Source of the DNA: Fibrobacter sp. | GTDB taxonomy: Bacteria > Fibrobacterota > Fibrobacteria > Fibrobacterales > Fibrobacteraceae | Direction of reading: 5' to 3' | Assembly: GCA_017626945.1 (NCBI GenBank) | Contig: JAGAHT010000024.1 | Coordinates: 1,120 to 65,119, forward strand | Length of the DNA: 64,000 nucleotides | Shown: piece by piece, positions 1 through 64,000 of the stretch | Layout of the letters: every line of letters starts with the position of its first letter | Position numbering within the stretch: position 1 is the stretch's first letter | Notes under the pieces: model-generated | What the model was told of the DNA's origin: nothing | Database searches by the model: none | The model's input: only the letters and a program-made list of their open reading frames with translations | Translations under genes and position numbers: made by a program

Positions 1-1782
1 CAGGCTGTAAAATTCTTGACGCAAATCTACAAGCTCGTTTAGATTTTTTTGCACAGTAATGCCAGCGGAAACGCGCTCGCCTTTACCAGTTTTAGTATTT
101 TCAAGGCTCATTTCCACATAATGACCGTCAAATGTTGAAATGAGGCTATTTCCCTGCATGAATTTGTAATCAAAGTTCGGCAGGGGTTCCGGCTCATCAC
201 TGTTTACAACGATGGAAAGCCAGAAACGAAGTCGAGCAATATCAATCGCACCTTTTTCAATATCTACGCCATAAATGTTATTCTGAATAATATCTTTTTT
301 CAGACGGGCAATTTCATTTGCATCCTTATTTTTTCGAGGATAGAGAGCGAGCCTTATTCTCAACAACAGATTCAGCATTCCCATCGGGAACGCACCGCTA
401 CCTATCGCGGGGTCACAAATCTTTACATTCTCAATAAGTTTTAGTAGCAGACGTTTATTTTCTTCGATTTCTTCCGGGATATTTTCATCATCAAGATTCT
501 CAACGAATTTGCGAATAATTTTTTCCTTTATCCCAGATTTTTCGCTCAAATAAGCAATGACGGATTCACTGCACATATAGAGCACTTCTTCTTTAGGAGT
601 ATAAAAGGCGCCTTTTCCCTTGTTGTCTTCAAGAAGGCTCTCGAAAATAACGCTCAACATTTCCGGGTCAATGCCCATTTCTTCATCATTAGGGTCGTTC
701 TCATCAACAGTGAAGTTATATTCACTAAAGAAGTCAAAAAGCTTTTCAAAGTAATCTTCCGGGAATTTTGCGTCTCTCTTATCAAGTTCATCCTGTTCAA
801 ACAAGCCGCCGTTTAAATACGGAATAGAGGATAGGCCAGGAATAGCCGAAACACTCCAGCCCATTTCCTTGAATTTCTCGGAACGCATTCTCTGCGGAGT
901 GTTAAGCACACCAAAGAACAGCGGTTCTAGCACATTATCCAAGAAATCTTTTTTCTCACTTGATTCATCAAATAGTTTTGTCAAATACTTTTTATCGCTG
1001 TTCAGCCAGCCCTTACGTTCCAAGAAATACAAGAATACTAAGCGGCCCATCATTTTCTTCACGTAGTCACGAAGAGGCTTGTATTTTGTCTTGTAAATTT
1101 CCTCAACATCATTTTCATCGTCCCCAGTATCATATTTGGCAATGACCGTCTTAAAGCTCTTTTGCATTGCCGGGGTGACAATCATGTATTCAACGAAGGA
1201 GTTGTAAAGTTCCTCGTACTTGTCGAAAAATTCCTTAGAAAGAGCTTCGACAGAAAAGGCATTTATCAAATCATCGTCCGTCTTTTTGGAATTGGCGAGT
1301 ATTTCAAATCGTTCTGTTGCCGTTCTAGGATTGTGTTCATTGCCAAAAACGTAGGTATATCTTTTGGCGGAAGTCGTATTCTTTAGCGTTCCCTCCTTGT
1401 GAAGATAAGAGAAACGCCATTCCTTATTTTCACAATCCTTGTAATGGAAGACAATAAACGCATGAGAATACTGGGACAGTGCAGACCTTATAAGGCGCTG
1501 GATGCCAACCCTGGAACGGGAAATATCCGAGGTGTTCTTCAAAGTCACATCGAACAATTCAATATCTTCCGATTTGATATTGTTTATTGTTCCGATATTC
1601 AAAATGGAGGAAACATTAGCTATATCCGCAGCGGCTTTTGATTCGCTTGTTACCAGCTGTTCCGGCACATCCTTCTTTTCAAAGCATTCCTCGCCGAAGA
1701 TAGGATAAATGATGTTTTCTATGAAATTATCAATTCCAGAGAAATCACCCGTAAGAACTGTTTTAACCTGTTTCTTGTCCAT
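1..1782 (-). CDS. Type IIG / Eco57I-like restriction-modification enzyme (N6-adenine methyltransferase), 3'-partial, runs off the window
   Basis: Translated by hand (not in the ORF track): starts MDKKQVKTVLTGDF at 1782 and contains GAFYTPKEEV, motif I ICDPAIGSGAFPMGML, IYGVDIEKGAIDIARLRFWLS and PLPNFDYKFMQGNSL. Confidence 0.85.
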   Translation of the reverse strand, partial: MDKKQVKTVLTGDFSGIDNFIENIIYPIFGEECFEKKDVPEQLVTSESKAAADIANVSSILNIGTINNIKSEDIELFDVTLKNTSDISRSRVGIQRLIRSALSQYSHAFIVFHYKDCENKEWRFSYLHKEGTLKNTTSAKRYTYVFGNEHNPRTATERFEILANSKKTDDDLINAFSVEALSKEFFDKYEELYNSFVEYMIVTPAMQKSFKTVIAKYDTGDDENDVEEIYKTKYKPLRDYVKKMMGRLVFLYFLERKGWLNSDKKYLTKLFDESSEKKDFLDNVLEPLFFGVLNTPQRMRSEKFKEMGWSVSAIPGLSSIPYLNGGLFEQDELDKRDAKFPEDYFEKLFDFFSEYNFTVDENDPNDEEMGIDPEMLSVIFESLLEDNKGKGAFYTPKEEVLYMCSESVIAYLSEKSGIKEKIIRKFVENLDDENIPEEIEENKRLLLKLIENVKICDPAIGSGAFPMGMLNLLLRIRLALYPRKNKDANEIARLKKDIIQNNIYGVDIEKGAIDIARLRFWLSIVVNSDEPEPLPNFDYKFMQGNSLISTFDGHYVEMSLENTKTGKGERVSAGITVQKNLNELVDLRQEFYSL

Positions 1783-1804
1783 TGTTTTGTCCCTTGTATA
1801 AATC

Positions 1805-4800
1805 CTAGTTCATTTCGTAAAGCGCGATATACGCTTCGCCTTTTTTCAACTTGGCCTTTTCCGTAACGGTCTTGAACGCATTCTTGACCCAATCGTTTAC
1901 GTCGCTATTCAAGCCGAACATTGACGCGCCAGAACGGTCGTAATCTTCTTCCCATTTCAGCACAGCCTTAATCACATCGACATTCTTATCCTTTACTGCT
2001 CTTTCAGCAGCCTTCAAGGAAGCGAACGCGGCATCATCTGTAAGCATTAAGCGGATTTTTGCAATAGCAGCCAGGGCATTTTTCTGCTTATCGTTAATGT
2101 CTTTCGCATGAATGGAGTGAGTGACGTGTTTGCTGAACTCAATGATTGCAGAATCCTTCATTGTTTCGTAAAGTTCACGACTTTCAGGCTTAACGAAAAT
2201 ATTCAACGAATTTGTTTTCAAGTAGTCAGCAAATTCAAGTGGAGAAACCGTTTTGATATTGCCCTTATCATCAGCAAAAAGATTCAACATTCCCTGCTGG
2301 AGCGAACGTACCGCGAAGCAGCCGTTTGTACAATCCTGTCGCAACTGTCCGCCCATGTTCTCCATCGGCATTTCCATGAGTTCCTTGAAGCGTTCTGCAT
2401 TATTTTCCTGGAACTGTTTCAATTCCGAAATAAACTTGCTATAAGGCGATTCCTCGCCATCAAAGTTTTGGGTGAAATTTGCCTCGGAGATTTCTTCGTC
2501 CTCGCTGAAAATTTTGCTATCCTCACCAAACATCGTGTGGAATGTTTGCAGCTTAGCAAAAGCGATTTCAATAAGCATCAACTGTTCATTTCCCGTTGCG
2601 CTGGGATAGAAATTGTAAACATAGACAAAAGGCTCTTTAGAACCAATTCGGTTCACACGGCCAATGCGCTGCATCAATTTTGTCGCATTCCAGGGAGTGT
2701 CATAATTGAGGATGGTGTTTGAACGATGCAGGTTTACACCTTCTGCAAGAACTTCTGTCGTGATGATAACATCGTAATCATCTTTCATTTCACCTTTGTA
2801 GTTCGCGTCAAAGTTCTGCTTAATCACTTCCTTCATCGCATCGCGATTGGCGGCAGAAATGGCGAGAGGACGTAGCCTTCTGTTTTTGGGAAGATGAATC
2901 GCCTTTACGACTTTTTCCAGTTCTTTCATCGTATCAACGGCTTCCGTAAAGATAACCAGTTTTTGGGAAGTATTCTTTCGCCTGTCAAAAAGTTCCTCTC
3001 TTAGGCATTCCTTGAACTGTTCCAGTTTAGGGTCAACGGAAACACGATTCCATCGTTTGCACAAGCCGTCCAAAATCCGTTCATCTTCTCTCAAATGCTC
3101 CAGATATTCTTCGCGGAAATCGTCAGCCCTATACTCACGATTATTCCCTTGCTTCTTTTCTATCCTGCTTCGGATGTTTTCGCAGACAGAATCAAATGGC
3201 AACGGTTCATCATTCTTGTCGAAAAACTCGCGATTTACATCAATATCCGGGCAGATGAAGACAACATTTCGTTCAAGCATCTTTATCATGTTCTTTGTAG
3301 CATCCCAAAGAGCACAAAGAGTATTCTTGAAAGCAGGCAAGCTGCTTTCCAATCGTTTCACAAGCAACTTCTTCATCATTGAAGCCAGCTGCTCGGTCGT
3401 CATATCAACGGTCAAGTTGTTCTTTTCATAGAACTTCTTATTTTCTTCGTCCTTAAAATACCTAATCGCCTGATAGCGATGATAGCCCAAATGCTTGGTA
3501 TTGTCCAACAGGTTCAACTCATTGGGCGGCAAAATTGCCTGAATGGTATTATAGAACAAATCGGCCAATTCCAAATCCATGATGTAGTCGATTCTCTTTG
3601 GCCCCCTCAATTCAGGGAAAGTCAAATCTTCATTGTATTTGGAATAGTATTTCTTAATATCCGTTCGCGTTCTTCTAACCAGGAGCTGGTCAAGAACTTT
3701 TTCTCGAATCTGCTTGGAAAGGTATTTAAGGCGAATCTTTGCTTCGCGCCTGTCCTCCAGCTTCCTACACTGCTGGAACTCTTTTTCCATATTACTAAAG
3801 AAAGAATCTAGTTTACCGCCCTCAATCGTCGGCAACTTCGTATTATTCGGATTTCTTTCGAAGAACTTGATTTGATTGTAAATATCCTGCGGAGAGTTGT
3901 TCTGCGGAGTAGCAGAAAGCAGCCCAACAAAAGGAGCAATATGCTGTTGAGCAATTCTCGAAATCAGATTATCCAAATCTTGATATTTTTTCGTCTTGTG
4001 GTTTCTGAAATTATGGCTTTCATCTATGATGATAAGGCCATATTCCTTATCCTTCAAAGCCTCCGTGAACGCACCATCATCGTTATCTTCTTCATCTTCG
4101 CCCGTCAAAAGGTTTCCGATGCTACCTGTGGTGATAAAGTCAATATAGGGAGTAATTGCCGTTGGGGCGTCTTCATCGAAGTCCCTAATCGTGTCCAACC
4201 AGCCGGACTTAATTGCGGGAGGCGTTACGATAAGCACGTTCGCAGAACGGCCCTCATAGGAAGCGTGTTCCTCGATAAACTTTTTAATAATCAATGTTCC
4301 GACAACAGTCTTTCCAAGTCCCACAACGTCCGAAAGAATAAACCCGTTGTACTGCTTCATAATAAAGAAGCACTGCTTTACTGCGTCTAGCTGGTAAGTA
4401 AAACTTTTGTAATCCTTGGGAAGATAGGATTTCAACGTCGTATCTTGACTGCTGTCGGCAATGTCGCCAAACTGATTTTGAAGATAACGGATATACAGCT
4501 CATACGGCGTATAAGCCCATGTCGGTTCTGATTCTTCTTCAAGTTCCTTTTGAGCTTTTTCACCAATCGGGGCTTTTTTTAGAATCTGTTCCAGGAATAC
4601 CTTATTCCAACATTCGGACAGTTCCCATTTTTCATAAAACCAAAAACGATGGCCCTTTGCAGGGGCTCCTTCTTTGGGTTCAGCGAGGACAAAGGAAGAA
4701 TCATTGTCGAAGTGGTTGAGTTCGGCATTTCCTTGCAAGCCCTTGGCCGTAAAATTGCTACTGCCGATAAGGCCATAGGAATGGTCCTTATACTTGAATA

Positions 4801-5233
4801 TGTAGCACTTAGAATGAAGAAACTGTGTTTCGTCTTTTTCGTTTTTACGAAAGATGCGAATTTGGATTTTAGAATTTTCGCTGTTATCGCAATACTTCAA
4901 CAGGAGTTTTACGGCATTCTGAAATTCGTCTTTCAGCTCCAGGCTTTCAATGTCCGTTCTAATAAAATCATCTGGGAAGGTAGCGTCCTTATATTTAGGT
5001 TCCTTGAGCTGGTTCGCATAAACATAAGGGTCCTTCCCGATGAGCAAATTGAACCGCGTGTCTGGCTGTTGTAAGAACGCATCCAATTCAGCCTGAATTA
5101 AGGCAAGTCCAGGAATGTCCCAATAACCCGTGGCAATATTCACCTCTTGCAGACCAGGCTCCATCAAACACTGTTTTAGCGTCTCAACCATGGAAAGCGA
5201 AGAAGATGAATTATCGACGAGCGTTTTGAACAT
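1805..5233 (-). CDS. N-terminal PLD (HKD) nuclease fused to SF2/SNF2-like helicase, partner of the adjacent methyltransferase
   Basis: FLHSKCYIF..GSSNFT (HKD variant), LSDVVGLGKT (Walker A), IIIDESHNF (DExH), LLSATP, TEVLAEGVNL, QRIGRVNRIG; 22 bp upstream of the MTase on the same strand. Confidence 0.85.
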   Translation of the reverse strand: MFKTLVDNSSSSLSMVETLKQCLMEPGLQEVNIATGYWDIPGLALIQAELDAFLQQPDTRFNLLIGKDPYVYANQLKEPKYKDATFPDDFIRTDIESLELKDEFQNAVKLLLKYCDNSENSKIQIRIFRKNEKDETQFLHSKCYIFKYKDHSYGLIGSSNFTAKGLQGNAELNHFDNDSSFVLAEPKEGAPAKGHRFWFYEKWELSECWNKVFLEQILKKAPIGEKAQKELEEESEPTWAYTPYELYIRYLQNQFGDIADSSQDTTLKSYLPKDYKSFTYQLDAVKQCFFIMKQYNGFILSDVVGLGKTVVGTLIIKKFIEEHASYEGRSANVLIVTPPAIKSGWLDTIRDFDEDAPTAITPYIDFITTGSIGNLLTGEDEEDNDDGAFTEALKDKEYGLIIIDESHNFRNHKTKKYQDLDNLISRIAQQHIAPFVGLLSATPQNNSPQDIYNQIKFFERNPNNTKLPTIEGGKLDSFFSNMEKEFQQCRKLEDRREAKIRLKYLSKQIREKVLDQLLVRRTRTDIKKYYSKYNEDLTFPELRGPKRIDYIMDLELADLFYNTIQAILPPNELNLLDNTKHLGYHRYQAIRYFKDEENKKFYEKNNLTVDMTTEQLASMMKKLLVKRLESSLPAFKNTLCALWDATKNMIKMLERNVVFICPDIDVNREFFDKNDEPLPFDSVCENIRSRIEKKQGNNREYRADDFREEYLEHLREDERILDGLCKRWNRVSVDPKLEQFKECLREELFDRRKNTSQKLVIFTEAVDTMKELEKVVKAIHLPKNRRLRPLAISAANRDAMKEVIKQNFDANYKGEMKDDYDVIITTEVLAEGVNLHRSNTILNYDTPWNATKLMQRIGRVNRIGSKEPFVYVYNFYPSATGNEQLMLIEIAFAKLQTFHTMFGEDSKIFSEDEEISEANFTQNFDGEESPYSKFISELKQFQENNAERFKELMEMPMENMGGQLRQDCTNGCFAVRSLQQGMLNLFADDKGNIKTVSPLEFADYLKTNSLNIFVKPESRELYETMKDSAIIEFSKHVTHSIHAKDINDKQKNALAAIAKIRLMLTDDAAFASLKAAERAVKDKNVDVIKAVLKWEEDYDRSGASMFGLNSDVNDWVKNAFKTVTEKAKLKKGEAYIALYEMN

Positions 5234-5385
5234 TATGACCCATTCCTTTTTTGAACACCATAATAGTATTTTCCATTACACTACAATCAAAGTTTTTTTG
5301 AATTTTCTTTGATTTTTTTCAATTTATATTCAATTTCAAGTCATAAAGTGTCAAAGAGAACTTTTTTTGTAAAAAAACGCTTGTT

Positions 5386-5406
5386 AAACCTAACTTGATT
5401 AGGTTT
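5386..5406. promoter_or_regulatory. Palindromic operator-like site, copy 1 (AAACCTAA-CTTGA-TTAGGTTT)
   Basis: Perfect 8-bp inverted repeat with 5-nt spacer; same core at 25311 and 38563. Confidence 0.6.
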
Positions 5407-5473
5407 ATGTCATTCATTAAGCAACAACTGTTTGCACGCTAGGAGCCAACTTTTTACTAGCTTACGTCCAATT

Positions 5474-5671
5474 ATGAACGATTACAAAATTTGGCTTATG
5501 GTCTGGGTGCTCCGCATCCTTCTTTTTACCAAGCTCTGCGTCGTGTTTGCGGCGTTCTTTTTCGTCAGGAACTACAAGCACATAAAGGAAAATGGATTCA
5601 ACGACATTTTCTTCTGCTGGCAGACCTGGTGGAGAGCCAGCGTCACCCTGTATAGGGAGTTGATGCGCTAA
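5474..5671 (+). CDS. Small hypothetical membrane protein (65 aa)
   Basis: ATG at 5474 (MNDYKIW...), one hydrophobic stretch, downstream of the operator. Confidence 0.45.
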   Translation: MNDYKIWLMVWVLRILLFTKLCVVFAAFFFVRNYKHIKENGFNDIFFCWQTWWRASVTLYRELMR

Positions 5672-6910
5672 TCATTTCCGATAGAACAGACTGTCAAAGA
5701 ACGCTGCTCTATTTTCCCAGACAAAGCGTTCCTTCTTGTCCGTCGGCTTCTTCTCGTTCCACCAAACAAAATCCCTCATTTGACAAATAACATCATCCCA
5801 GTACACATCGAAAATTTTGTCCTTATTGCAATTTACGATGTTCGGGATGCTCAAGAATTTCGACAAGTTCTCACTGTTTTCGTTATCAACGCAAATAAAG
5901 GTGTCAGGACGTTTCATGGCAAGTAATCGCGTTGCCGTTGCGAGCCTGATTCCAGGGAGCTTCGTTATCTTGGCAACATATTCATCATAATGCTCTTGCT
6001 CGACATTTCCCTCCCTGGGGATGCATTCAAGCGCTGCTGCCAGTTTTTCGCTTTCCTTGCCGACATACTTCTTGAACATCCCGGCGCCTTGCATACTACC
6101 AAAAAGACCCCATTCCAGAGTCTTTCCGTTTTCGCCCTTCACATCAACATCAAGGCCTGCAATCAACTTGCGTTCCTCAAGGGAGTAATCAGAAAACTGT
6201 CTATATTCTCCATTTGCCTTTTTTTGCTGAAACAGCTCTTTTATTTTTTTCAAAAGCAGAGTTCTTCTTTCGAAGCGGCCCTTTTCTTTTTTGTCTTCAT
6301 TCTGGACATTTGCAAAGAAATCTTCCCACGGCAAGTCCCGCAAGAATGTAGGACGAGAAACATTCTTTGTCGAACCGCTATCCTTACGACCGTATTCACT
6401 CGAAAGGCTGCGAATACGTTTCTGTTGATGCGCCCATGTAGCCTTATAGCTTTCAAATTTTTTTCTGTCAAATGACTCTGCGCCTTTTCTGTACGTCACA
6501 AGGATATTTTTGGCTTTAATCAGTACGGTACCATCGCTGTCGTCGGCATCTGTCATTAAGACGCCAACTTCGCTATTCTTGGAGAAAGCTGCATTCGTAA
6601 AGTTCGCACTTCCGACAATCATTTTCCATTCCTTGCCCTTCTCAAACAGGTACATCTTCGGGTGGAATGTTCCCGAAGTCTGCATTATGAATTTTACCCG
6701 TTCATCGTCTATGAACCGTTCAATAAATCGCGGGTCGGTCTGATAGAAGTGAATACCTACGACGCCCTGCTTAATCTTTGCATCCAGCAGTTTTTCAGAC
6801 AATCCCACAATCGGGCTTGCCCAGGCTGATGCGAAAGACAGACGTTCGCACCACTTTAGGTTCTTTTGAAACAGAGACATCAATTCTTTCGGTTCTGATA
6901 TGAGCTTCAT
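5672..6910 (-). CDS. PLD-family (single HKD, NgoFVII/BfiI-like) putative endonuclease
   Basis: TFHPKMYLF...MIVGSANFT motif in the N-terminal domain; AT-rich relative to the structural genes. Confidence 0.75.
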   Translation of the reverse strand: MKLISEPKELMSLFQKNLKWCERLSFASAWASPIVGLSEKLLDAKIKQGVVGIHFYQTDPRFIERFIDDERVKFIMQTSGTFHPKMYLFEKGKEWKMIVGSANFTNAAFSKNSEVGVLMTDADDSDGTVLIKAKNILVTYRKGAESFDRKKFESYKATWAHQQKRIRSLSSEYGRKDSGSTKNVSRPTFLRDLPWEDFFANVQNEDKKEKGRFERRTLLLKKIKELFQQKKANGEYRQFSDYSLEERKLIAGLDVDVKGENGKTLEWGLFGSMQGAGMFKKYVGKESEKLAAALECIPREGNVEQEHYDEYVAKITKLPGIRLATATRLLAMKRPDTFICVDNENSENLSKFLSIPNIVNCNKDKIFDVYWDDVICQMRDFVWWNEKKPTDKKERFVWENRAAFFDSLFYRK

Positions 6911-7050
6911 GTTTTTGAATATATCTAATCTTTCTCATTTGCATTTGTCCATACCGCGCTTGTAGCGCGTTTTTTGGTGTTTTTGGGGCTGTTTATAAGC
7001 CTTTAGGCGAAAACGCCTTGTAGAGCGTTCCTGCCGCTAGTTTTGGCGAC

Positions 7051-8169
7051 ATGAACGAATCGTTCCGCGACTATAAGGACTTCGACCAGACGGTTTTCAC
7101 CCGTACCCCCGAAGGGTATCTCACGGGCAAAATCCGCGTCACTGGTGCTGGCGTGTTCAGCTACAGAACCGCCGAAGGATTGAAGCGCAGGCTGCGCCCG
7201 GTCACGGAAGTTTCTGCTCAAGACAGCATTTCAACACTCAACTGCAAGCCCGTCACCCTGCTCCACCCGATGGAGGATGTTTCCCCGGAGAACGCGAAGA
7301 AGCTCCAGGTCGGATTCACCGCCAACGATGCAAGCTGGGATGGGCTAAACGCCTATGTCACAATGACAATCACGGATGCCGACGCCATCAGGGAAATGCT
7401 TGATGGCCATGTCCGCGCCGTTTCATGCGGCTACGATGCCGAACTCTACAAGGACAGTGGCAACTGGCAGGGCGTCGATTACGACGAGGTGATGAAGAAT
7501 ATCCGCTGCAACCATATCGCGCTTGTACGCGAGGGACGCGCTGGGGACGGTGTGCGTTTCAGAATCGGCGACAGCTCCGACTTCGACCGAATCTTTTGCG
7601 ACAACGAAAACGCCCGCCAACGGGCAGGAGAAAACACCATGGGTAGAAAATTCATTATCGACGGTGCGGAATACGAGGCCGATGAAAAGGTCATCTACAC
7701 GCTCCACGAGACTGAAAAGGCGCGTGACAGCGCAATCGAATCCAGCAAGGCCCTCAAATCCCAGCTTGACGCCATGACCGCAGCCAGGGATGCAGCCATC
7801 ACCGAGCGCGACCAGCTCAAGGCTTCGCTCAAGGACGAAAAGGAAATCGCCCGTCTCGTTGACGAGAAGGTCGCCTTTATCGCCAAGGCGCAGAAGCTCG
7901 GCATCGACATTAAGGCCCAGGATTCCGTGGAAGCCATCAAGGGCGCCTTCATCAAGAAAGCCTACCCCGAAATGGTGCTTGACGGAAAGAGCGCCGACTA
8001 CCTCCAGGGCGCCTACGAAGCCGCCATGCAGAAGCTGGGCGACTCCGCGCAGAAAAGCTCCCCGTTCGCTCCCAGCATGGAAAAGCTCAACGACGCTCTC
8101 GATACCGACGCGGCTTTCAACGCCATGAACGAGAAAATCAACTCCGCTTCCATCAAGAAGGAGGGCTAG
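7051..8169 (+). CDS. DUF2213 head protein (prohead protease/scaffold)
   Basis: GYLTGKIRVTGAGVFSY, KPVTLLHP, VSCGY, NHIALVREGRAG; coiled-coil C-terminus. Confidence 0.85.
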   Translation: MNESFRDYKDFDQTVFTRTPEGYLTGKIRVTGAGVFSYRTAEGLKRRLRPVTEVSAQDSISTLNCKPVTLLHPMEDVSPENAKKLQVGFTANDASWDGLNAYVTMTITDADAIREMLDGHVRAVSCGYDAELYKDSGNWQGVDYDEVMKNIRCNHIALVREGRAGDGVRFRIGDSSDFDRIFCDNENARQRAGENTMGRKFIIDGAEYEADEKVIYTLHETEKARDSAIESSKALKSQLDAMTAARDAAITERDQLKASLKDEKEIARLVDEKVAFIAKAQKLGIDIKAQDSVEAIKGAFIKKAYPEMVLDGKSADYLQGAYEAAMQKLGDSAQKSSPFAPSMEKLNDALDTDAAFNAMNEKINSASIKKEG

Positions 8170-8172
8170 CAC

Positions 8173-8940
8173 ATGGCATTTGAAACTACCCCGTTCGGGG
8201 CGGTAGCAGCCCCCGGTCTTGCGTTCCCGTTCGTAACGCATTCCATCGAGACAGGCATCCTCCAAGAGGATAAGGACAGCGAGGGCGGATTTGCGCTCTG
8301 GGCAAAGAAAGGTGTCGCTGGCGAAGCTGGAAAGGTCTATGTCAACCAGCCTGCAGGTAGCGAGGCCGTAGCCCGTGTTCTCGAACTCGAACCCGTAATG
8401 ACCACGGCAAGCACCGGCACCGTATCGGTCAAGGTTGATGGCGAAACCGTAGCCACGGCGAGCGTCACCAGCGAATCCACCGTTGCAACGCTTCTCACAG
8501 CCCTTGCTAGCGCCTGGAACAGTGAAAGCGACTACACCGCCGAAGCAAGCGAAACCAAGCTCACGATAACGGCAAAGACAGCTGGCGCGGAAGCCAACGC
8601 CGACGTGTTCAGCGCCGAATATAGCGAGGACTGCGGCTTTGGCGGCGACGTAAACCAGGTCACTGCTGGCGCCTCCGCAGAGTCCGCTGGCGTGTTCATC
8701 GGCATCGCCCAAAGAACGATGTTCAACGACTCCTACAAGGCGGGAATGACAGTCAATGTGCTCAAGAAGGGACGCATCTGGGTTCGCGTTCTCGGCGAGG
8801 TCGTTTCCGGGGATGCCGCCTACGTCAACAACACGAACAACGCTTTCACCGCCACGTCCACGGGCGGCACGCAAATCGTGGGCGGAACCTTCAAGAGCGA
8901 CGCTGCCGACGGCGGACTCGCTGAACTGGAAATCGCATAA
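8173..8940 (+). CDS. Capsid cement/decoration protein with an internal insertion domain
   Basis: Lies between DUF2213 and the capsid gene; C-terminal VNVLKKGRIWVRV..EV..GDAAYV motif. Confidence 0.6.
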   Translation: MAFETTPFGAVAAPGLAFPFVTHSIETGILQEDKDSEGGFALWAKKGVAGEAGKVYVNQPAGSEAVARVLELEPVMTTASTGTVSVKVDGETVATASVTSESTVATLLTALASAWNSESDYTAEASETKLTITAKTAGAEANADVFSAEYSEDCGFGGDVNQVTAGASAESAGVFIGIAQRTMFNDSYKAGMTVNVLKKGRIWVRVLGEVVSGDAAYVNNTNNAFTATSTGGTQIVGGTFKSDAADGGLAELEIA

Positions 8941-8951
8941 GGAGAACAGGC

Positions 8952-9869
8952 ATGATTTTTCAAGACAGCGAACTGAACAAACTCTCCCGTCTGTTCAACC
9001 AGATTATAAACGAAACCTACGGGCTTGAACGCGAATCGCTCGACGCGCTTTCGTTCATCCCGCCCCAGGCTGGAATAGGACAGTGGCTCCGCACATGGAC
9101 CTACAAGGTTCTTTCGGAAATGGGCATTGCCAAGCTCATTTCGGACTACGCGGAAGACTTGCCGCCCGTTTCCCGTGCGCTGGAACTCAAGACCAACGAA
9201 ATCCGCGAATACGGCGTTTCCTATGGCTACAGCGAATTTGAACTCATGCAGTGGCTCACCGCTGGCATCGACCTTTCCCGTGACGAGGCGGAAACGGCCC
9301 GGCGCAAGATTGACGAGAAGGTGGACGAGGTGCTGTTTGTCGGCGACAAGGACGCGAACACCACGGGCTTCCTCAACAACGCCAACGTGCCGATGGTCGT
9401 CGTTCCTACCGGAGCTGGCGGCGGAACCGCCATCAGGGGCAAGACGCTGCTCGAAATCATAGCCACGTTCCAGGCGATGATTGACACCGTCCGCAACAAC
9501 ACCAGGCGCACAGTCAAGGCGGACACGGTTCTCCTGCCCCATGACGCTTTCGTCTATCTGTCCACCACGCCCAAGGACGAAACTGGCGGCGACCTCACCA
9601 TCCTCGAATACCTCAAGAAGGTTTTCGCGAGCCAAGGGCTTGTCAACTGGAAGGAATGCGCCAAGCTGGACGACGCTGGCGAGGGCGGCACCACGCGAGC
9701 CGTTATCTACAAGTACAGTCCCAGCGTCCTTACGCGCTGCATCCCCATCCCGTTCAAGCAGGATGAACCGCAGAAGAAATCGCTGCACTACATGGTTCCC
9801 TGCTACGCGAGAATCGGCGGTGTCGCGTTCAAGAACATCAACGCTGTCGCATACGCCGACGGCCTGTAA
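8952..9869 (+). CDS. Major capsid protein (DUF2184 family)
   Basis: 305 aa; ISDYAEDLPPV, YGVSYGYSEFEL, GFLNNANVP; synteny. Confidence 0.85.
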   Translation: MIFQDSELNKLSRLFNQIINETYGLERESLDALSFIPPQAGIGQWLRTWTYKVLSEMGIAKLISDYAEDLPPVSRALELKTNEIREYGVSYGYSEFELMQWLTAGIDLSRDEAETARRKIDEKVDEVLFVGDKDANTTGFLNNANVPMVVVPTGAGGGTAIRGKTLLEIIATFQAMIDTVRNNTRRTVKADTVLLPHDAFVYLSTTPKDETGGDLTILEYLKKVFASQGLVNWKECAKLDDAGEGGTTRAVIYKYSPSVLTRCIPIPFKQDEPQKKSLHYMVPCYARIGGVAFKNINAVAYADGL

Positions 9870-9890
9870 GAATCCATCCGTCCCCAAACG

Positions 9891-9949
9891 GCTCCATCAC
9901 CCCGCAACGCCCGTAGCTTTGCTGCGCGGGGCGGTGGAGCTTCCTTTTT
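9891..9949 (+). terminator. Intrinsic terminator after the capsid gene
   Basis: GCTCCATC...GGTGGAGC long hairpin followed by TTCCTTTTT. Confidence 0.55.
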
Positions 9950-9971
9950 CCGCACTTCCGAGGCTCTCACC

Positions 9972-10331
9972 ATGCTCGTAATGAACAACCAGAAACGAAC
10001 AGTCCACATCGGCTCTATCCTGCTTCTTCCCGGCTCCAACATAGTCGCGGACGGCAGCATCGACGAGACCCACCCTGTCATTAGGGCGCTGCGCGATTCC
10101 GGCAAGCTCGTTTTCGAGCATAAAGTCACGGCCAACGTCGCGGCGAACGCCATTTCCAGGGCAAGCACGCGACAGGTCGTTGACGACATTGAAAAGACGC
10201 AGAAGAAGCCCAACAGCTCCGTAAAGAAGGCTGCTGCCGCGAGACGGACTGAACTGGACGAGTTCGACGCCGAATGGGAAGAAGCGAAGAAGAAACAGCA
10301 GGAACAGCAAAAGGCGGCAACGGCCCTATGA
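9972..10331 (+). CDS. Phage head-associated hypothetical protein
   Basis: 119-aa ORF between capsid and DUF4054; stop overlaps the next start. Confidence 0.6.
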   Translation: MLVMNNQKRTVHIGSILLLPGSNIVADGSIDETHPVIRALRDSGKLVFEHKVTANVAANAISRASTRQVVDDIEKTQKKPNSSVKKAAAARRTELDEFDAEWEEAKKKQQEQQKAATAL

Positions 10332-10738
10332 TTCCGCTTCCCATAGACGACCAGCAGAAAGCTGAACTGGTGGCGTACCTTCCCCAGGAATATGCGCAGA
10401 GTCCGCGCCTTGACGCATGGATTCTCGGCGCTTCGCATCACGTAGGCGCCTGCTACTTCAAGAAAGCCTACGTCTATGCGCTTTCGCTCATGGTCGCGCA
10501 CATCGCGGCACTGGAAGGGCGTGGAAGCGACGGCGAGGCCGGAGCCATAGCGAGCAAGCGCGAGGGCGACATTGCCGTTTCCTTCGGCTCGACGAAATCG
10601 GAGGGCGACGACGGCTGGCTTTCCTCTACCAGCTTCGGGCAACAGTTCCTCCTTCTCAAGAAACAGTATTCGCCGCGTCCGCAAGTCACGGGCGGCGTTC
10701 CTCTACGGGGGTTCTGCGGTGGCCACCCTGTTCGCTAG
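10328..10738 (+). CDS. DUF4054 head-tail adaptor
   Basis: ALSLMVAHIAAL, IASKREGDIAVSFG, WLSSTSFGQQFL; ATGA overlap at 10328. Confidence 0.8.
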   Translation: MIPLPIDDQQKAELVAYLPQEYAQSPRLDAWILGASHHVGACYFKKAYVYALSLMVAHIAALEGRGSDGEAGAIASKREGDIAVSFGSTKSEGDDGWLSSTSFGQQFLLLKKQYSPRPQVTGGVPLRGFCGGHPVR

Positions 10739-11090
10739 GACATTCACCTATCACGAAATGTCCAAGCCAACGCTGGACAGCTTCGGGAACATGGTCGAAG
10801 GGACATTCACGACGCGCACGGTGCGCGGCACGATACAGCCCGTCACGGGCGAAGAAGCGATTGCCTACCAGGAGGGCGGAAGGAATACGGGAGTCGTCAA
10901 AATCTACTCCAGCGAAAGGCTCGCGGCCAGGACGCAGGAAGGGACGGAAGCAATCGGCTACGTGAACCAAGGAGGCTTTTGGTATGAAATTACGGATGAA
11001 CTTGTCTTTGGAAACCTTCCTAAGATTACTCATTGGAAGTATATCGCTTGCAAGGTTCCTGCGGCACAAGTCCCGAAAGGACTGCAATGA
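10719..11090 (+). CDS. Head-closure/neck protein
   Basis: GTG start (VATLFARTFTY), GTIQPVTGEE..GVVKIYS; synteny. Confidence 0.6.
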   Translation: MATLFARTFTYHEMSKPTLDSFGNMVEGTFTTRTVRGTIQPVTGEEAIAYQEGGRNTGVVKIYSSERLAARTQEGTEAIGYVNQGGFWYEITDELVFGNLPKITHWKYIACKVPAAQVPKGLQ

Positions 11091-11557
11091 CCGTTGACGA
11101 ACTCAAGGGCGCAATCTGCAAGTACTTCAACGACAGCGCGGAATTTTCCGCGCCGTTTGTCAAAAGTCCGACGAACAGCGCCGCGCCAGTCGGCACATAC
11201 GTTTCCGTCGGCATTGACGGCGTCCGCCAATATGGCGAGAAGTTCACGCCCCCGCCCGGAAACCACCACTACCGTTTTTCGCAAGTCGCGACAGTCCATT
11301 TCGTCGAGGTTGAAGGCGACGGGGACACGCTCAGGGCAATTCGCAACGAATTGCAGCTCCCCGCATTTATCGAATACGCCCGGAACAACGGTTTCACGGT
11401 CTGGGACTTCACCAGCATCGAGAAAATCGACACCTACGACGGCGACTTCTACGTGCGCCAATGGCGCTTCACGGCAACGCTCAACTTCATCGACAAGACA
11501 CCCTCCGGCATTGAACGGATTGAGACCGTCCACCCGCTGGAACTGCAACCCATCTAG
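11087..11557 (+). CDS. Tail terminator/neck protein
   Basis: ATGA-coupled start MTVDELKGAIC; immediately precedes the sheath gene. Confidence 0.6.
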   Translation: MTVDELKGAICKYFNDSAEFSAPFVKSPTNSAAPVGTYVSVGIDGVRQYGEKFTPPPGNHHYRFSQVATVHFVEVEGDGDTLRAIRNELQLPAFIEYARNNGFTVWDFTSIEKIDTYDGDFYVRQWRFTATLNFIDKTPSGIERIETVHPLELQPI

Positions 11558-11565
11558 GAGGCAAA

Positions 11566-12678
11566 ATGGCCCAGATAATCGACTCAATCGTCAAGATAAG
11601 CATAAACGAGGCGATTTCAACCGTCTCGACGACAAGCGTGAACACGCTTGCGCTGGTAGGCCCCGCCTCCAGCGAGGCGGAAAACCCGCCCGACTTCCTC
11701 GAATGTTCATCCGCCGAGGATGCGGAAGTTTTCGGCACGGACTCCCTGCTCTACGGCATGGTCGAAAGCGCGTTCGCACAGGACGCCTGCCCCGCGAAAA
11801 TCGTCGCCATCAACGCGGATTCCTTCTCCGACGCTCTTGAAGCGGTAAAGGCTGCGGAAGCCGCCAAGCTCAACTTCTACCACATCGTCGCCAAGTTCGG
11901 AGACGGCTCAATCCCCGCCGCGTCCGCTTTCACGGGGAACGGCGGCTGGAACGGCTATCTCGGCGCGAACTTCAAGATTGTCCACCTGGAACTCAACGAC
12001 ACCTCCACGGATTTCGCCTCCATCAGGGCGCTCGCCCAGGCGCTTGTCGCGAGCACCAGCGACCGCGTGGCACTCTACCAGCACGCGGGAGCAGGGAACC
12101 TCGCGGCGGCTCTCGTCTCGAACCGCTGCGCACTGGACTCGGCGCGTGGCAGCTTCGCCCACAAGAAAGTCAAGGGCGTGGAATACGATTCCTATACCAA
12201 GTCCCAGTACGACGCGCTCGTTTCGGACTGCATCAACGTCTATACGGTCGCCGCTGGCGAGGCGCGTCTTTTCATGGGCGCGACTGCGGGAAAGACTGTC
12301 CTTCTCGACAGCACGGGCGAACAGTCCCCCGCGAGCTTCATCGACAACATCGCCAAGGACGACTGGATTCGCTTCAATGTCCAGACGAAAATCTACTCGC
12401 TGCTCGGCGAGGCGAACGACGGCTTCGGCGTCAACTATGACGACAGCGGCATCAACTCGGTCGCCGCCTCAATCCTCCAGGTATTCTCCAAGGCCGCAGA
12501 TACCGACCACCAGTACATCATGGACGGCTACACGGTCAAGGTGCAGACCTACGACTACCTCAAGACAAACTACAGCGCGGACGTGCAGGCCCGAAACCTG
12601 CCGCTTGTCAAGGGACGCTACTCGCGCATGAACTCCATCAACACCGTAAAGAACGTCGAACTGACGGTCACTCTCTAG
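11566..12678 (+). CDS. Tail sheath protein (DUF3383 family)
   Basis: MAQIIDSIVKISI start, SFAHKKVKGV, FIDNIAKDDWIRFNVQ, VNYDDSGI. Confidence 0.8.
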   Translation: MAQIIDSIVKISINEAISTVSTTSVNTLALVGPASSEAENPPDFLECSSAEDAEVFGTDSLLYGMVESAFAQDACPAKIVAINADSFSDALEAVKAAEAAKLNFYHIVAKFGDGSIPAASAFTGNGGWNGYLGANFKIVHLELNDTSTDFASIRALAQALVASTSDRVALYQHAGAGNLAAALVSNRCALDSARGSFAHKKVKGVEYDSYTKSQYDALVSDCINVYTVAAGEARLFMGATAGKTVLLDSTGEQSPASFIDNIAKDDWIRFNVQTKIYSLLGEANDGFGVNYDDSGINSVAASILQVFSKAADTDHQYIMDGYTVKVQTYDYLKTNYSADVQARNLPLVKGRYSRMNSINTVKNVELTVTL

Positions 12679-12689
12679 GAGGCTAGAAA

Positions 12690-13097
12690 ATGCTTGGAAC
12701 TTACGACCACACCATGGTCAACATTTCCGTCCAGGGCATCGCACTCACGCACTTCAACGGCGATGTCGTCATTTCCAAGGAAGGCGACGACTGGGACGTT
12801 ACCGAGGGCAGCAACGGCTGCGTTCAGCGTTCTAAGATGGTGCGCAAGCTCTACACCGTCACGCTCCCCTTCATGCAGACCAGTCCCCAGCTCTCCAAGC
12901 TGGAAGCGCTGCGTGTCGCCGACGAGACGACGAAAGTCGGGCCATATCCCTTCGCCTGCACCGACCTCAACGGCGCATACGTGCTTCTCGGCCAGTGCTG
13001 GATTCAGTCCATGGGCGACGCCACCAAGGGACGCTCCGGCGGAACGCGAACCGTCACGCTCCGCGTCAAGGCGGAAGCCGCTTTTGAAGGAGCCTAA
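12690..13097 (+). CDS. Tail tube protein (DUF3277-like)
   Basis: GTYDHTMVNISVQG, EGSNGCV, TVTLPFMQTSPQLSKL. Confidence 0.8.
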   Translation: MLGTYDHTMVNISVQGIALTHFNGDVVISKEGDDWDVTEGSNGCVQRSKMVRKLYTVTLPFMQTSPQLSKLEALRVADETTKVGPYPFACTDLNGAYVLLGQCWIQSMGDATKGRSGGTRTVTLRVKAEAAFEGA

Positions 13098-13100
13098 ACG

Positions 13101-13502
13101 ATGGAAGCGATAAACTTCAAGGTTGCATCCGACGAATACCAGCTTCTTCCCCATACGGGCTTCGACGCAATAGACCTCGACCGGAAAGTTCTCGGGCTTA
13201 TCGGCAAGATGGCTCGCCAGGGTCTCGACATAAATGACGACGTGGAGGCCTTCGCGCTTCTCGCCAATACGCTCTCCGAGCTTTCCACGCCCGATTTCAA
13301 GTGGCTGCTGGAAACGACGCTTTCCGCAGTCACCGTCGTCACCAAGGGGCAGAAGTTCGTCACGCTCGACAGCTTCGACGCCATCGCCGCGCATTTCGAG
13401 CAGAAGCGTTCGCAGATGTACGCGGTCATGCTCCAGGTGTGGAAACTGGAAAAGCTAAGCCCTTTCGTGACGGCTCCGGCGACGGAGCAGAATGGAGCCT
13501 GA
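13101..13502 (+). CDS. Tail assembly chaperone (gpG analogue)
   Basis: 133-aa ORF between tube and tape measure. Confidence 0.75.
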   Translation: MEAINFKVASDEYQLLPHTGFDAIDLDRKVLGLIGKMARQGLDINDDVEAFALLANTLSELSTPDFKWLLETTLSAVTVVTKGQKFVTLDSFDAIAAHFEQKRSQMYAVMLQVWKLEKLSPFVTAPATEQNGA

Positions 13503-13774
13503 ACAGCTCCAACCCAATCGTCAATGCGTTCAGCGACGCGGACGCGAAGGACATTAAGGCCCTCGGAAAGATAGGTACGCTCAAGGGAGGCGCCGCCGAC
13601 TACGCGCTCGTCTGGCGAATCGTCAAGACGGCGCGTGTTCCGCTTTCCGACATAGAGAAGAACTGGACTTTCGAGCGCATGATGAGCTTCGCCGCCTACA
13701 TCGACATGGAGAACGACTACAGGAGCGCATGGGGCCAGTACTACAAGCAGAAGGAAAAGAACAAGAATGAATGA
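13460..13774 (+). CDS. -1 frameshift extension of the tail assembly chaperone (gpGT analogue); slippery site C CCT TTC at 13460-13466
   Basis: X XXY YYZ heptamer in the correct phase (AGC CCT TTC); the -1 frame stays open to 13774 (PFRDGSGDGAEWSLNSSNP...KNE) and overlaps the tape-measure start. Confidence 0.75.
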   Translation, partial: PFRDGSGDGAEWSLNSSNPIVNAFSDADAKDIKALGKIGTLKGGAADYALVWRIVKTARVPLSDIEKNWTFERMMSFAAYIDMENDYRSAWGQYYKQKEKNKNE

Positions 13775-15689
13775 CGAGAACGAGTTCGTACAGAAAGTTC
13801 GGTTCGAGGTCGAGGACACGGAACTATCCGCGTCCCTTGACCGTTTCCAGGCTGCTCTCGGCAGGGCTGGCGAAACGGCGAACAGGGAAATAGACGAAAG
13901 CCTCACCAAAGCCGCATCCAGTGCCAACGAGGTCGCGAAAGAGACCGCCAACATCGGCAAGGAAGCCTCCAGCGCCGCCAAGGAAACGCAGAAGATTTCG
14001 AGCGCATCCAGGGAAGCCAAGAAGCAGACGGACGCGCTTGACGGCGCCTTTTCCAAGCTCAAGGGCACAATTTCGGCAGCGGTCGCCGCCTACGCCGGGT
14101 TCCAGGGCCTTTCCAAGCTGGTCGGGTTCGGCAAGCAGACAGTCGAGCTTTTCAAGGTGCAGGACAGGGCCGAGCGTGCGCTCAAGTTCCAGATGCAGCG
14201 CAACGGCACGGATGCGAGATTTGGCGAATTGCAGCGATTCGCTGCGAACCTGCAAAAGAACTCCATGTACGGCGACGAGGCGCTTCTCAATGCCGCTTCC
14301 GTATGGTCGAACAAGATTAAGGACGTGGACAATAACAAGCGCATGATGCAGCTTGTCGCTGACTACACGGCCAGAACGACCAACGGCGCAGAAGTGGGAG
14401 CAGACCAGCTCAAGAGCTACACAATGACGCTCATGTCCGCATTGAGTGGGCGCGGCACCATGACGCTCGAACAGCAGGGCTTCGACACCACCGCCATCAA
14501 GGACTTGCAGAAGTTCAAGCAGAAGGGCGGAACCGTCACCGAGACGATGCAGGTGGAGGCGCTGGAAAAGACACTCGCGAGCGTCAAGGGCTTCGCCAGG
14601 GAAATGGCGAACACCGACGCAGGAAAGATTGCACAGCTACAGAACGAAATCGGCGACGTGAAGGAGGAAATCGGGCGCGAGATTCTGCCCGTATTCGCGG
14701 AACTCGCCCGCGAGGTAAAGGCGAACATCCCCTCCATCAGGAAACTGTTCGAGGGCTTCGCGTCCGTGCTCAAGTCGCTTGTCAAGACCCTATCGGAGAA
14801 CATAGGCACGATTTCGGCCTTTGCAGACGGGCTTGCGTCGCTTCTGCAGCTGTTTTCCGTCGCGCCCATAAAGACTATGGCCTTTGTCGGTGCGCTAAAG
14901 TACGCCGTCCCCATGCTTGACGCAGCGACGAAAGGCTCGATGGCCTTCGGGGGCGCCCTTGGTGGTCTCGGAAAGAACTGGCAAAACCTTCTCAAGGCGG
15001 GACTGTTTACCGCCACCATCTGGGGGCTGCAACAGATTTTCAAGCTGGGAAACGCCATAAAACAAGCGTGGAAGGAACATGAACGACAGAACGCCATCGA
15101 GGGAGCCTCCGAGGTAAAGAAACAGGTGGAAAGCGGAACCTACTTCGCCGACCTTCTGCGCACATACCGCCGCGACTTCCAGGCTCTCGGAACACAGCCC
15201 GTCGAGATGGACGGATTGCAGAGAATGGCCGTCAACGAGAAGGGCGACTTCATCGACAGCGAGGGAAAACCCATCGACTTCGCGACGCTCGGAATACCGC
15301 TTGCCGCACGCGAACTGCAACGCAAGTACAATGTCGCCCGGTATTATGACGAGAACAAGGATGCAGCGAAGAAGTACGCGCAGAAGCAGCTCAACGACGC
15401 CTACATGATGAAGGGCGCCGACCTGGGCGCCGACGGCTACGGGAACGGCACGGCTCCCGAAGTGAACTTCACGCCCGTCGATATGGAAGCGGAAATACAG
15501 AAGGCTATGCAGGCCGCTGCAAAGAGCGCCAAGGGCGACACCAACATCACCAACATCGACTACACGAACAACATCACCACGGATTCCGACATGATGGCCA
15601 AGCTCATAAAGGAGAACCTGAGAACGCTTCTCCAGTCCCAGCTGACCTTCAAGACACGCGCCGAGGGCGTAAAGGCCCTTGCGCTATGA
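13767..15689 (+). CDS. Tape measure protein
   Basis: 640-aa Ala/Gly/Lys-rich helical protein with FAANLQKNSMYGDEA tape-measure-like segment. Confidence 0.85.
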   Translation: MNDENEFVQKVRFEVEDTELSASLDRFQAALGRAGETANREIDESLTKAASSANEVAKETANIGKEASSAAKETQKISSASREAKKQTDALDGAFSKLKGTISAAVAAYAGFQGLSKLVGFGKQTVELFKVQDRAERALKFQMQRNGTDARFGELQRFAANLQKNSMYGDEALLNAASVWSNKIKDVDNNKRMMQLVADYTARTTNGAEVGADQLKSYTMTLMSALSGRGTMTLEQQGFDTTAIKDLQKFKQKGGTVTETMQVEALEKTLASVKGFAREMANTDAGKIAQLQNEIGDVKEEIGREILPVFAELAREVKANIPSIRKLFEGFASVLKSLVKTLSENIGTISAFADGLASLLQLFSVAPIKTMAFVGALKYAVPMLDAATKGSMAFGGALGGLGKNWQNLLKAGLFTATIWGLQQIFKLGNAIKQAWKEHERQNAIEGASEVKKQVESGTYFADLLRTYRRDFQALGTQPVEMDGLQRMAVNEKGDFIDSEGKPIDFATLGIPLAARELQRKYNVARYYDENKDAAKKYAQKQLNDAYMMKGADLGADGYGNGTAPEVNFTPVDMEAEIQKAMQAAAKSAKGDTNITNIDYTNNITTDSDMMAKLIKENLRTLLQSQLTFKTRAEGVKALAL

Positions 15690-16441
15690 TTGGAATACTA
15701 AACATCGCCCAACAGGCGTATTCACGCTACAGCCACCCGCCCCGAGCCATTCCCGCCTCGCTGTTCATGCGCAACGAGGAATTTGGGCTTGCCACGAAGG
15801 ACGGGGACGGCAACTACATCTATACGAACATTCCCTTCGACCTGCTCATTGACGAAAGCCACGAACTGGATTTCGACATTACAGACCATGCCGTGGAAAA
15901 CGGGTCCACCATCAGCGACCATGTGCAGCAGCGGCTCCGCACTGTCAAGATTACGGGAATGTTCACGAACCACCCGCTGAATGCATCCGCCGGATTCGTT
16001 GACGACAACGGAGAACTTACGGGCAAGTCGTGGCGAGAAAACCGCGTTGAAATCGACAACGCCCCCGCCATCACGAACACGGCGCTTTCCAGGTGGGAGG
16101 TGCTGACGAAATGCGCTAAGAGCCGCAAGAAGGTGCGCGTCATTACCAGCCTGGAAGTCTATGAGGAAATGGTCATTGAGAACCTCAAGGCGGACAGGGG
16201 CGCGGAGGACGGCGAGGCAATCAAGTTCTCCATGACCTTGCGCGAGATACGCACGGCCACCTTCGCAAGCGACAACATCACGGGCGAATGGGACGCGCCG
16301 CAGCCGCCACAACAGAATACAGCCGCAGAGCAGGCCATGTCAAGGAAGGCAAACGCTGGCAACGTATCGGGCGACGCGAGCGAGACAGCACAGGAAGCGG
16401 CGGCGAAGATGGACGAATCGCTCGGGAGGGACTACCAGTGA
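15686..16441 (+). CDS. Baseplate tube-initiator (Dit-like) protein
   Basis: FDLLIDESHEL..ITDHAVENGSTISDH motif; follows the tape measure. Confidence 0.75.
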   Translation: MIGILNIAQQAYSRYSHPPRAIPASLFMRNEEFGLATKDGDGNYIYTNIPFDLLIDESHELDFDITDHAVENGSTISDHVQQRLRTVKITGMFTNHPLNASAGFVDDNGELTGKSWRENRVEIDNAPAITNTALSRWEVLTKCAKSRKKVRVITSLEVYEEMVIENLKADRGAEDGEAIKFSMTLREIRTATFASDNITGEWDAPQPPQQNTAAEQAMSRKANAGNVSGDASETAQEAAAKMDESLGRDYQ

Positions 16442-16782
16442 TTAAGATTCCCGTGAATACGAACAACGGTTCATATCTTGTTGAAAAGGTGAATATCGAA
16501 GGGACGATGCTCAACATCCGTCTCTTGTGGAACTGGCGCGACGGCTTCTGGTATGGTGACTTCGAGACGGTCAACGGCAAGCGTTGCGGCATCAGGCTCG
16601 TTCCTAATTCGCGGCTTCTGCGTTCCCACAACAACGTCCTCGAAAACGGCGAGCTTGCAATCTTCAAGCGCGAAAAGACCTGCGCGGAGCCGCTGAACCA
16701 CGACAACCTGGGGAAAGCGTATATACTCCATTACCTGACGAAGGATGACGTAAACGTATTCATAGAGGCGGGGATGCTCTGA
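16438..16782 (+). CDS. Small baseplate protein
   Basis: GTG start (VIKIPVNT), LLWNWRDGFWY; coupled to both neighbours. Confidence 0.65.
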   Translation: MIKIPVNTNNGSYLVEKVNIEGTMLNIRLLWNWRDGFWYGDFETVNGKRCGIRLVPNSRLLRSHNNVLENGELAIFKREKTCAEPLNHDNLGKAYILHYLTKDDVNVFIEAGML

Positions 16783-17780
16783 TGGCTTTCAGACGCGTTA
16801 TCCACCTGTATGTCGGCAAGTTCGCTGTCGGAAACCTGACCTCGCAAAACTCGAAGGACTTTTCTCAGTTCGACATAGAGTTCGAGGTGACGCGCTCAAT
16901 CGAGTGGTACGACAACGAGGCGACCATCACCATCTACAACCCCTCCCCGGAAGCGATAAACTTCATCATGAGCGAGGGAAACAGCGTCCTTCTCCAGGCT
17001 GGCTACGAGGATGAAACCGTCGGCAACATATTCGTCGGACAAATCGGCATGGCCGTTCCCAGGCGCGTCGGCAGCGACGTAGAACTTGTCATTACCTGCG
17101 TCTCGGCGCGTGGGACATTCTACCAACTTGCAAGGTTGAATTGTGCAATCCAGTTCGACAGCTCCGCCACAGTCAAGAAATGCTTGCAGGAGCTATGTGA
17201 CTATGCGGGAACGGCATTACGCGCCGGAAGTCAGAAGGAACTTTCCCAGCCCATCGAAACGGAGTTCTGCATTTCCGGCACCTTCAAGCAGGCGGTCTGT
17301 TCTTTCCGCGACAACATTCTTATTCCCAAGTTCGGGCTGCACCTTTATTTCGACAATAACGAAATGATTGTGGTGAACAGCGACGAAAAGAGCATCGAGG
17401 TGGAAGAAATCTCGCTGGACTTTAAAAGCGGATTGCTTCAGGCGGAAGAAATACGCGACGAGAGCCTGAACAAGGTCAACTTCGCGGACGACCCGTCCTA
17501 TTATCTTTTCTCGCAGAACGAGGCGGACGAACCCAGCCAACAGAAGAAGCCAAGCAAGGAAATAGACCGCACGCGCAAAATCCACTTTACTGCGCTTATC
17601 TCACCCAAGTACGCGCCGAACGTATTCGTGCGCATGGACTCAAGCAAAGGCGACTCCTACGACAGCGTAGGTTCGATGGCGATAAAGGGCGACTTCATCA
17701 TCACGGAATGTACTTTCAGAGGCTCCAACATGGGCAGCGACTTCACCGTCGAATGTGACGCGAGGGAGGTGAACTGGTAA
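16782..17780 (+). CDS. Baseplate hub protein
   Basis: FDIEFEVTRS..ATITIYNPS, LQAGYEDE..GNIFVGQI. Confidence 0.75.
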   Translation: MAFRRVIHLYVGKFAVGNLTSQNSKDFSQFDIEFEVTRSIEWYDNEATITIYNPSPEAINFIMSEGNSVLLQAGYEDETVGNIFVGQIGMAVPRRVGSDVELVITCVSARGTFYQLARLNCAIQFDSSATVKKCLQELCDYAGTALRAGSQKELSQPIETEFCISGTFKQAVCSFRDNILIPKFGLHLYFDNNEMIVVNSDEKSIEVEEISLDFKSGLLQAEEIRDESLNKVNFADDPSYYLFSQNEADEPSQQKKPSKEIDRTRKIHFTALISPKYAPNVFVRMDSSKGDSYDSVGSMAIKGDFIITECTFRGSNMGSDFTVECDAREVNW

Positions 17781-18457
17781 TGGCCAACAGCATCGCGAAA
17801 CTGCTGGACAGTTTCTTCGACAACAAGATGGAAGATTTCGAGACGGCCTTTCCCGCCGCAATCGAGAGCGTCAACGACGACGGAACGGTCAATGTACGCC
17901 CCAGCGTGAGGAACTGTCTGCGAAATATGCAGATGGAGCCAAACATGAAGGACGGGAAGCTCATGGTGATAAAGAACGTCCCCGTGCTATGGGCAGGAAC
18001 AAAGACCGTCCACATTGAATACGAACTCGACCAGGGCGACACCGTTCTCTGCATCAGTTCCAGCAGGGACATTCGCAACTGGAAGAAGGAAAGCTGGAAC
18101 GAAAAGGCGCATGACCCCGTGAGTTTTTCGGGAAACGACCTGCTGAACCTTCTAGCGATTCCGTTCAGGCGCGTCCAGGAAAGTGCGGCGACGGTCATAA
18201 GCATCGACCGAGAAGGAAACGTAACAGTCAAGGCAAGCGAAGTAAAACTGGATGCCGAAAATGTCACGATAACAGGCAAACTGGCCGTGAACGGGGATAT
18301 TTCAAGCGCGGGGAACATCGCGAGCGATGGGCAGATAGAAGCCAGTGGCAAGGTCAAAGGTTCGGATTTCGCTACGCCGACGCTCTCTTTCAGCAAACAT
18401 ATGCATCCGACAGCGGCCCAGGGTGCACCTTCCGGGCCTCAACCGCTTGCGCCATGA
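17780..18457 (+). CDS. Baseplate central spike (Gp138/gpV-like)
   Basis: N-terminal OB-like TAFPAAIESVNDDGTVNVRP, beta-helix-like repeats, C-terminal KHMH (HxH metal-binding apex). Confidence 0.8.
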   Translation: MANSIAKLLDSFFDNKMEDFETAFPAAIESVNDDGTVNVRPSVRNCLRNMQMEPNMKDGKLMVIKNVPVLWAGTKTVHIEYELDQGDTVLCISSSRDIRNWKKESWNEKAHDPVSFSGNDLLNLLAIPFRRVQESAATVISIDREGNVTVKASEVKLDAENVTITGKLAVNGDISSAGNIASDGQIEASGKVKGSDFATPTLSFSKHMHPTAAQGAPSGPQPLAP

Positions 18458-18487
18458 AGCATGAATTAGGTATATTGCTATATACCT

Positions 18488-20020
18488 ATGTTCGATAAAT
18501 TCCAAAAGCCTTGTTGCATTGAATTTTATAATGCTTATGACTCCATTTTAAAAAACATTGGATTTCATATGCAATTTTTTTCTTTCCTTAAAACAAAATT
18601 CGATAAAATTCAATCAACAAAGCACGCCCATAAGGCCGTTATTGAAATATTTATTGAATATATCAGGTCCGAGGTGTTTGACACACAAATCAATTTAGCA
18701 GACGAAACAAAGAAAAGAAGTATTCTTTCAAAAAAAATTTTTGACTTTTGTTATCGCTATTTTACTAAGGGTTCTGCAACTCCTTCCGACCCGCGTGAAT
18801 TAAACAAATCGTTATTTAAATCAGAAATCAAATGCCTAAAACTATTTGACAATGTGCAACTTTGTTTACATGAAGAAGATTTTTCCTCCGATGACAAAAA
18901 AATGCTTCATTATTTAATCGAAGAATTTATTTTCATTCGAGCTTTTTCATCATTTATATCCAAATACAAAAATACGGAATCCATAGATTTTTTCAAACGT
19001 TTTTTCTTCGTTTATCCTTTCGATAGAAAAGACATTCCCTCTGAACGCAATAAAGAATGGATTGACAACCACGTTCAAAAATTTGAAACCATTAAAAATT
19101 ATATAACTTCTCCTGCAAATGAATTAAAAAATGTTCGCGAATGGTTTAAAGAACAACTGGAAAAAATAGACTTTGCTTCGCTTAGCGAGGAAAATAAATC
19201 TTTCTTCGTTAAGGAAATGTTTGTCACCTTTGGCAATATTTCTGACGAGAAAACCGGAGATGCTAAAGGTTTCCGCATTCCATTAAATCATTTATTCTAT
19301 CTAGGTCGATATTATAATGTACATCAACTTCCTTTGCGTTATGTAAAAAAAGAAAGGACCATATTAGAAAGTATCGCGCACGAAACATGGCGGCGTGTTT
19401 GCAAATTCAAAATAACGCCAAAAGATGAAATTGAAGAAGCAAAAAGAAAAAACAGTTCAGGAAAAATGTCTGAACCGAGCGAAAAAGAACTCTATGACAA
19501 AAAAGCTCCTAAAGTTGACATAGACCGCTTAATGAAACAGTTTCCTCAAGCTGTTCCATTACAGCAGGGAGACGATTACGAAACTGTAGTAACCAAATTT
19601 ATTTCTAGCATAGACGTTTCAAAAATCCCTGATATAAAATCAGCGGAAGAAATTCCTGCATTTGTTTCAGATTCACTAAGTTCTTTAGGAATAAATGAAG
19701 GAATGATTAATCTTATTTCCAGCTTAGGCGACATAGAAATCCCGAAAATAAATAATTCGAGTGAGATTCCAGAACATATCGTTGAAGTATTAGGTTCATT
19801 GAGTGGAAAAGGTGTAATTAGTGCTGATTACAGAGGCAATATCAAAAATCAAAAAACCGACTTTTTAAGAATAGTTGGAGATGCAAGTTTGTCGCTTTCC
19901 CCAAAACTATCTGTCCAAAAACTAGTCGGCTTACTAACTCACTTTGACATGTACAAGCCTCAGCAATCTCTACAAGAAATGGAGCAAATAATGAAGAAAA
20001 CTATTCAAATGTTGGTTTAG
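18488..20020 (+). CDS. AT-rich hypothetical moron protein (510 aa)
   Basis: Long open frame with strongly AT-rich composition inside the tail operon; no motif recognised. Confidence 0.75.
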   Translation: MFDKFQKPCCIEFYNAYDSILKNIGFHMQFFSFLKTKFDKIQSTKHAHKAVIEIFIEYIRSEVFDTQINLADETKKRSILSKKIFDFCYRYFTKGSATPSDPRELNKSLFKSEIKCLKLFDNVQLCLHEEDFSSDDKKMLHYLIEEFIFIRAFSSFISKYKNTESIDFFKRFFFVYPFDRKDIPSERNKEWIDNHVQKFETIKNYITSPANELKNVREWFKEQLEKIDFASLSEENKSFFVKEMFVTFGNISDEKTGDAKGFRIPLNHLFYLGRYYNVHQLPLRYVKKERTILESIAHETWRRVCKFKITPKDEIEEAKRKNSSGKMSEPSEKELYDKKAPKVDIDRLMKQFPQAVPLQQGDDYETVVTKFISSIDVSKIPDIKSAEEIPAFVSDSLSSLGINEGMINLISSLGDIEIPKINNSSEIPEHIVEVLGSLSGKGVISADYRGNIKNQKTDFLRIVGDASLSLSPKLSVQKLVGLLTHFDMYKPQQSLQEMEQIMKKTIQMLV

Positions 20021-20344
20021 TTTCATTTTTCACATACCCCCGTTTTTTTTTCATTTTTTCTTCTTCCCCATCTTTTTTTCTCTTACCCTTTTTTTTTGAT
20101 TTTTTCCACTGCTGTAAACACCTTGTGCCGCAAAAGCGAACAAGGTATTTTTGTTTTTGCATCGAGGACAATTTCGTCTAAGATGAAAAAAAGAGGATTA
20201 TTACTATGAAACCAGAAGACAACATCAGCAATATGCAGAATGGAAACTGGAAAACTCCGGGAACCAACAAACAATGGGATGATGCCCAAACGAATCGCAA
20301 TCGCCAACTCCAAGAAGCTAGAGCGAGGAAAGGAGGTAAGTAGA

Positions 20345-20515
20345 GTGTGTTCGTGTTGTGGTAAGGACGGGAAAAAGAAGAACCTTTACCTTAGCGAATA
20401 CGATGCTAACGCAGTCGCCAACGAACGTAGAATAGCAACCGGCATCACGATGCACGTTTATCGTTGTCCAGAAGGTCACGGATGGCACATAACGAGCAAT
20501 CAAAGGCAATGGTAA
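20345..20515 (+). CDS. Small Cys/His-rich protein (probable Zn-binding); alternative start 20240
   Basis: AGGAGG RBS then GTG at 20345; CSCCGK...YRCPEGHGWH. A 45-aa ORF at 20206-20343 ends just upstream. Confidence 0.55.
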   Translation: MCSCCGKDGKKKNLYLSEYDANAVANERRIATGITMHVYRCPEGHGWHITSNQRQW

Positions 20516-20523
20516 GGCCAAGT

Positions 20524-20558
20524 AAAAGAGGCGTCGCTTAACAGCGGCGCCTTTTTCT
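20524..20558. terminator. Bidirectional intrinsic terminator
   Basis: AAAAGAGGCGTCGCT-TAAC-AGCGGCGCC-TTTTT between convergent ORFs. Confidence 0.7.
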
Positions 20559-20574
20559 CATTCTTTAAATTCCA

Positions 20575-20841
20575 CTAAACGAAGCCTTCCGCTTCGGCAA
20601 TCTTCGCAATATGAAGCAGCAGCTCACGCATCGTCGTGAATTTGGCTATTGTTTCCGCTTCATCGACCAGGTGCTTATCGAATACGGCGCGAGGCACACC
20701 GTCAGAATAGCTTTCGATGGCATCGTCCAAAAGGCCAACCTTACTTCTATGCCACGCGGAGAAATAATCCTTCGCCCAGCTGTACGTTCCTTTTTCCAGC
20801 TTGAGCTTCTTGGTGATATTCTCGTAAAGCGTATTTGCCAT
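20575..20841 (-). CDS. Hypothetical protein (88 aa)
   Basis: ATG with purine-rich RBS; ends at the bidirectional terminator. Confidence 0.6.
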   Translation of the reverse strand: MANTLYENITKKLKLEKGTYSWAKDYFSAWHRSKVGLLDDAIESYSDGVPRAVFDKHLVDEAETIAKFTTMRELLLHIAKIAEAEGFV

Positions 20842-20986
20842 GTTCCTATCCGTCCTTCAAAATATACTCAATTCGCACAGGTTCGCAAGGCGTAAATAAG
20901 AATTATTCATCCCTTCTTTTGGTGTCTTTTGGGTTGATTTGGCATAATTCACGCCTTACACCAAAGCGTATCTAGTTTACGGGCTG

Positions 20987-21337
20987 ATGAATGAAATGGC
21001 CCTTGACAATTCCCACGACATTTTCCTTGATGGCGACCACATCTGCCGTATCGGCAACATCGCCAAAAAGGTACGGCAGGCTGTTCTCTGCCTGTTAAAG
21101 ACGGAAGAAGGGGAAGCGTTCACCAACATCGAACACGGAGTCCCCTGGCTTGAGAAGATAGCCGGTTTACCCATTTCACACCTTGATGTAGCCCAGCGCA
21201 TCATTCGCGAAAAAATCGAGGCGGTCAAGGGAGTAAAATCCGTAATCGCGATAGACCTCGCAACAGACGGAAGAAACCTCACGGGAAAATTCAGCGTCCA
21301 GAGCATCGACGGCAGAACCATCAACGGGGATTTCTAG
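20987..21337 (+). CDS. Baseplate wedge / sheath initiator (gp25/DUF2634-like)
   Basis: VRQAVLCLLKTEEGEAF..HGVPWLEKI motif. Confidence 0.75.
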   Translation: MNEMALDNSHDIFLDGDHICRIGNIAKKVRQAVLCLLKTEEGEAFTNIEHGVPWLEKIAGLPISHLDVAQRIIREKIEAVKGVKSVIAIDLATDGRNLTGKFSVQSIDGRTINGDF

Positions 21338-21339
21338 CG

Positions 21340-22323
21340 ATGGCGATAAACGCAGTCATTGTGGACTCTATATCGGGTATCTCCATCAAGAGCTACCGCG
21401 AAATCCGCCAAGCCATCGCCACCAGCTTTACGGAAGTGTTTGGCGCCTCCATCAACCTTGAGCCGTCCTCTCCCGACGGCATGTTCGTTGACCTGCTTGC
21501 ATACATGTACACGGAGCTTGCACAGGTGATACAGACCGTCGGTGCGAACATTGACGTTTCAACAGCGACGGGGACTTTCCTGGACATGCTCGCCTCTATT
21601 GCGGGACTTGCACGAAACGAGGGCGAAACGGACGAATCCCTAAGACAGCGCATAGAGACTGCGACATTCGACGGTTTGGCGACTCCCGACGGAATGACGA
21701 CCTACCTGAAAGAGAACATCACGGACGGCATCACCTTCAAGGAAAACACGAAGAACGAGACCGTCGGCGGAATCCCCGCCCATTCTTTCGTGATATTCGT
21801 CCCAGCCACTTTCAGCACAGAGGATATTGACCCGTCCGATAAGGACTGGCAAGCCATTCTCGACGACAGCACACGCGCCCACACCGTCCAGAACTTCATC
21901 GCGCAAAAGATTTGGAACTGCAAGCCCGCAGGCATACAGAGCTACGGAAACAACAGCGGCGAGGCACGCGATGTAAGCGGCTTCCTGCAACAGGTCCAGT
22001 TCAGCTTCATCCAGGGCGTTTCCTACCTCGTTCACATTGACTTTACTGTCTATGACGAAGAAACCCTGCCATCAGACTATGAACAGGTCATAAAGAATGT
22101 CGTCTGCGAATGGGCCAAGAAGGAATACACTTCGGGAAAGGACTTGATACCGCAAAGAATCAGCGCCCCCATCTACAACGATGTTCCGGGCATCGAGTCC
22201 ATCACGGTCACGGTCGCAAGCGTGGACAATCCGCGCCACTGGACAGACGAGCGCGTCCCCATAGACGAAGACAAGATTGTTTCCATCACGGCAGAAAACA
22301 TCACGGTCTCGCTTGTAAGCTAG
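21340..22323 (+). CDS. Baseplate J-like protein
   Basis: SSPDGMFVD, ATGTFLDMLA, ETDESLRQR, GGIPAHS. Confidence 0.85.
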   Translation: MAINAVIVDSISGISIKSYREIRQAIATSFTEVFGASINLEPSSPDGMFVDLLAYMYTELAQVIQTVGANIDVSTATGTFLDMLASIAGLARNEGETDESLRQRIETATFDGLATPDGMTTYLKENITDGITFKENTKNETVGGIPAHSFVIFVPATFSTEDIDPSDKDWQAILDDSTRAHTVQNFIAQKIWNCKPAGIQSYGNNSGEARDVSGFLQQVQFSFIQGVSYLVHIDFTVYDEETLPSDYEQVIKNVVCEWAKKEYTSGKDLIPQRISAPIYNDVPGIESITVTVASVDNPRHWTDERVPIDEDKIVSITAENITVSLVS

Positions 22324-22332
22324 GAAACCGCC

Positions 22333-22950
22333 ATGCAGCACATCACGGACTTATGGCAGCATATCCAGCACCTTGTAATCACGCAGTACAGGGACTCCAC
22401 AAACCTTCTCTCGCTCTTGAGGAAGGTCTTTTCCAGCTTTCAGGATTTGGAGGATAGCGCGTTCAGGCTTTCCAACTTCGCGAACATCGACGAGGCGGAA
22501 GGTGAATGGCTCGACCTTATCGGAAAGTTCCGCAACATCCCGCGACAACCCGGCGAGACGGACGAAATGTATAAGGCGCGTCTCAAGATTTCCTTCAAGA
22601 AAAACTCCGCAGGAACGCCGAACAATATCATTGAAAACGCCCGTGACCTTTCGGGCGACCCGAACCCGCATTTCCTTGACGAATGTCCCGCCATCTTTTT
22701 CGTCTATACGCCGCGAGGCAGGCAGCTTCGACGCCGCGTACTTCAAATGCTGGCGCCTGCTGGCGTTCTCGCGCTCCCTGCTGCGGGATTGAAGCTGGCT
22801 GGTTCAAATAGGTTCCTCGCGACGGTGCAGCATCCGCAAAAGAAGATTGTGACCGTCGCGCTTGAGGAAAGCGTAATCGAGAACAACTATCTCACGACAG
22901 AAACTGGGCAACGGATAATGACCGAAGACGGCAAGTACATCGTCTTATAG
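22333..22950 (+). CDS. Baseplate wedge protein (DUF2612-like)
   Basis: LVITQYRDS, AEGEWLDLIGK, DEMYKARLK. Confidence 0.8.
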   Translation: MQHITDLWQHIQHLVITQYRDSTNLLSLLRKVFSSFQDLEDSAFRLSNFANIDEAEGEWLDLIGKFRNIPRQPGETDEMYKARLKISFKKNSAGTPNNIIENARDLSGDPNPHFLDECPAIFFVYTPRGRQLRRRVLQMLAPAGVLALPAAGLKLAGSNRFLATVQHPQKKIVTVALEESVIENNYLTTETGQRIMTEDGKYIVL

Positions 22951-22958
22951 GAGAATCC

Positions 22959-23822
22959 ATGGCAGAAGAAAATACCACCATCCTAGAGCTGGACACAAGC
23001 ACGTTCGAAGCCCTCAAACAGGGCGGGTACTTTGCCGTAAGCATCCTTGGCCATACCTACAAGGTTGCCTTGAGTGATTTAGAAGGAGTAGGCGCAAGCG
23101 ACCACAAGGTCTGCGTCCAACAGGGCGACGAAGCGGGATTTCTCGCCAATGTTCTCGTTCCCGACGGGGACGCCATCACTCTCACGCCCCTAAACGGCAC
23201 TTTGCGAATAGGCGTAAACTTGACGGGAGAAAGCGACCCAAAACTCGCAACGCTGCCAGAATCGGATATAGACAGCGAAACGAGCAACTACGGTTCATAC
23301 CAGCTCAAGCAGGGCGCGGAAGAACTTGTCTGGGGCGACATTGAGGGCGAAACATTCGACTACTGCAACGCCAAGATATACCAGAGCATGAGAATATCGG
23401 ACGCCCAGGGTTCCATTTCAAAATGCACCATCGCGCTTGCAGGAACGCTTGCTTCGAATAACGCCTGCCTCTGCATCGGCGTTTTCGACACGGAAGGAAA
23501 CCTGCTCGGACACACGGGGCTGCGTCACTACGGCGTCGATTTCGACAGCTCGACGGAACTCTGCACTTTCGACATGATTGAAATGAGGCAGGGCGCCTTG
23601 ACGATAAAGCGGAACACGCGATATATCGTTCAAGTTTGGTCCGTAGGAGTTCAGCTCGCCGCCAAGGACAGAACCAATTACAACTACCAGTATGACTACA
23701 CGCTGCGTCAGAACCTGGAAACGACAGTCAGCAACAAGATTTATTTCGTTGACCCGCTGAACGGCATTTTCAGTACAGCAAGCAAGATTCCTTTCGTCTC
23801 GTTCGGCGCAAGCACCGTCTAA
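22959..23822 (+). CDS. Putative tail fibre/receptor-binding protein 1
   Basis: Position after the baseplate genes; beta-rich C-terminus. Confidence 0.5.
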   Translation: MAEENTTILELDTSTFEALKQGGYFAVSILGHTYKVALSDLEGVGASDHKVCVQQGDEAGFLANVLVPDGDAITLTPLNGTLRIGVNLTGESDPKLATLPESDIDSETSNYGSYQLKQGAEELVWGDIEGETFDYCNAKIYQSMRISDAQGSISKCTIALAGTLASNNACLCIGVFDTEGNLLGHTGLRHYGVDFDSSTELCTFDMIEMRQGALTIKRNTRYIVQVWSVGVQLAAKDRTNYNYQYDYTLRQNLETTVSNKIYFVDPLNGIFSTASKIPFVSFGASTV

Positions 23823-23837
23823 TTCAAGGAGCGTTTC

Positions 23838-24827
23838 ATGGAACTGGAAGAAAACATTACCACGGTACCGCTGCTTGAAGAAGCGGACAATCTTACCCTC
23901 AACGACCTTCTCTACATCGTGCAGGGTCTGAACTCCGACAGGGACAGGAAACTATCGCTTGAAAAACTGCGCGACTTTCTGCAAAGCGTTTTCAAGAACA
24001 TCACCGTCGTCGGCATAGGAAACCACCCCGACACGACAACCATCACTCCCTCCGGCGTGACTGTTTCCGGCATGGGTGGCTCTACAGAAATAGGGAAACA
24101 GGCGGTGACAACGACCTTTCTTTCCGCCTATTCGCTCACGCTTAGGAACTCCAATCATACAGTCACACTTTCCGTCAATGCTTCCACGAACGAGCTTGTG
24201 ATAGACCATTCCATCAATCTTGATGGAGATATTACCTCTAGCGGAAAATTTATCGCCAAAAGTGGAAGCACCGCAACGCACAATCTCTATACATCGGAGC
24301 TTGGGCCAAGCGGCCTCGAAATCAAGGGACCGGGCGGAACGACGAAGATTACGATGATAGCGCTCACGACGCAGTATATCTCCGCCCAGGTCTTGTCCAT
24401 AAGTGGACAGGCAACTATAAAGAAGCTCTCCACAGACCAGCTTATTCTCAACTTCACGCCGCTAGAACAGTCCGACGGAGACGCAAGCCAGGGACAGTAT
24501 CGTTCCATGACAAACTGCGAAAGCCACTGTACATCCGGCATACCGTCTGAATACTACACAGCCGTTTGCCCTGGAACATACGGCTACGAAGGAAACGATG
24601 ATTTCACGCTAAACTCAACCAGCCATGAAGTCGGCGAAGTCGTACTTGTCACCAATACAGGCAAGTACGGAGGCGGAACACCCGTAAACCACCCTATCAT
24701 CGTCTATCAGGCAAGCGATACAACGCGGTCGCATCATATCGCATCGATTGAGCCCGGAAACAGCAAACAATTTATCTACAGGGGTAAGGACTCGAACAAT
24801 TACCCCGTGTGGACTTCCTTGAATTAG
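23838..24827 (+). CDS. Putative tail fibre/receptor-binding protein 2
   Basis: N-terminal LLEEADNLTLNDLLYIVQG motif typical of tail appendages; Thr/Ser/Gly-rich. Confidence 0.55.
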   Translation: MELEENITTVPLLEEADNLTLNDLLYIVQGLNSDRDRKLSLEKLRDFLQSVFKNITVVGIGNHPDTTTITPSGVTVSGMGGSTEIGKQAVTTTFLSAYSLTLRNSNHTVTLSVNASTNELVIDHSINLDGDITSSGKFIAKSGSTATHNLYTSELGPSGLEIKGPGGTTKITMIALTTQYISAQVLSISGQATIKKLSTDQLILNFTPLEQSDGDASQGQYRSMTNCESHCTSGIPSEYYTAVCPGTYGYEGNDDFTLNSTSHEVGEVVLVTNTGKYGGGTPVNHPIIVYQASDTTRSHHIASIEPGNSKQFIYRGKDSNNYPVWTSLN

Positions 24828-24837
24828 GTAGAATGGC

Positions 24838-25125
24838 ATGACAACTAGAAAGGACAGCGCCAAATGGCGCGAAATGTTGAAGCCCCTCATCCTTGCGCTC
24901 ATCGCGCTTGCTTCGGCGACTACAGCCTATGTCAAGAGCCACAGCGAAGTAAGCGAGGGTTCGGAAAGAAACGCCGTTTCCATGGCCAAGATGGAAACGC
25001 GCATCGAGCTTATTGAACAGCGAACATCAAAAGTGGAACGGGAATCGGAAATCCTCAAGGGGACTCTTTCCGACATAAAGAGCGATGTTTCGTTTATCAG
25101 GGGAAAGATGGAAGCGCAGAAATAG
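24838..25125 (+). CDS. Small membrane-anchored coiled-coil protein (holin/XhlA-like candidate)
   Basis: One TM segment (LILALIALASATTAYV) then coiled coil; sits at the end of the tail operon. Confidence 0.45.
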   Translation: MTTRKDSAKWREMLKPLILALIALASATTAYVKSHSEVSEGSERNAVSMAKMETRIELIEQRTSKVERESEILKGTLSDIKSDVSFIRGKMEAQK

Positions 25126-25129
25126 CTTC

Positions 25130-25294
25130 TTATTCTTTTTCCTTGGGCTTGTTTTTCGCACCCTTGGGCCTTCCGCCCTTCTTGCCGTTCTCGGCGCTGG
25201 TGGGCTTGGGACGGCTCCCAATCATCTGCGAATGAATTGAACGCACTTCCGCGTCCGTAAGAATTTTTCCGCAATGCGGACACCTTGCTGGCAT
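25130..25294 (-). CDS. 54-aa basic putative DNA-binding protein (CxxC plus ENGKKGGRPKG motif)
   Basis: Not in the ORF track; GGAG RBS, MPARCPHCGKILTDAEVRSIHSQMIGSRPKPTSAENGKKGGRPKGAKNKPKEKE. Confidence 0.7.
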   Translation of the reverse strand: MPARCPHCGKILTDAEVRSIHSQMIGSRPKPTSAENGKKGGRPKGAKNKPKEKE

Positions 25295-25310
25295 AGGATT
25301 CTCCCGTTTT

Positions 25311-25327
25311 ACCTAATCAAGATAGGT
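25311..25327. promoter_or_regulatory. Operator-like site, copy 2 (ACCTAA-TCAAG-ATAGGT)
   Basis: Differs at one position from the reverse complement of the copy-1 core; 17 bp upstream of the 54-aa ORF start. Confidence 0.55.
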
Positions 25328-25447
25328 TTATTTGCCGAATTTGTAAAGGTATAGTCAAAGAAAAATTGAATTGTATGCAAATTTTATTGCATTTTATTCA
25401 AAAATGTATTAAATTCTATTCAATTCTTTTGCATAGGATTCAATTTT

Positions 25448-25918
25448 ATGGAAATTCGGGAAGTCGAAATCGGGCTTTTGAAGCCATACGAGAATAACCC
25501 GCGCAACAACGAGGCGGCAGTTGACAAGGTGGCCGCGAGCATTTCCGAGTTCGGTTTCAAGGTTCCCATCATCATCGACAGGGAAAACGTAATCGTCGCG
25601 GGACACACGCGCTATCTCGCCGCGCAGAAGCTGGAGCTGCAAAAAGTCCCCTGCATTGTCGCGGACGACCTGACCCCGAATCAGATTAAGGCGTTCCGCC
25701 TCGCTGACAACAAAGTCTCGGAATTTAGCGGCTGGGATTTCCAGAAGCTCAACGAAGAACTTTCATTCCTCGGAGAAGCGGCCTTTGACCTGGAACAGTT
25801 CGGATTCCTGCCGAACGAGAACGTGGATTTCGACAGTTTCCTGACGGATGAAGAAAATCCGCAAAAGAAACCCAAGACCATCACCTGCCCTCACTGCGGA
25901 AAGACCTTCGAGAAATAA
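25448..25918 (+). CDS. ParB N-terminal domain protein with C-terminal CxxC
   Basis: LKPYENNPRNN..AVDKVAASISEFGFKVPIIID..IVAGHTRY; ends TCPHCGKTF. Confidence 0.85.
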   Translation: MEIREVEIGLLKPYENNPRNNEAAVDKVAASISEFGFKVPIIIDRENVIVAGHTRYLAAQKLELQKVPCIVADDLTPNQIKAFRLADNKVSEFSGWDFQKLNEELSFLGEAAFDLEQFGFLPNENVDFDSFLTDEENPQKKPKTITCPHCGKTFEK

Positions 25919-26658
25919 TGCTTCTACACATGGCGACAGATGGACTCGTAGGAGATTTCTACACCAAGTTCCCGAAGAAGGAACTCAATATCCTTACGTC
26001 CTTTGAATATAAAAGCTCGTTGATGGGAAACGATGTTCGCGAGTTCAACCACTTTATCGCGGACAGCGGCGCATTCACGGCGATGGCAAGCGGCAAGAAG
26101 ATTGACGACAGCTATATCGACAGCTACATCGAATGGATAAAGGGCGCACACATCGACCATTTCATCGAAATGGACATTGACGAGATTGTCGGCATAGATA
26201 AGGTCAAGCAAATCCGAAACCGCATAGAACGTGCAACGGGAAAGCAAAGCATCCCCGTTTGGCATCTAGGCCGCAAGAAGGAAGGATGGCTTGACATGGT
26301 GAAGAACTACCCCTATGTCGCGCTCTCGCTTAGCGGATTTACAGCATCGAGCAAATGGCTCAAGGCGAACGACTGGAAACCGCTTCACTACTTCCTCGAC
26401 ACGGCAGCAGAAAACGGCTCCAAGGTTCACGCACTCGGATGCACGAACTGGGGGCTTCTGCGCAAGTTCCATTTCTACAGCAGCGACTCAAGCACATGGA
26501 GCCTCGGCGAAAGATACGGGACGTGTTTCGTGTTCCAGGATGGCGTAATGAAGGTCGTCTCGCTCCCCAAGAAATTCAAGAAGAACAAGAAAACTCTTGG
26601 CTTCCATAACAAACAACAATGGTTCAAGGCAATGCAATATGCAAAAATCAAGATGTGA
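25918..26658 (+). CDS. dpdA: DpdA-like (TGT-fold) 7-deazaguanine DNA insertion enzyme
   Basis: IADSGAFT, EMDID, IPVWH, VHALGCT, YSSDSSTW motifs; directly upstream of queC/E/D-folE. Confidence 0.7.
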   Translation: MLLHMATDGLVGDFYTKFPKKELNILTSFEYKSSLMGNDVREFNHFIADSGAFTAMASGKKIDDSYIDSYIEWIKGAHIDHFIEMDIDEIVGIDKVKQIRNRIERATGKQSIPVWHLGRKKEGWLDMVKNYPYVALSLSGFTASSKWLKANDWKPLHYFLDTAAENGSKVHALGCTNWGLLRKFHFYSSDSSTWSLGERYGTCFVFQDGVMKVVSLPKKFKKNKKTLGFHNKQQWFKAMQYAKIKM

Positions 26659-27301
26659 CGCAATCTTGCTGCTTTCGGGCGGCATCGACAGCACGACAGT
26701 TCTGGAACAGCTGACGAAGCAGGGCAAGAAGGTTTTCTGCCTTATCTTCGACTACAAGCAGAGTCTGCGCAAGGAAATCGCGGTGGCGGCGTCCAACGCG
26801 AAGCGGCTGAAACAGCCCTACAAAATTGTTTCCATTGACCTCGGATTTACGGGAAGCAAGTGTTCCCTCATTTCCAAGTCCAGGATAAGCGAGAATCGCA
26901 GCTTCGAGCAGATTGATTCCGCGACTCCCACAAGCTATGTGGAATTCAGAAACGGCATCCTGCTTTCCTACGCGGTCATGTTCGCGGAGGTCAACGGCAT
27001 AAACGACATTTACGGCGGTTTTAACGGGCTTGCAAGCGGACAATACCCCGACGACACATATTCATTCGTCAAGGCGTTCGAGAAGGCTGCAAACGCCGGT
27101 ACAGCGCCCGGTTTCAAGGTCAAGATTCATGCGCCCTTCTCAAGGATTTGCAAGAGCGAAATCGTCAAGCTGGGACGCAAAATCGGCGTCGATTACGAAA
27201 AGAACACCTGGAGCTGCTACAGGAACGGGAAAAATCACTGCGGCAAGTGTGACAGCTGCTTGCAGCGCAAAAGGGCATTGGCCATAGGGGAAATCATCTA
27301 A
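26639..27301 (+). CDS. queC: 7-cyano-7-deazaguanine synthase
   Basis: LLSGGIDSTT, TSYVEFRNGILLS, GQYPD, TWSCY..HCGKCDSCLQR. Confidence 0.93.
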   Translation: MQKSRCDAILLLSGGIDSTTVLEQLTKQGKKVFCLIFDYKQSLRKEIAVAASNAKRLKQPYKIVSIDLGFTGSKCSLISKSRISENRSFEQIDSATPTSYVEFRNGILLSYAVMFAEVNGINDIYGGFNGLASGQYPDDTYSFVKAFEKAANAGTAPGFKVKIHAPFSRICKSEIVKLGRKIGVDYEKNTWSCYRNGKNHCGKCDSCLQRKRALAIGEII

Positions 27302-27870
27302 TGGAAAAAATCTACAGGATAAACAAGATATTCTTTAGCATCCAGGGCGAAGGAAAGCGCGTTGGAACGCCACAGGTTTTCGTGCGTTTCAGCGGATGCA
27401 ACATGAAGTGTCCCTTCTGCGACACCGAGCACGAACCCTTCGACGAAATGACCGCCGAACAGATTATCCAGACCTGTCTTTCCATCGCGGGAAATTGCAG
27501 GAGCGTTTCTTTCTGCGGTGGTGAACCCACCTTGCAGCTGGACGACGAACTCATAAAGGCTTTTGATGGCTGGTACAAGTCCATCGAGACAAACGGAACG
27601 CACAAGGTTCCGCAGGGCATCGACTACATCGTCTGTAGTCCCAAGACTTCGCGCATCGAGCCGGACAACATTGACGAACTGCGTTTCGTCATAAAAGCTG
27701 GCGACCCGCTGCCGACCCCTTGCAAGACTGCGAAACGCATGTGCCTTAGCCCATGCTTTGACGGGGACAACCTCGTCAAGGAAAACCTCTATCACTGCAT
27801 AAAGCTGGTGCAGGAAAACCCCAGCTGGTTTCTCTCGCTTCAATGGCACAAGTTCATCGGTATCGAGTAG
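27301..27870 (+). CDS. queE: 7-carboxy-7-deazaguanine synthase (radical SAM)
   Basis: IFFSIQGEG..FVRFSGCNMKCPFCDT, GGEPTLQ, IETNGT, LSLQWHK. Confidence 0.93.
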   Translation: MEKIYRINKIFFSIQGEGKRVGTPQVFVRFSGCNMKCPFCDTEHEPFDEMTAEQIIQTCLSIAGNCRSVSFCGGEPTLQLDDELIKAFDGWYKSIETNGTHKVPQGIDYIVCSPKTSRIEPDNIDELRFVIKAGDPLPTPCKTAKRMCLSPCFDGDNLVKENLYHCIKLVQENPSWFLSLQWHKFIGIE

Positions 27871-27924
27871 CCTGTTTCGTTTCAAGGGCGGGATTCTTCC
27901 TGCCCATTCCCATAGGAGAAAGCA

Positions 27925-28266
27925 ATGTATCGAGTATGCAAGAGACTGGAAATTTCGGGAGCGCACCGTCTGGAACTCCCTTATCCGAGCAAGTGCAGCA
28001 ACCTTCACGGCCATAACTGGCTTGTGACCATTTTCTGCAAGAGCAAGACGCTCGACAAGGACGGAATGGTTATCGACTTCACCCACATCAAGAAGATAAT
28101 CATGGAAAAGCTCGACCACGCCTACATCAACGACGTGGTGGATTTCAACCCGACCGCCGAGAATATGGCGAAATGGATTTGCGACCAGGTGCCGTTCTGC
28201 CACAAGGTCGTTATTCAGGAAAGCGAGGGGAACCTGGCGCAATATGATAAAGACGAAGAAGATTGA
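27925..28266 (+). CDS. queD: 6-carboxytetrahydropterin synthase
   Basis: SGAHRL..KCSNLHGHNW, GMVIDF, LDHAYIND, PTAENMAKWI. Confidence 0.93.
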   Translation: MYRVCKRLEISGAHRLELPYPSKCSNLHGHNWLVTIFCKSKTLDKDGMVIDFTHIKKIIMEKLDHAYINDVVDFNPTAENMAKWICDQVPFCHKVVIQESEGNLAQYDKDEED

Positions 28267-28807
28267 ACAGCTTGTACGGCAGCTTCTTGAGGCGCTGAAT
28301 GACAACCCCGACCGCGAAGGTTTAAGGGACACGCCGCGCCGTGTCGCGAAATACTATGCCGAAATGTTCGAAGGCCAGAACTACACGAACGCACAGCTCG
28401 CGAAGAAGTTCGGCAAGTGTTTCAAGCAGGATGCAGACGGTCAAATCGTTTCCGTTGACGATATAACGATTTTCAGCCACTGCGAGCACCATCTTGCCCT
28501 CATGTACGACATGAAGGTTTCTATCCGCTATATCCCGCACGGGAAAGTTCTCGGACTCTCCAAGTTCGCAAGAATTTCCGAAATGGTGGGAAAGCGTTTG
28601 CAGCTCCAGGAGAAAATCGGCAGCGACATTGCCGAGGTAATCATGCTCGCGACTGGAAGTAAGGACGTAGAAGTCCGCATCGAGGCGAAACACGCCTGCG
28701 TCACGGCAAGGGGCGCAAAGAACTGCAACATGGTCACGCGTACGCTTTTCTCAAGCGGCGCCTTCAAAACTCACTTGACCTCGAATGTCACGGAGTCTAT
28801 AAGCTGA
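28244..28807 (+). CDS. folE: GTP cyclohydrolase I
   Basis: PDREGLRDTPRRVA, SHCEHH, GLSKFARI, RLQLQE, AKHACV..RG. Confidence 0.93.
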   Translation: MIKTKKIEQLVRQLLEALNDNPDREGLRDTPRRVAKYYAEMFEGQNYTNAQLAKKFGKCFKQDADGQIVSVDDITIFSHCEHHLALMYDMKVSIRYIPHGKVLGLSKFARISEMVGKRLQLQEKIGSDIAEVIMLATGSKDVEVRIEAKHACVTARGAKNCNMVTRTLFSSGAFKTHLTSNVTESIS

Positions 28808-29322
28808 TGCGTGTCGATAAGCGGAGTAGCACTGGGCCGTCCTTGCCTGATTCTCGCCTGCACGGTGGCATCGTGCAGCGGCTCGTACTTTTCGCTGTCG
28901 CGCATCGCGAGCGTGATGCAGTCCTTCAAGCGCATTCCCAGTTCCTCGCACATCGTCTGGACGGTCATTTCGCCGTTGATTATCTGCGGGAGATACTTGC
29001 GTTCAAGTTTCGGCATGATGGCGCGAAACCGTTCCATGGCAAAACGCAGGAAGGGCCTTGCCGGAATTTCCGGGTAGTGGACGCCCTCAAGCGTCGTCCC
29101 TTCCTTACGGCCGTAATTCAGCGTTCTCGCTATCAACGAATTGGAAGCGGGTTCCCTCAATGCGGGAGTCAGCTTTCCCGTCTTTTTTCTGTAATCGAGA
29201 TTTTCCTTCGCTTTCCGTGCAGTCCCGTTTCCATCTATCCAGCCCGATAGAATGGTCTTTTCGTTCAGCTTCTTTAGAGCGTCAAACCTTTTTCTCAATC
29301 CCTCGAAATCCGTGATAGCCAT
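28771..29322 (-). CDS. Virion morphogenesis / tail-completion protein (HK97 gp10-like), inverted and displaced
   Basis: ARTLNYG, IPARPFLR, PLIDTHQLIDSVTFEVK; likely start MAITDF at 29322. Confidence 0.75.
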   Translation of the reverse strand: MAITDFEGLRKRFDALKKLNEKTILSGWIDGNGTARKAKENLDYRKKTGKLTPALREPASNSLIARTLNYGRKEGTTLEGVHYPEIPARPFLRFAMERFRAIMPKLERKYLPQIINGEMTVQTMCEELGMRLKDCITLAMRDSEKYEPLHDATVQARIRQGRPSATPLIDTHQLIDSVTFEVK

Positions 29323-29347
29323 ATCCACAACATAGGAAAAACTTTCT

Positions 29348-29563
29348 ATGGGGAACAAAATCTTAAACAAAGACCTAATCACGCCTAAACCGGGCTACTT
29401 CACGATAAAGGAGGTGGCCGACAAAATCGGCTTCAACCACTTCACGGTCTATGACTGGGTGCATACTCGCGGTATGCCCGTGAGAAGAAGCTGCAAGCGC
29501 GGACGCATGACCGTTTACTGGCCCGATTTTCTGCGGTGGTGGAAGGAGTTGAGGAACGACTGA
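29348..29563 (+). CDS. Excisionase-like/MerR-type helix-turn-helix protein
   Basis: YFTIKEVADKIGFNHFTVYDWVHTRGMP. Confidence 0.7.
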   Translation: MGNKILNKDLITPKPGYFTIKEVADKIGFNHFTVYDWVHTRGMPVRRSCKRGRMTVYWPDFLRWWKELRND

Positions 29564-29566
29564 TGT

Positions 29567-38451: not shown

Positions 38452-38557
38452 GATGGATTGAATCGAAAGTCGTTTTTTTCCCGTCTGGAATCATCAAATT
38501 TCTAGTCAACATTATGGTCATTTTTAAATAGTTTTAGTGCTCTTTTGTTCACTACTT

Positions 38558-38586
38558 AATATACCTAATTTGGTTAGGTTTGTCAA
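38558..38586 (-). promoter_or_regulatory. Sigma70-type promoter TTGACA-N17-TATATT with operator copy 3 (ACCTAA-TTTGG-TTAGGT, 38563-38579) in the spacer
   Basis: Near-consensus -35/-10 at 17-bp spacing; the palindrome fills the spacer. Confidence 0.8.
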
Positions 38587-38671
38587 TGGCCGTACAAAAA
38601 AAATTTTGACGGTCTTTACCCCCTGGTTCAACCTGTTAATTTTTTGTAAATTTTTGACGTCTGGGGATGAG

Positions 38672-38749
38672 CAAAAAGCTCAAAACCAGGTCACAAAAAG
38701 TGGGCTTTTTAAGGCAAAAACAGGGTTTTAAATTGTGAGCTTTTTGTGA
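38672..38749. repeat. Short inverted repeats near the element end (candidate integrase arm-type sites)
   Basis: CAAAAAGCTCA (38672) / TGAGCTTTTTG (38736) and TCACAAAAAG (38691) / CTTTTTGTGA (38740). Confidence 0.4.
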
Positions 38750-38788
38750 GACGTTAATCGAAAACCCAGTATCTACGCGGGACAGGGC

Positions 38789-38841
38789 AGAGCAGCGGAC
38801 TCATAACCCGCGGGTTCCGGGTTCAAGTCCCGGAGGTCCCA
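38789..38841 (+). pseudogene. 3' fragment of an intron-less tRNA(CAT), candidate att duplication
   Basis: GAGC A GCGGA CTCATAA CCCGC GGGTT CCGGG TTCAAGT CCCGG AGGTCCC A; the D-arm 5' strand is missing; a terminator and host genes follow. Confidence 0.75.
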
Positions 38842-38845
38842 CGAG

Positions 38846-38880
38846 AGACGGTTTCTTTTAAGGAGCCGTCTTTCTTTTTT
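38846..38880 (+). terminator. Terminator after the tRNA fragment
   Basis: AGACGG...CCGTCT hairpin followed by a T-tract. Confidence 0.55.
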
Positions 38881-38963
38881 GGCGACCGCAAGTGGCAGTT
38901 CGCCCACACACTTTTTTATATTTGTGCTTAAACATTTCAACCCTCCTTGAAAGGAATAAAAAA

Positions 38964-40238
38964 ATGGCAAGAGCTTTGATTATCGGTTGTGGCGCAGTCG
39001 CCACAGTTGCTATCAAAAAATGCTGCACCTGCAGCGAAGTTTTCAGCGAAATTTGCATCGCTAGCCGCCACCGCGAAAACTGCGAAAAGCTCGCTCAGGA
39101 ACTGCGTCCGAATACGAAGACGGTCATCACGACTGCCGCCGTGGATGCAGACAAGGCCGAGAACGTTGCCAAGCTCATCAAGGAATACAAGCCCGACCTG
39201 GTCATGAACATTGCGCTTCCGTACCAGGACCTCGCCATCATGGACGCCTGCCTCGAATGCGGCGTGAACTACATGGACACGGCGAACTACGAACCCGAAA
39301 ACATCGACGATCCTGAATGGCGCAAGGTCTACGACAAGCGTTGCAAGGAACAGGGTTTCAGCGCCTACTTCGATTACAGCTGGCAGTGGGCTTATAAAGA
39401 AAAGTTTGAAAAGGCCGGTCTCACGGCTCTGCTCGGTTCCGGTTTCGACCCGGGTGTTTCTCAGGCCTACTGCGCCTACGCCCTGAAGCACCAGTTCGAC
39501 ACCATCGAAGAAATCGACATCCTCGACTGCAACGGCGGCGATCACGGCTACAAGTTCGCCACCAACTTCAACCCCGAAATCAACCTCCGCGAAGTCTCTG
39601 CACCGGGTAGCTACTGGGACACCGACGAAAACGGCAAGGGCCACTGGGTCGAAATTCCGGCCATGAGCATCAAGCGCGTGTACAACTTCGACGAAGTCGG
39701 CCAGAAGGACATGTACCTGTTGCACCACGAAGAAATCGAATCGCTCGCCCAGAACATTCCGGGCGTAAAGCGCATCCGTTTCTTCATGACGTTCGGCCAA
39801 AGCTACCTCGACCACATGCGCTGCCTCGAAGATGTGGGCATGCTCAGCACCCAGCCGATCAAGTTCCAGGGTCAGGACATCGTGCCGATCCAGTTCCTCA
39901 AGGCTCTCCTTCCGGACCCGGCAAGCCTCGGTCCTCGCACCAAGGGCAAGACCAACATCGGTTGCATTTTCAAGGGTAAAAAAGACGGCAAGGACAAGAC
40001 CTACTACCTGTACAACGTTTGCGACCACCAGGAATGCTACAAGGAACTCGGCAGCCAGGCTATCGCCTACACCACCGGCGTTCCAGCCATGTGCGGCGCC
40101 ATGATGGTGCTTACCGGCAAGTGGAACAAGCCGGGCGTGCATACCGTCGAAGAATTCGACCCGGATCCGTTCATGGATGCCCTCACCAAGTACGGCCTCC
40201 CCTGGAAGGAAAACTTCAACCCTGTTCTCGTTGACTAG
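38964..40238 (+). CDS. Saccharopine dehydrogenase family protein (carboxynorspermidine dehydrogenase-like)
   Basis: IIGCGAVA Rossmann motif, YMDTANYE, GSGFDPG, FATNFNPEINLREV; adjacent to speA. Confidence 0.9.
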   Translation: MARALIIGCGAVATVAIKKCCTCSEVFSEICIASRHRENCEKLAQELRPNTKTVITTAAVDADKAENVAKLIKEYKPDLVMNIALPYQDLAIMDACLECGVNYMDTANYEPENIDDPEWRKVYDKRCKEQGFSAYFDYSWQWAYKEKFEKAGLTALLGSGFDPGVSQAYCAYALKHQFDTIEEIDILDCNGGDHGYKFATNFNPEINLREVSAPGSYWDTDENGKGHWVEIPAMSIKRVYNFDEVGQKDMYLLHHEEIESLAQNIPGVKRIRFFMTFGQSYLDHMRCLEDVGMLSTQPIKFQGQDIVPIQFLKALLPDPASLGPRTKGKTNIGCIFKGKKDGKDKTYYLYNVCDHQECYKELGSQAIAYTTGVPAMCGAMMVLTGKWNKPGVHTVEEFDPDPFMDALTKYGLPWKENFNPVLVD

Positions 40239-40252
40239 AGAGACTCCGAGCA

Positions 40253-42151
40253 ATGAAAAAATGGCGCATTGACGATTCCCGTGACTTGTACAATGTCAAG
40301 GGTTGGGGCGTGAACTTCTTCGACATCAACGAGAAGGGACACGCAACGGTTCACCCGCTCAAGGATGGCGGTCCGGACATCGACCTGTACGAACTCGTGC
40401 AGGAACTTTCGCTCCGCGACGTTTCGACTCCGATGCTGCTGCGCTTCCCGGATATCCTGGACAGCCGCATCGAGAAGATTAACGAATGCTTTAACAAGGC
40501 CCGCCAGGAATACGGTTTCAACGGGAGCTACTACAGCATTTTCCCGATCAAGGTGAACCAGCAACGCGCCGTGCTCGAAGAAATTGTCAGCCACGGCAAG
40601 AAGTACAACATCGGTCTCGAAGCAGGCTCCAAGCCGGAACTGCACGCAGTACTCGCGAACATGGACAATCCGGATTCGCTGATTATCTGCAACGGCTACA
40701 AAGACGAGGACTTTATCGAACTCGCGCTCCTTGCACAGAAAATGGGCAAGAAGATTTTCGTCGTCGTCGAGAAGATGAACGAGCTCCACCTGGTTGTGGA
40801 ACTTTCCCGCCGCATCGGCGTACGCCCGAACATCGGCATCCGCATCAAACTAGCCAGCTCCGGTAGCGGCAAGTGGGAAGAATCCGGCGGATACCACAGC
40901 AAGTTCGGCCTGAACAGTTCCGAACTGTTGGAAGCCCTGGACTACATCAAGGAAGAGAAGATGGAAGACTGCATGAAGCTCATCCACTTCCACCTGGGTA
41001 GCCAGATTACCAACATTCGCCATATCAAGAGCGGTCTTCGCGAAGTCTCGCAGTTCTACGTACAAATTAGGAAGATGGGTATGGCCCTGGAATTTGTGGA
41101 CGTAGGCGGCGGCCTCGGAGTCGATTACGACGGCACCCGCAGTTCCAATGCAAGCTCGGTGAACTACTCCATTCAGGAATACGCGAACGATGTGGTGTAC
41201 GCCATGTTTGAAGCTTGCGAAAACGGCGGTGTCGCTCATCCGAACATCATCGCGGAATCCGGTCGTGCTTTGGCAGCACACCACTCCATTTTGGTGTTCA
41301 ATGTTTTGGAAACTGCCGGTCAGGCATTCTTTGACGAGAACATTCACGAAATCGACGACAACGCCCCCGACGCCCTGAAGGACCTTTACAGCATCTACAA
41401 GGGACTCACCCCGAAGAACTTGCTCGAAAGCTGGCATGACGCCATTCAGCTGAACGACGACGTGCTCAACGGTTTCAAGGTCGGCGATTACGACTTGCCC
41501 ACTCGCGCCATGTGCGAACGCCTGTTCTGGAGCATCGTACGCAAGGTGGACCTGCTCGCGAAAGACCTTCGTCATCCGCCTTATGAACTCAGCGAACTTC
41601 CGCGCCTTCTGGCCCAGAAGTACTTCTGCAACTTCAGCTTGTTCCAGAGCCTGCCGGACAGCTGGGGCGTGGACCAGGTTTTCCCGCTCATGCCGATCCA
41701 GCGCCTGAACGAAGAACCTACTGTCGAGACCACGCTGCAGGATGTCACTTGCGACTCCGACGGTAAAATCGACATGTTCGTGCGCGGTGGCGACGTAAGC
41801 CGCACACTTCCGTTGCATGAACTCAAGAACGGCGAACCGTACTACATCGCGGTCTACCTCGTGGGTGCCTACCAGGAAATCCTCGGTGACCTGCACAACC
41901 TCTTCGGCGATACGAACGCAGTCCACATTGTGTGCAACGACAAGGGCGGCTACGAAATCGACAAGGTGATCGACGGTGAATCCGTGGAAGACGTGCTCGA
42001 CTACGTGAACTTCAGCGACAAGGCCCTTGTGCGCACCATGGAAAACTGGGTGTCGCGCTCCGTGAAGGAAGGAAAGATCAGCCTGCAAGAAGGCACGGAA
42101 TTCCTGAACATCTATCGCGGCGGCCTATACGGTTACACGTATCTAGAGTAG
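40253..42151 (+). CDS. speA: Biosynthetic arginine decarboxylase
   Basis: FPIKVNQ, GLEAGSKPEL, HFHLGSQ, DVGGGLGVDYDG, DVTCDSDG, GAYQEILGDLHNLFG. Confidence 0.95.
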   Translation: MKKWRIDDSRDLYNVKGWGVNFFDINEKGHATVHPLKDGGPDIDLYELVQELSLRDVSTPMLLRFPDILDSRIEKINECFNKARQEYGFNGSYYSIFPIKVNQQRAVLEEIVSHGKKYNIGLEAGSKPELHAVLANMDNPDSLIICNGYKDEDFIELALLAQKMGKKIFVVVEKMNELHLVVELSRRIGVRPNIGIRIKLASSGSGKWEESGGYHSKFGLNSSELLEALDYIKEEKMEDCMKLIHFHLGSQITNIRHIKSGLREVSQFYVQIRKMGMALEFVDVGGGLGVDYDGTRSSNASSVNYSIQEYANDVVYAMFEACENGGVAHPNIIAESGRALAAHHSILVFNVLETAGQAFFDENIHEIDDNAPDALKDLYSIYKGLTPKNLLESWHDAIQLNDDVLNGFKVGDYDLPTRAMCERLFWSIVRKVDLLAKDLRHPPYELSELPRLLAQKYFCNFSLFQSLPDSWGVDQVFPLMPIQRLNEEPTVETTLQDVTCDSDGKIDMFVRGGDVSRTLPLHELKNGEPYYIAVYLVGAYQEILGDLHNLFGDTNAVHIVCNDKGGYEIDKVIDGESVEDVLDYVNFSDKALVRTMENWVSRSVKEGKISLQEGTEFLNIYRGGLYGYTYLE

Positions 42152-42153
42152 AC

Positions 42154-42197
42154 TAGAGAACGCCCGCAAAAGCGGGCTACAGACGAGAGACGAAAGA
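42154..42197 (-). repeat. Intergenic REP-like element (AGACGAGAG family), copy 1; partial inverted copies at 42281-42312
   Basis: Reverse complement TCTTTCGTCTCTCGTCTGTAGCC-hairpin-GGCGTTCTCT matches 47021-47066. Confidence 0.65.
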
Positions 42198-42315
42198 GGT
42201 TACTATTGAAAAGAACATTAAGCCCTATTTGGGGAAGTTCCAAAAAAGAATACGTTGTAAAACGTAGTATTTCCGTTTATTCTCTCGTCTCTAATCTCTC
42301 GCCTCTCGTCTAAAC

Positions 42316-43173
42316 ATGATTCACGAGATTCTGCCCCATAAGTTAAACAACGAGTTCAAGGTTTGCGATCCCAAACCTTCGGATTTTTTGATTCGCTACA
42401 ACGGTTCCAAGACGCTCCTCAAGAAAGTCGGCGAAGGCTATGTCATTCCGCAAGTCGGAGAGCTCCTCACCCTCGAAGGCAAAACACTCGCCGATTTTGA
42501 AGGACATTACCTTTTCAGCATCGACGATACGGCTTTTTTCCTGGATGACAGCAAGGCGACTGTCGAAGCAGAAGCGCCCGAAGGCTACGAATACATGGGC
42601 AACCGCACCTTCCGCGGTATGAATCCCGTGGAACGCATGGGCGGCGCCACTGCGGCTCACATCGCCCATTGGGAATCGCTGAACAAGTTCTGCGGTCGTT
42701 GCGGGAACGTGACCATTCGCGGCGACCATGAACGTTCTATCATTTGTCCCAAGTGCGGCAATGTCGTTTATCCGCGCATTTCACCAGTCGTGATTGTAGC
42801 GGTGCGCAACGGCGATAAGCTTCTGATGGCGCACAACATCGACAACCCGAACCCGAGACTCTTCTTGATTTCAGGATTCGTGGAAGTCGGAGAAAGCCTG
42901 GAGCAGGCCGTACATCGTGAAGTCATGGAAGAAGCGGGGCTCCGCATAAAAAACATCCGCTACTTCGGTTCGCAACCGTGGCCCTTCAGCGACTCCCTCA
43001 TCGCGGGCTTTACCGCAGAACTTGACGGCGACGACACCATCCACATGCAAAAGGAAGAACTTTCCGAAGCCATGTGGGTAAATCGTAAGGACATTCCCGA
43101 ATACGAAACCGACGTCAGCATCAGCTGCTGCCTTATCGAGAATTTCCGCCGCGGATTTACGATTAGCGAATAA
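42316..43173 (+). CDS. nudC: NAD+/NADH diphosphatase
   Basis: FCGRCG, CPKCG..YPRISP, Nudix box GFVEVGESLEQAVHREVMEEAG, SQPWPFSDSL. Confidence 0.92.
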   Translation: MIHEILPHKLNNEFKVCDPKPSDFLIRYNGSKTLLKKVGEGYVIPQVGELLTLEGKTLADFEGHYLFSIDDTAFFLDDSKATVEAEAPEGYEYMGNRTFRGMNPVERMGGATAAHIAHWESLNKFCGRCGNVTIRGDHERSIICPKCGNVVYPRISPVVIVAVRNGDKLLMAHNIDNPNPRLFLISGFVEVGESLEQAVHREVMEEAGLRIKNIRYFGSQPWPFSDSLIAGFTAELDGDDTIHMQKEELSEAMWVNRKDIPEYETDVSISCCLIENFRRGFTISE

Positions 43174-43214
43174 TCGTCATCCCCACACACGTCATCTTCG
43201 ACGCCCCACTTTTT

Positions 43215-43238
43215 GTCATCCCCGCGAATGCGGGGATC
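43215..43238. repeat. REP-like palindrome GTCATCCCCGC-GAAT-GCGGGGATC
   Basis: Hairpin between convergent genes, preceded by two GTCATC half-copies. Confidence 0.5.
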
Positions 43239-43257
43239 TTCTTTTCTACTAAAAAAG

Positions 43258-43905
43258 CTACTTCTTTTTCGGGGGTTCCGCCGGAGCACTTTCGGGCTTC
43301 GGTGCAAGCATCACATACAACGTATCATGCACCACGACCGTGTCGCGGACATACACCGTATCAGGCTTACAGACAACCATTACCGATTGATTTGCGAAAA
43401 CAACCGGAGCCGACACGGAGTCTGTCGCTGCAGAAGATACAACCAATTCCGAAGAAGACGACAGTTCTGTCGCAGACGACGAAATTTCTTCAGATGAACT
43501 GGAGAAAGACGAGCTTGAAACCACAGAAGAAGAACTAGCGACCTTTGCCGAGGAACTACTCGCCACAATGGACGAAGACGATGTTCCTGCCATCTTTCCA
43601 GCCTCGATCTTTTTCAGCAAGGCTTCACGTTCTTCGTGCAGTTGCTTCAGTTCTTTCTTATAGCGATCCTTCTGCATCGGACGCCGTTCACGAGCATACT
43701 TACCTTCGACGCGGTTTATTTTCCGGTCCAGCTCCCGAAGTTCATCATAGAGAGGGCCGTCCCCTTCCACTTCCGAAGTCGGGGTGAAGAAATCAACAAA
43801 CTTATCCCACAAGTTTTTTTCTTCGGCATTCCCTGCCGAAACAAGCGCAGCTACAGCACAAGCGCACAGAACTCCACGAGACGCAAAAGACTTTATCATA
43901 AGCAT
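43258..43905 (-). CDS. Secreted hypothetical protein with Ser-rich linker
   Basis: Signal-peptide-like N-terminus, coiled coil, poly-Ser runs. Confidence 0.7.
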   Translation of the reverse strand: MLMIKSFASRGVLCACAVAALVSAGNAEEKNLWDKFVDFFTPTSEVEGDGPLYDELRELDRKINRVEGKYARERRPMQKDRYKKELKQLHEEREALLKKIEAGKMAGTSSSSIVASSSSAKVASSSSVVSSSSFSSSSEEISSSATELSSSSELVVSSAATDSVSAPVVFANQSVMVVCKPDTVYVRDTVVVHDTLYVMLAPKPESAPAEPPKKK

Positions 43906-43997
43906 ACCTCAATGATAGAAAAATCACCCAAAACATGGCAAGCAAACACCCCTACCCCTTTACAAACGCTCTATTTTTTCTAAATTAAGGCAACAAC

Positions 43998-44070
43998 GCG
44001 GGAGTAGCTCAGTTGGTAGAGCGCGACCTTCCCAAGGTCGATGTCGAGGGTTCGAAACCCTTTTCCCGCT
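43998..44070 (+). tRNA. tRNA-Gly(CCC)
   Basis: GCGGGAG TA GCTC AGTTGGTA GAGC G CGACC TTCCCAA GGTCG ATGTC GAGGG TTCGAAA CCCTT TTCCCGC T cloverleaf. Confidence 0.95.
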
Positions 44071-44132
44071 CTAAAATGGAAAAGACACCTTCACGGTGTC
44101 TTTTTCATTTTACAAGTGAATAAGTTGGGTTG

Positions 44133-44594
44133 AGAACACTCGAAGAGGGTTCGACAAAATCCGGTTATGCACGAAGTGCGAAAAACGGATTTTGAGCTTG
44201 ACACGAGCGCAGCGAGTGCAAGCCCGAAGGGTTTAATCGCAACCTTGCGTCAGCAAGGAATATTGCGATTAAACAAACCCTTTTCCCGCTCTAAAGCAGA
44301 AAACCACCCTATCGGGTGGTTTTTGCTTTATTCGCGGCAAGGTTTCAAGAACCCTCGAAGAGGGTTCGACTAAATTCTTTTGTGGGCGCAAGCCCGTGAA
44401 AAGAATTTAGGACTTACTGCGCAAGCAGTAAGCCCGAAGGGCGGCAAGCCAGCCGCGTAAGCGGAGACTGGCGAAGCTGTCAAACCCTTTCCCAACTCAT
44501 TAACAAGTGTATCGAGCATTGAGCCCGTAGGGTTAACTCACAACCTTGCGTTAGCAAGGAATATTGTGAGTTAACAAACCCTTTTGACGTCTAA
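44133..44594 (+). repeat. Three tRNA-linked multi-hairpin cassettes framed by T-arm-like sequences
   Basis: GAGGGTTCGAC (44145, 44360), CCCG(A/T)AGGG hairpins, AAACCCTTT right ends (44275, 44482, 44576); 21-bp repeat of the tRNA 3' end at 44055 and 44275. Confidence 0.75.
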
Positions 44595-44600
44595 GGCAAC

Positions 44601-45356
44601 TTATTTCGTAAATTCCGGCAACAATTCGTAGAACTTTTTCGTAAACATCCCGCGAAAACGCTCGTACGGCAAAATCAGCACAACATTACCGCATGCGCCA
44701 CAATTAACCGCATAGGTATGCCACTGAAAACCAAGTCCCTTTGAAGTCGGGTAGATCCAGTCAAAATCAGAAAAGCCCTGTTTTACTCCGCAATCATGCT
44801 GATTGCTCGGTTCCGTCCGTGCCACTTCCCTTACATAGCGAGTCATCACACTTTTAGGCAACGCAAAGATATCATAATACAGCAAAGGATACGACTCCCC
44901 CTTCAACAAAACATATGTCGGCGAGTTATACCAGCCATGAGCAGCGACCAACGCATATCCCGTAGCTTGGACTTCGTAAGTCATCGTACTCTTCGTCTGG
45001 GACCTATAGACAACCCAAGTCGAGTCATAGCTATTCCCTAACACAGAAGGATCATCCACCTCGAAAGCAGCCTTCAAAGATTCGTCATTCTCCGCAACAC
45101 ATTCAAGGCAGGTCTTCGCAGGATTTTTCCCATCCCTAATATGACCGTTACAGGACACCACCGAATCCATCCAGTCACGAATCGGTTCCACGACTGAAGA
45201 CGGGCCACCAACGGGATAATCAATCGCCAGGTATGCCAAATGATGATTACAGCGAGCGCCCGCAGAAAAATGTTTAATAGCTACGGAATCACGCAAGCCA
45301 TCGGCATAAGCGGAAACAACCAAAATAACTAATACAACAAAAGAAAACTTTTTCAC
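44601..45356 (-). CDS. Secreted Cys-rich hypothetical protein
   Basis: Signal peptide MKKFSFVVLVILVVSAYA; multiple Cys. Confidence 0.7.
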   Translation of the reverse strand: MKKFSFVVLVILVVSAYADGLRDSVAIKHFSAGARCNHHLAYLAIDYPVGGPSSVVEPIRDWMDSVVSCNGHIRDGKNPAKTCLECVAENDESLKAAFEVDDPSVLGNSYDSTWVVYRSQTKSTMTYEVQATGYALVAAHGWYNSPTYVLLKGESYPLLYYDIFALPKSVMTRYVREVARTEPSNQHDCGVKQGFSDFDWIYPTSKGLGFQWHTYAVNCGACGNVVLILPYERFRGMFTKKFYELLPEFTK

Positions 45357-45419
45357 AACAGCCTCTCTTCTATTATCACTTCAAAAGCTGCGTTTGTCAA
45401 AAAAGAAATGCAAAAAAAA

Positions 45420-46358
45420 TCACAAATACCAGTCAGGACGAACGCCAAGCACGACTTCATCCGATTCAAGCTCATCTGCGGGCACATTGCGCCCCACCAC
45501 CAAGGCAGAATCAAACCCAGCCAAACGGGCCCCCAGCACATCCGTGCCCAAGGTATCGCCCACCATCAGCACTCGAGAGTCCTCGGGAAGACTCCGCTTG
45601 ACCTTTTCCCAAATCGCAGGGAACGGCTTACCCAAATAAAACGTCTCGCAGCCCGCGCCCCCATTCGCGCTACACATCGAATCACGGCGCAACCTTTCAG
45701 AAAGCGCTCCCGACACAGGTTCGCGTACGGTCACGCCATCATTCCCAGGAATCTTCGGCGCCCACGCATCGGAATTCAGCACCAAGAGCATCGAGCCCGG
45801 CCGCCTTAAAATCTTGACAGCCTGTGCGTATGTTTCAGGCGTATCCTTCGCCGACGAAATTGCTACAATCGGTTCAGTAGGTTCAGCATCCAACGCCACC
45901 GCCGTTATCCCGCAACTTTCAAGCACATGCTTACCCGTTTCGCGCCCGATGTAATACACCTCGCGCACAGCCTTGCCACAACCGCGCAATTCAGCGCACA
46001 AATCCTTGAGCAAACTTCCCGAAGAAATCGTCTCGGCCTCGCTAAACGCGAAGCCCCGCTTGCCCGCATCAGAGGCAAGCACCGAATCCACATCGGAGGC
46101 CGCATTCGTAATCAGGCGCATTTCCTTGTCCGCGGCGCGCAGCATTGTATACCAATCCAGCGCGCCATCGTAAACAAAGCTCCCGCGGTTATAAAGCGTG
46201 CCATAACCGTCAAAGCAGAACGCGTCGTAACGGTCCAGCAAATCTTCCATGCGCACACGCTGCGGCGCAGGCGACTCGCCCGCCGCAGGTACAACAATCC
46301 CCTGCGATTCAATAATTTGCTTATACCGCAGGTAGATTTCCGTTTCGAATTGGGTCAT
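45420..46358 (-). CDS. HAD-superfamily IIA hydrolase
   Basis: FCFDGYGTL, LITNAA, YLGKPFP, MVGDTLGTDVLGA. Confidence 0.88.
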   Translation of the reverse strand: MTQFETEIYLRYKQIIESQGIVVPAAGESPAPQRVRMEDLLDRYDAFCFDGYGTLYNRGSFVYDGALDWYTMLRAADKEMRLITNAASDVDSVLASDAGKRGFAFSEAETISSGSLLKDLCAELRGCGKAVREVYYIGRETGKHVLESCGITAVALDAEPTEPIVAISSAKDTPETYAQAVKILRRPGSMLLVLNSDAWAPKIPGNDGVTVREPVSGALSERLRRDSMCSANGGAGCETFYLGKPFPAIWEKVKRSLPEDSRVLMVGDTLGTDVLGARLAGFDSALVVGRNVPADELESDEVVLGVRPDWYL

Positions 46359-46373
46359 TGATTCAAACGCCGC

Positions 46374-47018
46374 CTAGCAGCGGCTATTCAGAATCCCGTA
46401 GTCGCGGCCTTCCACCGGAATCACGAGCTGCAACTTCGAAAGCACATCGATATGCTTGTCGAATTCGGCCTTGAAGTCTTCGCCGAGTTCTTCTTCGTCA
46501 TCGTGATTCAAGTTGTAGGCAACGTAGCTGCCGTCTGGGAAAATCGAGATGCAACAATCCCACGTGATGTCGCCTTCCTGTTCTTCCTCGTCATCATCGC
46601 GATCCTTGCTTTCAAGCATCAGCATCGGACGCGGGGCAGGAATCGCTTCGGCATGACCGTTTTCAAAAATGAAGTAGTTGCGGCTCACGAGCTCATGTTC
46701 AAGCGCCATCGTCGAAGGCGAGCGTTCAAACTCGTTGCGCAGCCTGCGAATGTTACCCAAGTCGTCTTCGTACGGGTCCTGGAAATCCTGCGGCAGCACC
46801 ACCTGGTAGTAGTCAAATTCCTTTCCGCTCTTGGCGTAAGTTTCCTGCCATTCCTGCGGCGGTTCCGGACGAAGCGTCAAGAAATCCTCGAAGGCATCCA
46901 AAATTTCGAACAACCTAGAATCCCAGGGTTCGTTTTTCTGGTTCTGTACCAATTCCATGAAATTCTTCAGGCGTTCTTCACCCGAGATTTCCTTCAGTTC
47001 TTCATTTTCTTCGCTCAT
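46374..47018 (-). CDS. Acidic hypothetical protein
   Basis: 214-aa ORF in a minus-strand operon. Confidence 0.75.
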   Translation of the reverse strand: MSEENEELKEISGEERLKNFMELVQNQKNEPWDSRLFEILDAFEDFLTLRPEPPQEWQETYAKSGKEFDYYQVVLPQDFQDPYEDDLGNIRRLRNEFERSPSTMALEHELVSRNYFIFENGHAEAIPAPRPMLMLESKDRDDDEEEQEGDITWDCCISIFPDGSYVAYNLNHDDEEELGEDFKAEFDKHIDVLSKLQLVIPVEGRDYGILNSRC

Positions 47019-47020
47019 AT

Positions 47021-47066
47021 TCTTTCGTCTCTCGTCTGTAGCCGCGCAGCGGCGTTCTCTCGTCTA
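47021..47066 (+). repeat. Intergenic REP-like element (AGACGAGAG family), copy 2
   Basis: TCTTTCGTCTCTCGTCTGTAGCCGC-GCA-GCGGCGTTCTCTCGTCTA. Confidence 0.65.
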
Positions 47067-47069
47067 AAA

Positions 47070-47966
47070 CTACCATTCCTCGACGCTTTTCACCGTGAGG
47101 CTCATCGCGATATCCTTTTCGTAATATGCAGGCTCACTAATGAAAATAGGATACACCGGGCTCTCGCCATGGTACAAAATATCCTTGCCGTCAAAAGTAC
47201 GGAACAGCTTGTCGCCATCCTTGAGTTCGCGATAGTCGCGCCCCATCAAATCCGGATGAATCATCGCCTGGATCGCTCCACCGCCCTGCGGCTTGGGGTA
47301 ACCCAAATCCTTGAACTGCGTATAGACTTCCACTTTAATCGGTGCTCTTTTCTGCAATTCACCGCGGTTCCATTCCTCGGCAAGTTCCAAATAGCGCTTC
47401 ACCAGGCGTTCCGATTCCTCGAAAATCGCGGCATCCAGCGTTCCATGCTGCTGCGGGCCAATTTCGATGCACACATCCGCCTTCGCCACCGTTCCAAAAT
47501 ACGGCGAAGCGGAGCGTTCTTCGGGCTGGTAATAAATCCAAGCATCCTTGAATTCTTGCGTGAGCACCGCCGAGGCGCGCATCGTAAACGGGTCGCGCGC
47601 CGAAAGAATCAGGCAATAGCCCATGTTTGAGCCCGTGTTGTGCACATCCAGAAGCAAGTCCGTCTTGGTGGCGGACCCCTTCGGGCCATACAAAGCATTC
47701 AGTTCCTTAGCTCGACGGAACTCGTACTGCTGCGGCTCCACCGTCACATCTAAGCAAGTCTGCGAAAAAGCGCGATTCAAGTCATGATCGCGATAGCGGC
47801 GATTCAAGCGTACCGCTTCGGGGTTAGCAAGCACCAAATCCACCTTGGCGCTACAGAGCGAATTATAACACTCTGGGTGTTCCATCCATTTCTGGACAAG
47901 GCGAACCCCCGTCCGTTCGTTACCGTGGGTACCACCTGCAACGACTATGGTATTAATCAAACTCAT
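47070..47966 (-). CDS. Aspartoacylase (M14-like succinylglutamate desuccinylase/aspartoacylase family)
   Basis: GGTHGNERTG, DLNRAF, LDVHNT, IFISEPAYYEK. Confidence 0.9.
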   Translation of the reverse strand: MSLINTIVVAGGTHGNERTGVRLVQKWMEHPECYNSLCSAKVDLVLANPEAVRLNRRYRDHDLNRAFSQTCLDVTVEPQQYEFRRAKELNALYGPKGSATKTDLLLDVHNTGSNMGYCLILSARDPFTMRASAVLTQEFKDAWIYYQPEERSASPYFGTVAKADVCIEIGPQQHGTLDAAIFEESERLVKRYLELAEEWNRGELQKRAPIKVEVYTQFKDLGYPKPQGGGAIQAMIHPDLMGRDYRELKDGDKLFRTFDGKDILYHGESPVYPIFISEPAYYEKDIAMSLTVKSVEEW

Positions 47967-48008
47967 ACCCCAAATATACTAAAATTCAGGGTCAGCCAGA
48001 CTTATCCA

Positions 48009-48965
48009 TCAAATACCCACGTTTTTTACGCAGCGAACCACATATCTATCACCTTTACTAAAGTCAGTATGAATATTTGCGGTTGTCTCCCCTGTCGCAA
48101 GTCCAACAGTTGTCCCCCCATACAGCCACACCGTATAGGCACCCCTATCATTATATTGTGTGGAAGTATTATAAACAGCATAAAAACTATTTTGACGCAT
48201 TCCGTAACTAGCCCATCTACCAGATGGAATTGCCGAAAAACCGTATCGATCATCTCCATCAAACGAATCCATTTCCTTCCATCCACTAGTAGTTTTTAGC
48301 TTATTTGAAACATTATAACAAGTTTGTATGGGTTCATGTTGAGATGTATAAGACACAGAACCACAGTTTCCTCCAATCGCGAAAAACAGTGTTTTAAATT
48401 CATCTACACTAGGCAAATGCCACCCATCAGGGCAAATTCCTTGTATATCCCCTTCAGGCAGTTCACATTTATTTTCATTGCAATTACTCGCTGGATCAGC
48501 ACCTACAGCATCGGCCCATGTATAATAGACGCCCACGTCAGAACAACGGCCGTGGATTCCAGCGTTACAATAATTAACGACAGAATCCCCAATGTCTACG
48601 GGATAATCATACTGTAGATTTTCTGCCATCCATTCCTGATCGCCAATCACAACAGTCTTATAGGTTTTCCCATCGCGAGAATCAATTATTGTTCCATAAA
48701 CACAATTATCTTCCGTTTCCGTTTTGCATCCAGGCACAACAAACGAAGAACTTGATTCTTTAACAGCAAGGCTACTGCTTGACAAAACGACAGCAGACTC
48801 ATCCGAGCTAGACATTTCCATTGCATCAGATGACAAGATTTCCTGTCCCGACTGGTCAGTATTATTCGATGCAGCCACATTCCCCAGCGTAGAGCTGGGA
48901 TTATCTTCACCACAAGCAAGAAAACCTATACATGAAACTGCGAGAACAGACTTTAAAATTTTCAT
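48009..48965 (-). CDS. Fibrobacter succinogenes major domain (Fib_succ_major) lipoprotein
   Basis: Lipobox FLAC, DSRDGKTYKTVVIGDQEWMAENL, YYTWADA, QGICPDGWHLPS, VRCVK. Confidence 0.92.
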   Translation of the reverse strand: MKILKSVLAVSCIGFLACGEDNPSSTLGNVAASNNTDQSGQEILSSDAMEMSSSDESAVVLSSSSLAVKESSSSFVVPGCKTETEDNCVYGTIIDSRDGKTYKTVVIGDQEWMAENLQYDYPVDIGDSVVNYCNAGIHGRCSDVGVYYTWADAVGADPASNCNENKCELPEGDIQGICPDGWHLPSVDEFKTLFFAIGGNCGSVSYTSQHEPIQTCYNVSNKLKTTSGWKEMDSFDGDDRYGFSAIPSGRWASYGMRQNSFYAVYNTSTQYNDRGAYTVWLYGGTTVGLATGETTANIHTDFSKGDRYVVRCVKNVGI

Positions 48966-49064
48966 AATATTCCTCCGTTTGAAGCAAATATAACTTTTTA
49001 AACAAACTCCTCAAAATAAAAAACAAAGAATACTATATTTACCCCACCTCAACAAGGAATTTTT

Positions 49065-49598
49065 ATGTACAAATTCGTTTACCTTGTTTTCGCAATCGCA
49101 CTGGCGATGCTTACAACCAGTTGCACGGCGTCTTACCAGCACATGACCCTGAACCAGCCCGCAAACGTGCTCTACCCGCAGTCTCGTTTCCTTTTGGTCA
49201 CCCCGGTCAACGGCATGTACGGCAACACAATTTATCCGTCCTCAGGCTTCGAGGTCATCCAGGCGCTGACCAAGGAACTGCAGCACTACACAAACGCCAT
49301 CGCGACCATTCCGGTCCCCGTGACTATTGAACAGATCTACCCCCAGGATCTGGCACAGACCGATTACGTGATCATCCCGCAAATTCTGCATTGGGAAGAC
49401 CGTGCCACGGGCTGGTCCTTCGTCCCGGACCGTATCGAGGTTCGTTTCGACATCTACAATAACCAGCGTCAGCTAATCGACTCCTACCTCATCAACGGCA
49501 GGAGTGCCTATATCGTCTGGGTCAGCAAGCAGCCCAATTCGCTGCTTCCCAAGCCCATCCGCGCTATGCTGAAGGAACTTTTCGGCAAGCTTAAATAG
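49065..49598 (+). CDS. DUF4823-like lipoprotein
   Basis: Lipobox TTSC; PQILHWEDRATGWS..PDRIEV. Confidence 0.7.
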   Translation: MYKFVYLVFAIALAMLTTSCTASYQHMTLNQPANVLYPQSRFLLVTPVNGMYGNTIYPSSGFEVIQALTKELQHYTNAIATIPVPVTIEQIYPQDLAQTDYVIIPQILHWEDRATGWSFVPDRIEVRFDIYNNQRQLIDSYLINGRSAYIVWVSKQPNSLLPKPIRAMLKELFGKLK

Positions 49599-49685
49599 CA
49601 GGTTAGCAAATTCTCGCCACGTAATCTTAAAGATTTCCCCCAAAAAAGCGGACTTAAAGTTACATTCACTAGGCAGAGGTCTGTT

Positions 49686-51281
49686 ATGAAATTCACGATG
49701 TTTTTTTTCTCCCTAAGCAGCTTCATTCTCTTAGCAGCTTGTTCGCAAGTGGCTTCCGGAAGTTCAGAAAATGACGATCCTGTAGCAGAAAGCAGTTCTT
49801 CTAAAAAAGAAACTAGTTCTAGCAGCAAAGGTAATAACGCTGCTAGCAACGACAATGAGATTTCTGAAGAAAAATGCACCGGCGATTCAGGCACACCGTG
49901 GGATGGAACCACGGCCAAGGATTTTGCCTGTGGTGCAGGAACCAAGCTCAGCCCTTACGTCATCTTGACTGCAGAACAGTTGACAAAGCTTTCTTTTGTC
50001 ATCGGTGCAAATGAAAAGGACTATCAAGGCAAATATTATAAACTAGGCGCAGATATAATCTTGAACGATGGTAAGATTATCGACGAAAAGGGCGCACTCG
50101 TTGCGGACTCCACTAAACTCCACAAATGGACTCCTATTGGGAATTCAAGCGTCGCCTTTACCGGGACCTTCGATGGCGATGGCCACACCGTCAGTGGAAT
50201 GTTCATCAACACGACAAGTTCACACAATGGATTGTTCGGGAACAGCAGCGGGACTATTGAAAATTTGACCGTGGCGGATTCATGGGTAAGCGGAGGAAAA
50301 TATACCGCCGGAGTTGTGGGATACAACGTAGGGACCATTGAAAATGCCCTAAATACAGCAAGCATTACCGCACCAGATAATTGCGTTGGGGGCGTAGTAG
50401 GTAGCTCCGCTCAAAGACAGTACAAATACAATTCGATTCTAAATAAAGTCGTAAATAAAGGAATTATTGTTGGGAAAAACAATGTCGGTGGCGTAGCAGG
50501 TTGTGTCACAAATGTCACCGTTGATGGAGCAGAAAATTCCGCACCGATTGAGGGATTTGGATATATCGGCGGAGTCTTTGGCGGCATAGGAGCAGCTAAC
50601 AATAATGACATTCATAATCTTAAAAACTTTGGAGTTGTTATCGGAACTCATTTTGTAGGGGGTATTTCAGGACATTGCGGCGGAACAAGTTTAACAACAT
50701 CCTCCTTATACGGTGGGCCATCTTACCATTGTTCCGATTCAAAAAGTTGGACTTGTGGCTCTCTGACGCGTGCTCATAACGAAGCAAACGTGTTGGGGAA
50801 AAATTATGTTGGTGGAGTATTAGGAATTGGATGCGGGGGAAAAGAAAATTATCTCAGCAACACTGCTGATATCGAAGGCGTATATGGAACAGCTGGTGTT
50901 ATCGGATCTGCATCCTTTGTCACTTCTAGTCATCTTTATAATACCGGCAATATTTACGGAGGAAATTATGTCGGCGGAATACTCAGCTATAATAAAGAAG
51001 GCGTCACCAATTCCGCCTATTCCACCGGCAAGGTTGACGGCGATTCCCTTGTCGGCTTGATGATTGGCTACAACTACAACACCACCATGGCAGACTACTA
51101 CTATCTGGAACAAGGAGACCATGAACCCTTCGGCCTTAACAACGGCGGCGGAGTCGCCACCCCAAAATCTGAAAAAGAAATGAAATCCTCAGACTTTGCA
51201 GAACTCCTCGGCGAAGATTTCGTTTATGACAGCGGTTTGAACAACGGCTACCCCATACTCAAGTGGGAAAAGGAAGAATAA
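49686..51281 (+). CDS. GLUG-motif repeat lipoprotein
   Basis: Lipobox LAAC; WTPIG...FTGTFDGDGHTVSG; repeated (Y/N)VGG(V/I)xG motifs. Confidence 0.85.
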   Translation: MKFTMFFFSLSSFILLAACSQVASGSSENDDPVAESSSSKKETSSSSKGNNAASNDNEISEEKCTGDSGTPWDGTTAKDFACGAGTKLSPYVILTAEQLTKLSFVIGANEKDYQGKYYKLGADIILNDGKIIDEKGALVADSTKLHKWTPIGNSSVAFTGTFDGDGHTVSGMFINTTSSHNGLFGNSSGTIENLTVADSWVSGGKYTAGVVGYNVGTIENALNTASITAPDNCVGGVVGSSAQRQYKYNSILNKVVNKGIIVGKNNVGGVAGCVTNVTVDGAENSAPIEGFGYIGGVFGGIGAANNNDIHNLKNFGVVIGTHFVGGISGHCGGTSLTTSSLYGGPSYHCSDSKSWTCGSLTRAHNEANVLGKNYVGGVLGIGCGGKENYLSNTADIEGVYGTAGVIGSASFVTSSHLYNTGNIYGGNYVGGILSYNKEGVTNSAYSTGKVDGDSLVGLMIGYNYNTTMADYYYLEQGDHEPFGLNNGGGVATPKSEKEMKSSDFAELLGEDFVYDSGLNNGYPILKWEKEE

Positions 51282-51302
51282 CGATATATCAAAGGAAATC
51301 TA

Positions 51303-52052
51303 ATGGGAAAGAAATTCCGCACACATGTCCAGGGCGAATCACTCCAAAAGAAAATTGATGCTGATTACGAGCGTTATTTTAGTATTTGGGCTTTATTTAT
51401 CGCCTTTTTTATACTAACCCTTTATGTATGGCTTTTTTATTTTGGTGTATGGGACATCACTTTTTGCCTTGCGATGACTTTTTCCATAACAACAGGAATC
51501 ATTCTTGTCTATGGGATTCATAAATCAAGAAAACTGATAAAACACATTCGCAACTGTTATAAAGGAATGGAAGGGGAACGTCTTGTTGGCGAAATGTTAA
51601 ACAAAATGAGCAATGACTCCACCCGAGTATTCCATGACATTTGTGGAGATTGTTTCAATGTTGACCATCTTATTATTAGTACCAAAGGCATTTTCACTAT
51701 TGAGACAAAACATTACGACCGAAAGAAAGGATATAAGTTTTTATTCCAAAACGGCAAATTAATGTTTAACGACCATCAATGCACAACCCTATTAAATCAA
51801 ATGGATGGTGAAGCCAATTTTATTCATGAGAAATTGATCTCCCTTTGTGGACGTGACTACCCCATTCAGAAAGTAGCGATTATCATCGGCGCATACATTG
51901 ATAATCCCCAAAATGAATTTTCCAATTATTGGATTTTAAATGAAAATAGTTTTCCAAAGTTTTTCGCAAACGCAAAAGACTGTCTTACCATTGACGAAGT
52001 CCGTTCAATAGCAAACCAAATCACAGAATGGATCAAAGTCTCCGTTGACTAA
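51303..52052 (+). CDS. NERD (nuclease-related) domain membrane protein
   Basis: Two TM segments, KGMEGERLV, NVDHLIISTKGIFTIETK. Confidence 0.85.
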   Translation: MGKKFRTHVQGESLQKKIDADYERYFSIWALFIAFFILTLYVWLFYFGVWDITFCLAMTFSITTGIILVYGIHKSRKLIKHIRNCYKGMEGERLVGEMLNKMSNDSTRVFHDICGDCFNVDHLIISTKGIFTIETKHYDRKKGYKFLFQNGKLMFNDHQCTTLLNQMDGEANFIHEKLISLCGRDYPIQKVAIIIGAYIDNPQNEFSNYWILNENSFPKFFANAKDCLTIDEVRSIANQITEWIKVSVD

Positions 52053-52057
52053 TTATT

Positions 52058-52198
52058 TTAGCTGAAGTGGTCTTTCAGTCTGAAGGCTACTTTCATCTCA
52101 ACAATAGCCATTTCGGCTGGATTCAGGCCAAGGTATTCATCCACATCACCGACTTTCCAGCCTTTCTTCTGCAATTTTTCTTTTTTCGCCTTTTCCAT
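52058..52198 (-). pseudogene. Truncated N-terminus of an XRE-type antitoxin/HTH regulator
   Basis: MEKAKKEKLQKKGWKVGDVDEYLGLNPAEMAIVEMKVAF then an early stop at 46 aa; HTH domain absent. Confidence 0.55.
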
Positions 52199-52365
52199 AC
52201 ACTAATCCTTATCATCTCAAATATATATCAGATTTGACGTAAAGTCAAGGGATAGAGTCACCACGTCCCCACCTTTGTAAATCATTGTAAAATTTCGTCC
52301 TAAAAAGGCTTCAATAGTCCGAAAAAAGCGTGTATAGTATATATGCACCTCAAAAAAGGACAACT

Positions 52366-53352
52366 ATGAGTATAAGAAAAGATACGCCGAATCCGCTAGT
52401 TTCTGCCGGCGAAATCGTACTTTACCAACCCGAAGGCGAAGTAAAATTGGAAGTACGCGTTGAAAACGAAACCGTATGGCTTACACAAGCGCAAATGGCT
52501 GAGTTGTTTCAGAAAAATCAATCAGTTATTGCCAGACACATTCAAAACGCTATTTCAGAAGGAGAAATCCCCAAAGAAGGTAATATGCAAATTTTGCATA
52601 ATACTCTCTCCAAGTATAAGCCAACGACCATCTATTCTTTAGATGTCATTATTTCTGTCGGTTATAGGGTGAAATCAGCAAATGGTGTAAAATTTCGTCG
52701 TTGGGCAAATCAGATTCTCAAGGACCATTTGCTCAAGGGCTACAGCCTCAATCGTCGGATGCTCGCAGCCGGAATGCAGGTTGAAAGCCGTTTTCAAGAG
52801 CAAGAAAAAAAACTTGAGTCACAAAATGCAGAAATCGCCGAAATGAAGGTCTCGGTTGAATCGCAAAACGCCCGCATCAGAGCTGTCGAAAACCACATTG
52901 ATTTCTTCGTGAAGGCCGCACAACTTCCAAGTGGCGGTATTATTGCCCCAAACACAAGATTCAACGGCTACGTGCTGATCGCAGACCTTGTGAAATCAGC
53001 AAGACGATCTATCGTTTTTATTGACCCATATGCAGACATTAGTGCATTGAAGTTTACCGCAATGAAAGCGGAAGGCGTTACCGCCACCATTTACTCCGCA
53101 CGAATTTCGCACCAATTCAAGGAGGAGGCTGCGCTATACAAAAAACAGCATCCAGAATTTGATTTAAAGACCATGCGAGTTATTCACGACCGATTTTTGC
53201 TTGTAGATGATATGGTTTACCATTTCGGGGCTAGTTTCAAGGATATGGGTGCGGAATTTTCGGCTTATAGTGTTCTGAACTTCGTGACCCCTGAAGAAGT
53301 TATCGAAAAAGTTATGCAGACGACAAAGGAATCTTCTGCAAAGGGGTTTTAG
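52366..53352 (+). CDS. RhuM-family DNA-binding protein with C-terminal HDRF domain
   Basis: GEIVLYQPEG, ETVWLTQAQMAELF, YSLDVIISVGYRVKS..FRRWA; IHDRFLLVDD. Confidence 0.85.
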   Translation: MSIRKDTPNPLVSAGEIVLYQPEGEVKLEVRVENETVWLTQAQMAELFQKNQSVIARHIQNAISEGEIPKEGNMQILHNTLSKYKPTTIYSLDVIISVGYRVKSANGVKFRRWANQILKDHLLKGYSLNRRMLAAGMQVESRFQEQEKKLESQNAEIAEMKVSVESQNARIRAVENHIDFFVKAAQLPSGGIIAPNTRFNGYVLIADLVKSARRSIVFIDPYADISALKFTAMKAEGVTATIYSARISHQFKEEAALYKKQHPEFDLKTMRVIHDRFLLVDDMVYHFGASFKDMGAEFSAYSVLNFVTPEEVIEKVMQTTKESSAKGF

Positions 53353-53437
53353 GGGAGCCCCTAGCCCTTTGATCCATTTTACTGCATTAAGTTTTTGCAT
53401 GAAAATCTCAATCGGCAAATTTATTATATTAAACACC

Positions 53438-53806
53438 ATGTCAAAAGATGAAGACGAAATCGAAGAAGTAGAAGTTCACGAGATTCACCGGGAAGATTCT
53501 CCGGTAGAAGATCAAACATCGAACATGAAAAAGGCTTTGGCTGTGTTGCTGATGCTTGCTACCTTGGCTTACGACGCCTCTCCGGTAGACTTCATTCCAG
53601 ACGTTCCCATCATAGGTTGGATTGACGACGCAGGTCTTACACTTGCCGCAGGCATCAACCTGATTCAACAGTTTATCGGAAACCAGAACGCAAGCCTGGT
53701 TAAGCTCCTGAAATACGCCAAGTGGACCTTCGTCTCGATGGTCGCCATAGCCGTTTTGCTGCTAGGCGGTCTAATCGCCCTCATCGTGAATTTGGTCGCC
53801 GGATAA
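53438..53806 (+). CDS. DUF1232 (YkvA) membrane protein
   Basis: YDASPVDFIPDVPIIGWIDD. Confidence 0.85.
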   Translation: MSKDEDEIEEVEVHEIHREDSPVEDQTSNMKKALAVLLMLATLAYDASPVDFIPDVPIIGWIDDAGLTLAAGINLIQQFIGNQNASLVKLLKYAKWTFVSMVAIAVLLLGGLIALIVNLVAG

Positions 53807-54062
53807 ATCAAACAACCCTTTACGGTTCCATTGCAGAATCAATGCAAGGAATCTTTTCAGATTCAAGGTAGTCAATGATTTCGTCCAGGGTCATTAGCGA
53901 ATCCTCAAAAAAAACATCATTTTCTCGCTTTTTGCCTAAAAGCCTTTTTTCAGCTATCCTCTAACCACTAATCACCAATCACCAACCACTACTTTTTCTA
54001 TCTTTCCCCCCGTATTTTATTGTACAGTAAAAACCAGGGATTTATCCCATAGGAAGACACAA

Positions 54063-55637
54063 ATGAAAAAGATCAAGTTCCAGGACACCTCGTTCCGCGA
54101 TGGTTTCCAATCTATTTTCGGTGCCCGTGTGTTCGCCAAGGACTTTATGCCCGCGGTCGAAGCTGCCGTGAAGGCAGGCATCACCCACTTTGAAGCTGGT
54201 GGCGGCGCCCGTTTCCAGGCCCTGTACCAGAACTGCGGCGAAGACGCATTCGACATGATGGACGAATTCCGCCGCGTAGTCGGCCCGAACATCCGCCTGC
54301 AGACCCTCGCCCGCGGTATCAACGTGGTGGCCCTCGCCCCGCAGCCGCGCGACATGATCAAGCTCCATGCCGACATGTTCAAGAAGCACGGCATGACCCG
54401 TATTCGTAACTTTGACGCCCTCAACGACGTGAACAACCTCATCTACTCCGGTAAGTGCATCACCGACGCCGGTCTGGAACACGAAGTCGTCGTGACCATG
54501 ATGGAACTTCCTCCGGGATGCGACCTCAACGCCGCCCACAACCCGGAATTCTACGAACGCATCCTCCGCAACATCTTGGACGCAGGCGTTCCGTTCGCTT
54601 CCGTTTGCTTCAAGGACGCTTCCGGCACCACGAACCCGACCAAGGTTTATGAAACCTTCAAGCGCGCCCGTAAGCTCCTCGGTGACAAGGTCGAACTCCG
54701 CATCCACAGCCATGACACCTGCGGTACCGGTGTGGCCCAGTACAAGGCTGCTATCGAAGGTGGCGCTGATGGCGTCGACCTCGGCCGCAAGCCGCTTTCT
54801 GGCGGTACGGCTCAGCCGGACCTCTTCTCCATGTTCCACGCCCTCAAGGGTACGGAATACAAGCTCGCCCTCGGTGAAGACAGCATCGTCGACGATCACA
54901 TTCCGGAACTCATGGAAGCCAACAACGTCGCCGTCGAATGCCTCAAGGACTACAACTTCCCGCCCGAAGCCCGTCAGATTACCACCGACGTGATCTTCAG
55001 CCCCATGCCGGGTGGCGCTCTTACCGCCAACACCCTCATGATGCGTGAAACCAAGACCTTCCACCTGTTCCCGAAGGTCATCGAGAACATGAGTGAATGC
55101 GTCCGCCGCGGTGGCTTTGCTTCTTCCGTGACGCCGGTTTCTCAGTTCTACTTCCAGCAGGCTTACATGAACACCCTGAACCAGGCCGCAGGCCGCGGTA
55201 CTTGGTTCAAGATGACCGAAGGCTACGGCAAGATGCTCCTCGGTTATCAGGGCAAGACTCCTTGCGAACCGGATCCGGAACTCGTGAAGATCGCAGCCGA
55301 CCAGTTCAACATGAAGCCGTTCAAGGAAGCCTATCCGGGCGTCCAGTGCGCAGAAGAAATTCTCGAACCGGGCATTCCGAAGGCCAAGGCTCTCCTCGAA
55401 GAAAATGGTCTGCCGGTCACCGACGAAACCATCTTCATCACGGGCTGCCTCCAGACGAAGGCTGGCAACAAGGGTATCGAATTCCTCAAGGGCAACCGCC
55501 ACATTGGCGTGCCGAAGAAGGACCCGAACGCTGCTCCGGCAGTGGACACCAAGAACATGAAGGCCGGCGCCGCAAGCACCTACCGCATCGCTCTTGGCAA
55601 CCAGAGCTGGGACGTGCAGGTTCAGACCCTCAAGTAA
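54063..55637 (+). CDS. Pyruvate carboxylase subunit B / oxaloacetate decarboxylase alpha-like carboxyltransferase (no biotinyl domain in this ORF)
   Basis: DTSFRDGFQS, EAGGGARF, RNFDALND, CFKDASG, IHSHDT, PMPGG, SVTPVSQ. Confidence 0.88.
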   Translation: MKKIKFQDTSFRDGFQSIFGARVFAKDFMPAVEAAVKAGITHFEAGGGARFQALYQNCGEDAFDMMDEFRRVVGPNIRLQTLARGINVVALAPQPRDMIKLHADMFKKHGMTRIRNFDALNDVNNLIYSGKCITDAGLEHEVVVTMMELPPGCDLNAAHNPEFYERILRNILDAGVPFASVCFKDASGTTNPTKVYETFKRARKLLGDKVELRIHSHDTCGTGVAQYKAAIEGGADGVDLGRKPLSGGTAQPDLFSMFHALKGTEYKLALGEDSIVDDHIPELMEANNVAVECLKDYNFPPEARQITTDVIFSPMPGGALTANTLMMRETKTFHLFPKVIENMSECVRRGGFASSVTPVSQFYFQQAYMNTLNQAAGRGTWFKMTEGYGKMLLGYQGKTPCEPDPELVKIAADQFNMKPFKEAYPGVQCAEEILEPGIPKAKALLEENGLPVTDETIFITGCLQTKAGNKGIEFLKGNRHIGVPKKDPNAAPAVDTKNMKAGAASTYRIALGNQSWDVQVQTLK

Positions 55638-55671
55638 TTTGTTGCGGCAACCGCCGCTTCATAAACAAATT

Positions 55672-55708
55672 AAAAAGAGCCTCCGGCAAATCGCCGGGGC
55701 TCTTTTTG
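55672..55708. terminator. Bidirectional terminator
   Basis: AAAAAGAGCCTCCGGC-AAATC-GCCGGGGCTCTTTTT. Confidence 0.8.
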
Positions 55709-55733
55709 TCTTTTCTCTTTTCAAGGAATCTTT

Positions 55734-56573
55734 TTAGAACAAGAACTGCTTACCCGCATACACGGTCACAGACATCAGGTTATTGTTCGCGAGACCTGCG
55801 AAGAACCCTGTCGGATGCGCATAGGTAAACTTGAGCGAAGATGTCCAGTTGTCGGGACTCCCCTTATGCAGGAAGTCATACTCCGCGACAAGGTTGCCAT
55901 ACTGTCCGTGTCGGCCAAGATGCAAACCCAACCAGTAGGCGGTCGCGAAAGCGGCCCCCGATTTTCCGTCCACATCGTCGACAATCCGCAGTTCGTCCAG
56001 CTTTTCACGAACATCGTCATAATCGGATGCTCCCTGGAACAACTGGGCTCCACCGGCAAAGCCAAGAATGACGTACGCGCCCAGGTTGAAGTCTACGCCG
56101 GCCAAGATACGTTCCTGAATATTCCAGAAACTGTAGCTTTCCTTGCCAGCATCGCTCCTAAGCCACGCCGCATACTTCGCGTCACCATCCAGCGATACCG
56201 TATTTTCTGTTTTCGTAAGCGACGACGGATTGCACTTGCTCCCTTCGTCGCAACCGAACTTCAGTGAACCGCCGAAACCGCCCGCCGCGATGTTTACGAA
56301 GAACGGCGACAACGCTCCGCCCATACGGTAGGTAAAGCCTACATTTCCACCTCCCGCATTCAGGTCCTTCACGTTGTAGTCGTCACCCGTGTGCCCCCAG
56401 AAACCAGAAGCGGTCACGGACATTTCCGACGAGGAACTATCCGCAGAGGCACGGTGCATCAACGGGGCCGGTATAAGGGTTGCCCCCATAGAACGGGAAG
56501 TGGGCTCCAAACATCCAGTGACAAACAACGACAACGAGGCTGTCACCGCCATTTGCATGTATATTTTTTTCAT
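55734..56573 (-). CDS. Hypothetical lipoprotein / outer-membrane protein
   Basis: Lipobox VTGC; beta-strand pattern; C-terminal Phe. Confidence 0.7.
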   Translation of the reverse strand: MKKIYMQMAVTASLSLFVTGCLEPTSRSMGATLIPAPLMHRASADSSSSEMSVTASGFWGHTGDDYNVKDLNAGGGNVGFTYRMGGALSPFFVNIAAGGFGGSLKFGCDEGSKCNPSSLTKTENTVSLDGDAKYAAWLRSDAGKESYSFWNIQERILAGVDFNLGAYVILGFAGGAQLFQGASDYDDVREKLDELRIVDDVDGKSGAAFATAYWLGLHLGRHGQYGNLVAEYDFLHKGSPDNWTSSLKFTYAHPTGFFAGLANNNLMSVTVYAGKQFLF

Positions 56574-56641
56574 TTCATCTCCATAAAATTGGGATTCACT
56601 TTCCAAACACTCTCAAATAAAGATAACATATCCACAACAAG

Positions 56642-64000: not shown

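Follow-up and report, generated by a model that had tools for sequence, protein, structure and literature searches.

A six-gene cluster carried by an integrated Fibrobacter prophage probably constitutes a late-expressed anti-restriction DNA hypermodification module, in which the deazaguanine base preQ0 would be exchanged into the phage DNA by DpdA with a ParB-like protein as its partner. In the 64,000-nt stretch of DNA that was analysed (the window), the cluster occupies positions 25448-28807 of the forward strand and encodes a ParB-like protein, DpdA, QueC, QueE, QueD and FolE in tightly packed order, most junctions being overlapping (Table 1). All six open reading frames proposed by the first-pass annotation were found there, and the gene identities that it had assigned are supported by family matches in Pfam, NCBIfam and PHROG and by the homology to the DpdA of phage 9g. 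As read from the sequence, the ParB/DpdA and the QueC/QueE junctions each share a TAATG with a 1-nt overlap, and QueD and FolE overlap by 23 nt. DpdA and QueC overlap by 20 nt when QueC starts at ATG 26639, the start chosen by the gene callers in identical contigs (TTG 26597 is an alternative start), and the sole gap in the cluster is one of 54 nt from QueE to QueD. The stop codon of parB overlaps the start codon of dpdA, and the two genes are translationally coupled. All six ORFs were intact and kept their lengths across many samples, and dN/dS was 0.06-0.14 in each of them, which indicates strong purifying selection on all six. The AT-rich region 5′ of the operon is a possible late promoter, and a sigma-70 consensus scan of this region gave scores no better than those of shuffled sequences.

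Table 1. Features of the deazaguanine cluster and its prophage surroundings, in positions of the window.
Feature	Position	Strand	Evidence
AT-rich intergenic region 5′ of the operon	25295..25447	+	sequence read directly
Small ParB-CTPase-fold protein, 156 aa	25448..25918	+	Pfam ParB_N 35.6 bits vs cutoff 26.3; phrog_620 1.9e-54
Compact DpdA, predicted DNA-guanine transglycosylase, 9g/DpdA1-like superfamily	25918..26658	+	phrog_887, hhalign, tblastn, AF2, Foldseek
QueC, 7-cyano-7-deazaguanine (preQ0) synthase	26639..27301	+	TIGR00364 159.5 vs cutoff 150.3; Pfam QueC 5e-53
QueE, radical SAM	27301..27870	+	Radical_SAM and Fer4_12 above Pfam cutoffs
QueD, 6-carboxytetrahydropterin synthase, CxxxHGH motif	27925..28266	+	TIGR03367 93.1 vs 89.25; Pfam PTPS 8.8e-28
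FolE, GTP cyclohydrolase I	28244..28807	+	NF006826 192.6 vs 162; Pfam 3.6e-54
Packaging module directly 3′ of the cluster	29567..35323	+	PHROG matches
TerS-like gene of the packaging module	within 29567..35323	+	PHROG
TerL	29988-31397	+	PHROG
Portal	31412-32653	+	PHROG
MuF-fusion	32657-35323	+	PHROG
Prophage right end, truncated tRNA(CAU)-like att remnant	38779..38844	+	Rfam tRNA 25.9 bits, under the 29-bit threshold

Judged from sequence comparison, the 246-aa product of the second gene is homologous to the DpdA of phage 9g, an experimentally validated enzyme to which its family profile A1 aligned with hhalign at 99.4% (E 2.7e-21, 191 columns), and its tblastn matches were to the phage DpdAs of 9g, JenP1, Bipper and Sonali. 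It matched phrog_887, ‘queuine tRNA-ribosyltransferase’, at 7.6e-40; no match was found in Pfam or NCBIfam, TGT models included, or among PDB sequences, against which the family profile also returned nothing significant. AF2 predicts a TIM barrel (pLDDT 94.5, pTM 0.91) with an alternating beta/alpha pattern, and the conserved residues sit at its C-terminal strand ends. Using Foldseek, the top BFVD matches were phage ‘queuine tRNA-ribosyltransferases’ (E 7.7e-18 to 1e-5), the matches included the nt-1 DpdA2, and the PDB matches were to TGT/QTRT at a TMq of 0.57-0.61, with generic TIM barrels scoring about equally. The first-pass annotation had made its reading depend on a TGT fold of this ORF, and the confident barrel model, the Foldseek matches to phage DpdAs and the 9g homology together indicate that the fold is present. 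Invariant across 35 family members and the DpdAs of 9g, Bipper, Sonali and phiFN37 are D49-S-G-A-F53, D88, H116, H171-x-x-G174 and S188-x-D190, and the protein keeps the DSGAF, HxxG and SxDSS motifs. Mapped by motif order, these residues appear to match in type and order the Asp95, Phe99, Asp130, His181 and Asp256 of bacterial DpdA, which were shown by mutagenesis or proposed from structure (PMC10164549). In the weak hhalign alignment with E. coli Tgt (E 0.084), HALG pairs with YLMG and D190 with the Asp of FDCV. The protein has only two Cys, both non-conserved, and carries no Zn site, no C-terminal insertion and no Ins8 domain. This compact DpdA family comprises 5375 cluster representatives (E<=1e-10) and is often carried by prophages of gut anaerobes such as Faecalibacterium, Prevotella, Veillonella and Muribaculaceae, with que genes or YhhQ/Vut_1 transporters as neighbours; the exact protein occurs in 970 indexed blocks of a public collection, in contigs of up to 0.2-1 Mb.

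Directly 3′ of dpdA, the queC, queE, queD and folE genes encode proteins with the signature motifs of preQ0 enzymes (SGGIDS, CxxxHGH, CEHH and CX3CX2C). QueC, which has the SGGIDS PP-loop and a C-terminal Cys cluster, stands alone and carries no amidotransferase domain. QueE scored under every NCBIfam cutoff, its best model there being TIGR04508 (112.9 bits vs cutoff 240, aligned over positions 1-208 of 208), and its relatives are equal in length, with a dN/dS of 0.07. The first-pass annotation had stated that queF and Gat-QueC are missing, and indeed no QueF, GATase-QueC, ArcS or DUF328/DpdC was found in the Pfam lists of the genes called in identical contigs, over window positions ~7051-36658. 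With queF, Gat-QueC, ArcS and DpdC all missing, the cluster is expected to yield dPreQ0. [quoted passage not shown]

The ParB-like protein contains a GxxR box (AGHTR), which is invariant among 24 ParB homologues, and a C-terminal CPHCG motif. Its AF2 model (pLDDT 73) matches the N-domains of Noc, ParB (ParB-CDP) and KorB, and also Srx; among the PADLOC models it matched only the N-terminal domain of type II MTases, and no match to those of bacterial DpdB was found. A ParB gene lies directly 5′ of DpdA at 33 of 50 distant genome loci and in phiFN37, Sonali and Bipper, and it is adjacent to DpdA at 22 of 75 loci in IMG/VR; both the overlap and the adjacency recur across phyla. Each of the three close ParB homologues sampled lies inside a deazaguanine module, and many DpdA relatives are accompanied by ParB only, with no biosynthesis genes. 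Other partners of the ParB relatives are C5 MTases, a Dam-like MTase, a radical SAM enzyme and Mom, a homologue of which adjoins a relative of this ParB at locus L131, and some relatives are fused to an N6_N4 MTase or to DUF4417. The gene had been treated as a bystander in the first-pass annotation; its overlap with dpdA and the adjacency at 33 of 50 loci suggest that it is probably part of the system. ParB may nevertheless be dispensable, because the other 17 of the 50 distant loci have no detectable ParB and the well-studied DpdAs of 9g and CAjan work without it. Precedents for such partners are bacterial DpdB (PMC10164549) and the ParB-activated phage 5mYOX enzymes (PMC13229309), and by analogy the ParB-like protein is probably an activator comparable to bacterial DpdB.

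Within a prophage integrated in the chromosome of a rumen Fibrobacter, the cluster is flanked by the tail-fibre genes on one side and by the terminase on the other, and the packaging module sets its late-gene context. The same order of dpd cluster and terminase was found in Bipper and at loci L003, L005, L033, L050 and L098-L100. In five runs, contigs of related phages align as far as 38836-38844 and differ beyond that point, and one X1 contig crosses the right end of the prophage into the host flank. The earlier description of the phage as temperate holds in the sense of an integrated prophage. The R-M gene and the orphan nuclease that had been placed in the same locus are both real, but they belong to a variable cargo spot of this prophage ~18 kb from the cluster and are not its functionally linked neighbours. 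A distant SNF2-PLD protein matched the DpdE models weakly, its best PADLOC matches being HKD+Snf2 and DrmD.

In the proposed mechanism, FolE, QueD, QueE and QueC would convert GTP to the free base preQ0. Once the phage DNA has been replicated, and just before it is packaged, the compact TIM-barrel DpdA would swap guanines in it for preQ0. The virion DNA would then carry 2′-deoxy-7-cyano-7-deazaguanosine at a sequence-dependent fraction of the G positions and would resist many restriction enzymes. The translationally coupled ParB-CTPase-fold protein would most likely be the activator or DNA-loading partner of DpdA, in a role analogous to those of bacterial DpdB and of the ParB activators of phage thymine dioxygenases.

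Exchange of guanine for preQ0 in DNA was weighed against other readings of the same genes. The cluster could be an auxiliary metabolic module that raises the queuosine/preQ0 supply for host or phage tRNA, given that FolE, QueD, QueE and QueC are the precursor pathway of tRNA queuosine, that the PHROG label of the 246-aa protein names a tRNA-ribosyltransferase and that the prophage has a tRNA gene of its own; this is very improbable, however, as the transglycosylase is homologous to the DNA-modifying 9g DpdA, gives no Pfam TGT match and only the weak alignment with E. coli Tgt (E 0.084), and lacks the Zn subdomain and the tRNA-binding insertions of TGT. QueF, QueA and QueG are absent too, the coupled ParB-fold protein has relatives beside DNA methyltransferases and Mom, and many relatives carry ParB and DpdA alone, which also argues against a supply function. 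That the DNA is modified with a final base other than preQ0, such as preQ1 (via host QueF), ADG, CDG or a further derivative, is unlikely but deserves more weight. The substrate specificity of DpdA is not readable from its sequence and DpdA substrates do vary, the VH7D DpdA2 inserting preQ1, preQ0 or CDG and preferring preQ1 over preQ0 (PMC10516641); moreover, related modules hold further genes (L003 and L098 a PRTase-like ORF, L050 a SAM methyltransferase, L099 a DUF328/DpdC-like gene), and several small ORFs of this prophage are unannotated. Against such a product, the stand-alone QueC makes preQ0 the last base of the phage pathway, the prophage genes showed no QueF, DpdC, ArcS, Gat-QueC, DpdL, DpdM or DpdN-like domain, and the same gene set leads to dPreQ0 in CAjan and Rosebush.

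The least probable reading, which we consider very unlikely, is that of a silent relic in a defective prophage, with ParB as a chance neighbour whose partition or nuclease function would be unrelated to it. It would fit the unusual order of the head and packaging modules, the metatranscriptome signal over the cluster, which is near background (the contigs give no clear expression picture), the great abundance of small ParB-like genes in phages, and the finding of no integrase, repressor or replication gene within the window. The missing lysogeny genes are no sign of decay, though, because the window takes in only the right end of the prophage and the left end lies outside it. The low dN/dS ratios of all six genes, their intact ORFs of conserved length and the full structural gene set speak against a relic, as do the phage contig of run X5, which is ~5-9x deeper than the host flank, and the recurrence of the ParB-DpdA pair across phyla. 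The reading as a preQ0-based DNA modification module is preferred.

Among the known systems, the lytic coliphage CAjan (Seuratvirus) and the mycobacteriophage Rosebush (Hutinet et al., 2019, PMC6884629) share with this cluster the five-enzyme minimal set with no amidotransferase and no QueF, a DpdA of one superfamily (tblastn plus hhalign to the 9g-type DpdA), the predicted product dPreQ0 and a predicted anti-restriction role. Unlike in these phages, the carrier here is an integrated Fibrobacter prophage, the cluster sits at the tail/terminase junction and a ParB-like gene is coupled to dpdA. The DpdA of 246 aa belongs to a much shorter clade than those of 9g (317) and Bipper (357), and its identity to the 9g, Bipper and Sonali DpdAs is only 23-31% in the multiple alignment and 27.6-37.6% over the tblastn-matched segments. 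The Mycobacterium phages Bipper/CRB2 and the Arthrobacter phage Sonali also carry ParB, DpdA and preQ0 genes, in this same order, 5′ of the terminase, with a 4-nt overlap of ParB and DpdA in Sonali, whereas their hosts are Actinobacteria, their DpdAs are longer and Bipper has no QueC. The ParB-like ORF of CRB2 was suggested as a possible DpdB homologue (PMC6392294), and no test of the Bipper, CRB2 or Sonali ParB genes was found in the literature searched.

Bacterial Dpd (DpdA/DpdB/DpdC plus DpdD-K of Salmonella Montevideo, PMC10164549) likewise combines a TIM-barrel transglycosylase with a ParB-fold protein, an NTPase in Dpd, and inserts preQ0 into DNA, apparently with the same Asp/Asp/His catalytic constellation. 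However, no cluster protein matched the PADLOC models of bacterial DpdA and DpdB at E<=0.01, and the CXCX2CX22H Zn site and the Ins8 domain of bacterial DpdA are both absent here. The ParB of 156 aa with its GxxR box also differs from bacterial DpdB, a protein of ~40-47 kDa with a DGQQR motif and an SspE-like C-domain. Neither DpdC (DUF328) nor restriction components were found among the genes neighbouring dpdA, and the predicted purpose here is counter-defence, as opposed to self-marking in bacterial Dpd. The 5mYOX176/ParB176 thymine dioxygenases (PMC13229309) resemble this system in that a small ParB-fold protein of the phage, lacking an HTH, stands beside an enzyme of post-replicative DNA base modification, and ParB-CTPase fusions to DNA methyltransferases and DUF4417 occur in prophages (PMC12704722). 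The ParB family found here likewise accompanies MTases, Mom and DUF4417 at the loci that were inspected. Unlike in both of those studies, the partner enzyme here is a transglycosylase, and neither mentions DpdA or deazaguanines. Mom of phage Mu is similar as a late, post-replicative DNA base modification of a temperate phage that blocks restriction, as predicted here, but it acts by adenine N6 chemistry and belongs to an unrelated enzyme family.

The gene set for exchanging guanine for preQ0 is already known and the cluster itself is ordinary; less so is the tight coupling of a ParB-CTPase-fold gene to dpdA. We tentatively suggest, as a possibility that falls somewhat short of likely, that the compact (~250 aa) prophage DpdAs are two-component enzymes needing a co-translated ParB-CTPase-fold protein, the phage counterpart of DpdB, and that proteins of this ParB family might then serve generally to activate or load the enzymes that modify phage DNA bases after replication, by deazaguanine exchange, C5 and N6 methylation, Mom or thymine oxidation. 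Fibrobacter plays a key part in fibre degradation in the rumen, and no description of Fibrobacter phages or of this prophage was found in the literature searched. If the proposed reading is true, a widespread prophage with hypermodified DNA would escape recognition by many restriction systems, and such DNA could bias restriction-based or polymerase-based virome methods. Since the compact DpdA family is large, with thousands of clusters, and common in gut prophages, deazaguanine DNA may be frequent in gut viromes. The recurrent coupled ParB-DpdA pair offers a concrete way to test whether ParB-fold proteins activate enzymes of DNA modification, an idea now emerging, and a need for ParB might explain the inactivity of some phage DpdAs when expressed alone.

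The window derives from a Fibrobacter chromosome, and the six-gene cluster that it carries lies inside a myovirus-like prophage. All six open reading frames (ORFs) proposed by the first-pass annotation were found on the plus strand. The stop codon of the ParB-like gene overlaps the dpdA start in a TAATG, an overlap that recurs between queC and queE; dpdA and queC share 20 nt when queC starts at ATG 26639, the choice of the gene callers in identical contigs, and the queD-folE overlap is 23 nt. The QueC is stand-alone and lacks an amidotransferase domain, and no QueF, ArcS or DUF328/DpdC was recorded among the genes called in identical contigs covering about 7051-36658, in agreement with the claimed absence of queF and Gat-QueC. 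[quoted passage not shown] Because exactly this set is present, with nothing to process preQ0 further, dPreQ0 is predicted as the most likely product, with the caveat that substrate choice differs between DpdA enzymes and is unreadable from sequence (PMC10516641); gene set and DpdA homology thus support the dPreQ0-type DNA modification proposed at first pass. In a comparison with a related Fibrobacter prophage from horse faeces, all six genes showed dN/dS values of 0.06-0.14 (dS being near saturation), indicating strong purifying selection and therefore a cluster in use.

Features of the prophage, its flank and related loci (window positions unless another locus is named)
Feature	Position	Strand	Remarks
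MmeI/Eco57I-like methyltransferase(-endonuclease)	runs off window start	-	
HKD-SNF2 helicase	1805-5233	-	1142 aa; best PADLOC match 'HKD+Snf2', also DrmD-like
PLD nuclease	5672-6910	-	412 aa
Protease	7051		
Major head protein	8952		
Sheath	11566		
Baseplate and fibres	up to 24827		
510-aa ORF	18488-20020	+	GC 0.38; inside baseplate module
dpd operon	25448-28807	+	after fibres
ParB-like gene		+	ParB_N above Pfam cutoff; phrog_620 1.9e-54
dpdA	25918-26658	+	246 aa
queC		+	TIGR00364 159.5 (cutoff 150.3)
queE		+	radical SAM; TIGR04508 best among several QueE models, full-length alignment, score below cutoff
queD		+	TIGR03367 93.1 (cutoff 89.25)
folE		+	NF006826 192.6 (cutoff 162)
Neck1-like gene	after dpd operon	-	
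TerS-like, TerL, portal, MuF fusion	up to 35323		after Neck1-like gene
MuF head-morphogenesis protein	32657-35323	+	888 aa
GIY-YIG protein	35327-36088	-	low-GC segment
Split tRNA gene	36057-36368	-	237-nt insertion in anticodon loop
Truncated tRNA(CAU)-like sequence	38779-38844	+	
attR	~38844		right prophage end
Host genes	from 38892		saccharopine-dehydrogenase-like gene, speA, nudC, tRNA-Gly
tRNA-Gly(CCC) 3' repeats	43998-44600	+	families D2, D3, D8
L099	609-2860		ParB, DpdA-like gene, DUF328/DpdC-like gene, Vut_1 (YhhQ-family) transporter
L033 (Muribaculaceae)	5713-9559		DpdA with ~96-aa N-terminal extension, full pathway, Vut_1 transporter; ParB absent
L003 (also L098)	12040-12390		small phosphoribosyltransferase-like ORF inside cluster
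L050 (Faecalibacterium prausnitzii)	5309-7519		ParB, DpdA, SAM methyltransferase

The 246-aa ORF gave no match in Pfam, NCBIfam or PADLOC, and a DpdA family profile returned only noise against PDB sequences. It matched phrog_887 'queuine tRNA-ribosyltransferase' (7.6e-40), and tblastn retrieved 120 phage records, including Queuovirinae (9g, JenP1), Bipper (Mycobacterium), Sonali (Arthrobacter) and phiFN37 (Fusobacterium). A 35-member family profile aligned with the experimentally validated 9g DpdA over 191 columns (99.4% probability, E 2.7e-21). AlphaFold2 modelled a confident TIM barrel (pLDDT 94.5), which Foldseek grouped with phage DpdA models, nt-1 DpdA2 among them, at E values down to 7.7e-18; at the level of the model, the TGT-type fold expected of this ORF is borne out. 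The modelled fold by itself is undiagnostic for DpdA identity, because generic TIM barrels in the PDB score similarly to the top TGT/QTRT matches (TM-scores 0.57-0.61). Bacterial DpdA (7UI4) was absent from the top 50 PDB matches. An hhalign comparison with E. coli Tgt fell short of significance (E 0.084) but did align the expected motifs. Invariant in compact DpdA are D49-S-G-A-F53, D88, H116, H171-x-x-G174 and S188-x-D190; from motif order, we infer that they correspond, in residue type and in sequence order, to those assigned in bacterial DpdA by mutagenesis or structure-based proposal, namely Asp95 (acid/base) with Phe99, Asp130 and His181 (base binding) and Asp256 (nucleophile) (PMC10164549). 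Unlike bacterial DpdA and TGT, compact DpdA has neither a Zn site nor the large Ins8 domain. The compact clade comprised 8143 cluster representatives at E<=1e-3 and 5375 at 1e-10. DpdA proteins 98-100% identical occur in rumen and faecal MAGs of F. succinogenes and Fibrobacter sp., the exact protein was indexed in 970 blocks of a public collection with contigs up to 0.2-1 Mb, and IMG/VR lists it in predicted proviruses.

The ParB-like gene, passed over by the first-pass annotation, encodes a ParB-CTPase N-domain, in which an AGHTR box is invariant, followed by a short tail ending in CPHCG; an HTH is absent. The protein did not match bacterial DpdB models, and in PADLOC it matched the N-terminal domain of type II methyltransferases. 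ParB and DpdA are also neighbours, their genes often overlapping by 1-4 nt, in phiFN37, Sonali, Bipper and the related loci L003 and L005, and all three sampled close ParB homologues (59-66% identical) lie in deazaguanine modules right before the terminase. Fifty distant genome loci extended far enough upstream to be scored; they come from Clostridia, Veillonella, Faecalibacterium, Synergistetes, Saccharibacteria and one Archaeoglobus MAG. In 33 of them ParB lies directly upstream of DpdA, and 27 of these 33 lack preQ0 genes in the vicinity; most of the 17 ParB-less loci belong to Bacteroidales. In IMG/VR, DpdA is downstream of the ParB relative in 22 of 75 loci; other partners are a C5 DNA methyltransferase, a Dam-like methyltransferase, a radical SAM enzyme and Mom, and in some loci the ParB domain forms a fusion with an N6_N4 methyltransferase or DUF4417. 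Natural ParB-DpdA fusions were sought among longer DpdA family members and rejected, the N-terminal extensions being repeated 'M.IYLAG' segments or miscalled starts.

Published work offers parallels: bacterial DpdA requires the ParB-fold ATPase DpdB (PMC10164549), ParB-CTPase folds in prophages are often fused to methyltransferases and DUF4417 (PMC12704722), and some phage thymine dioxygenases require a ParB activator (PMC13229309). The latter two papers do not mention DpdA, and a mycobacteriophage paper raises in passing the possibility that the ParB-like ORF is homologous to dpdB (PMC6392294). By analogy, the ParB-like protein is probably an activator or loader of DpdA. For a real dependence of DpdA on ParB, we put the chances at slightly below even, given that DpdAs of the 9g type function unaided and that ParB is missing from a third of the relatives.

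The module order is unusual, in that protease, capsid and tail genes precede terminase, portal and MuF, and minus-strand early genes follow MuF. An assembly artefact is not the explanation, because L003, whose DpdA is 84% identical, has the same order of tail, dpd cluster, terminase, portal, MuF and minus-strand genes; this match, together with a right end that maps cleanly to one att site, also rules out two separate prophage fragments. The module stands directly upstream of the terminase genes in the present phage, Bipper, L005, L033, L050 and L098-L100. By analogy with Mom in Mu, the arrangement suggests that the cluster would be expressed late and replicated DNA modified just before packaging. 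Metatranscriptome signal over the cluster was near background; the 'RNA' runs X25 and X26, with even depth and 27-45 kb contigs, were DNA-like and were left out of this evidence, and a sigma-70 promoter and terminator scan gave background levels. Megablast of 16 kb of the prophage gave no match among GenBank phages. The MuF protein has a long C-terminal extension with a weak match to PHROG 'Bxa ADP-ribosyl transferase', and may be a polyvalent, injected effector.

The right end was placed beside the truncated tRNA(CAU)-like sequence: in five runs, contigs of related phages agree with the window as far as 38836-38844 and depart from it beyond that point, and a contig of run X1 continues into the host flank without mismatch. 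A second copy of the tRNA 3' 25-mer was found neither in the window nor in any fetched locus, and a direct-repeat search for the left att gave nothing convincing; because the window has no second copy, the left end lies beyond position 1, and the integrase probably does too. The description of the phage as temperate is therefore supported in the sense of an integrated prophage. In run X5, the depth of the phage contig exceeded that of the host flank ~5-9-fold, no more than a hint of prophage activity. In the host flank, the tRNA-Gly(CCC) 3' end and its downstream hairpin recur in two further copies within 600 bp, which look like scars of earlier integrations at that tRNA.

The prophage also carries a split tRNA gene, which neither ARAGORN with default settings nor the Rfam gathering scan detected. 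ARAGORN in intron mode reported an amber suppressor, tRNA(CUA), whereas splicing as in intron-less paralogues, which runs X1 and X12 show as DNA joints, would yield tRNA(CAU) instead. The core sequence looks like that of the IC3 group I introns found in bacterial tRNA genes. In the X33 metatranscriptome, a contig over this gene reached a depth of 242, versus ~1 for neighbouring genes.

The restriction-modification gene and nuclease that had been assigned to the same locus are real and belong to the same prophage, but they lie in variable cargo spots outside the dpd locus. Positions 1-6910 form a minus-strand, defence-like cargo block. Left of the protease, other strains carry a type III-like restriction-modification system with a UvrD/PD-(D/E)XK protein, or IS elements with RecT; further left, L072 has a resolvase and a TaqI_C-domain gene, which suggests phase-variable specificity. 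The SNF2-PLD helicase had no relative in IMG/VR. In run X5, 712 other bases stand in place of the GIY-YIG segment. The longest GIY-YIG ORF reads through the tRNA 3' exon at its N-terminus, so the true start is further in, and the starts in other contigs give 225 or 210 aa. The 510-aa ORF matched nothing in Pfam, PHROG or PADLOC. Prophages that are otherwise identical have other cargo at this site, which in L008 consists of an HTH, an M78 peptidase and a DUF4417 protein. As prophages of this lineage carry differing restriction cargo, a broad anti-restriction modification could let the phage enter hosts with any of them.

The cluster is of a well-described kind, of which the related loci carry variants (table); for L099, the predicted product is dADG from salvaged preQ0. 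In the literature searched, no paper combined Fibrobacter, prophage and queuosine, and the key deazaguanine papers discuss neither prophages nor ParB in phages. Relative to that literature, the host lineage, the size of the compact DpdA clade with its prevalence in prophages of gut anaerobes, and the quantified ParB-DpdA linkage are new, and the reading most worth testing is that ParB and DpdA may act as a two-component system.

Follow-up and report, generated by a model that had tools for sequence, protein, structure and literature searches.

Tandem structured units downstream of tRNA-Gly(CCC) in Fibrobacter resemble the tRNA-linked repeats of Escherichia coli

The literature on the repeated elements that accompany stable-RNA genes in Escherichia coli reportedly includes the work of Egan & Landy (1978) and of Rudd (1999). 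To our knowledge, reports of these 'tRNA-linked repeats' (TLRs) have been confined to E. coli and its relatives, and they have been without known function since 1978. They comprise RtT/RttR of tyrT-tyrV (Rfam RF00391), the TLRs of the arg operons, and rrA/rrB/rrF behind 5S rRNA. Ten E. coli loci with a total of 22 TLRs, RtT among them, have been described (Stenum et al. 2021, PMC8144298). They are found within tRNA or rRNA operons, with one to five units per locus, and characteristically terminate in 18-19 bp that are identical to the 3' end of the gene ahead of them; no function is assigned to them there (PMC8144298). The TLRs of rrnB, rrnA and rrnD are located between the terminators T1 and T2, are transcribed via read-through of T1 and are subsequently processed, and the resulting RNAs bind Hfq and CsrA in vitro (PMC8144298). 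Here we describe an array of units on a 64,000-nucleotide stretch of a Fibrobacter contig (referred to as the window), which in our best reading are divergent TLRs, the likeness of which may be due to common descent, transfer or convergence.

The array downstream of tRNA-Gly(CCC)

The array is preceded by one tRNA-Gly(CCC) only, which is placed alike by ARAGORN and Rfam, and the T-arm of which reads GAGGG-UUCGAAA-CCCUU. The elements around it are:

43959..43986, plus strand: candidate sigma-70-like promoter of the tRNA gene, TTTACA-16-TAAATT (consensus match only)
43998..44071, plus strand: tRNA-Gly(CCC) (ARAGORN and Rfam, 64.2 bits; CCA not encoded)
44072..44112, plus strand: terminator T1, with 18-nt inverted arms and an inner stem GACACC/GGTGTC followed by TTTTTCATTTT (inverted-repeat search, sequence)

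Judged by its consensus match, the promoter candidate is the presumed source of any read-through transcript. A preliminary description of this stretch had distinguished three modules behind the tRNA, the first two of which resembled a tRNA T-arm opened at the T-loop, and had noted a copy of the tRNA 3' end, with a new terminator behind it, at the end of module 1. Folding and repeat comparison bear this out, as there are two complete units and one partial unit, a 9-bp T-stem-like helix encloses three hairpins in both complete units, and the tail of module 1 is an exact copy. The parts of module 1 (bit scores relate to the covariance model R1, see below) are:

44134..44152, plus strand: 5' hairpin P0, GAACACTC-GAA-GAGGGTTC (inverted repeat)
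44142..44284, plus strand: module 1, TLR-like unit (folding; R1, 124 bits)
44143-44151/44276-44284, plus strand: closing helix P1, 9 bp, AAGAGGGUU/AACCCUUUU (folding)
44151-44155, plus strand: T-loop-like UUCGA
44155-44194, plus strand: hairpin A
44196-44223, plus strand: hairpin B, with tandem G.A pairs, CGAG..CGAG
44223-44231, plus strand: centre, CCCGAAGGG
44231-44274, plus strand: hairpin C
44275..44295, plus strand: exact 21-bp copy of the tRNA 3' end (direct repeat of 44055-44075)
44299..44324, plus strand: terminator T2, 11-bp stem and T-run (terminator search)

Module 1 starts with CGAAGAGGGTTCGAC and terminates with CAAACCCTTTT, and both ends pair into P1, which mirrors the T-stem of the tRNA, its G.U pair included. 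The UUCGA of the T-loop is retained and around 119 nt sit at the place of T-loop positions 59-60. The predicted fold has an energy of -61.5 kcal/mol (z = -6.7 versus dinucleotide shuffles). The 5' hairpin P0 draws on the same GAGGGTT as the closing helix and thus represents an alternative pairing; it is kept as GAACCC..GGGTTC at other loci, and its counterpart in the E. coli TLRs is GAGAAGCUUCGACCAAGGUUCGAC. The 21-bp copy spans the end of the T-loop, the 3' strands of T-stem and acceptor stem, the discriminator and 4 nt of trailer, and the same segment forms the joint of a 220-bp unit deletion in other strains.

The remainder of the array consists of:

44357..44491, plus strand: module 2 (folding; R1, 119 bits)
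44370-44410, plus strand: hairpin A of module 2
44413-44432, plus strand: hairpin B of module 2
44433-44441, plus strand: centre of module 2
44442-44479, plus strand: hairpin C of module 2
44482-44498, plus strand: degenerate copy of the tRNA 3' end of module 2, AAACCCTTTCCCAACTC (70% identity)
44502..44585, plus strand: module 3, a partial unit representing the 3' half (repeats; R1, 25.4 bits)
44532-44575, plus strand: hairpin C of module 3

Module 2 has the architecture of module 1 with hairpins of unrelated sequence (fold z = -6.3 versus dinucleotide shuffles), all four of its loops are of the GNRA/GNA type, and no terminator was found behind it. The two complete modules have in common GAGGGTTCGA (44146-44155 and 44361-44370) and AAACCCTTT (44275-44283 and 44482-44490), which are separated by 119 nt in module 1 and by 111 nt in module 2. 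Module 3 contains what is left of the post-terminator spacer (TTAACAAGTGTAT), the 3' end of hairpin B, the centre CCCGTAGGG, hairpin C and CAAACCCTTTT, and its copy of the tRNA 3' end is partial. It matches the lone module of two close relatives (L014 and L024), and over 44521-44585 it shares 88% identity with the 3' half of module 1. Three compensatory pairs (44234/44271, T-A to A-T; 44236/44269, A-T to C-G; 44239/44266, G-C to A-T) account for six of the eight differences, in agreement with what had been read from the final hairpins before, and the remaining two are located in loops.

Distribution and turnover of the units

The collections were searched with a pattern of two anchors, GAAGAGGGTTCG N100-130 CAAACCCTT. 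Among 185,579 species genomes it matched at 21 places, 14 of which were in Fibrobacter or Fibrobacterales MAGs; the remaining seven were scattered and their number is as expected by chance. In all 14 Fibrobacter genomes matched, tRNA-Gly(CCC) and the module are encoded on the same strand, with the module 65-75 nt behind the tRNA (70 nt in the window), and each genome has a single syntenic locus, always at this tRNA. The same pattern recovered 46 loci from metagenomes, around 38 of which are genuine, and these are linked to the tRNA wherever the contig extends far enough. The linkage to tRNA 3' ends that had been proposed for a genome scan is thus found at the 14 matched genomes as well as at the around 38 metagenome loci. 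Given the significant covariation described below, the occurrence of the same architecture at around 50 independent loci is more than chance would produce.

Each locus holds one to three units. A terminator follows the tRNA in 49 of 49 distinct arrays, and an intact tRNA 3' tail, AAACCCTTTTCCCGCTC, is present in 21 of 51 modules, 18 of which then have a new terminator; the tail is degenerate in the other 30. Synteny is largely kept, in the order NUDIX gene, lipoprotein gene, tRNA, array and HAD gene, and the genes near the array include speA-like, NUDIX, lipoprotein, HAD and AstE. The 251-aa gene that adjoins the array in the window is specific to its lineage. Orthologous loci reached through the encoded protein belong to near-identical strains with the same array. 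Its homologues are few, but they yielded the informative loci L011-L014.

No further copies of the module were found in the 64-kb window, and none away from tRNA-Gly(CCC) in 500 kb of loci; the pattern used for the collection scans is specific to the Gly T-arm, so that units beside other Fibrobacter stable-RNA genes would be missed. Two scans of viral contigs returned chance matches only, one in a coding region and one at a phage tRNA-Met. The co-occurring transposase or integrase that the preliminary description had suggested looking for did not turn up, as there are no such ORFs in the 4-8 kb flanks of the 14 genomes nor in the neighbourhood of the array in the window.

Contigs from metagenomes and metatranscriptomes occur that lack exactly the positions 44055-44274, a skip of 220 bp with 21 nt common at the joint, and a F. 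succinogenes-like locus with three units (L079) shows skips of 225 and 449 bp with the same 21-nt overlap. Since the skips share these 21 nt, units are gained and lost between direct repeats. The comparison of filled and empty sites, advised earlier, shows precise junctions, which are equally expected from homologous recombination; the presence/absence polymorphism is exactly as expected from recombination between direct repeats of at least 21 bp. The content of the units varies as well among close relatives of the organism of the window. A locus with the same downstream gene as the window (L030) has one unit identical to module 1, a second one (L014, neighbouring protein 95% identical) has one unit with a hairpin C of the module 3 type, and a third one (L011, neighbouring protein 81% identical) has a unit with an internal deletion. 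Among species, the types of hairpins A, B and C assort semi-independently. One locus (L068) carries a 1.6-kb insert between a full unit and a 3' half-unit, with a gene for a 530-aa zinc-ribbon/REase-like protein inside, and at another (L037) a tRNA-derived GCGGGAG is found upstream of the module. Homologous or unequal recombination between the repeated segments (tRNA 3' end, terminator and junction) may account for the gain, loss and shuffling of units.

Conservation of the fold and its likeness to E. coli TLRs

The fold of the plus strand is under selection. A covariance model (R1), built on 37 Fibrobacter modules with the structure set by hand, re-found 61 modules, 48 of which are distinct. 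In the CM-guided alignment of these 48, which is fitted to the model and leans towards the structure, 90.5% of the cells are paired, versus 78.0% after shuffling and 35-50% when the partners are slid by one to three columns. Double-sided changes occur in 27 of the 50 pairs versus a mean of 20.2, and in 335 cells versus 109 +- 11, in a shuffle control that ignores phylogeny; for both measures 0 of 500 shuffles was as high. Selection on structure, for which the module 1/3 comparison had been the original argument, is thereby supported throughout the set. The covariation resides mostly in hairpins A, B and C. The closing helix lacks such support because it never varies, its sequence being fixed by the retrieval pattern. 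RNAalifold on a plain MAFFT alignment recovered only P1, hairpin B and the centre, as hairpins A and C were misaligned, and was replaced by the CM-guided alignment; the single-sequence folds, which lend independent support, all yield the same A-B-centre-C junction.

For 41 of 44 distinct modules the plus strand, which is the strand of the tRNA, forms the more stable fold of the two (mean -62.1 versus -57.4 kcal/mol; Wilcoxon 1.7e-8), and its loops are GAA, GUA, GCAA, GUAA and GCA. Also conserved are a U.G pair that closes the tip of hairpin A and the tandem G.A pairs (CGAG/CGAG) of hairpin B. A pairing of the centre, AAGCCC-GAA-GGGUU, with both junction halves, as in a multi-state switch or Holliday-like site, was considered and dropped, since the E. 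coli TLRs retain CCCGAAGGG despite T-stems of AAGG/CCUU.

Although derived from Fibrobacter only, R1 (filters off) detects all eight E. coli TLR units tested, taken from tyrT/V, argVYZQ and rrnB. The scores run from 14.5 to 22.4 bits (four tyrT/V units, 14.5-20; three arg units, 14.8-20.8; rrnB, 22.4), versus 12.5 bits for the best unrelated match in 128 kb (both strands of the 64-kb window). All of these matches are full-length and on the correct strand, and the E-values of R1 are only roughly calibrated. In a MAFFT alignment of two window modules with three E. coli units CCCG.AGGG is invariant. The tyrV unit can be written as GGGGAAGGAUGAGAAGCUUCGACCAAGGUUCGAC-UCGAGCGCCAGCGAGAG-AGCGUUGCCGCAGGCAACGA-CCCGAAGGG-CGAAGCGCGCAGCGCUGAG-UAAUCCUUCCCCCACCACCA, that is, an opened T-arm with halves matching tRNA-Tyr, a centre identical to that of Fibrobacter, a last hairpin and the tRNA 3' end, and its CGAGCGC(C)AGCGAG hairpin is also encountered as hairpin B in Fibrobacter. 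Hairpin A of the rrnB unit, GACAAAUCCGCC...GCGGAUUUGAA, compares with GACAAAAUCCGG...CGGAUUUUGA of module 1, and is followed by hairpin B, GCCCGGAGGG, hairpin C and a copy of the 5S 3' end.

The Rfam family RtT (RF00391), the sole non-trivial family to match, hits module 2 weakly (14.6 bits versus a gathering threshold of 45 bits); it has no match at the gathering threshold in the window and none in 16 other loci. This model fails to find the arg and rrnB TLRs of E. coli as well and covers the tyrT type only, so that failing its threshold says little on membership of the wider TLR class. Besides the tRNA itself, Rfam 15 gave no match to tRNA-like RNAs (tmRNA, YrlA) or self-cleaving ribozymes even at E<=10, and K-turn, hammerhead or other ribozyme motifs were not found in the modules by eye and Rfam. 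The literature on Fibrobacter ncRNAs yielded Fibro-purF alone, and a mobilome preprint that mentions rttR held nothing decisive.

Proposed role, alternatives and comparison with described systems

No promoter-like site was found in the 30-nt spacer between T1 and module 1, and T1 looks strong; expression would therefore depend on read-through. Metatranscriptome contigs join the 3' part of the tRNA, T1 and the module, these Logan contigs being unstranded, uninformative on transcript ends and possibly containing DNA. In run X46 their depth is 21, versus 60-108 over the upstream gene and 0-4.5 downstream, and this non-uniformity looks like RNA, not DNA carry-over. In the predicted fold of the read-through transcript the 5' acceptor strand of the tRNA pairs with the tail of module 1 and the module takes the place of the T-arm. 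One may speculate from this model that the transcript could form a giant tRNA-Gly-like molecule.

We infer that the modules are transcribed by read-through, processed and functional. Considering all of the above, they are probably the TLR/RtT-like structured RNAs of Fibrobacter, with tRNA-type 3' processing, a role in trans and a copy number driven by recombination. Each unit is a four-way junction, closed by a helix that reproduces the T-stem of the adjacent tRNA and retains the T-loop pentanucleotide UUCGA; this helix encloses hairpin A, hairpin B, the conserved GCCCGNAGGG centre and hairpin C. In intact units the tRNA 3' end is then repeated, with a new intrinsic terminator behind it. By analogy with the E. 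coli rrnB TLR, the units would be transcribed from the tRNA promoter through the preceding terminator, and the copied tRNA 3' end might let the tRNA 3'-maturation machinery set the 3' end of the RNA. As CCA is not encoded, such maturation would here amount to an endonucleolytic cut and CCA addition, and given the 30 degenerate tails out of 51 this mimicry of 3' processing cannot be universal. The mature RNA may act in trans and may bind a protein, like RrA/B/F; the sole functional precedent is a protein-binding or sponge role that is coupled to stable-RNA transcription.

The preliminary description had put forward either structured ncRNAs or mobile mini-elements. The former is supported by the covariation, the strand asymmetry, the terminators and the kinship to TLRs, and the latter is disfavoured by the lack of a recombinase in the flanks and of dispersed or viral copies in the scans. 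In the mobile reading, the units are DNA recombination cassettes (attC/attP-like sites or mini-elements) that were put into the T-loop of tRNA-Gly by a trans-acting integrase or HUH enzyme, each insertion bringing its own tRNA 3' end and terminator. The breakpoint in the T-loop and the 21-bp direct repeat that restores the tRNA are as seen with tRNA-targeting integrases, forms with and without a unit occur with precise junctions, closely related strains have different hairpin sets, and foreign genes are found beside or inside the array (the L068 insert; the lineage-specific 251-aa gene of the window). The polymorphism is nevertheless explained by homologous recombination between repeats of at least 21 bp, the flanks of the 14 genomes and the window neighbourhood are free of integrases and transposases, and the units lack cargo and were found at one syntenic locus per matched genome. 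Moreover, they fold in a strand-asymmetric manner, with GNRA loops and covarying stems, and the related elements of E. coli are RNAs released by processing of stable-RNA transcripts. We consider cassettes unlikely on these grounds, and the same evidence leaves little weight for a model with an integrase, attP and circular 220-bp units.

Somewhat less improbable, but still doubtful, is that the modules are a cis-acting tail of the tRNA unit, serving as back-up terminator, insulator or platform for RNase entry and decay, without an RNA product that acts in trans. They invariably close the tRNA unit, lying between or behind terminators and in many cases opposite a convergent gene, they lack a promoter of their own, and in the predicted fold the acceptor strand of the tRNA is re-paired with their tail. 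Still, simple termination or insulation calls neither for a 130-nt four-way junction that is conserved and has an invariant GCCCGNAGGG centre, nor for a U.G closing pair and tandem G.A pairs that are kept by compensatory change genus-wide and are common to E. coli. Neutral debris, that is, decaying partial duplicates of the tRNA gene that originate from unequal crossing-over and contain functionless hairpins, would explain the tRNA-derived parts (both T-arm halves, the 3' end and the GCGGGAG of L037), the unstable copy number, and the many tails and some units that are degenerate or truncated. It is the least probable of the explanations considered, given double-sided changes far above the shuffled controls, an architecture that outlasts the turnover of its sequence, modules at every Fibrobacter locus examined, and a core that is common to E. 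coli TLRs beside unrelated stable RNAs (Tyr, Arg, 5S). That this design recurs in Fibrobacterota and has been maintained through compensatory evolution speaks for selection on the fold and against recombination debris.

Read in this way as TLR-like RNAs, the modules share with the E. coli units an opened T-arm, a core of the A-B-GCCCGNAGGG-C type, the repeated 3' end and a location between two terminators. More tentatively, TLRs could be ancient and widespread structured RNAs on tRNA and rRNA units, in which a closing helix mimics the T-arm or 3' end of the neighbouring stable RNA and a conserved hairpin-GCCCGNAGGG-hairpin core serves to bind a conserved factor or to sense the synthesis of stable RNAs. 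The around 48 diverse Fibrobacter sequences, together with those of E. coli, provide comparative data for a general TLR model, which would permit searches in all bacteria and experiments on the conserved centre. They also carry a warning for annotation, as repeated tRNA 3' ends beside a tRNA gene need not be att sites of an integrase.

Several described systems resemble the array in part. Like the attL/attR remnants of tyrosine integrases that act in the T-loop, it has a repeat of the tRNA 3' end that starts from the T-loop, a tRNA restored at the left junction and a variable islet downstream; unlike these, it has no integrase, no cargo in a unit of around 220 bp, a covarying interior and a single locus that is vertically inherited across the genus. 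Integron attC sites and cassettes likewise keep structure with variable sequence, have imperfect inverted core sites, occur in tandem and fold in a strand-specific way, but the Fibrobacter units lack IntI, attI and ORF cargo, have GNRA-type loops, are tied to a tRNA and are bounded by terminators. Similar to tRNA-spacer/trailer sRNAs such as 3'ETS-leuZ and to tRNA minihelix or tRNA-like RNAs (YrlA, the TLD of tmRNA), the units stem from a tRNA transcription unit, and their mimicry of T-arm or acceptor could recruit tRNA-processing enzymes. They differ in that the insertion is inside the T-loop (after A58) and does not replace the anticodon arm, and in that a base-pairing seed is not evident in the modules.

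The closest resemblance is to the E. coli TLRs, from which the Fibrobacter units differ in belonging to Fibrobacterota instead of Gammaproteobacteria, and to a tRNA-Gly(CCC) that has no encoded CCA. Their closing helix consists mainly of the two T-stem halves (P1), whereas RtT has an upstream GGGGAAGG/CCUUCCCC helix; hairpin A is long and has a conserved U.G-closed tip, unlike in E. coli; the units are parted by full terminators, unlike those of tyrT; and many of them have lost the acceptor part of the tail. In both groups the units immediately follow a stable-RNA gene, on its strand and in tandem (one to five in E. coli, one to three in Fibrobacter), and they end in a repeat of the final ~18-21 nt of that gene, from inside the T-loop onwards. 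The position between two terminators is shared with the rrnB TLR. The order of hairpin A, hairpin B, GCCCG(N)AGGG, hairpin C and 3'-end copy is common to both, and so are the blocks GAGAA-..CGA..-GGUUCGAC, CGAGCGC(C)AGCGAG and the hairpin-GCCCGNAGGG-hairpin core. The T-arm-like parts fit the cognate tRNA in either case, AAGG/CCUU for Tyr in E. coli and GAGGG/CCCUU for Gly in Fibrobacter, and the modules are a phylogenetically distant addition to the known TLR class.

Inserted DNA and broken units

A long direct repeat and several insertions lie in or beside the hairpin arrays downstream of tRNA-Gly, located as follows (L-numbers denote the Fibrobacter arrays compared).

L025 (oriented), ~60-145 and ~350-435 counted from the first base of the tRNA: two copies of a direct repeat of ~85 bp
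L027:739-981: second unit, interrupted
L068:4521-6215: AT-rich insert of 1.6 kb, also found in L063 and L064
Window 44601-45356, minus strand: ORF of 251 aa, separating the array from the HAD gene

The 1.6-kb insert in L068 bears a single gene, whose 530-aa product contains repeated zinc ribbons and weakly matches REase_MTES_1575. It is flanked by a complete module on one side and by the 3' half of a module (GAGTGCAAGCCCGCAGGG-hairpin C-CAAACCCTTTT) on the other, the latter directly adjoining the HAD gene. Given this gene-bearing insert between a full and a half module, the array is a landing site for foreign DNA as well. The second unit of L027 contains ~100 nt (GTGTTAACCGAGGGCGATTGCGAGAGCAAAGTCTATGCC...) inserted 3' of hairpin B, and because of this interruption it appears as two weak covariance-model matches. 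In L025, the two copies of the ~85-bp repeat, comprising the tRNA 3' end, the terminator and the spacer as far as GAGAACCC, bracket the single module; the repeat looks like a duplication or a Campbell-type junction and is far longer than the 21-bp repeat.

The 251-aa ORF of the window shows a weak match to DUF3298 and has only 9 homologs among 5.8 billion proteins. The majority of other Fibrobacter species have the HAD gene immediately after the array, without this ORF, which is therefore a lineage-specific insertion beside the repeats. The intergenic region of F. succinogenes-like genomes is filled by G+C-rich palindromic repeats (e.g. GGGGGAGGTCTCCCCC and GTCATCCCCGCGCAGGCGGGGATC, downstream of the array in L026 and L037), which probably belong to another repeat family than the array modules.

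Alternative pairings and relation to known repeats

Within the F. succinogenes-like clade (L023, L026, L027, L037) the spacer upstream of the module reads G(U/C)(A/U/G)GGGAGAAAAAGG, and the L037 variant, GCGGGAG, is identical to the tRNA 5' acceptor strand. The spacer is complementary to the module tail CCCUUUUCCCGCUC (a copy of the tRNA 3' end); their pairing would give an acceptor/T 'minihelix' that would compete with the closing helix P1 and that resembles the outer helix of the E. coli RtT. For the window, the minimum free energy structure of a read-through transcript from the tRNA to T2, the terminator after module 1 (43998-44330; -155 kcal/mol, z = -8.4), is a predicted giant tRNA-like fold, in which the module-1 tail pairs with the tRNA 5' acceptor strand and the spacer GGGUUGAGAACACUCGA with the tRNA's own T-arm.

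At its gathering threshold, Rfam RF00391 recovered only the tRNA-linked repeats (TLRs) of E. coli tyrT/V, with no match to those of the arg operon (argVYZQ) or rrnB, whereas the model built from Fibrobacter sequences matched both of the latter. The TLR class is under-covered by this curated family.
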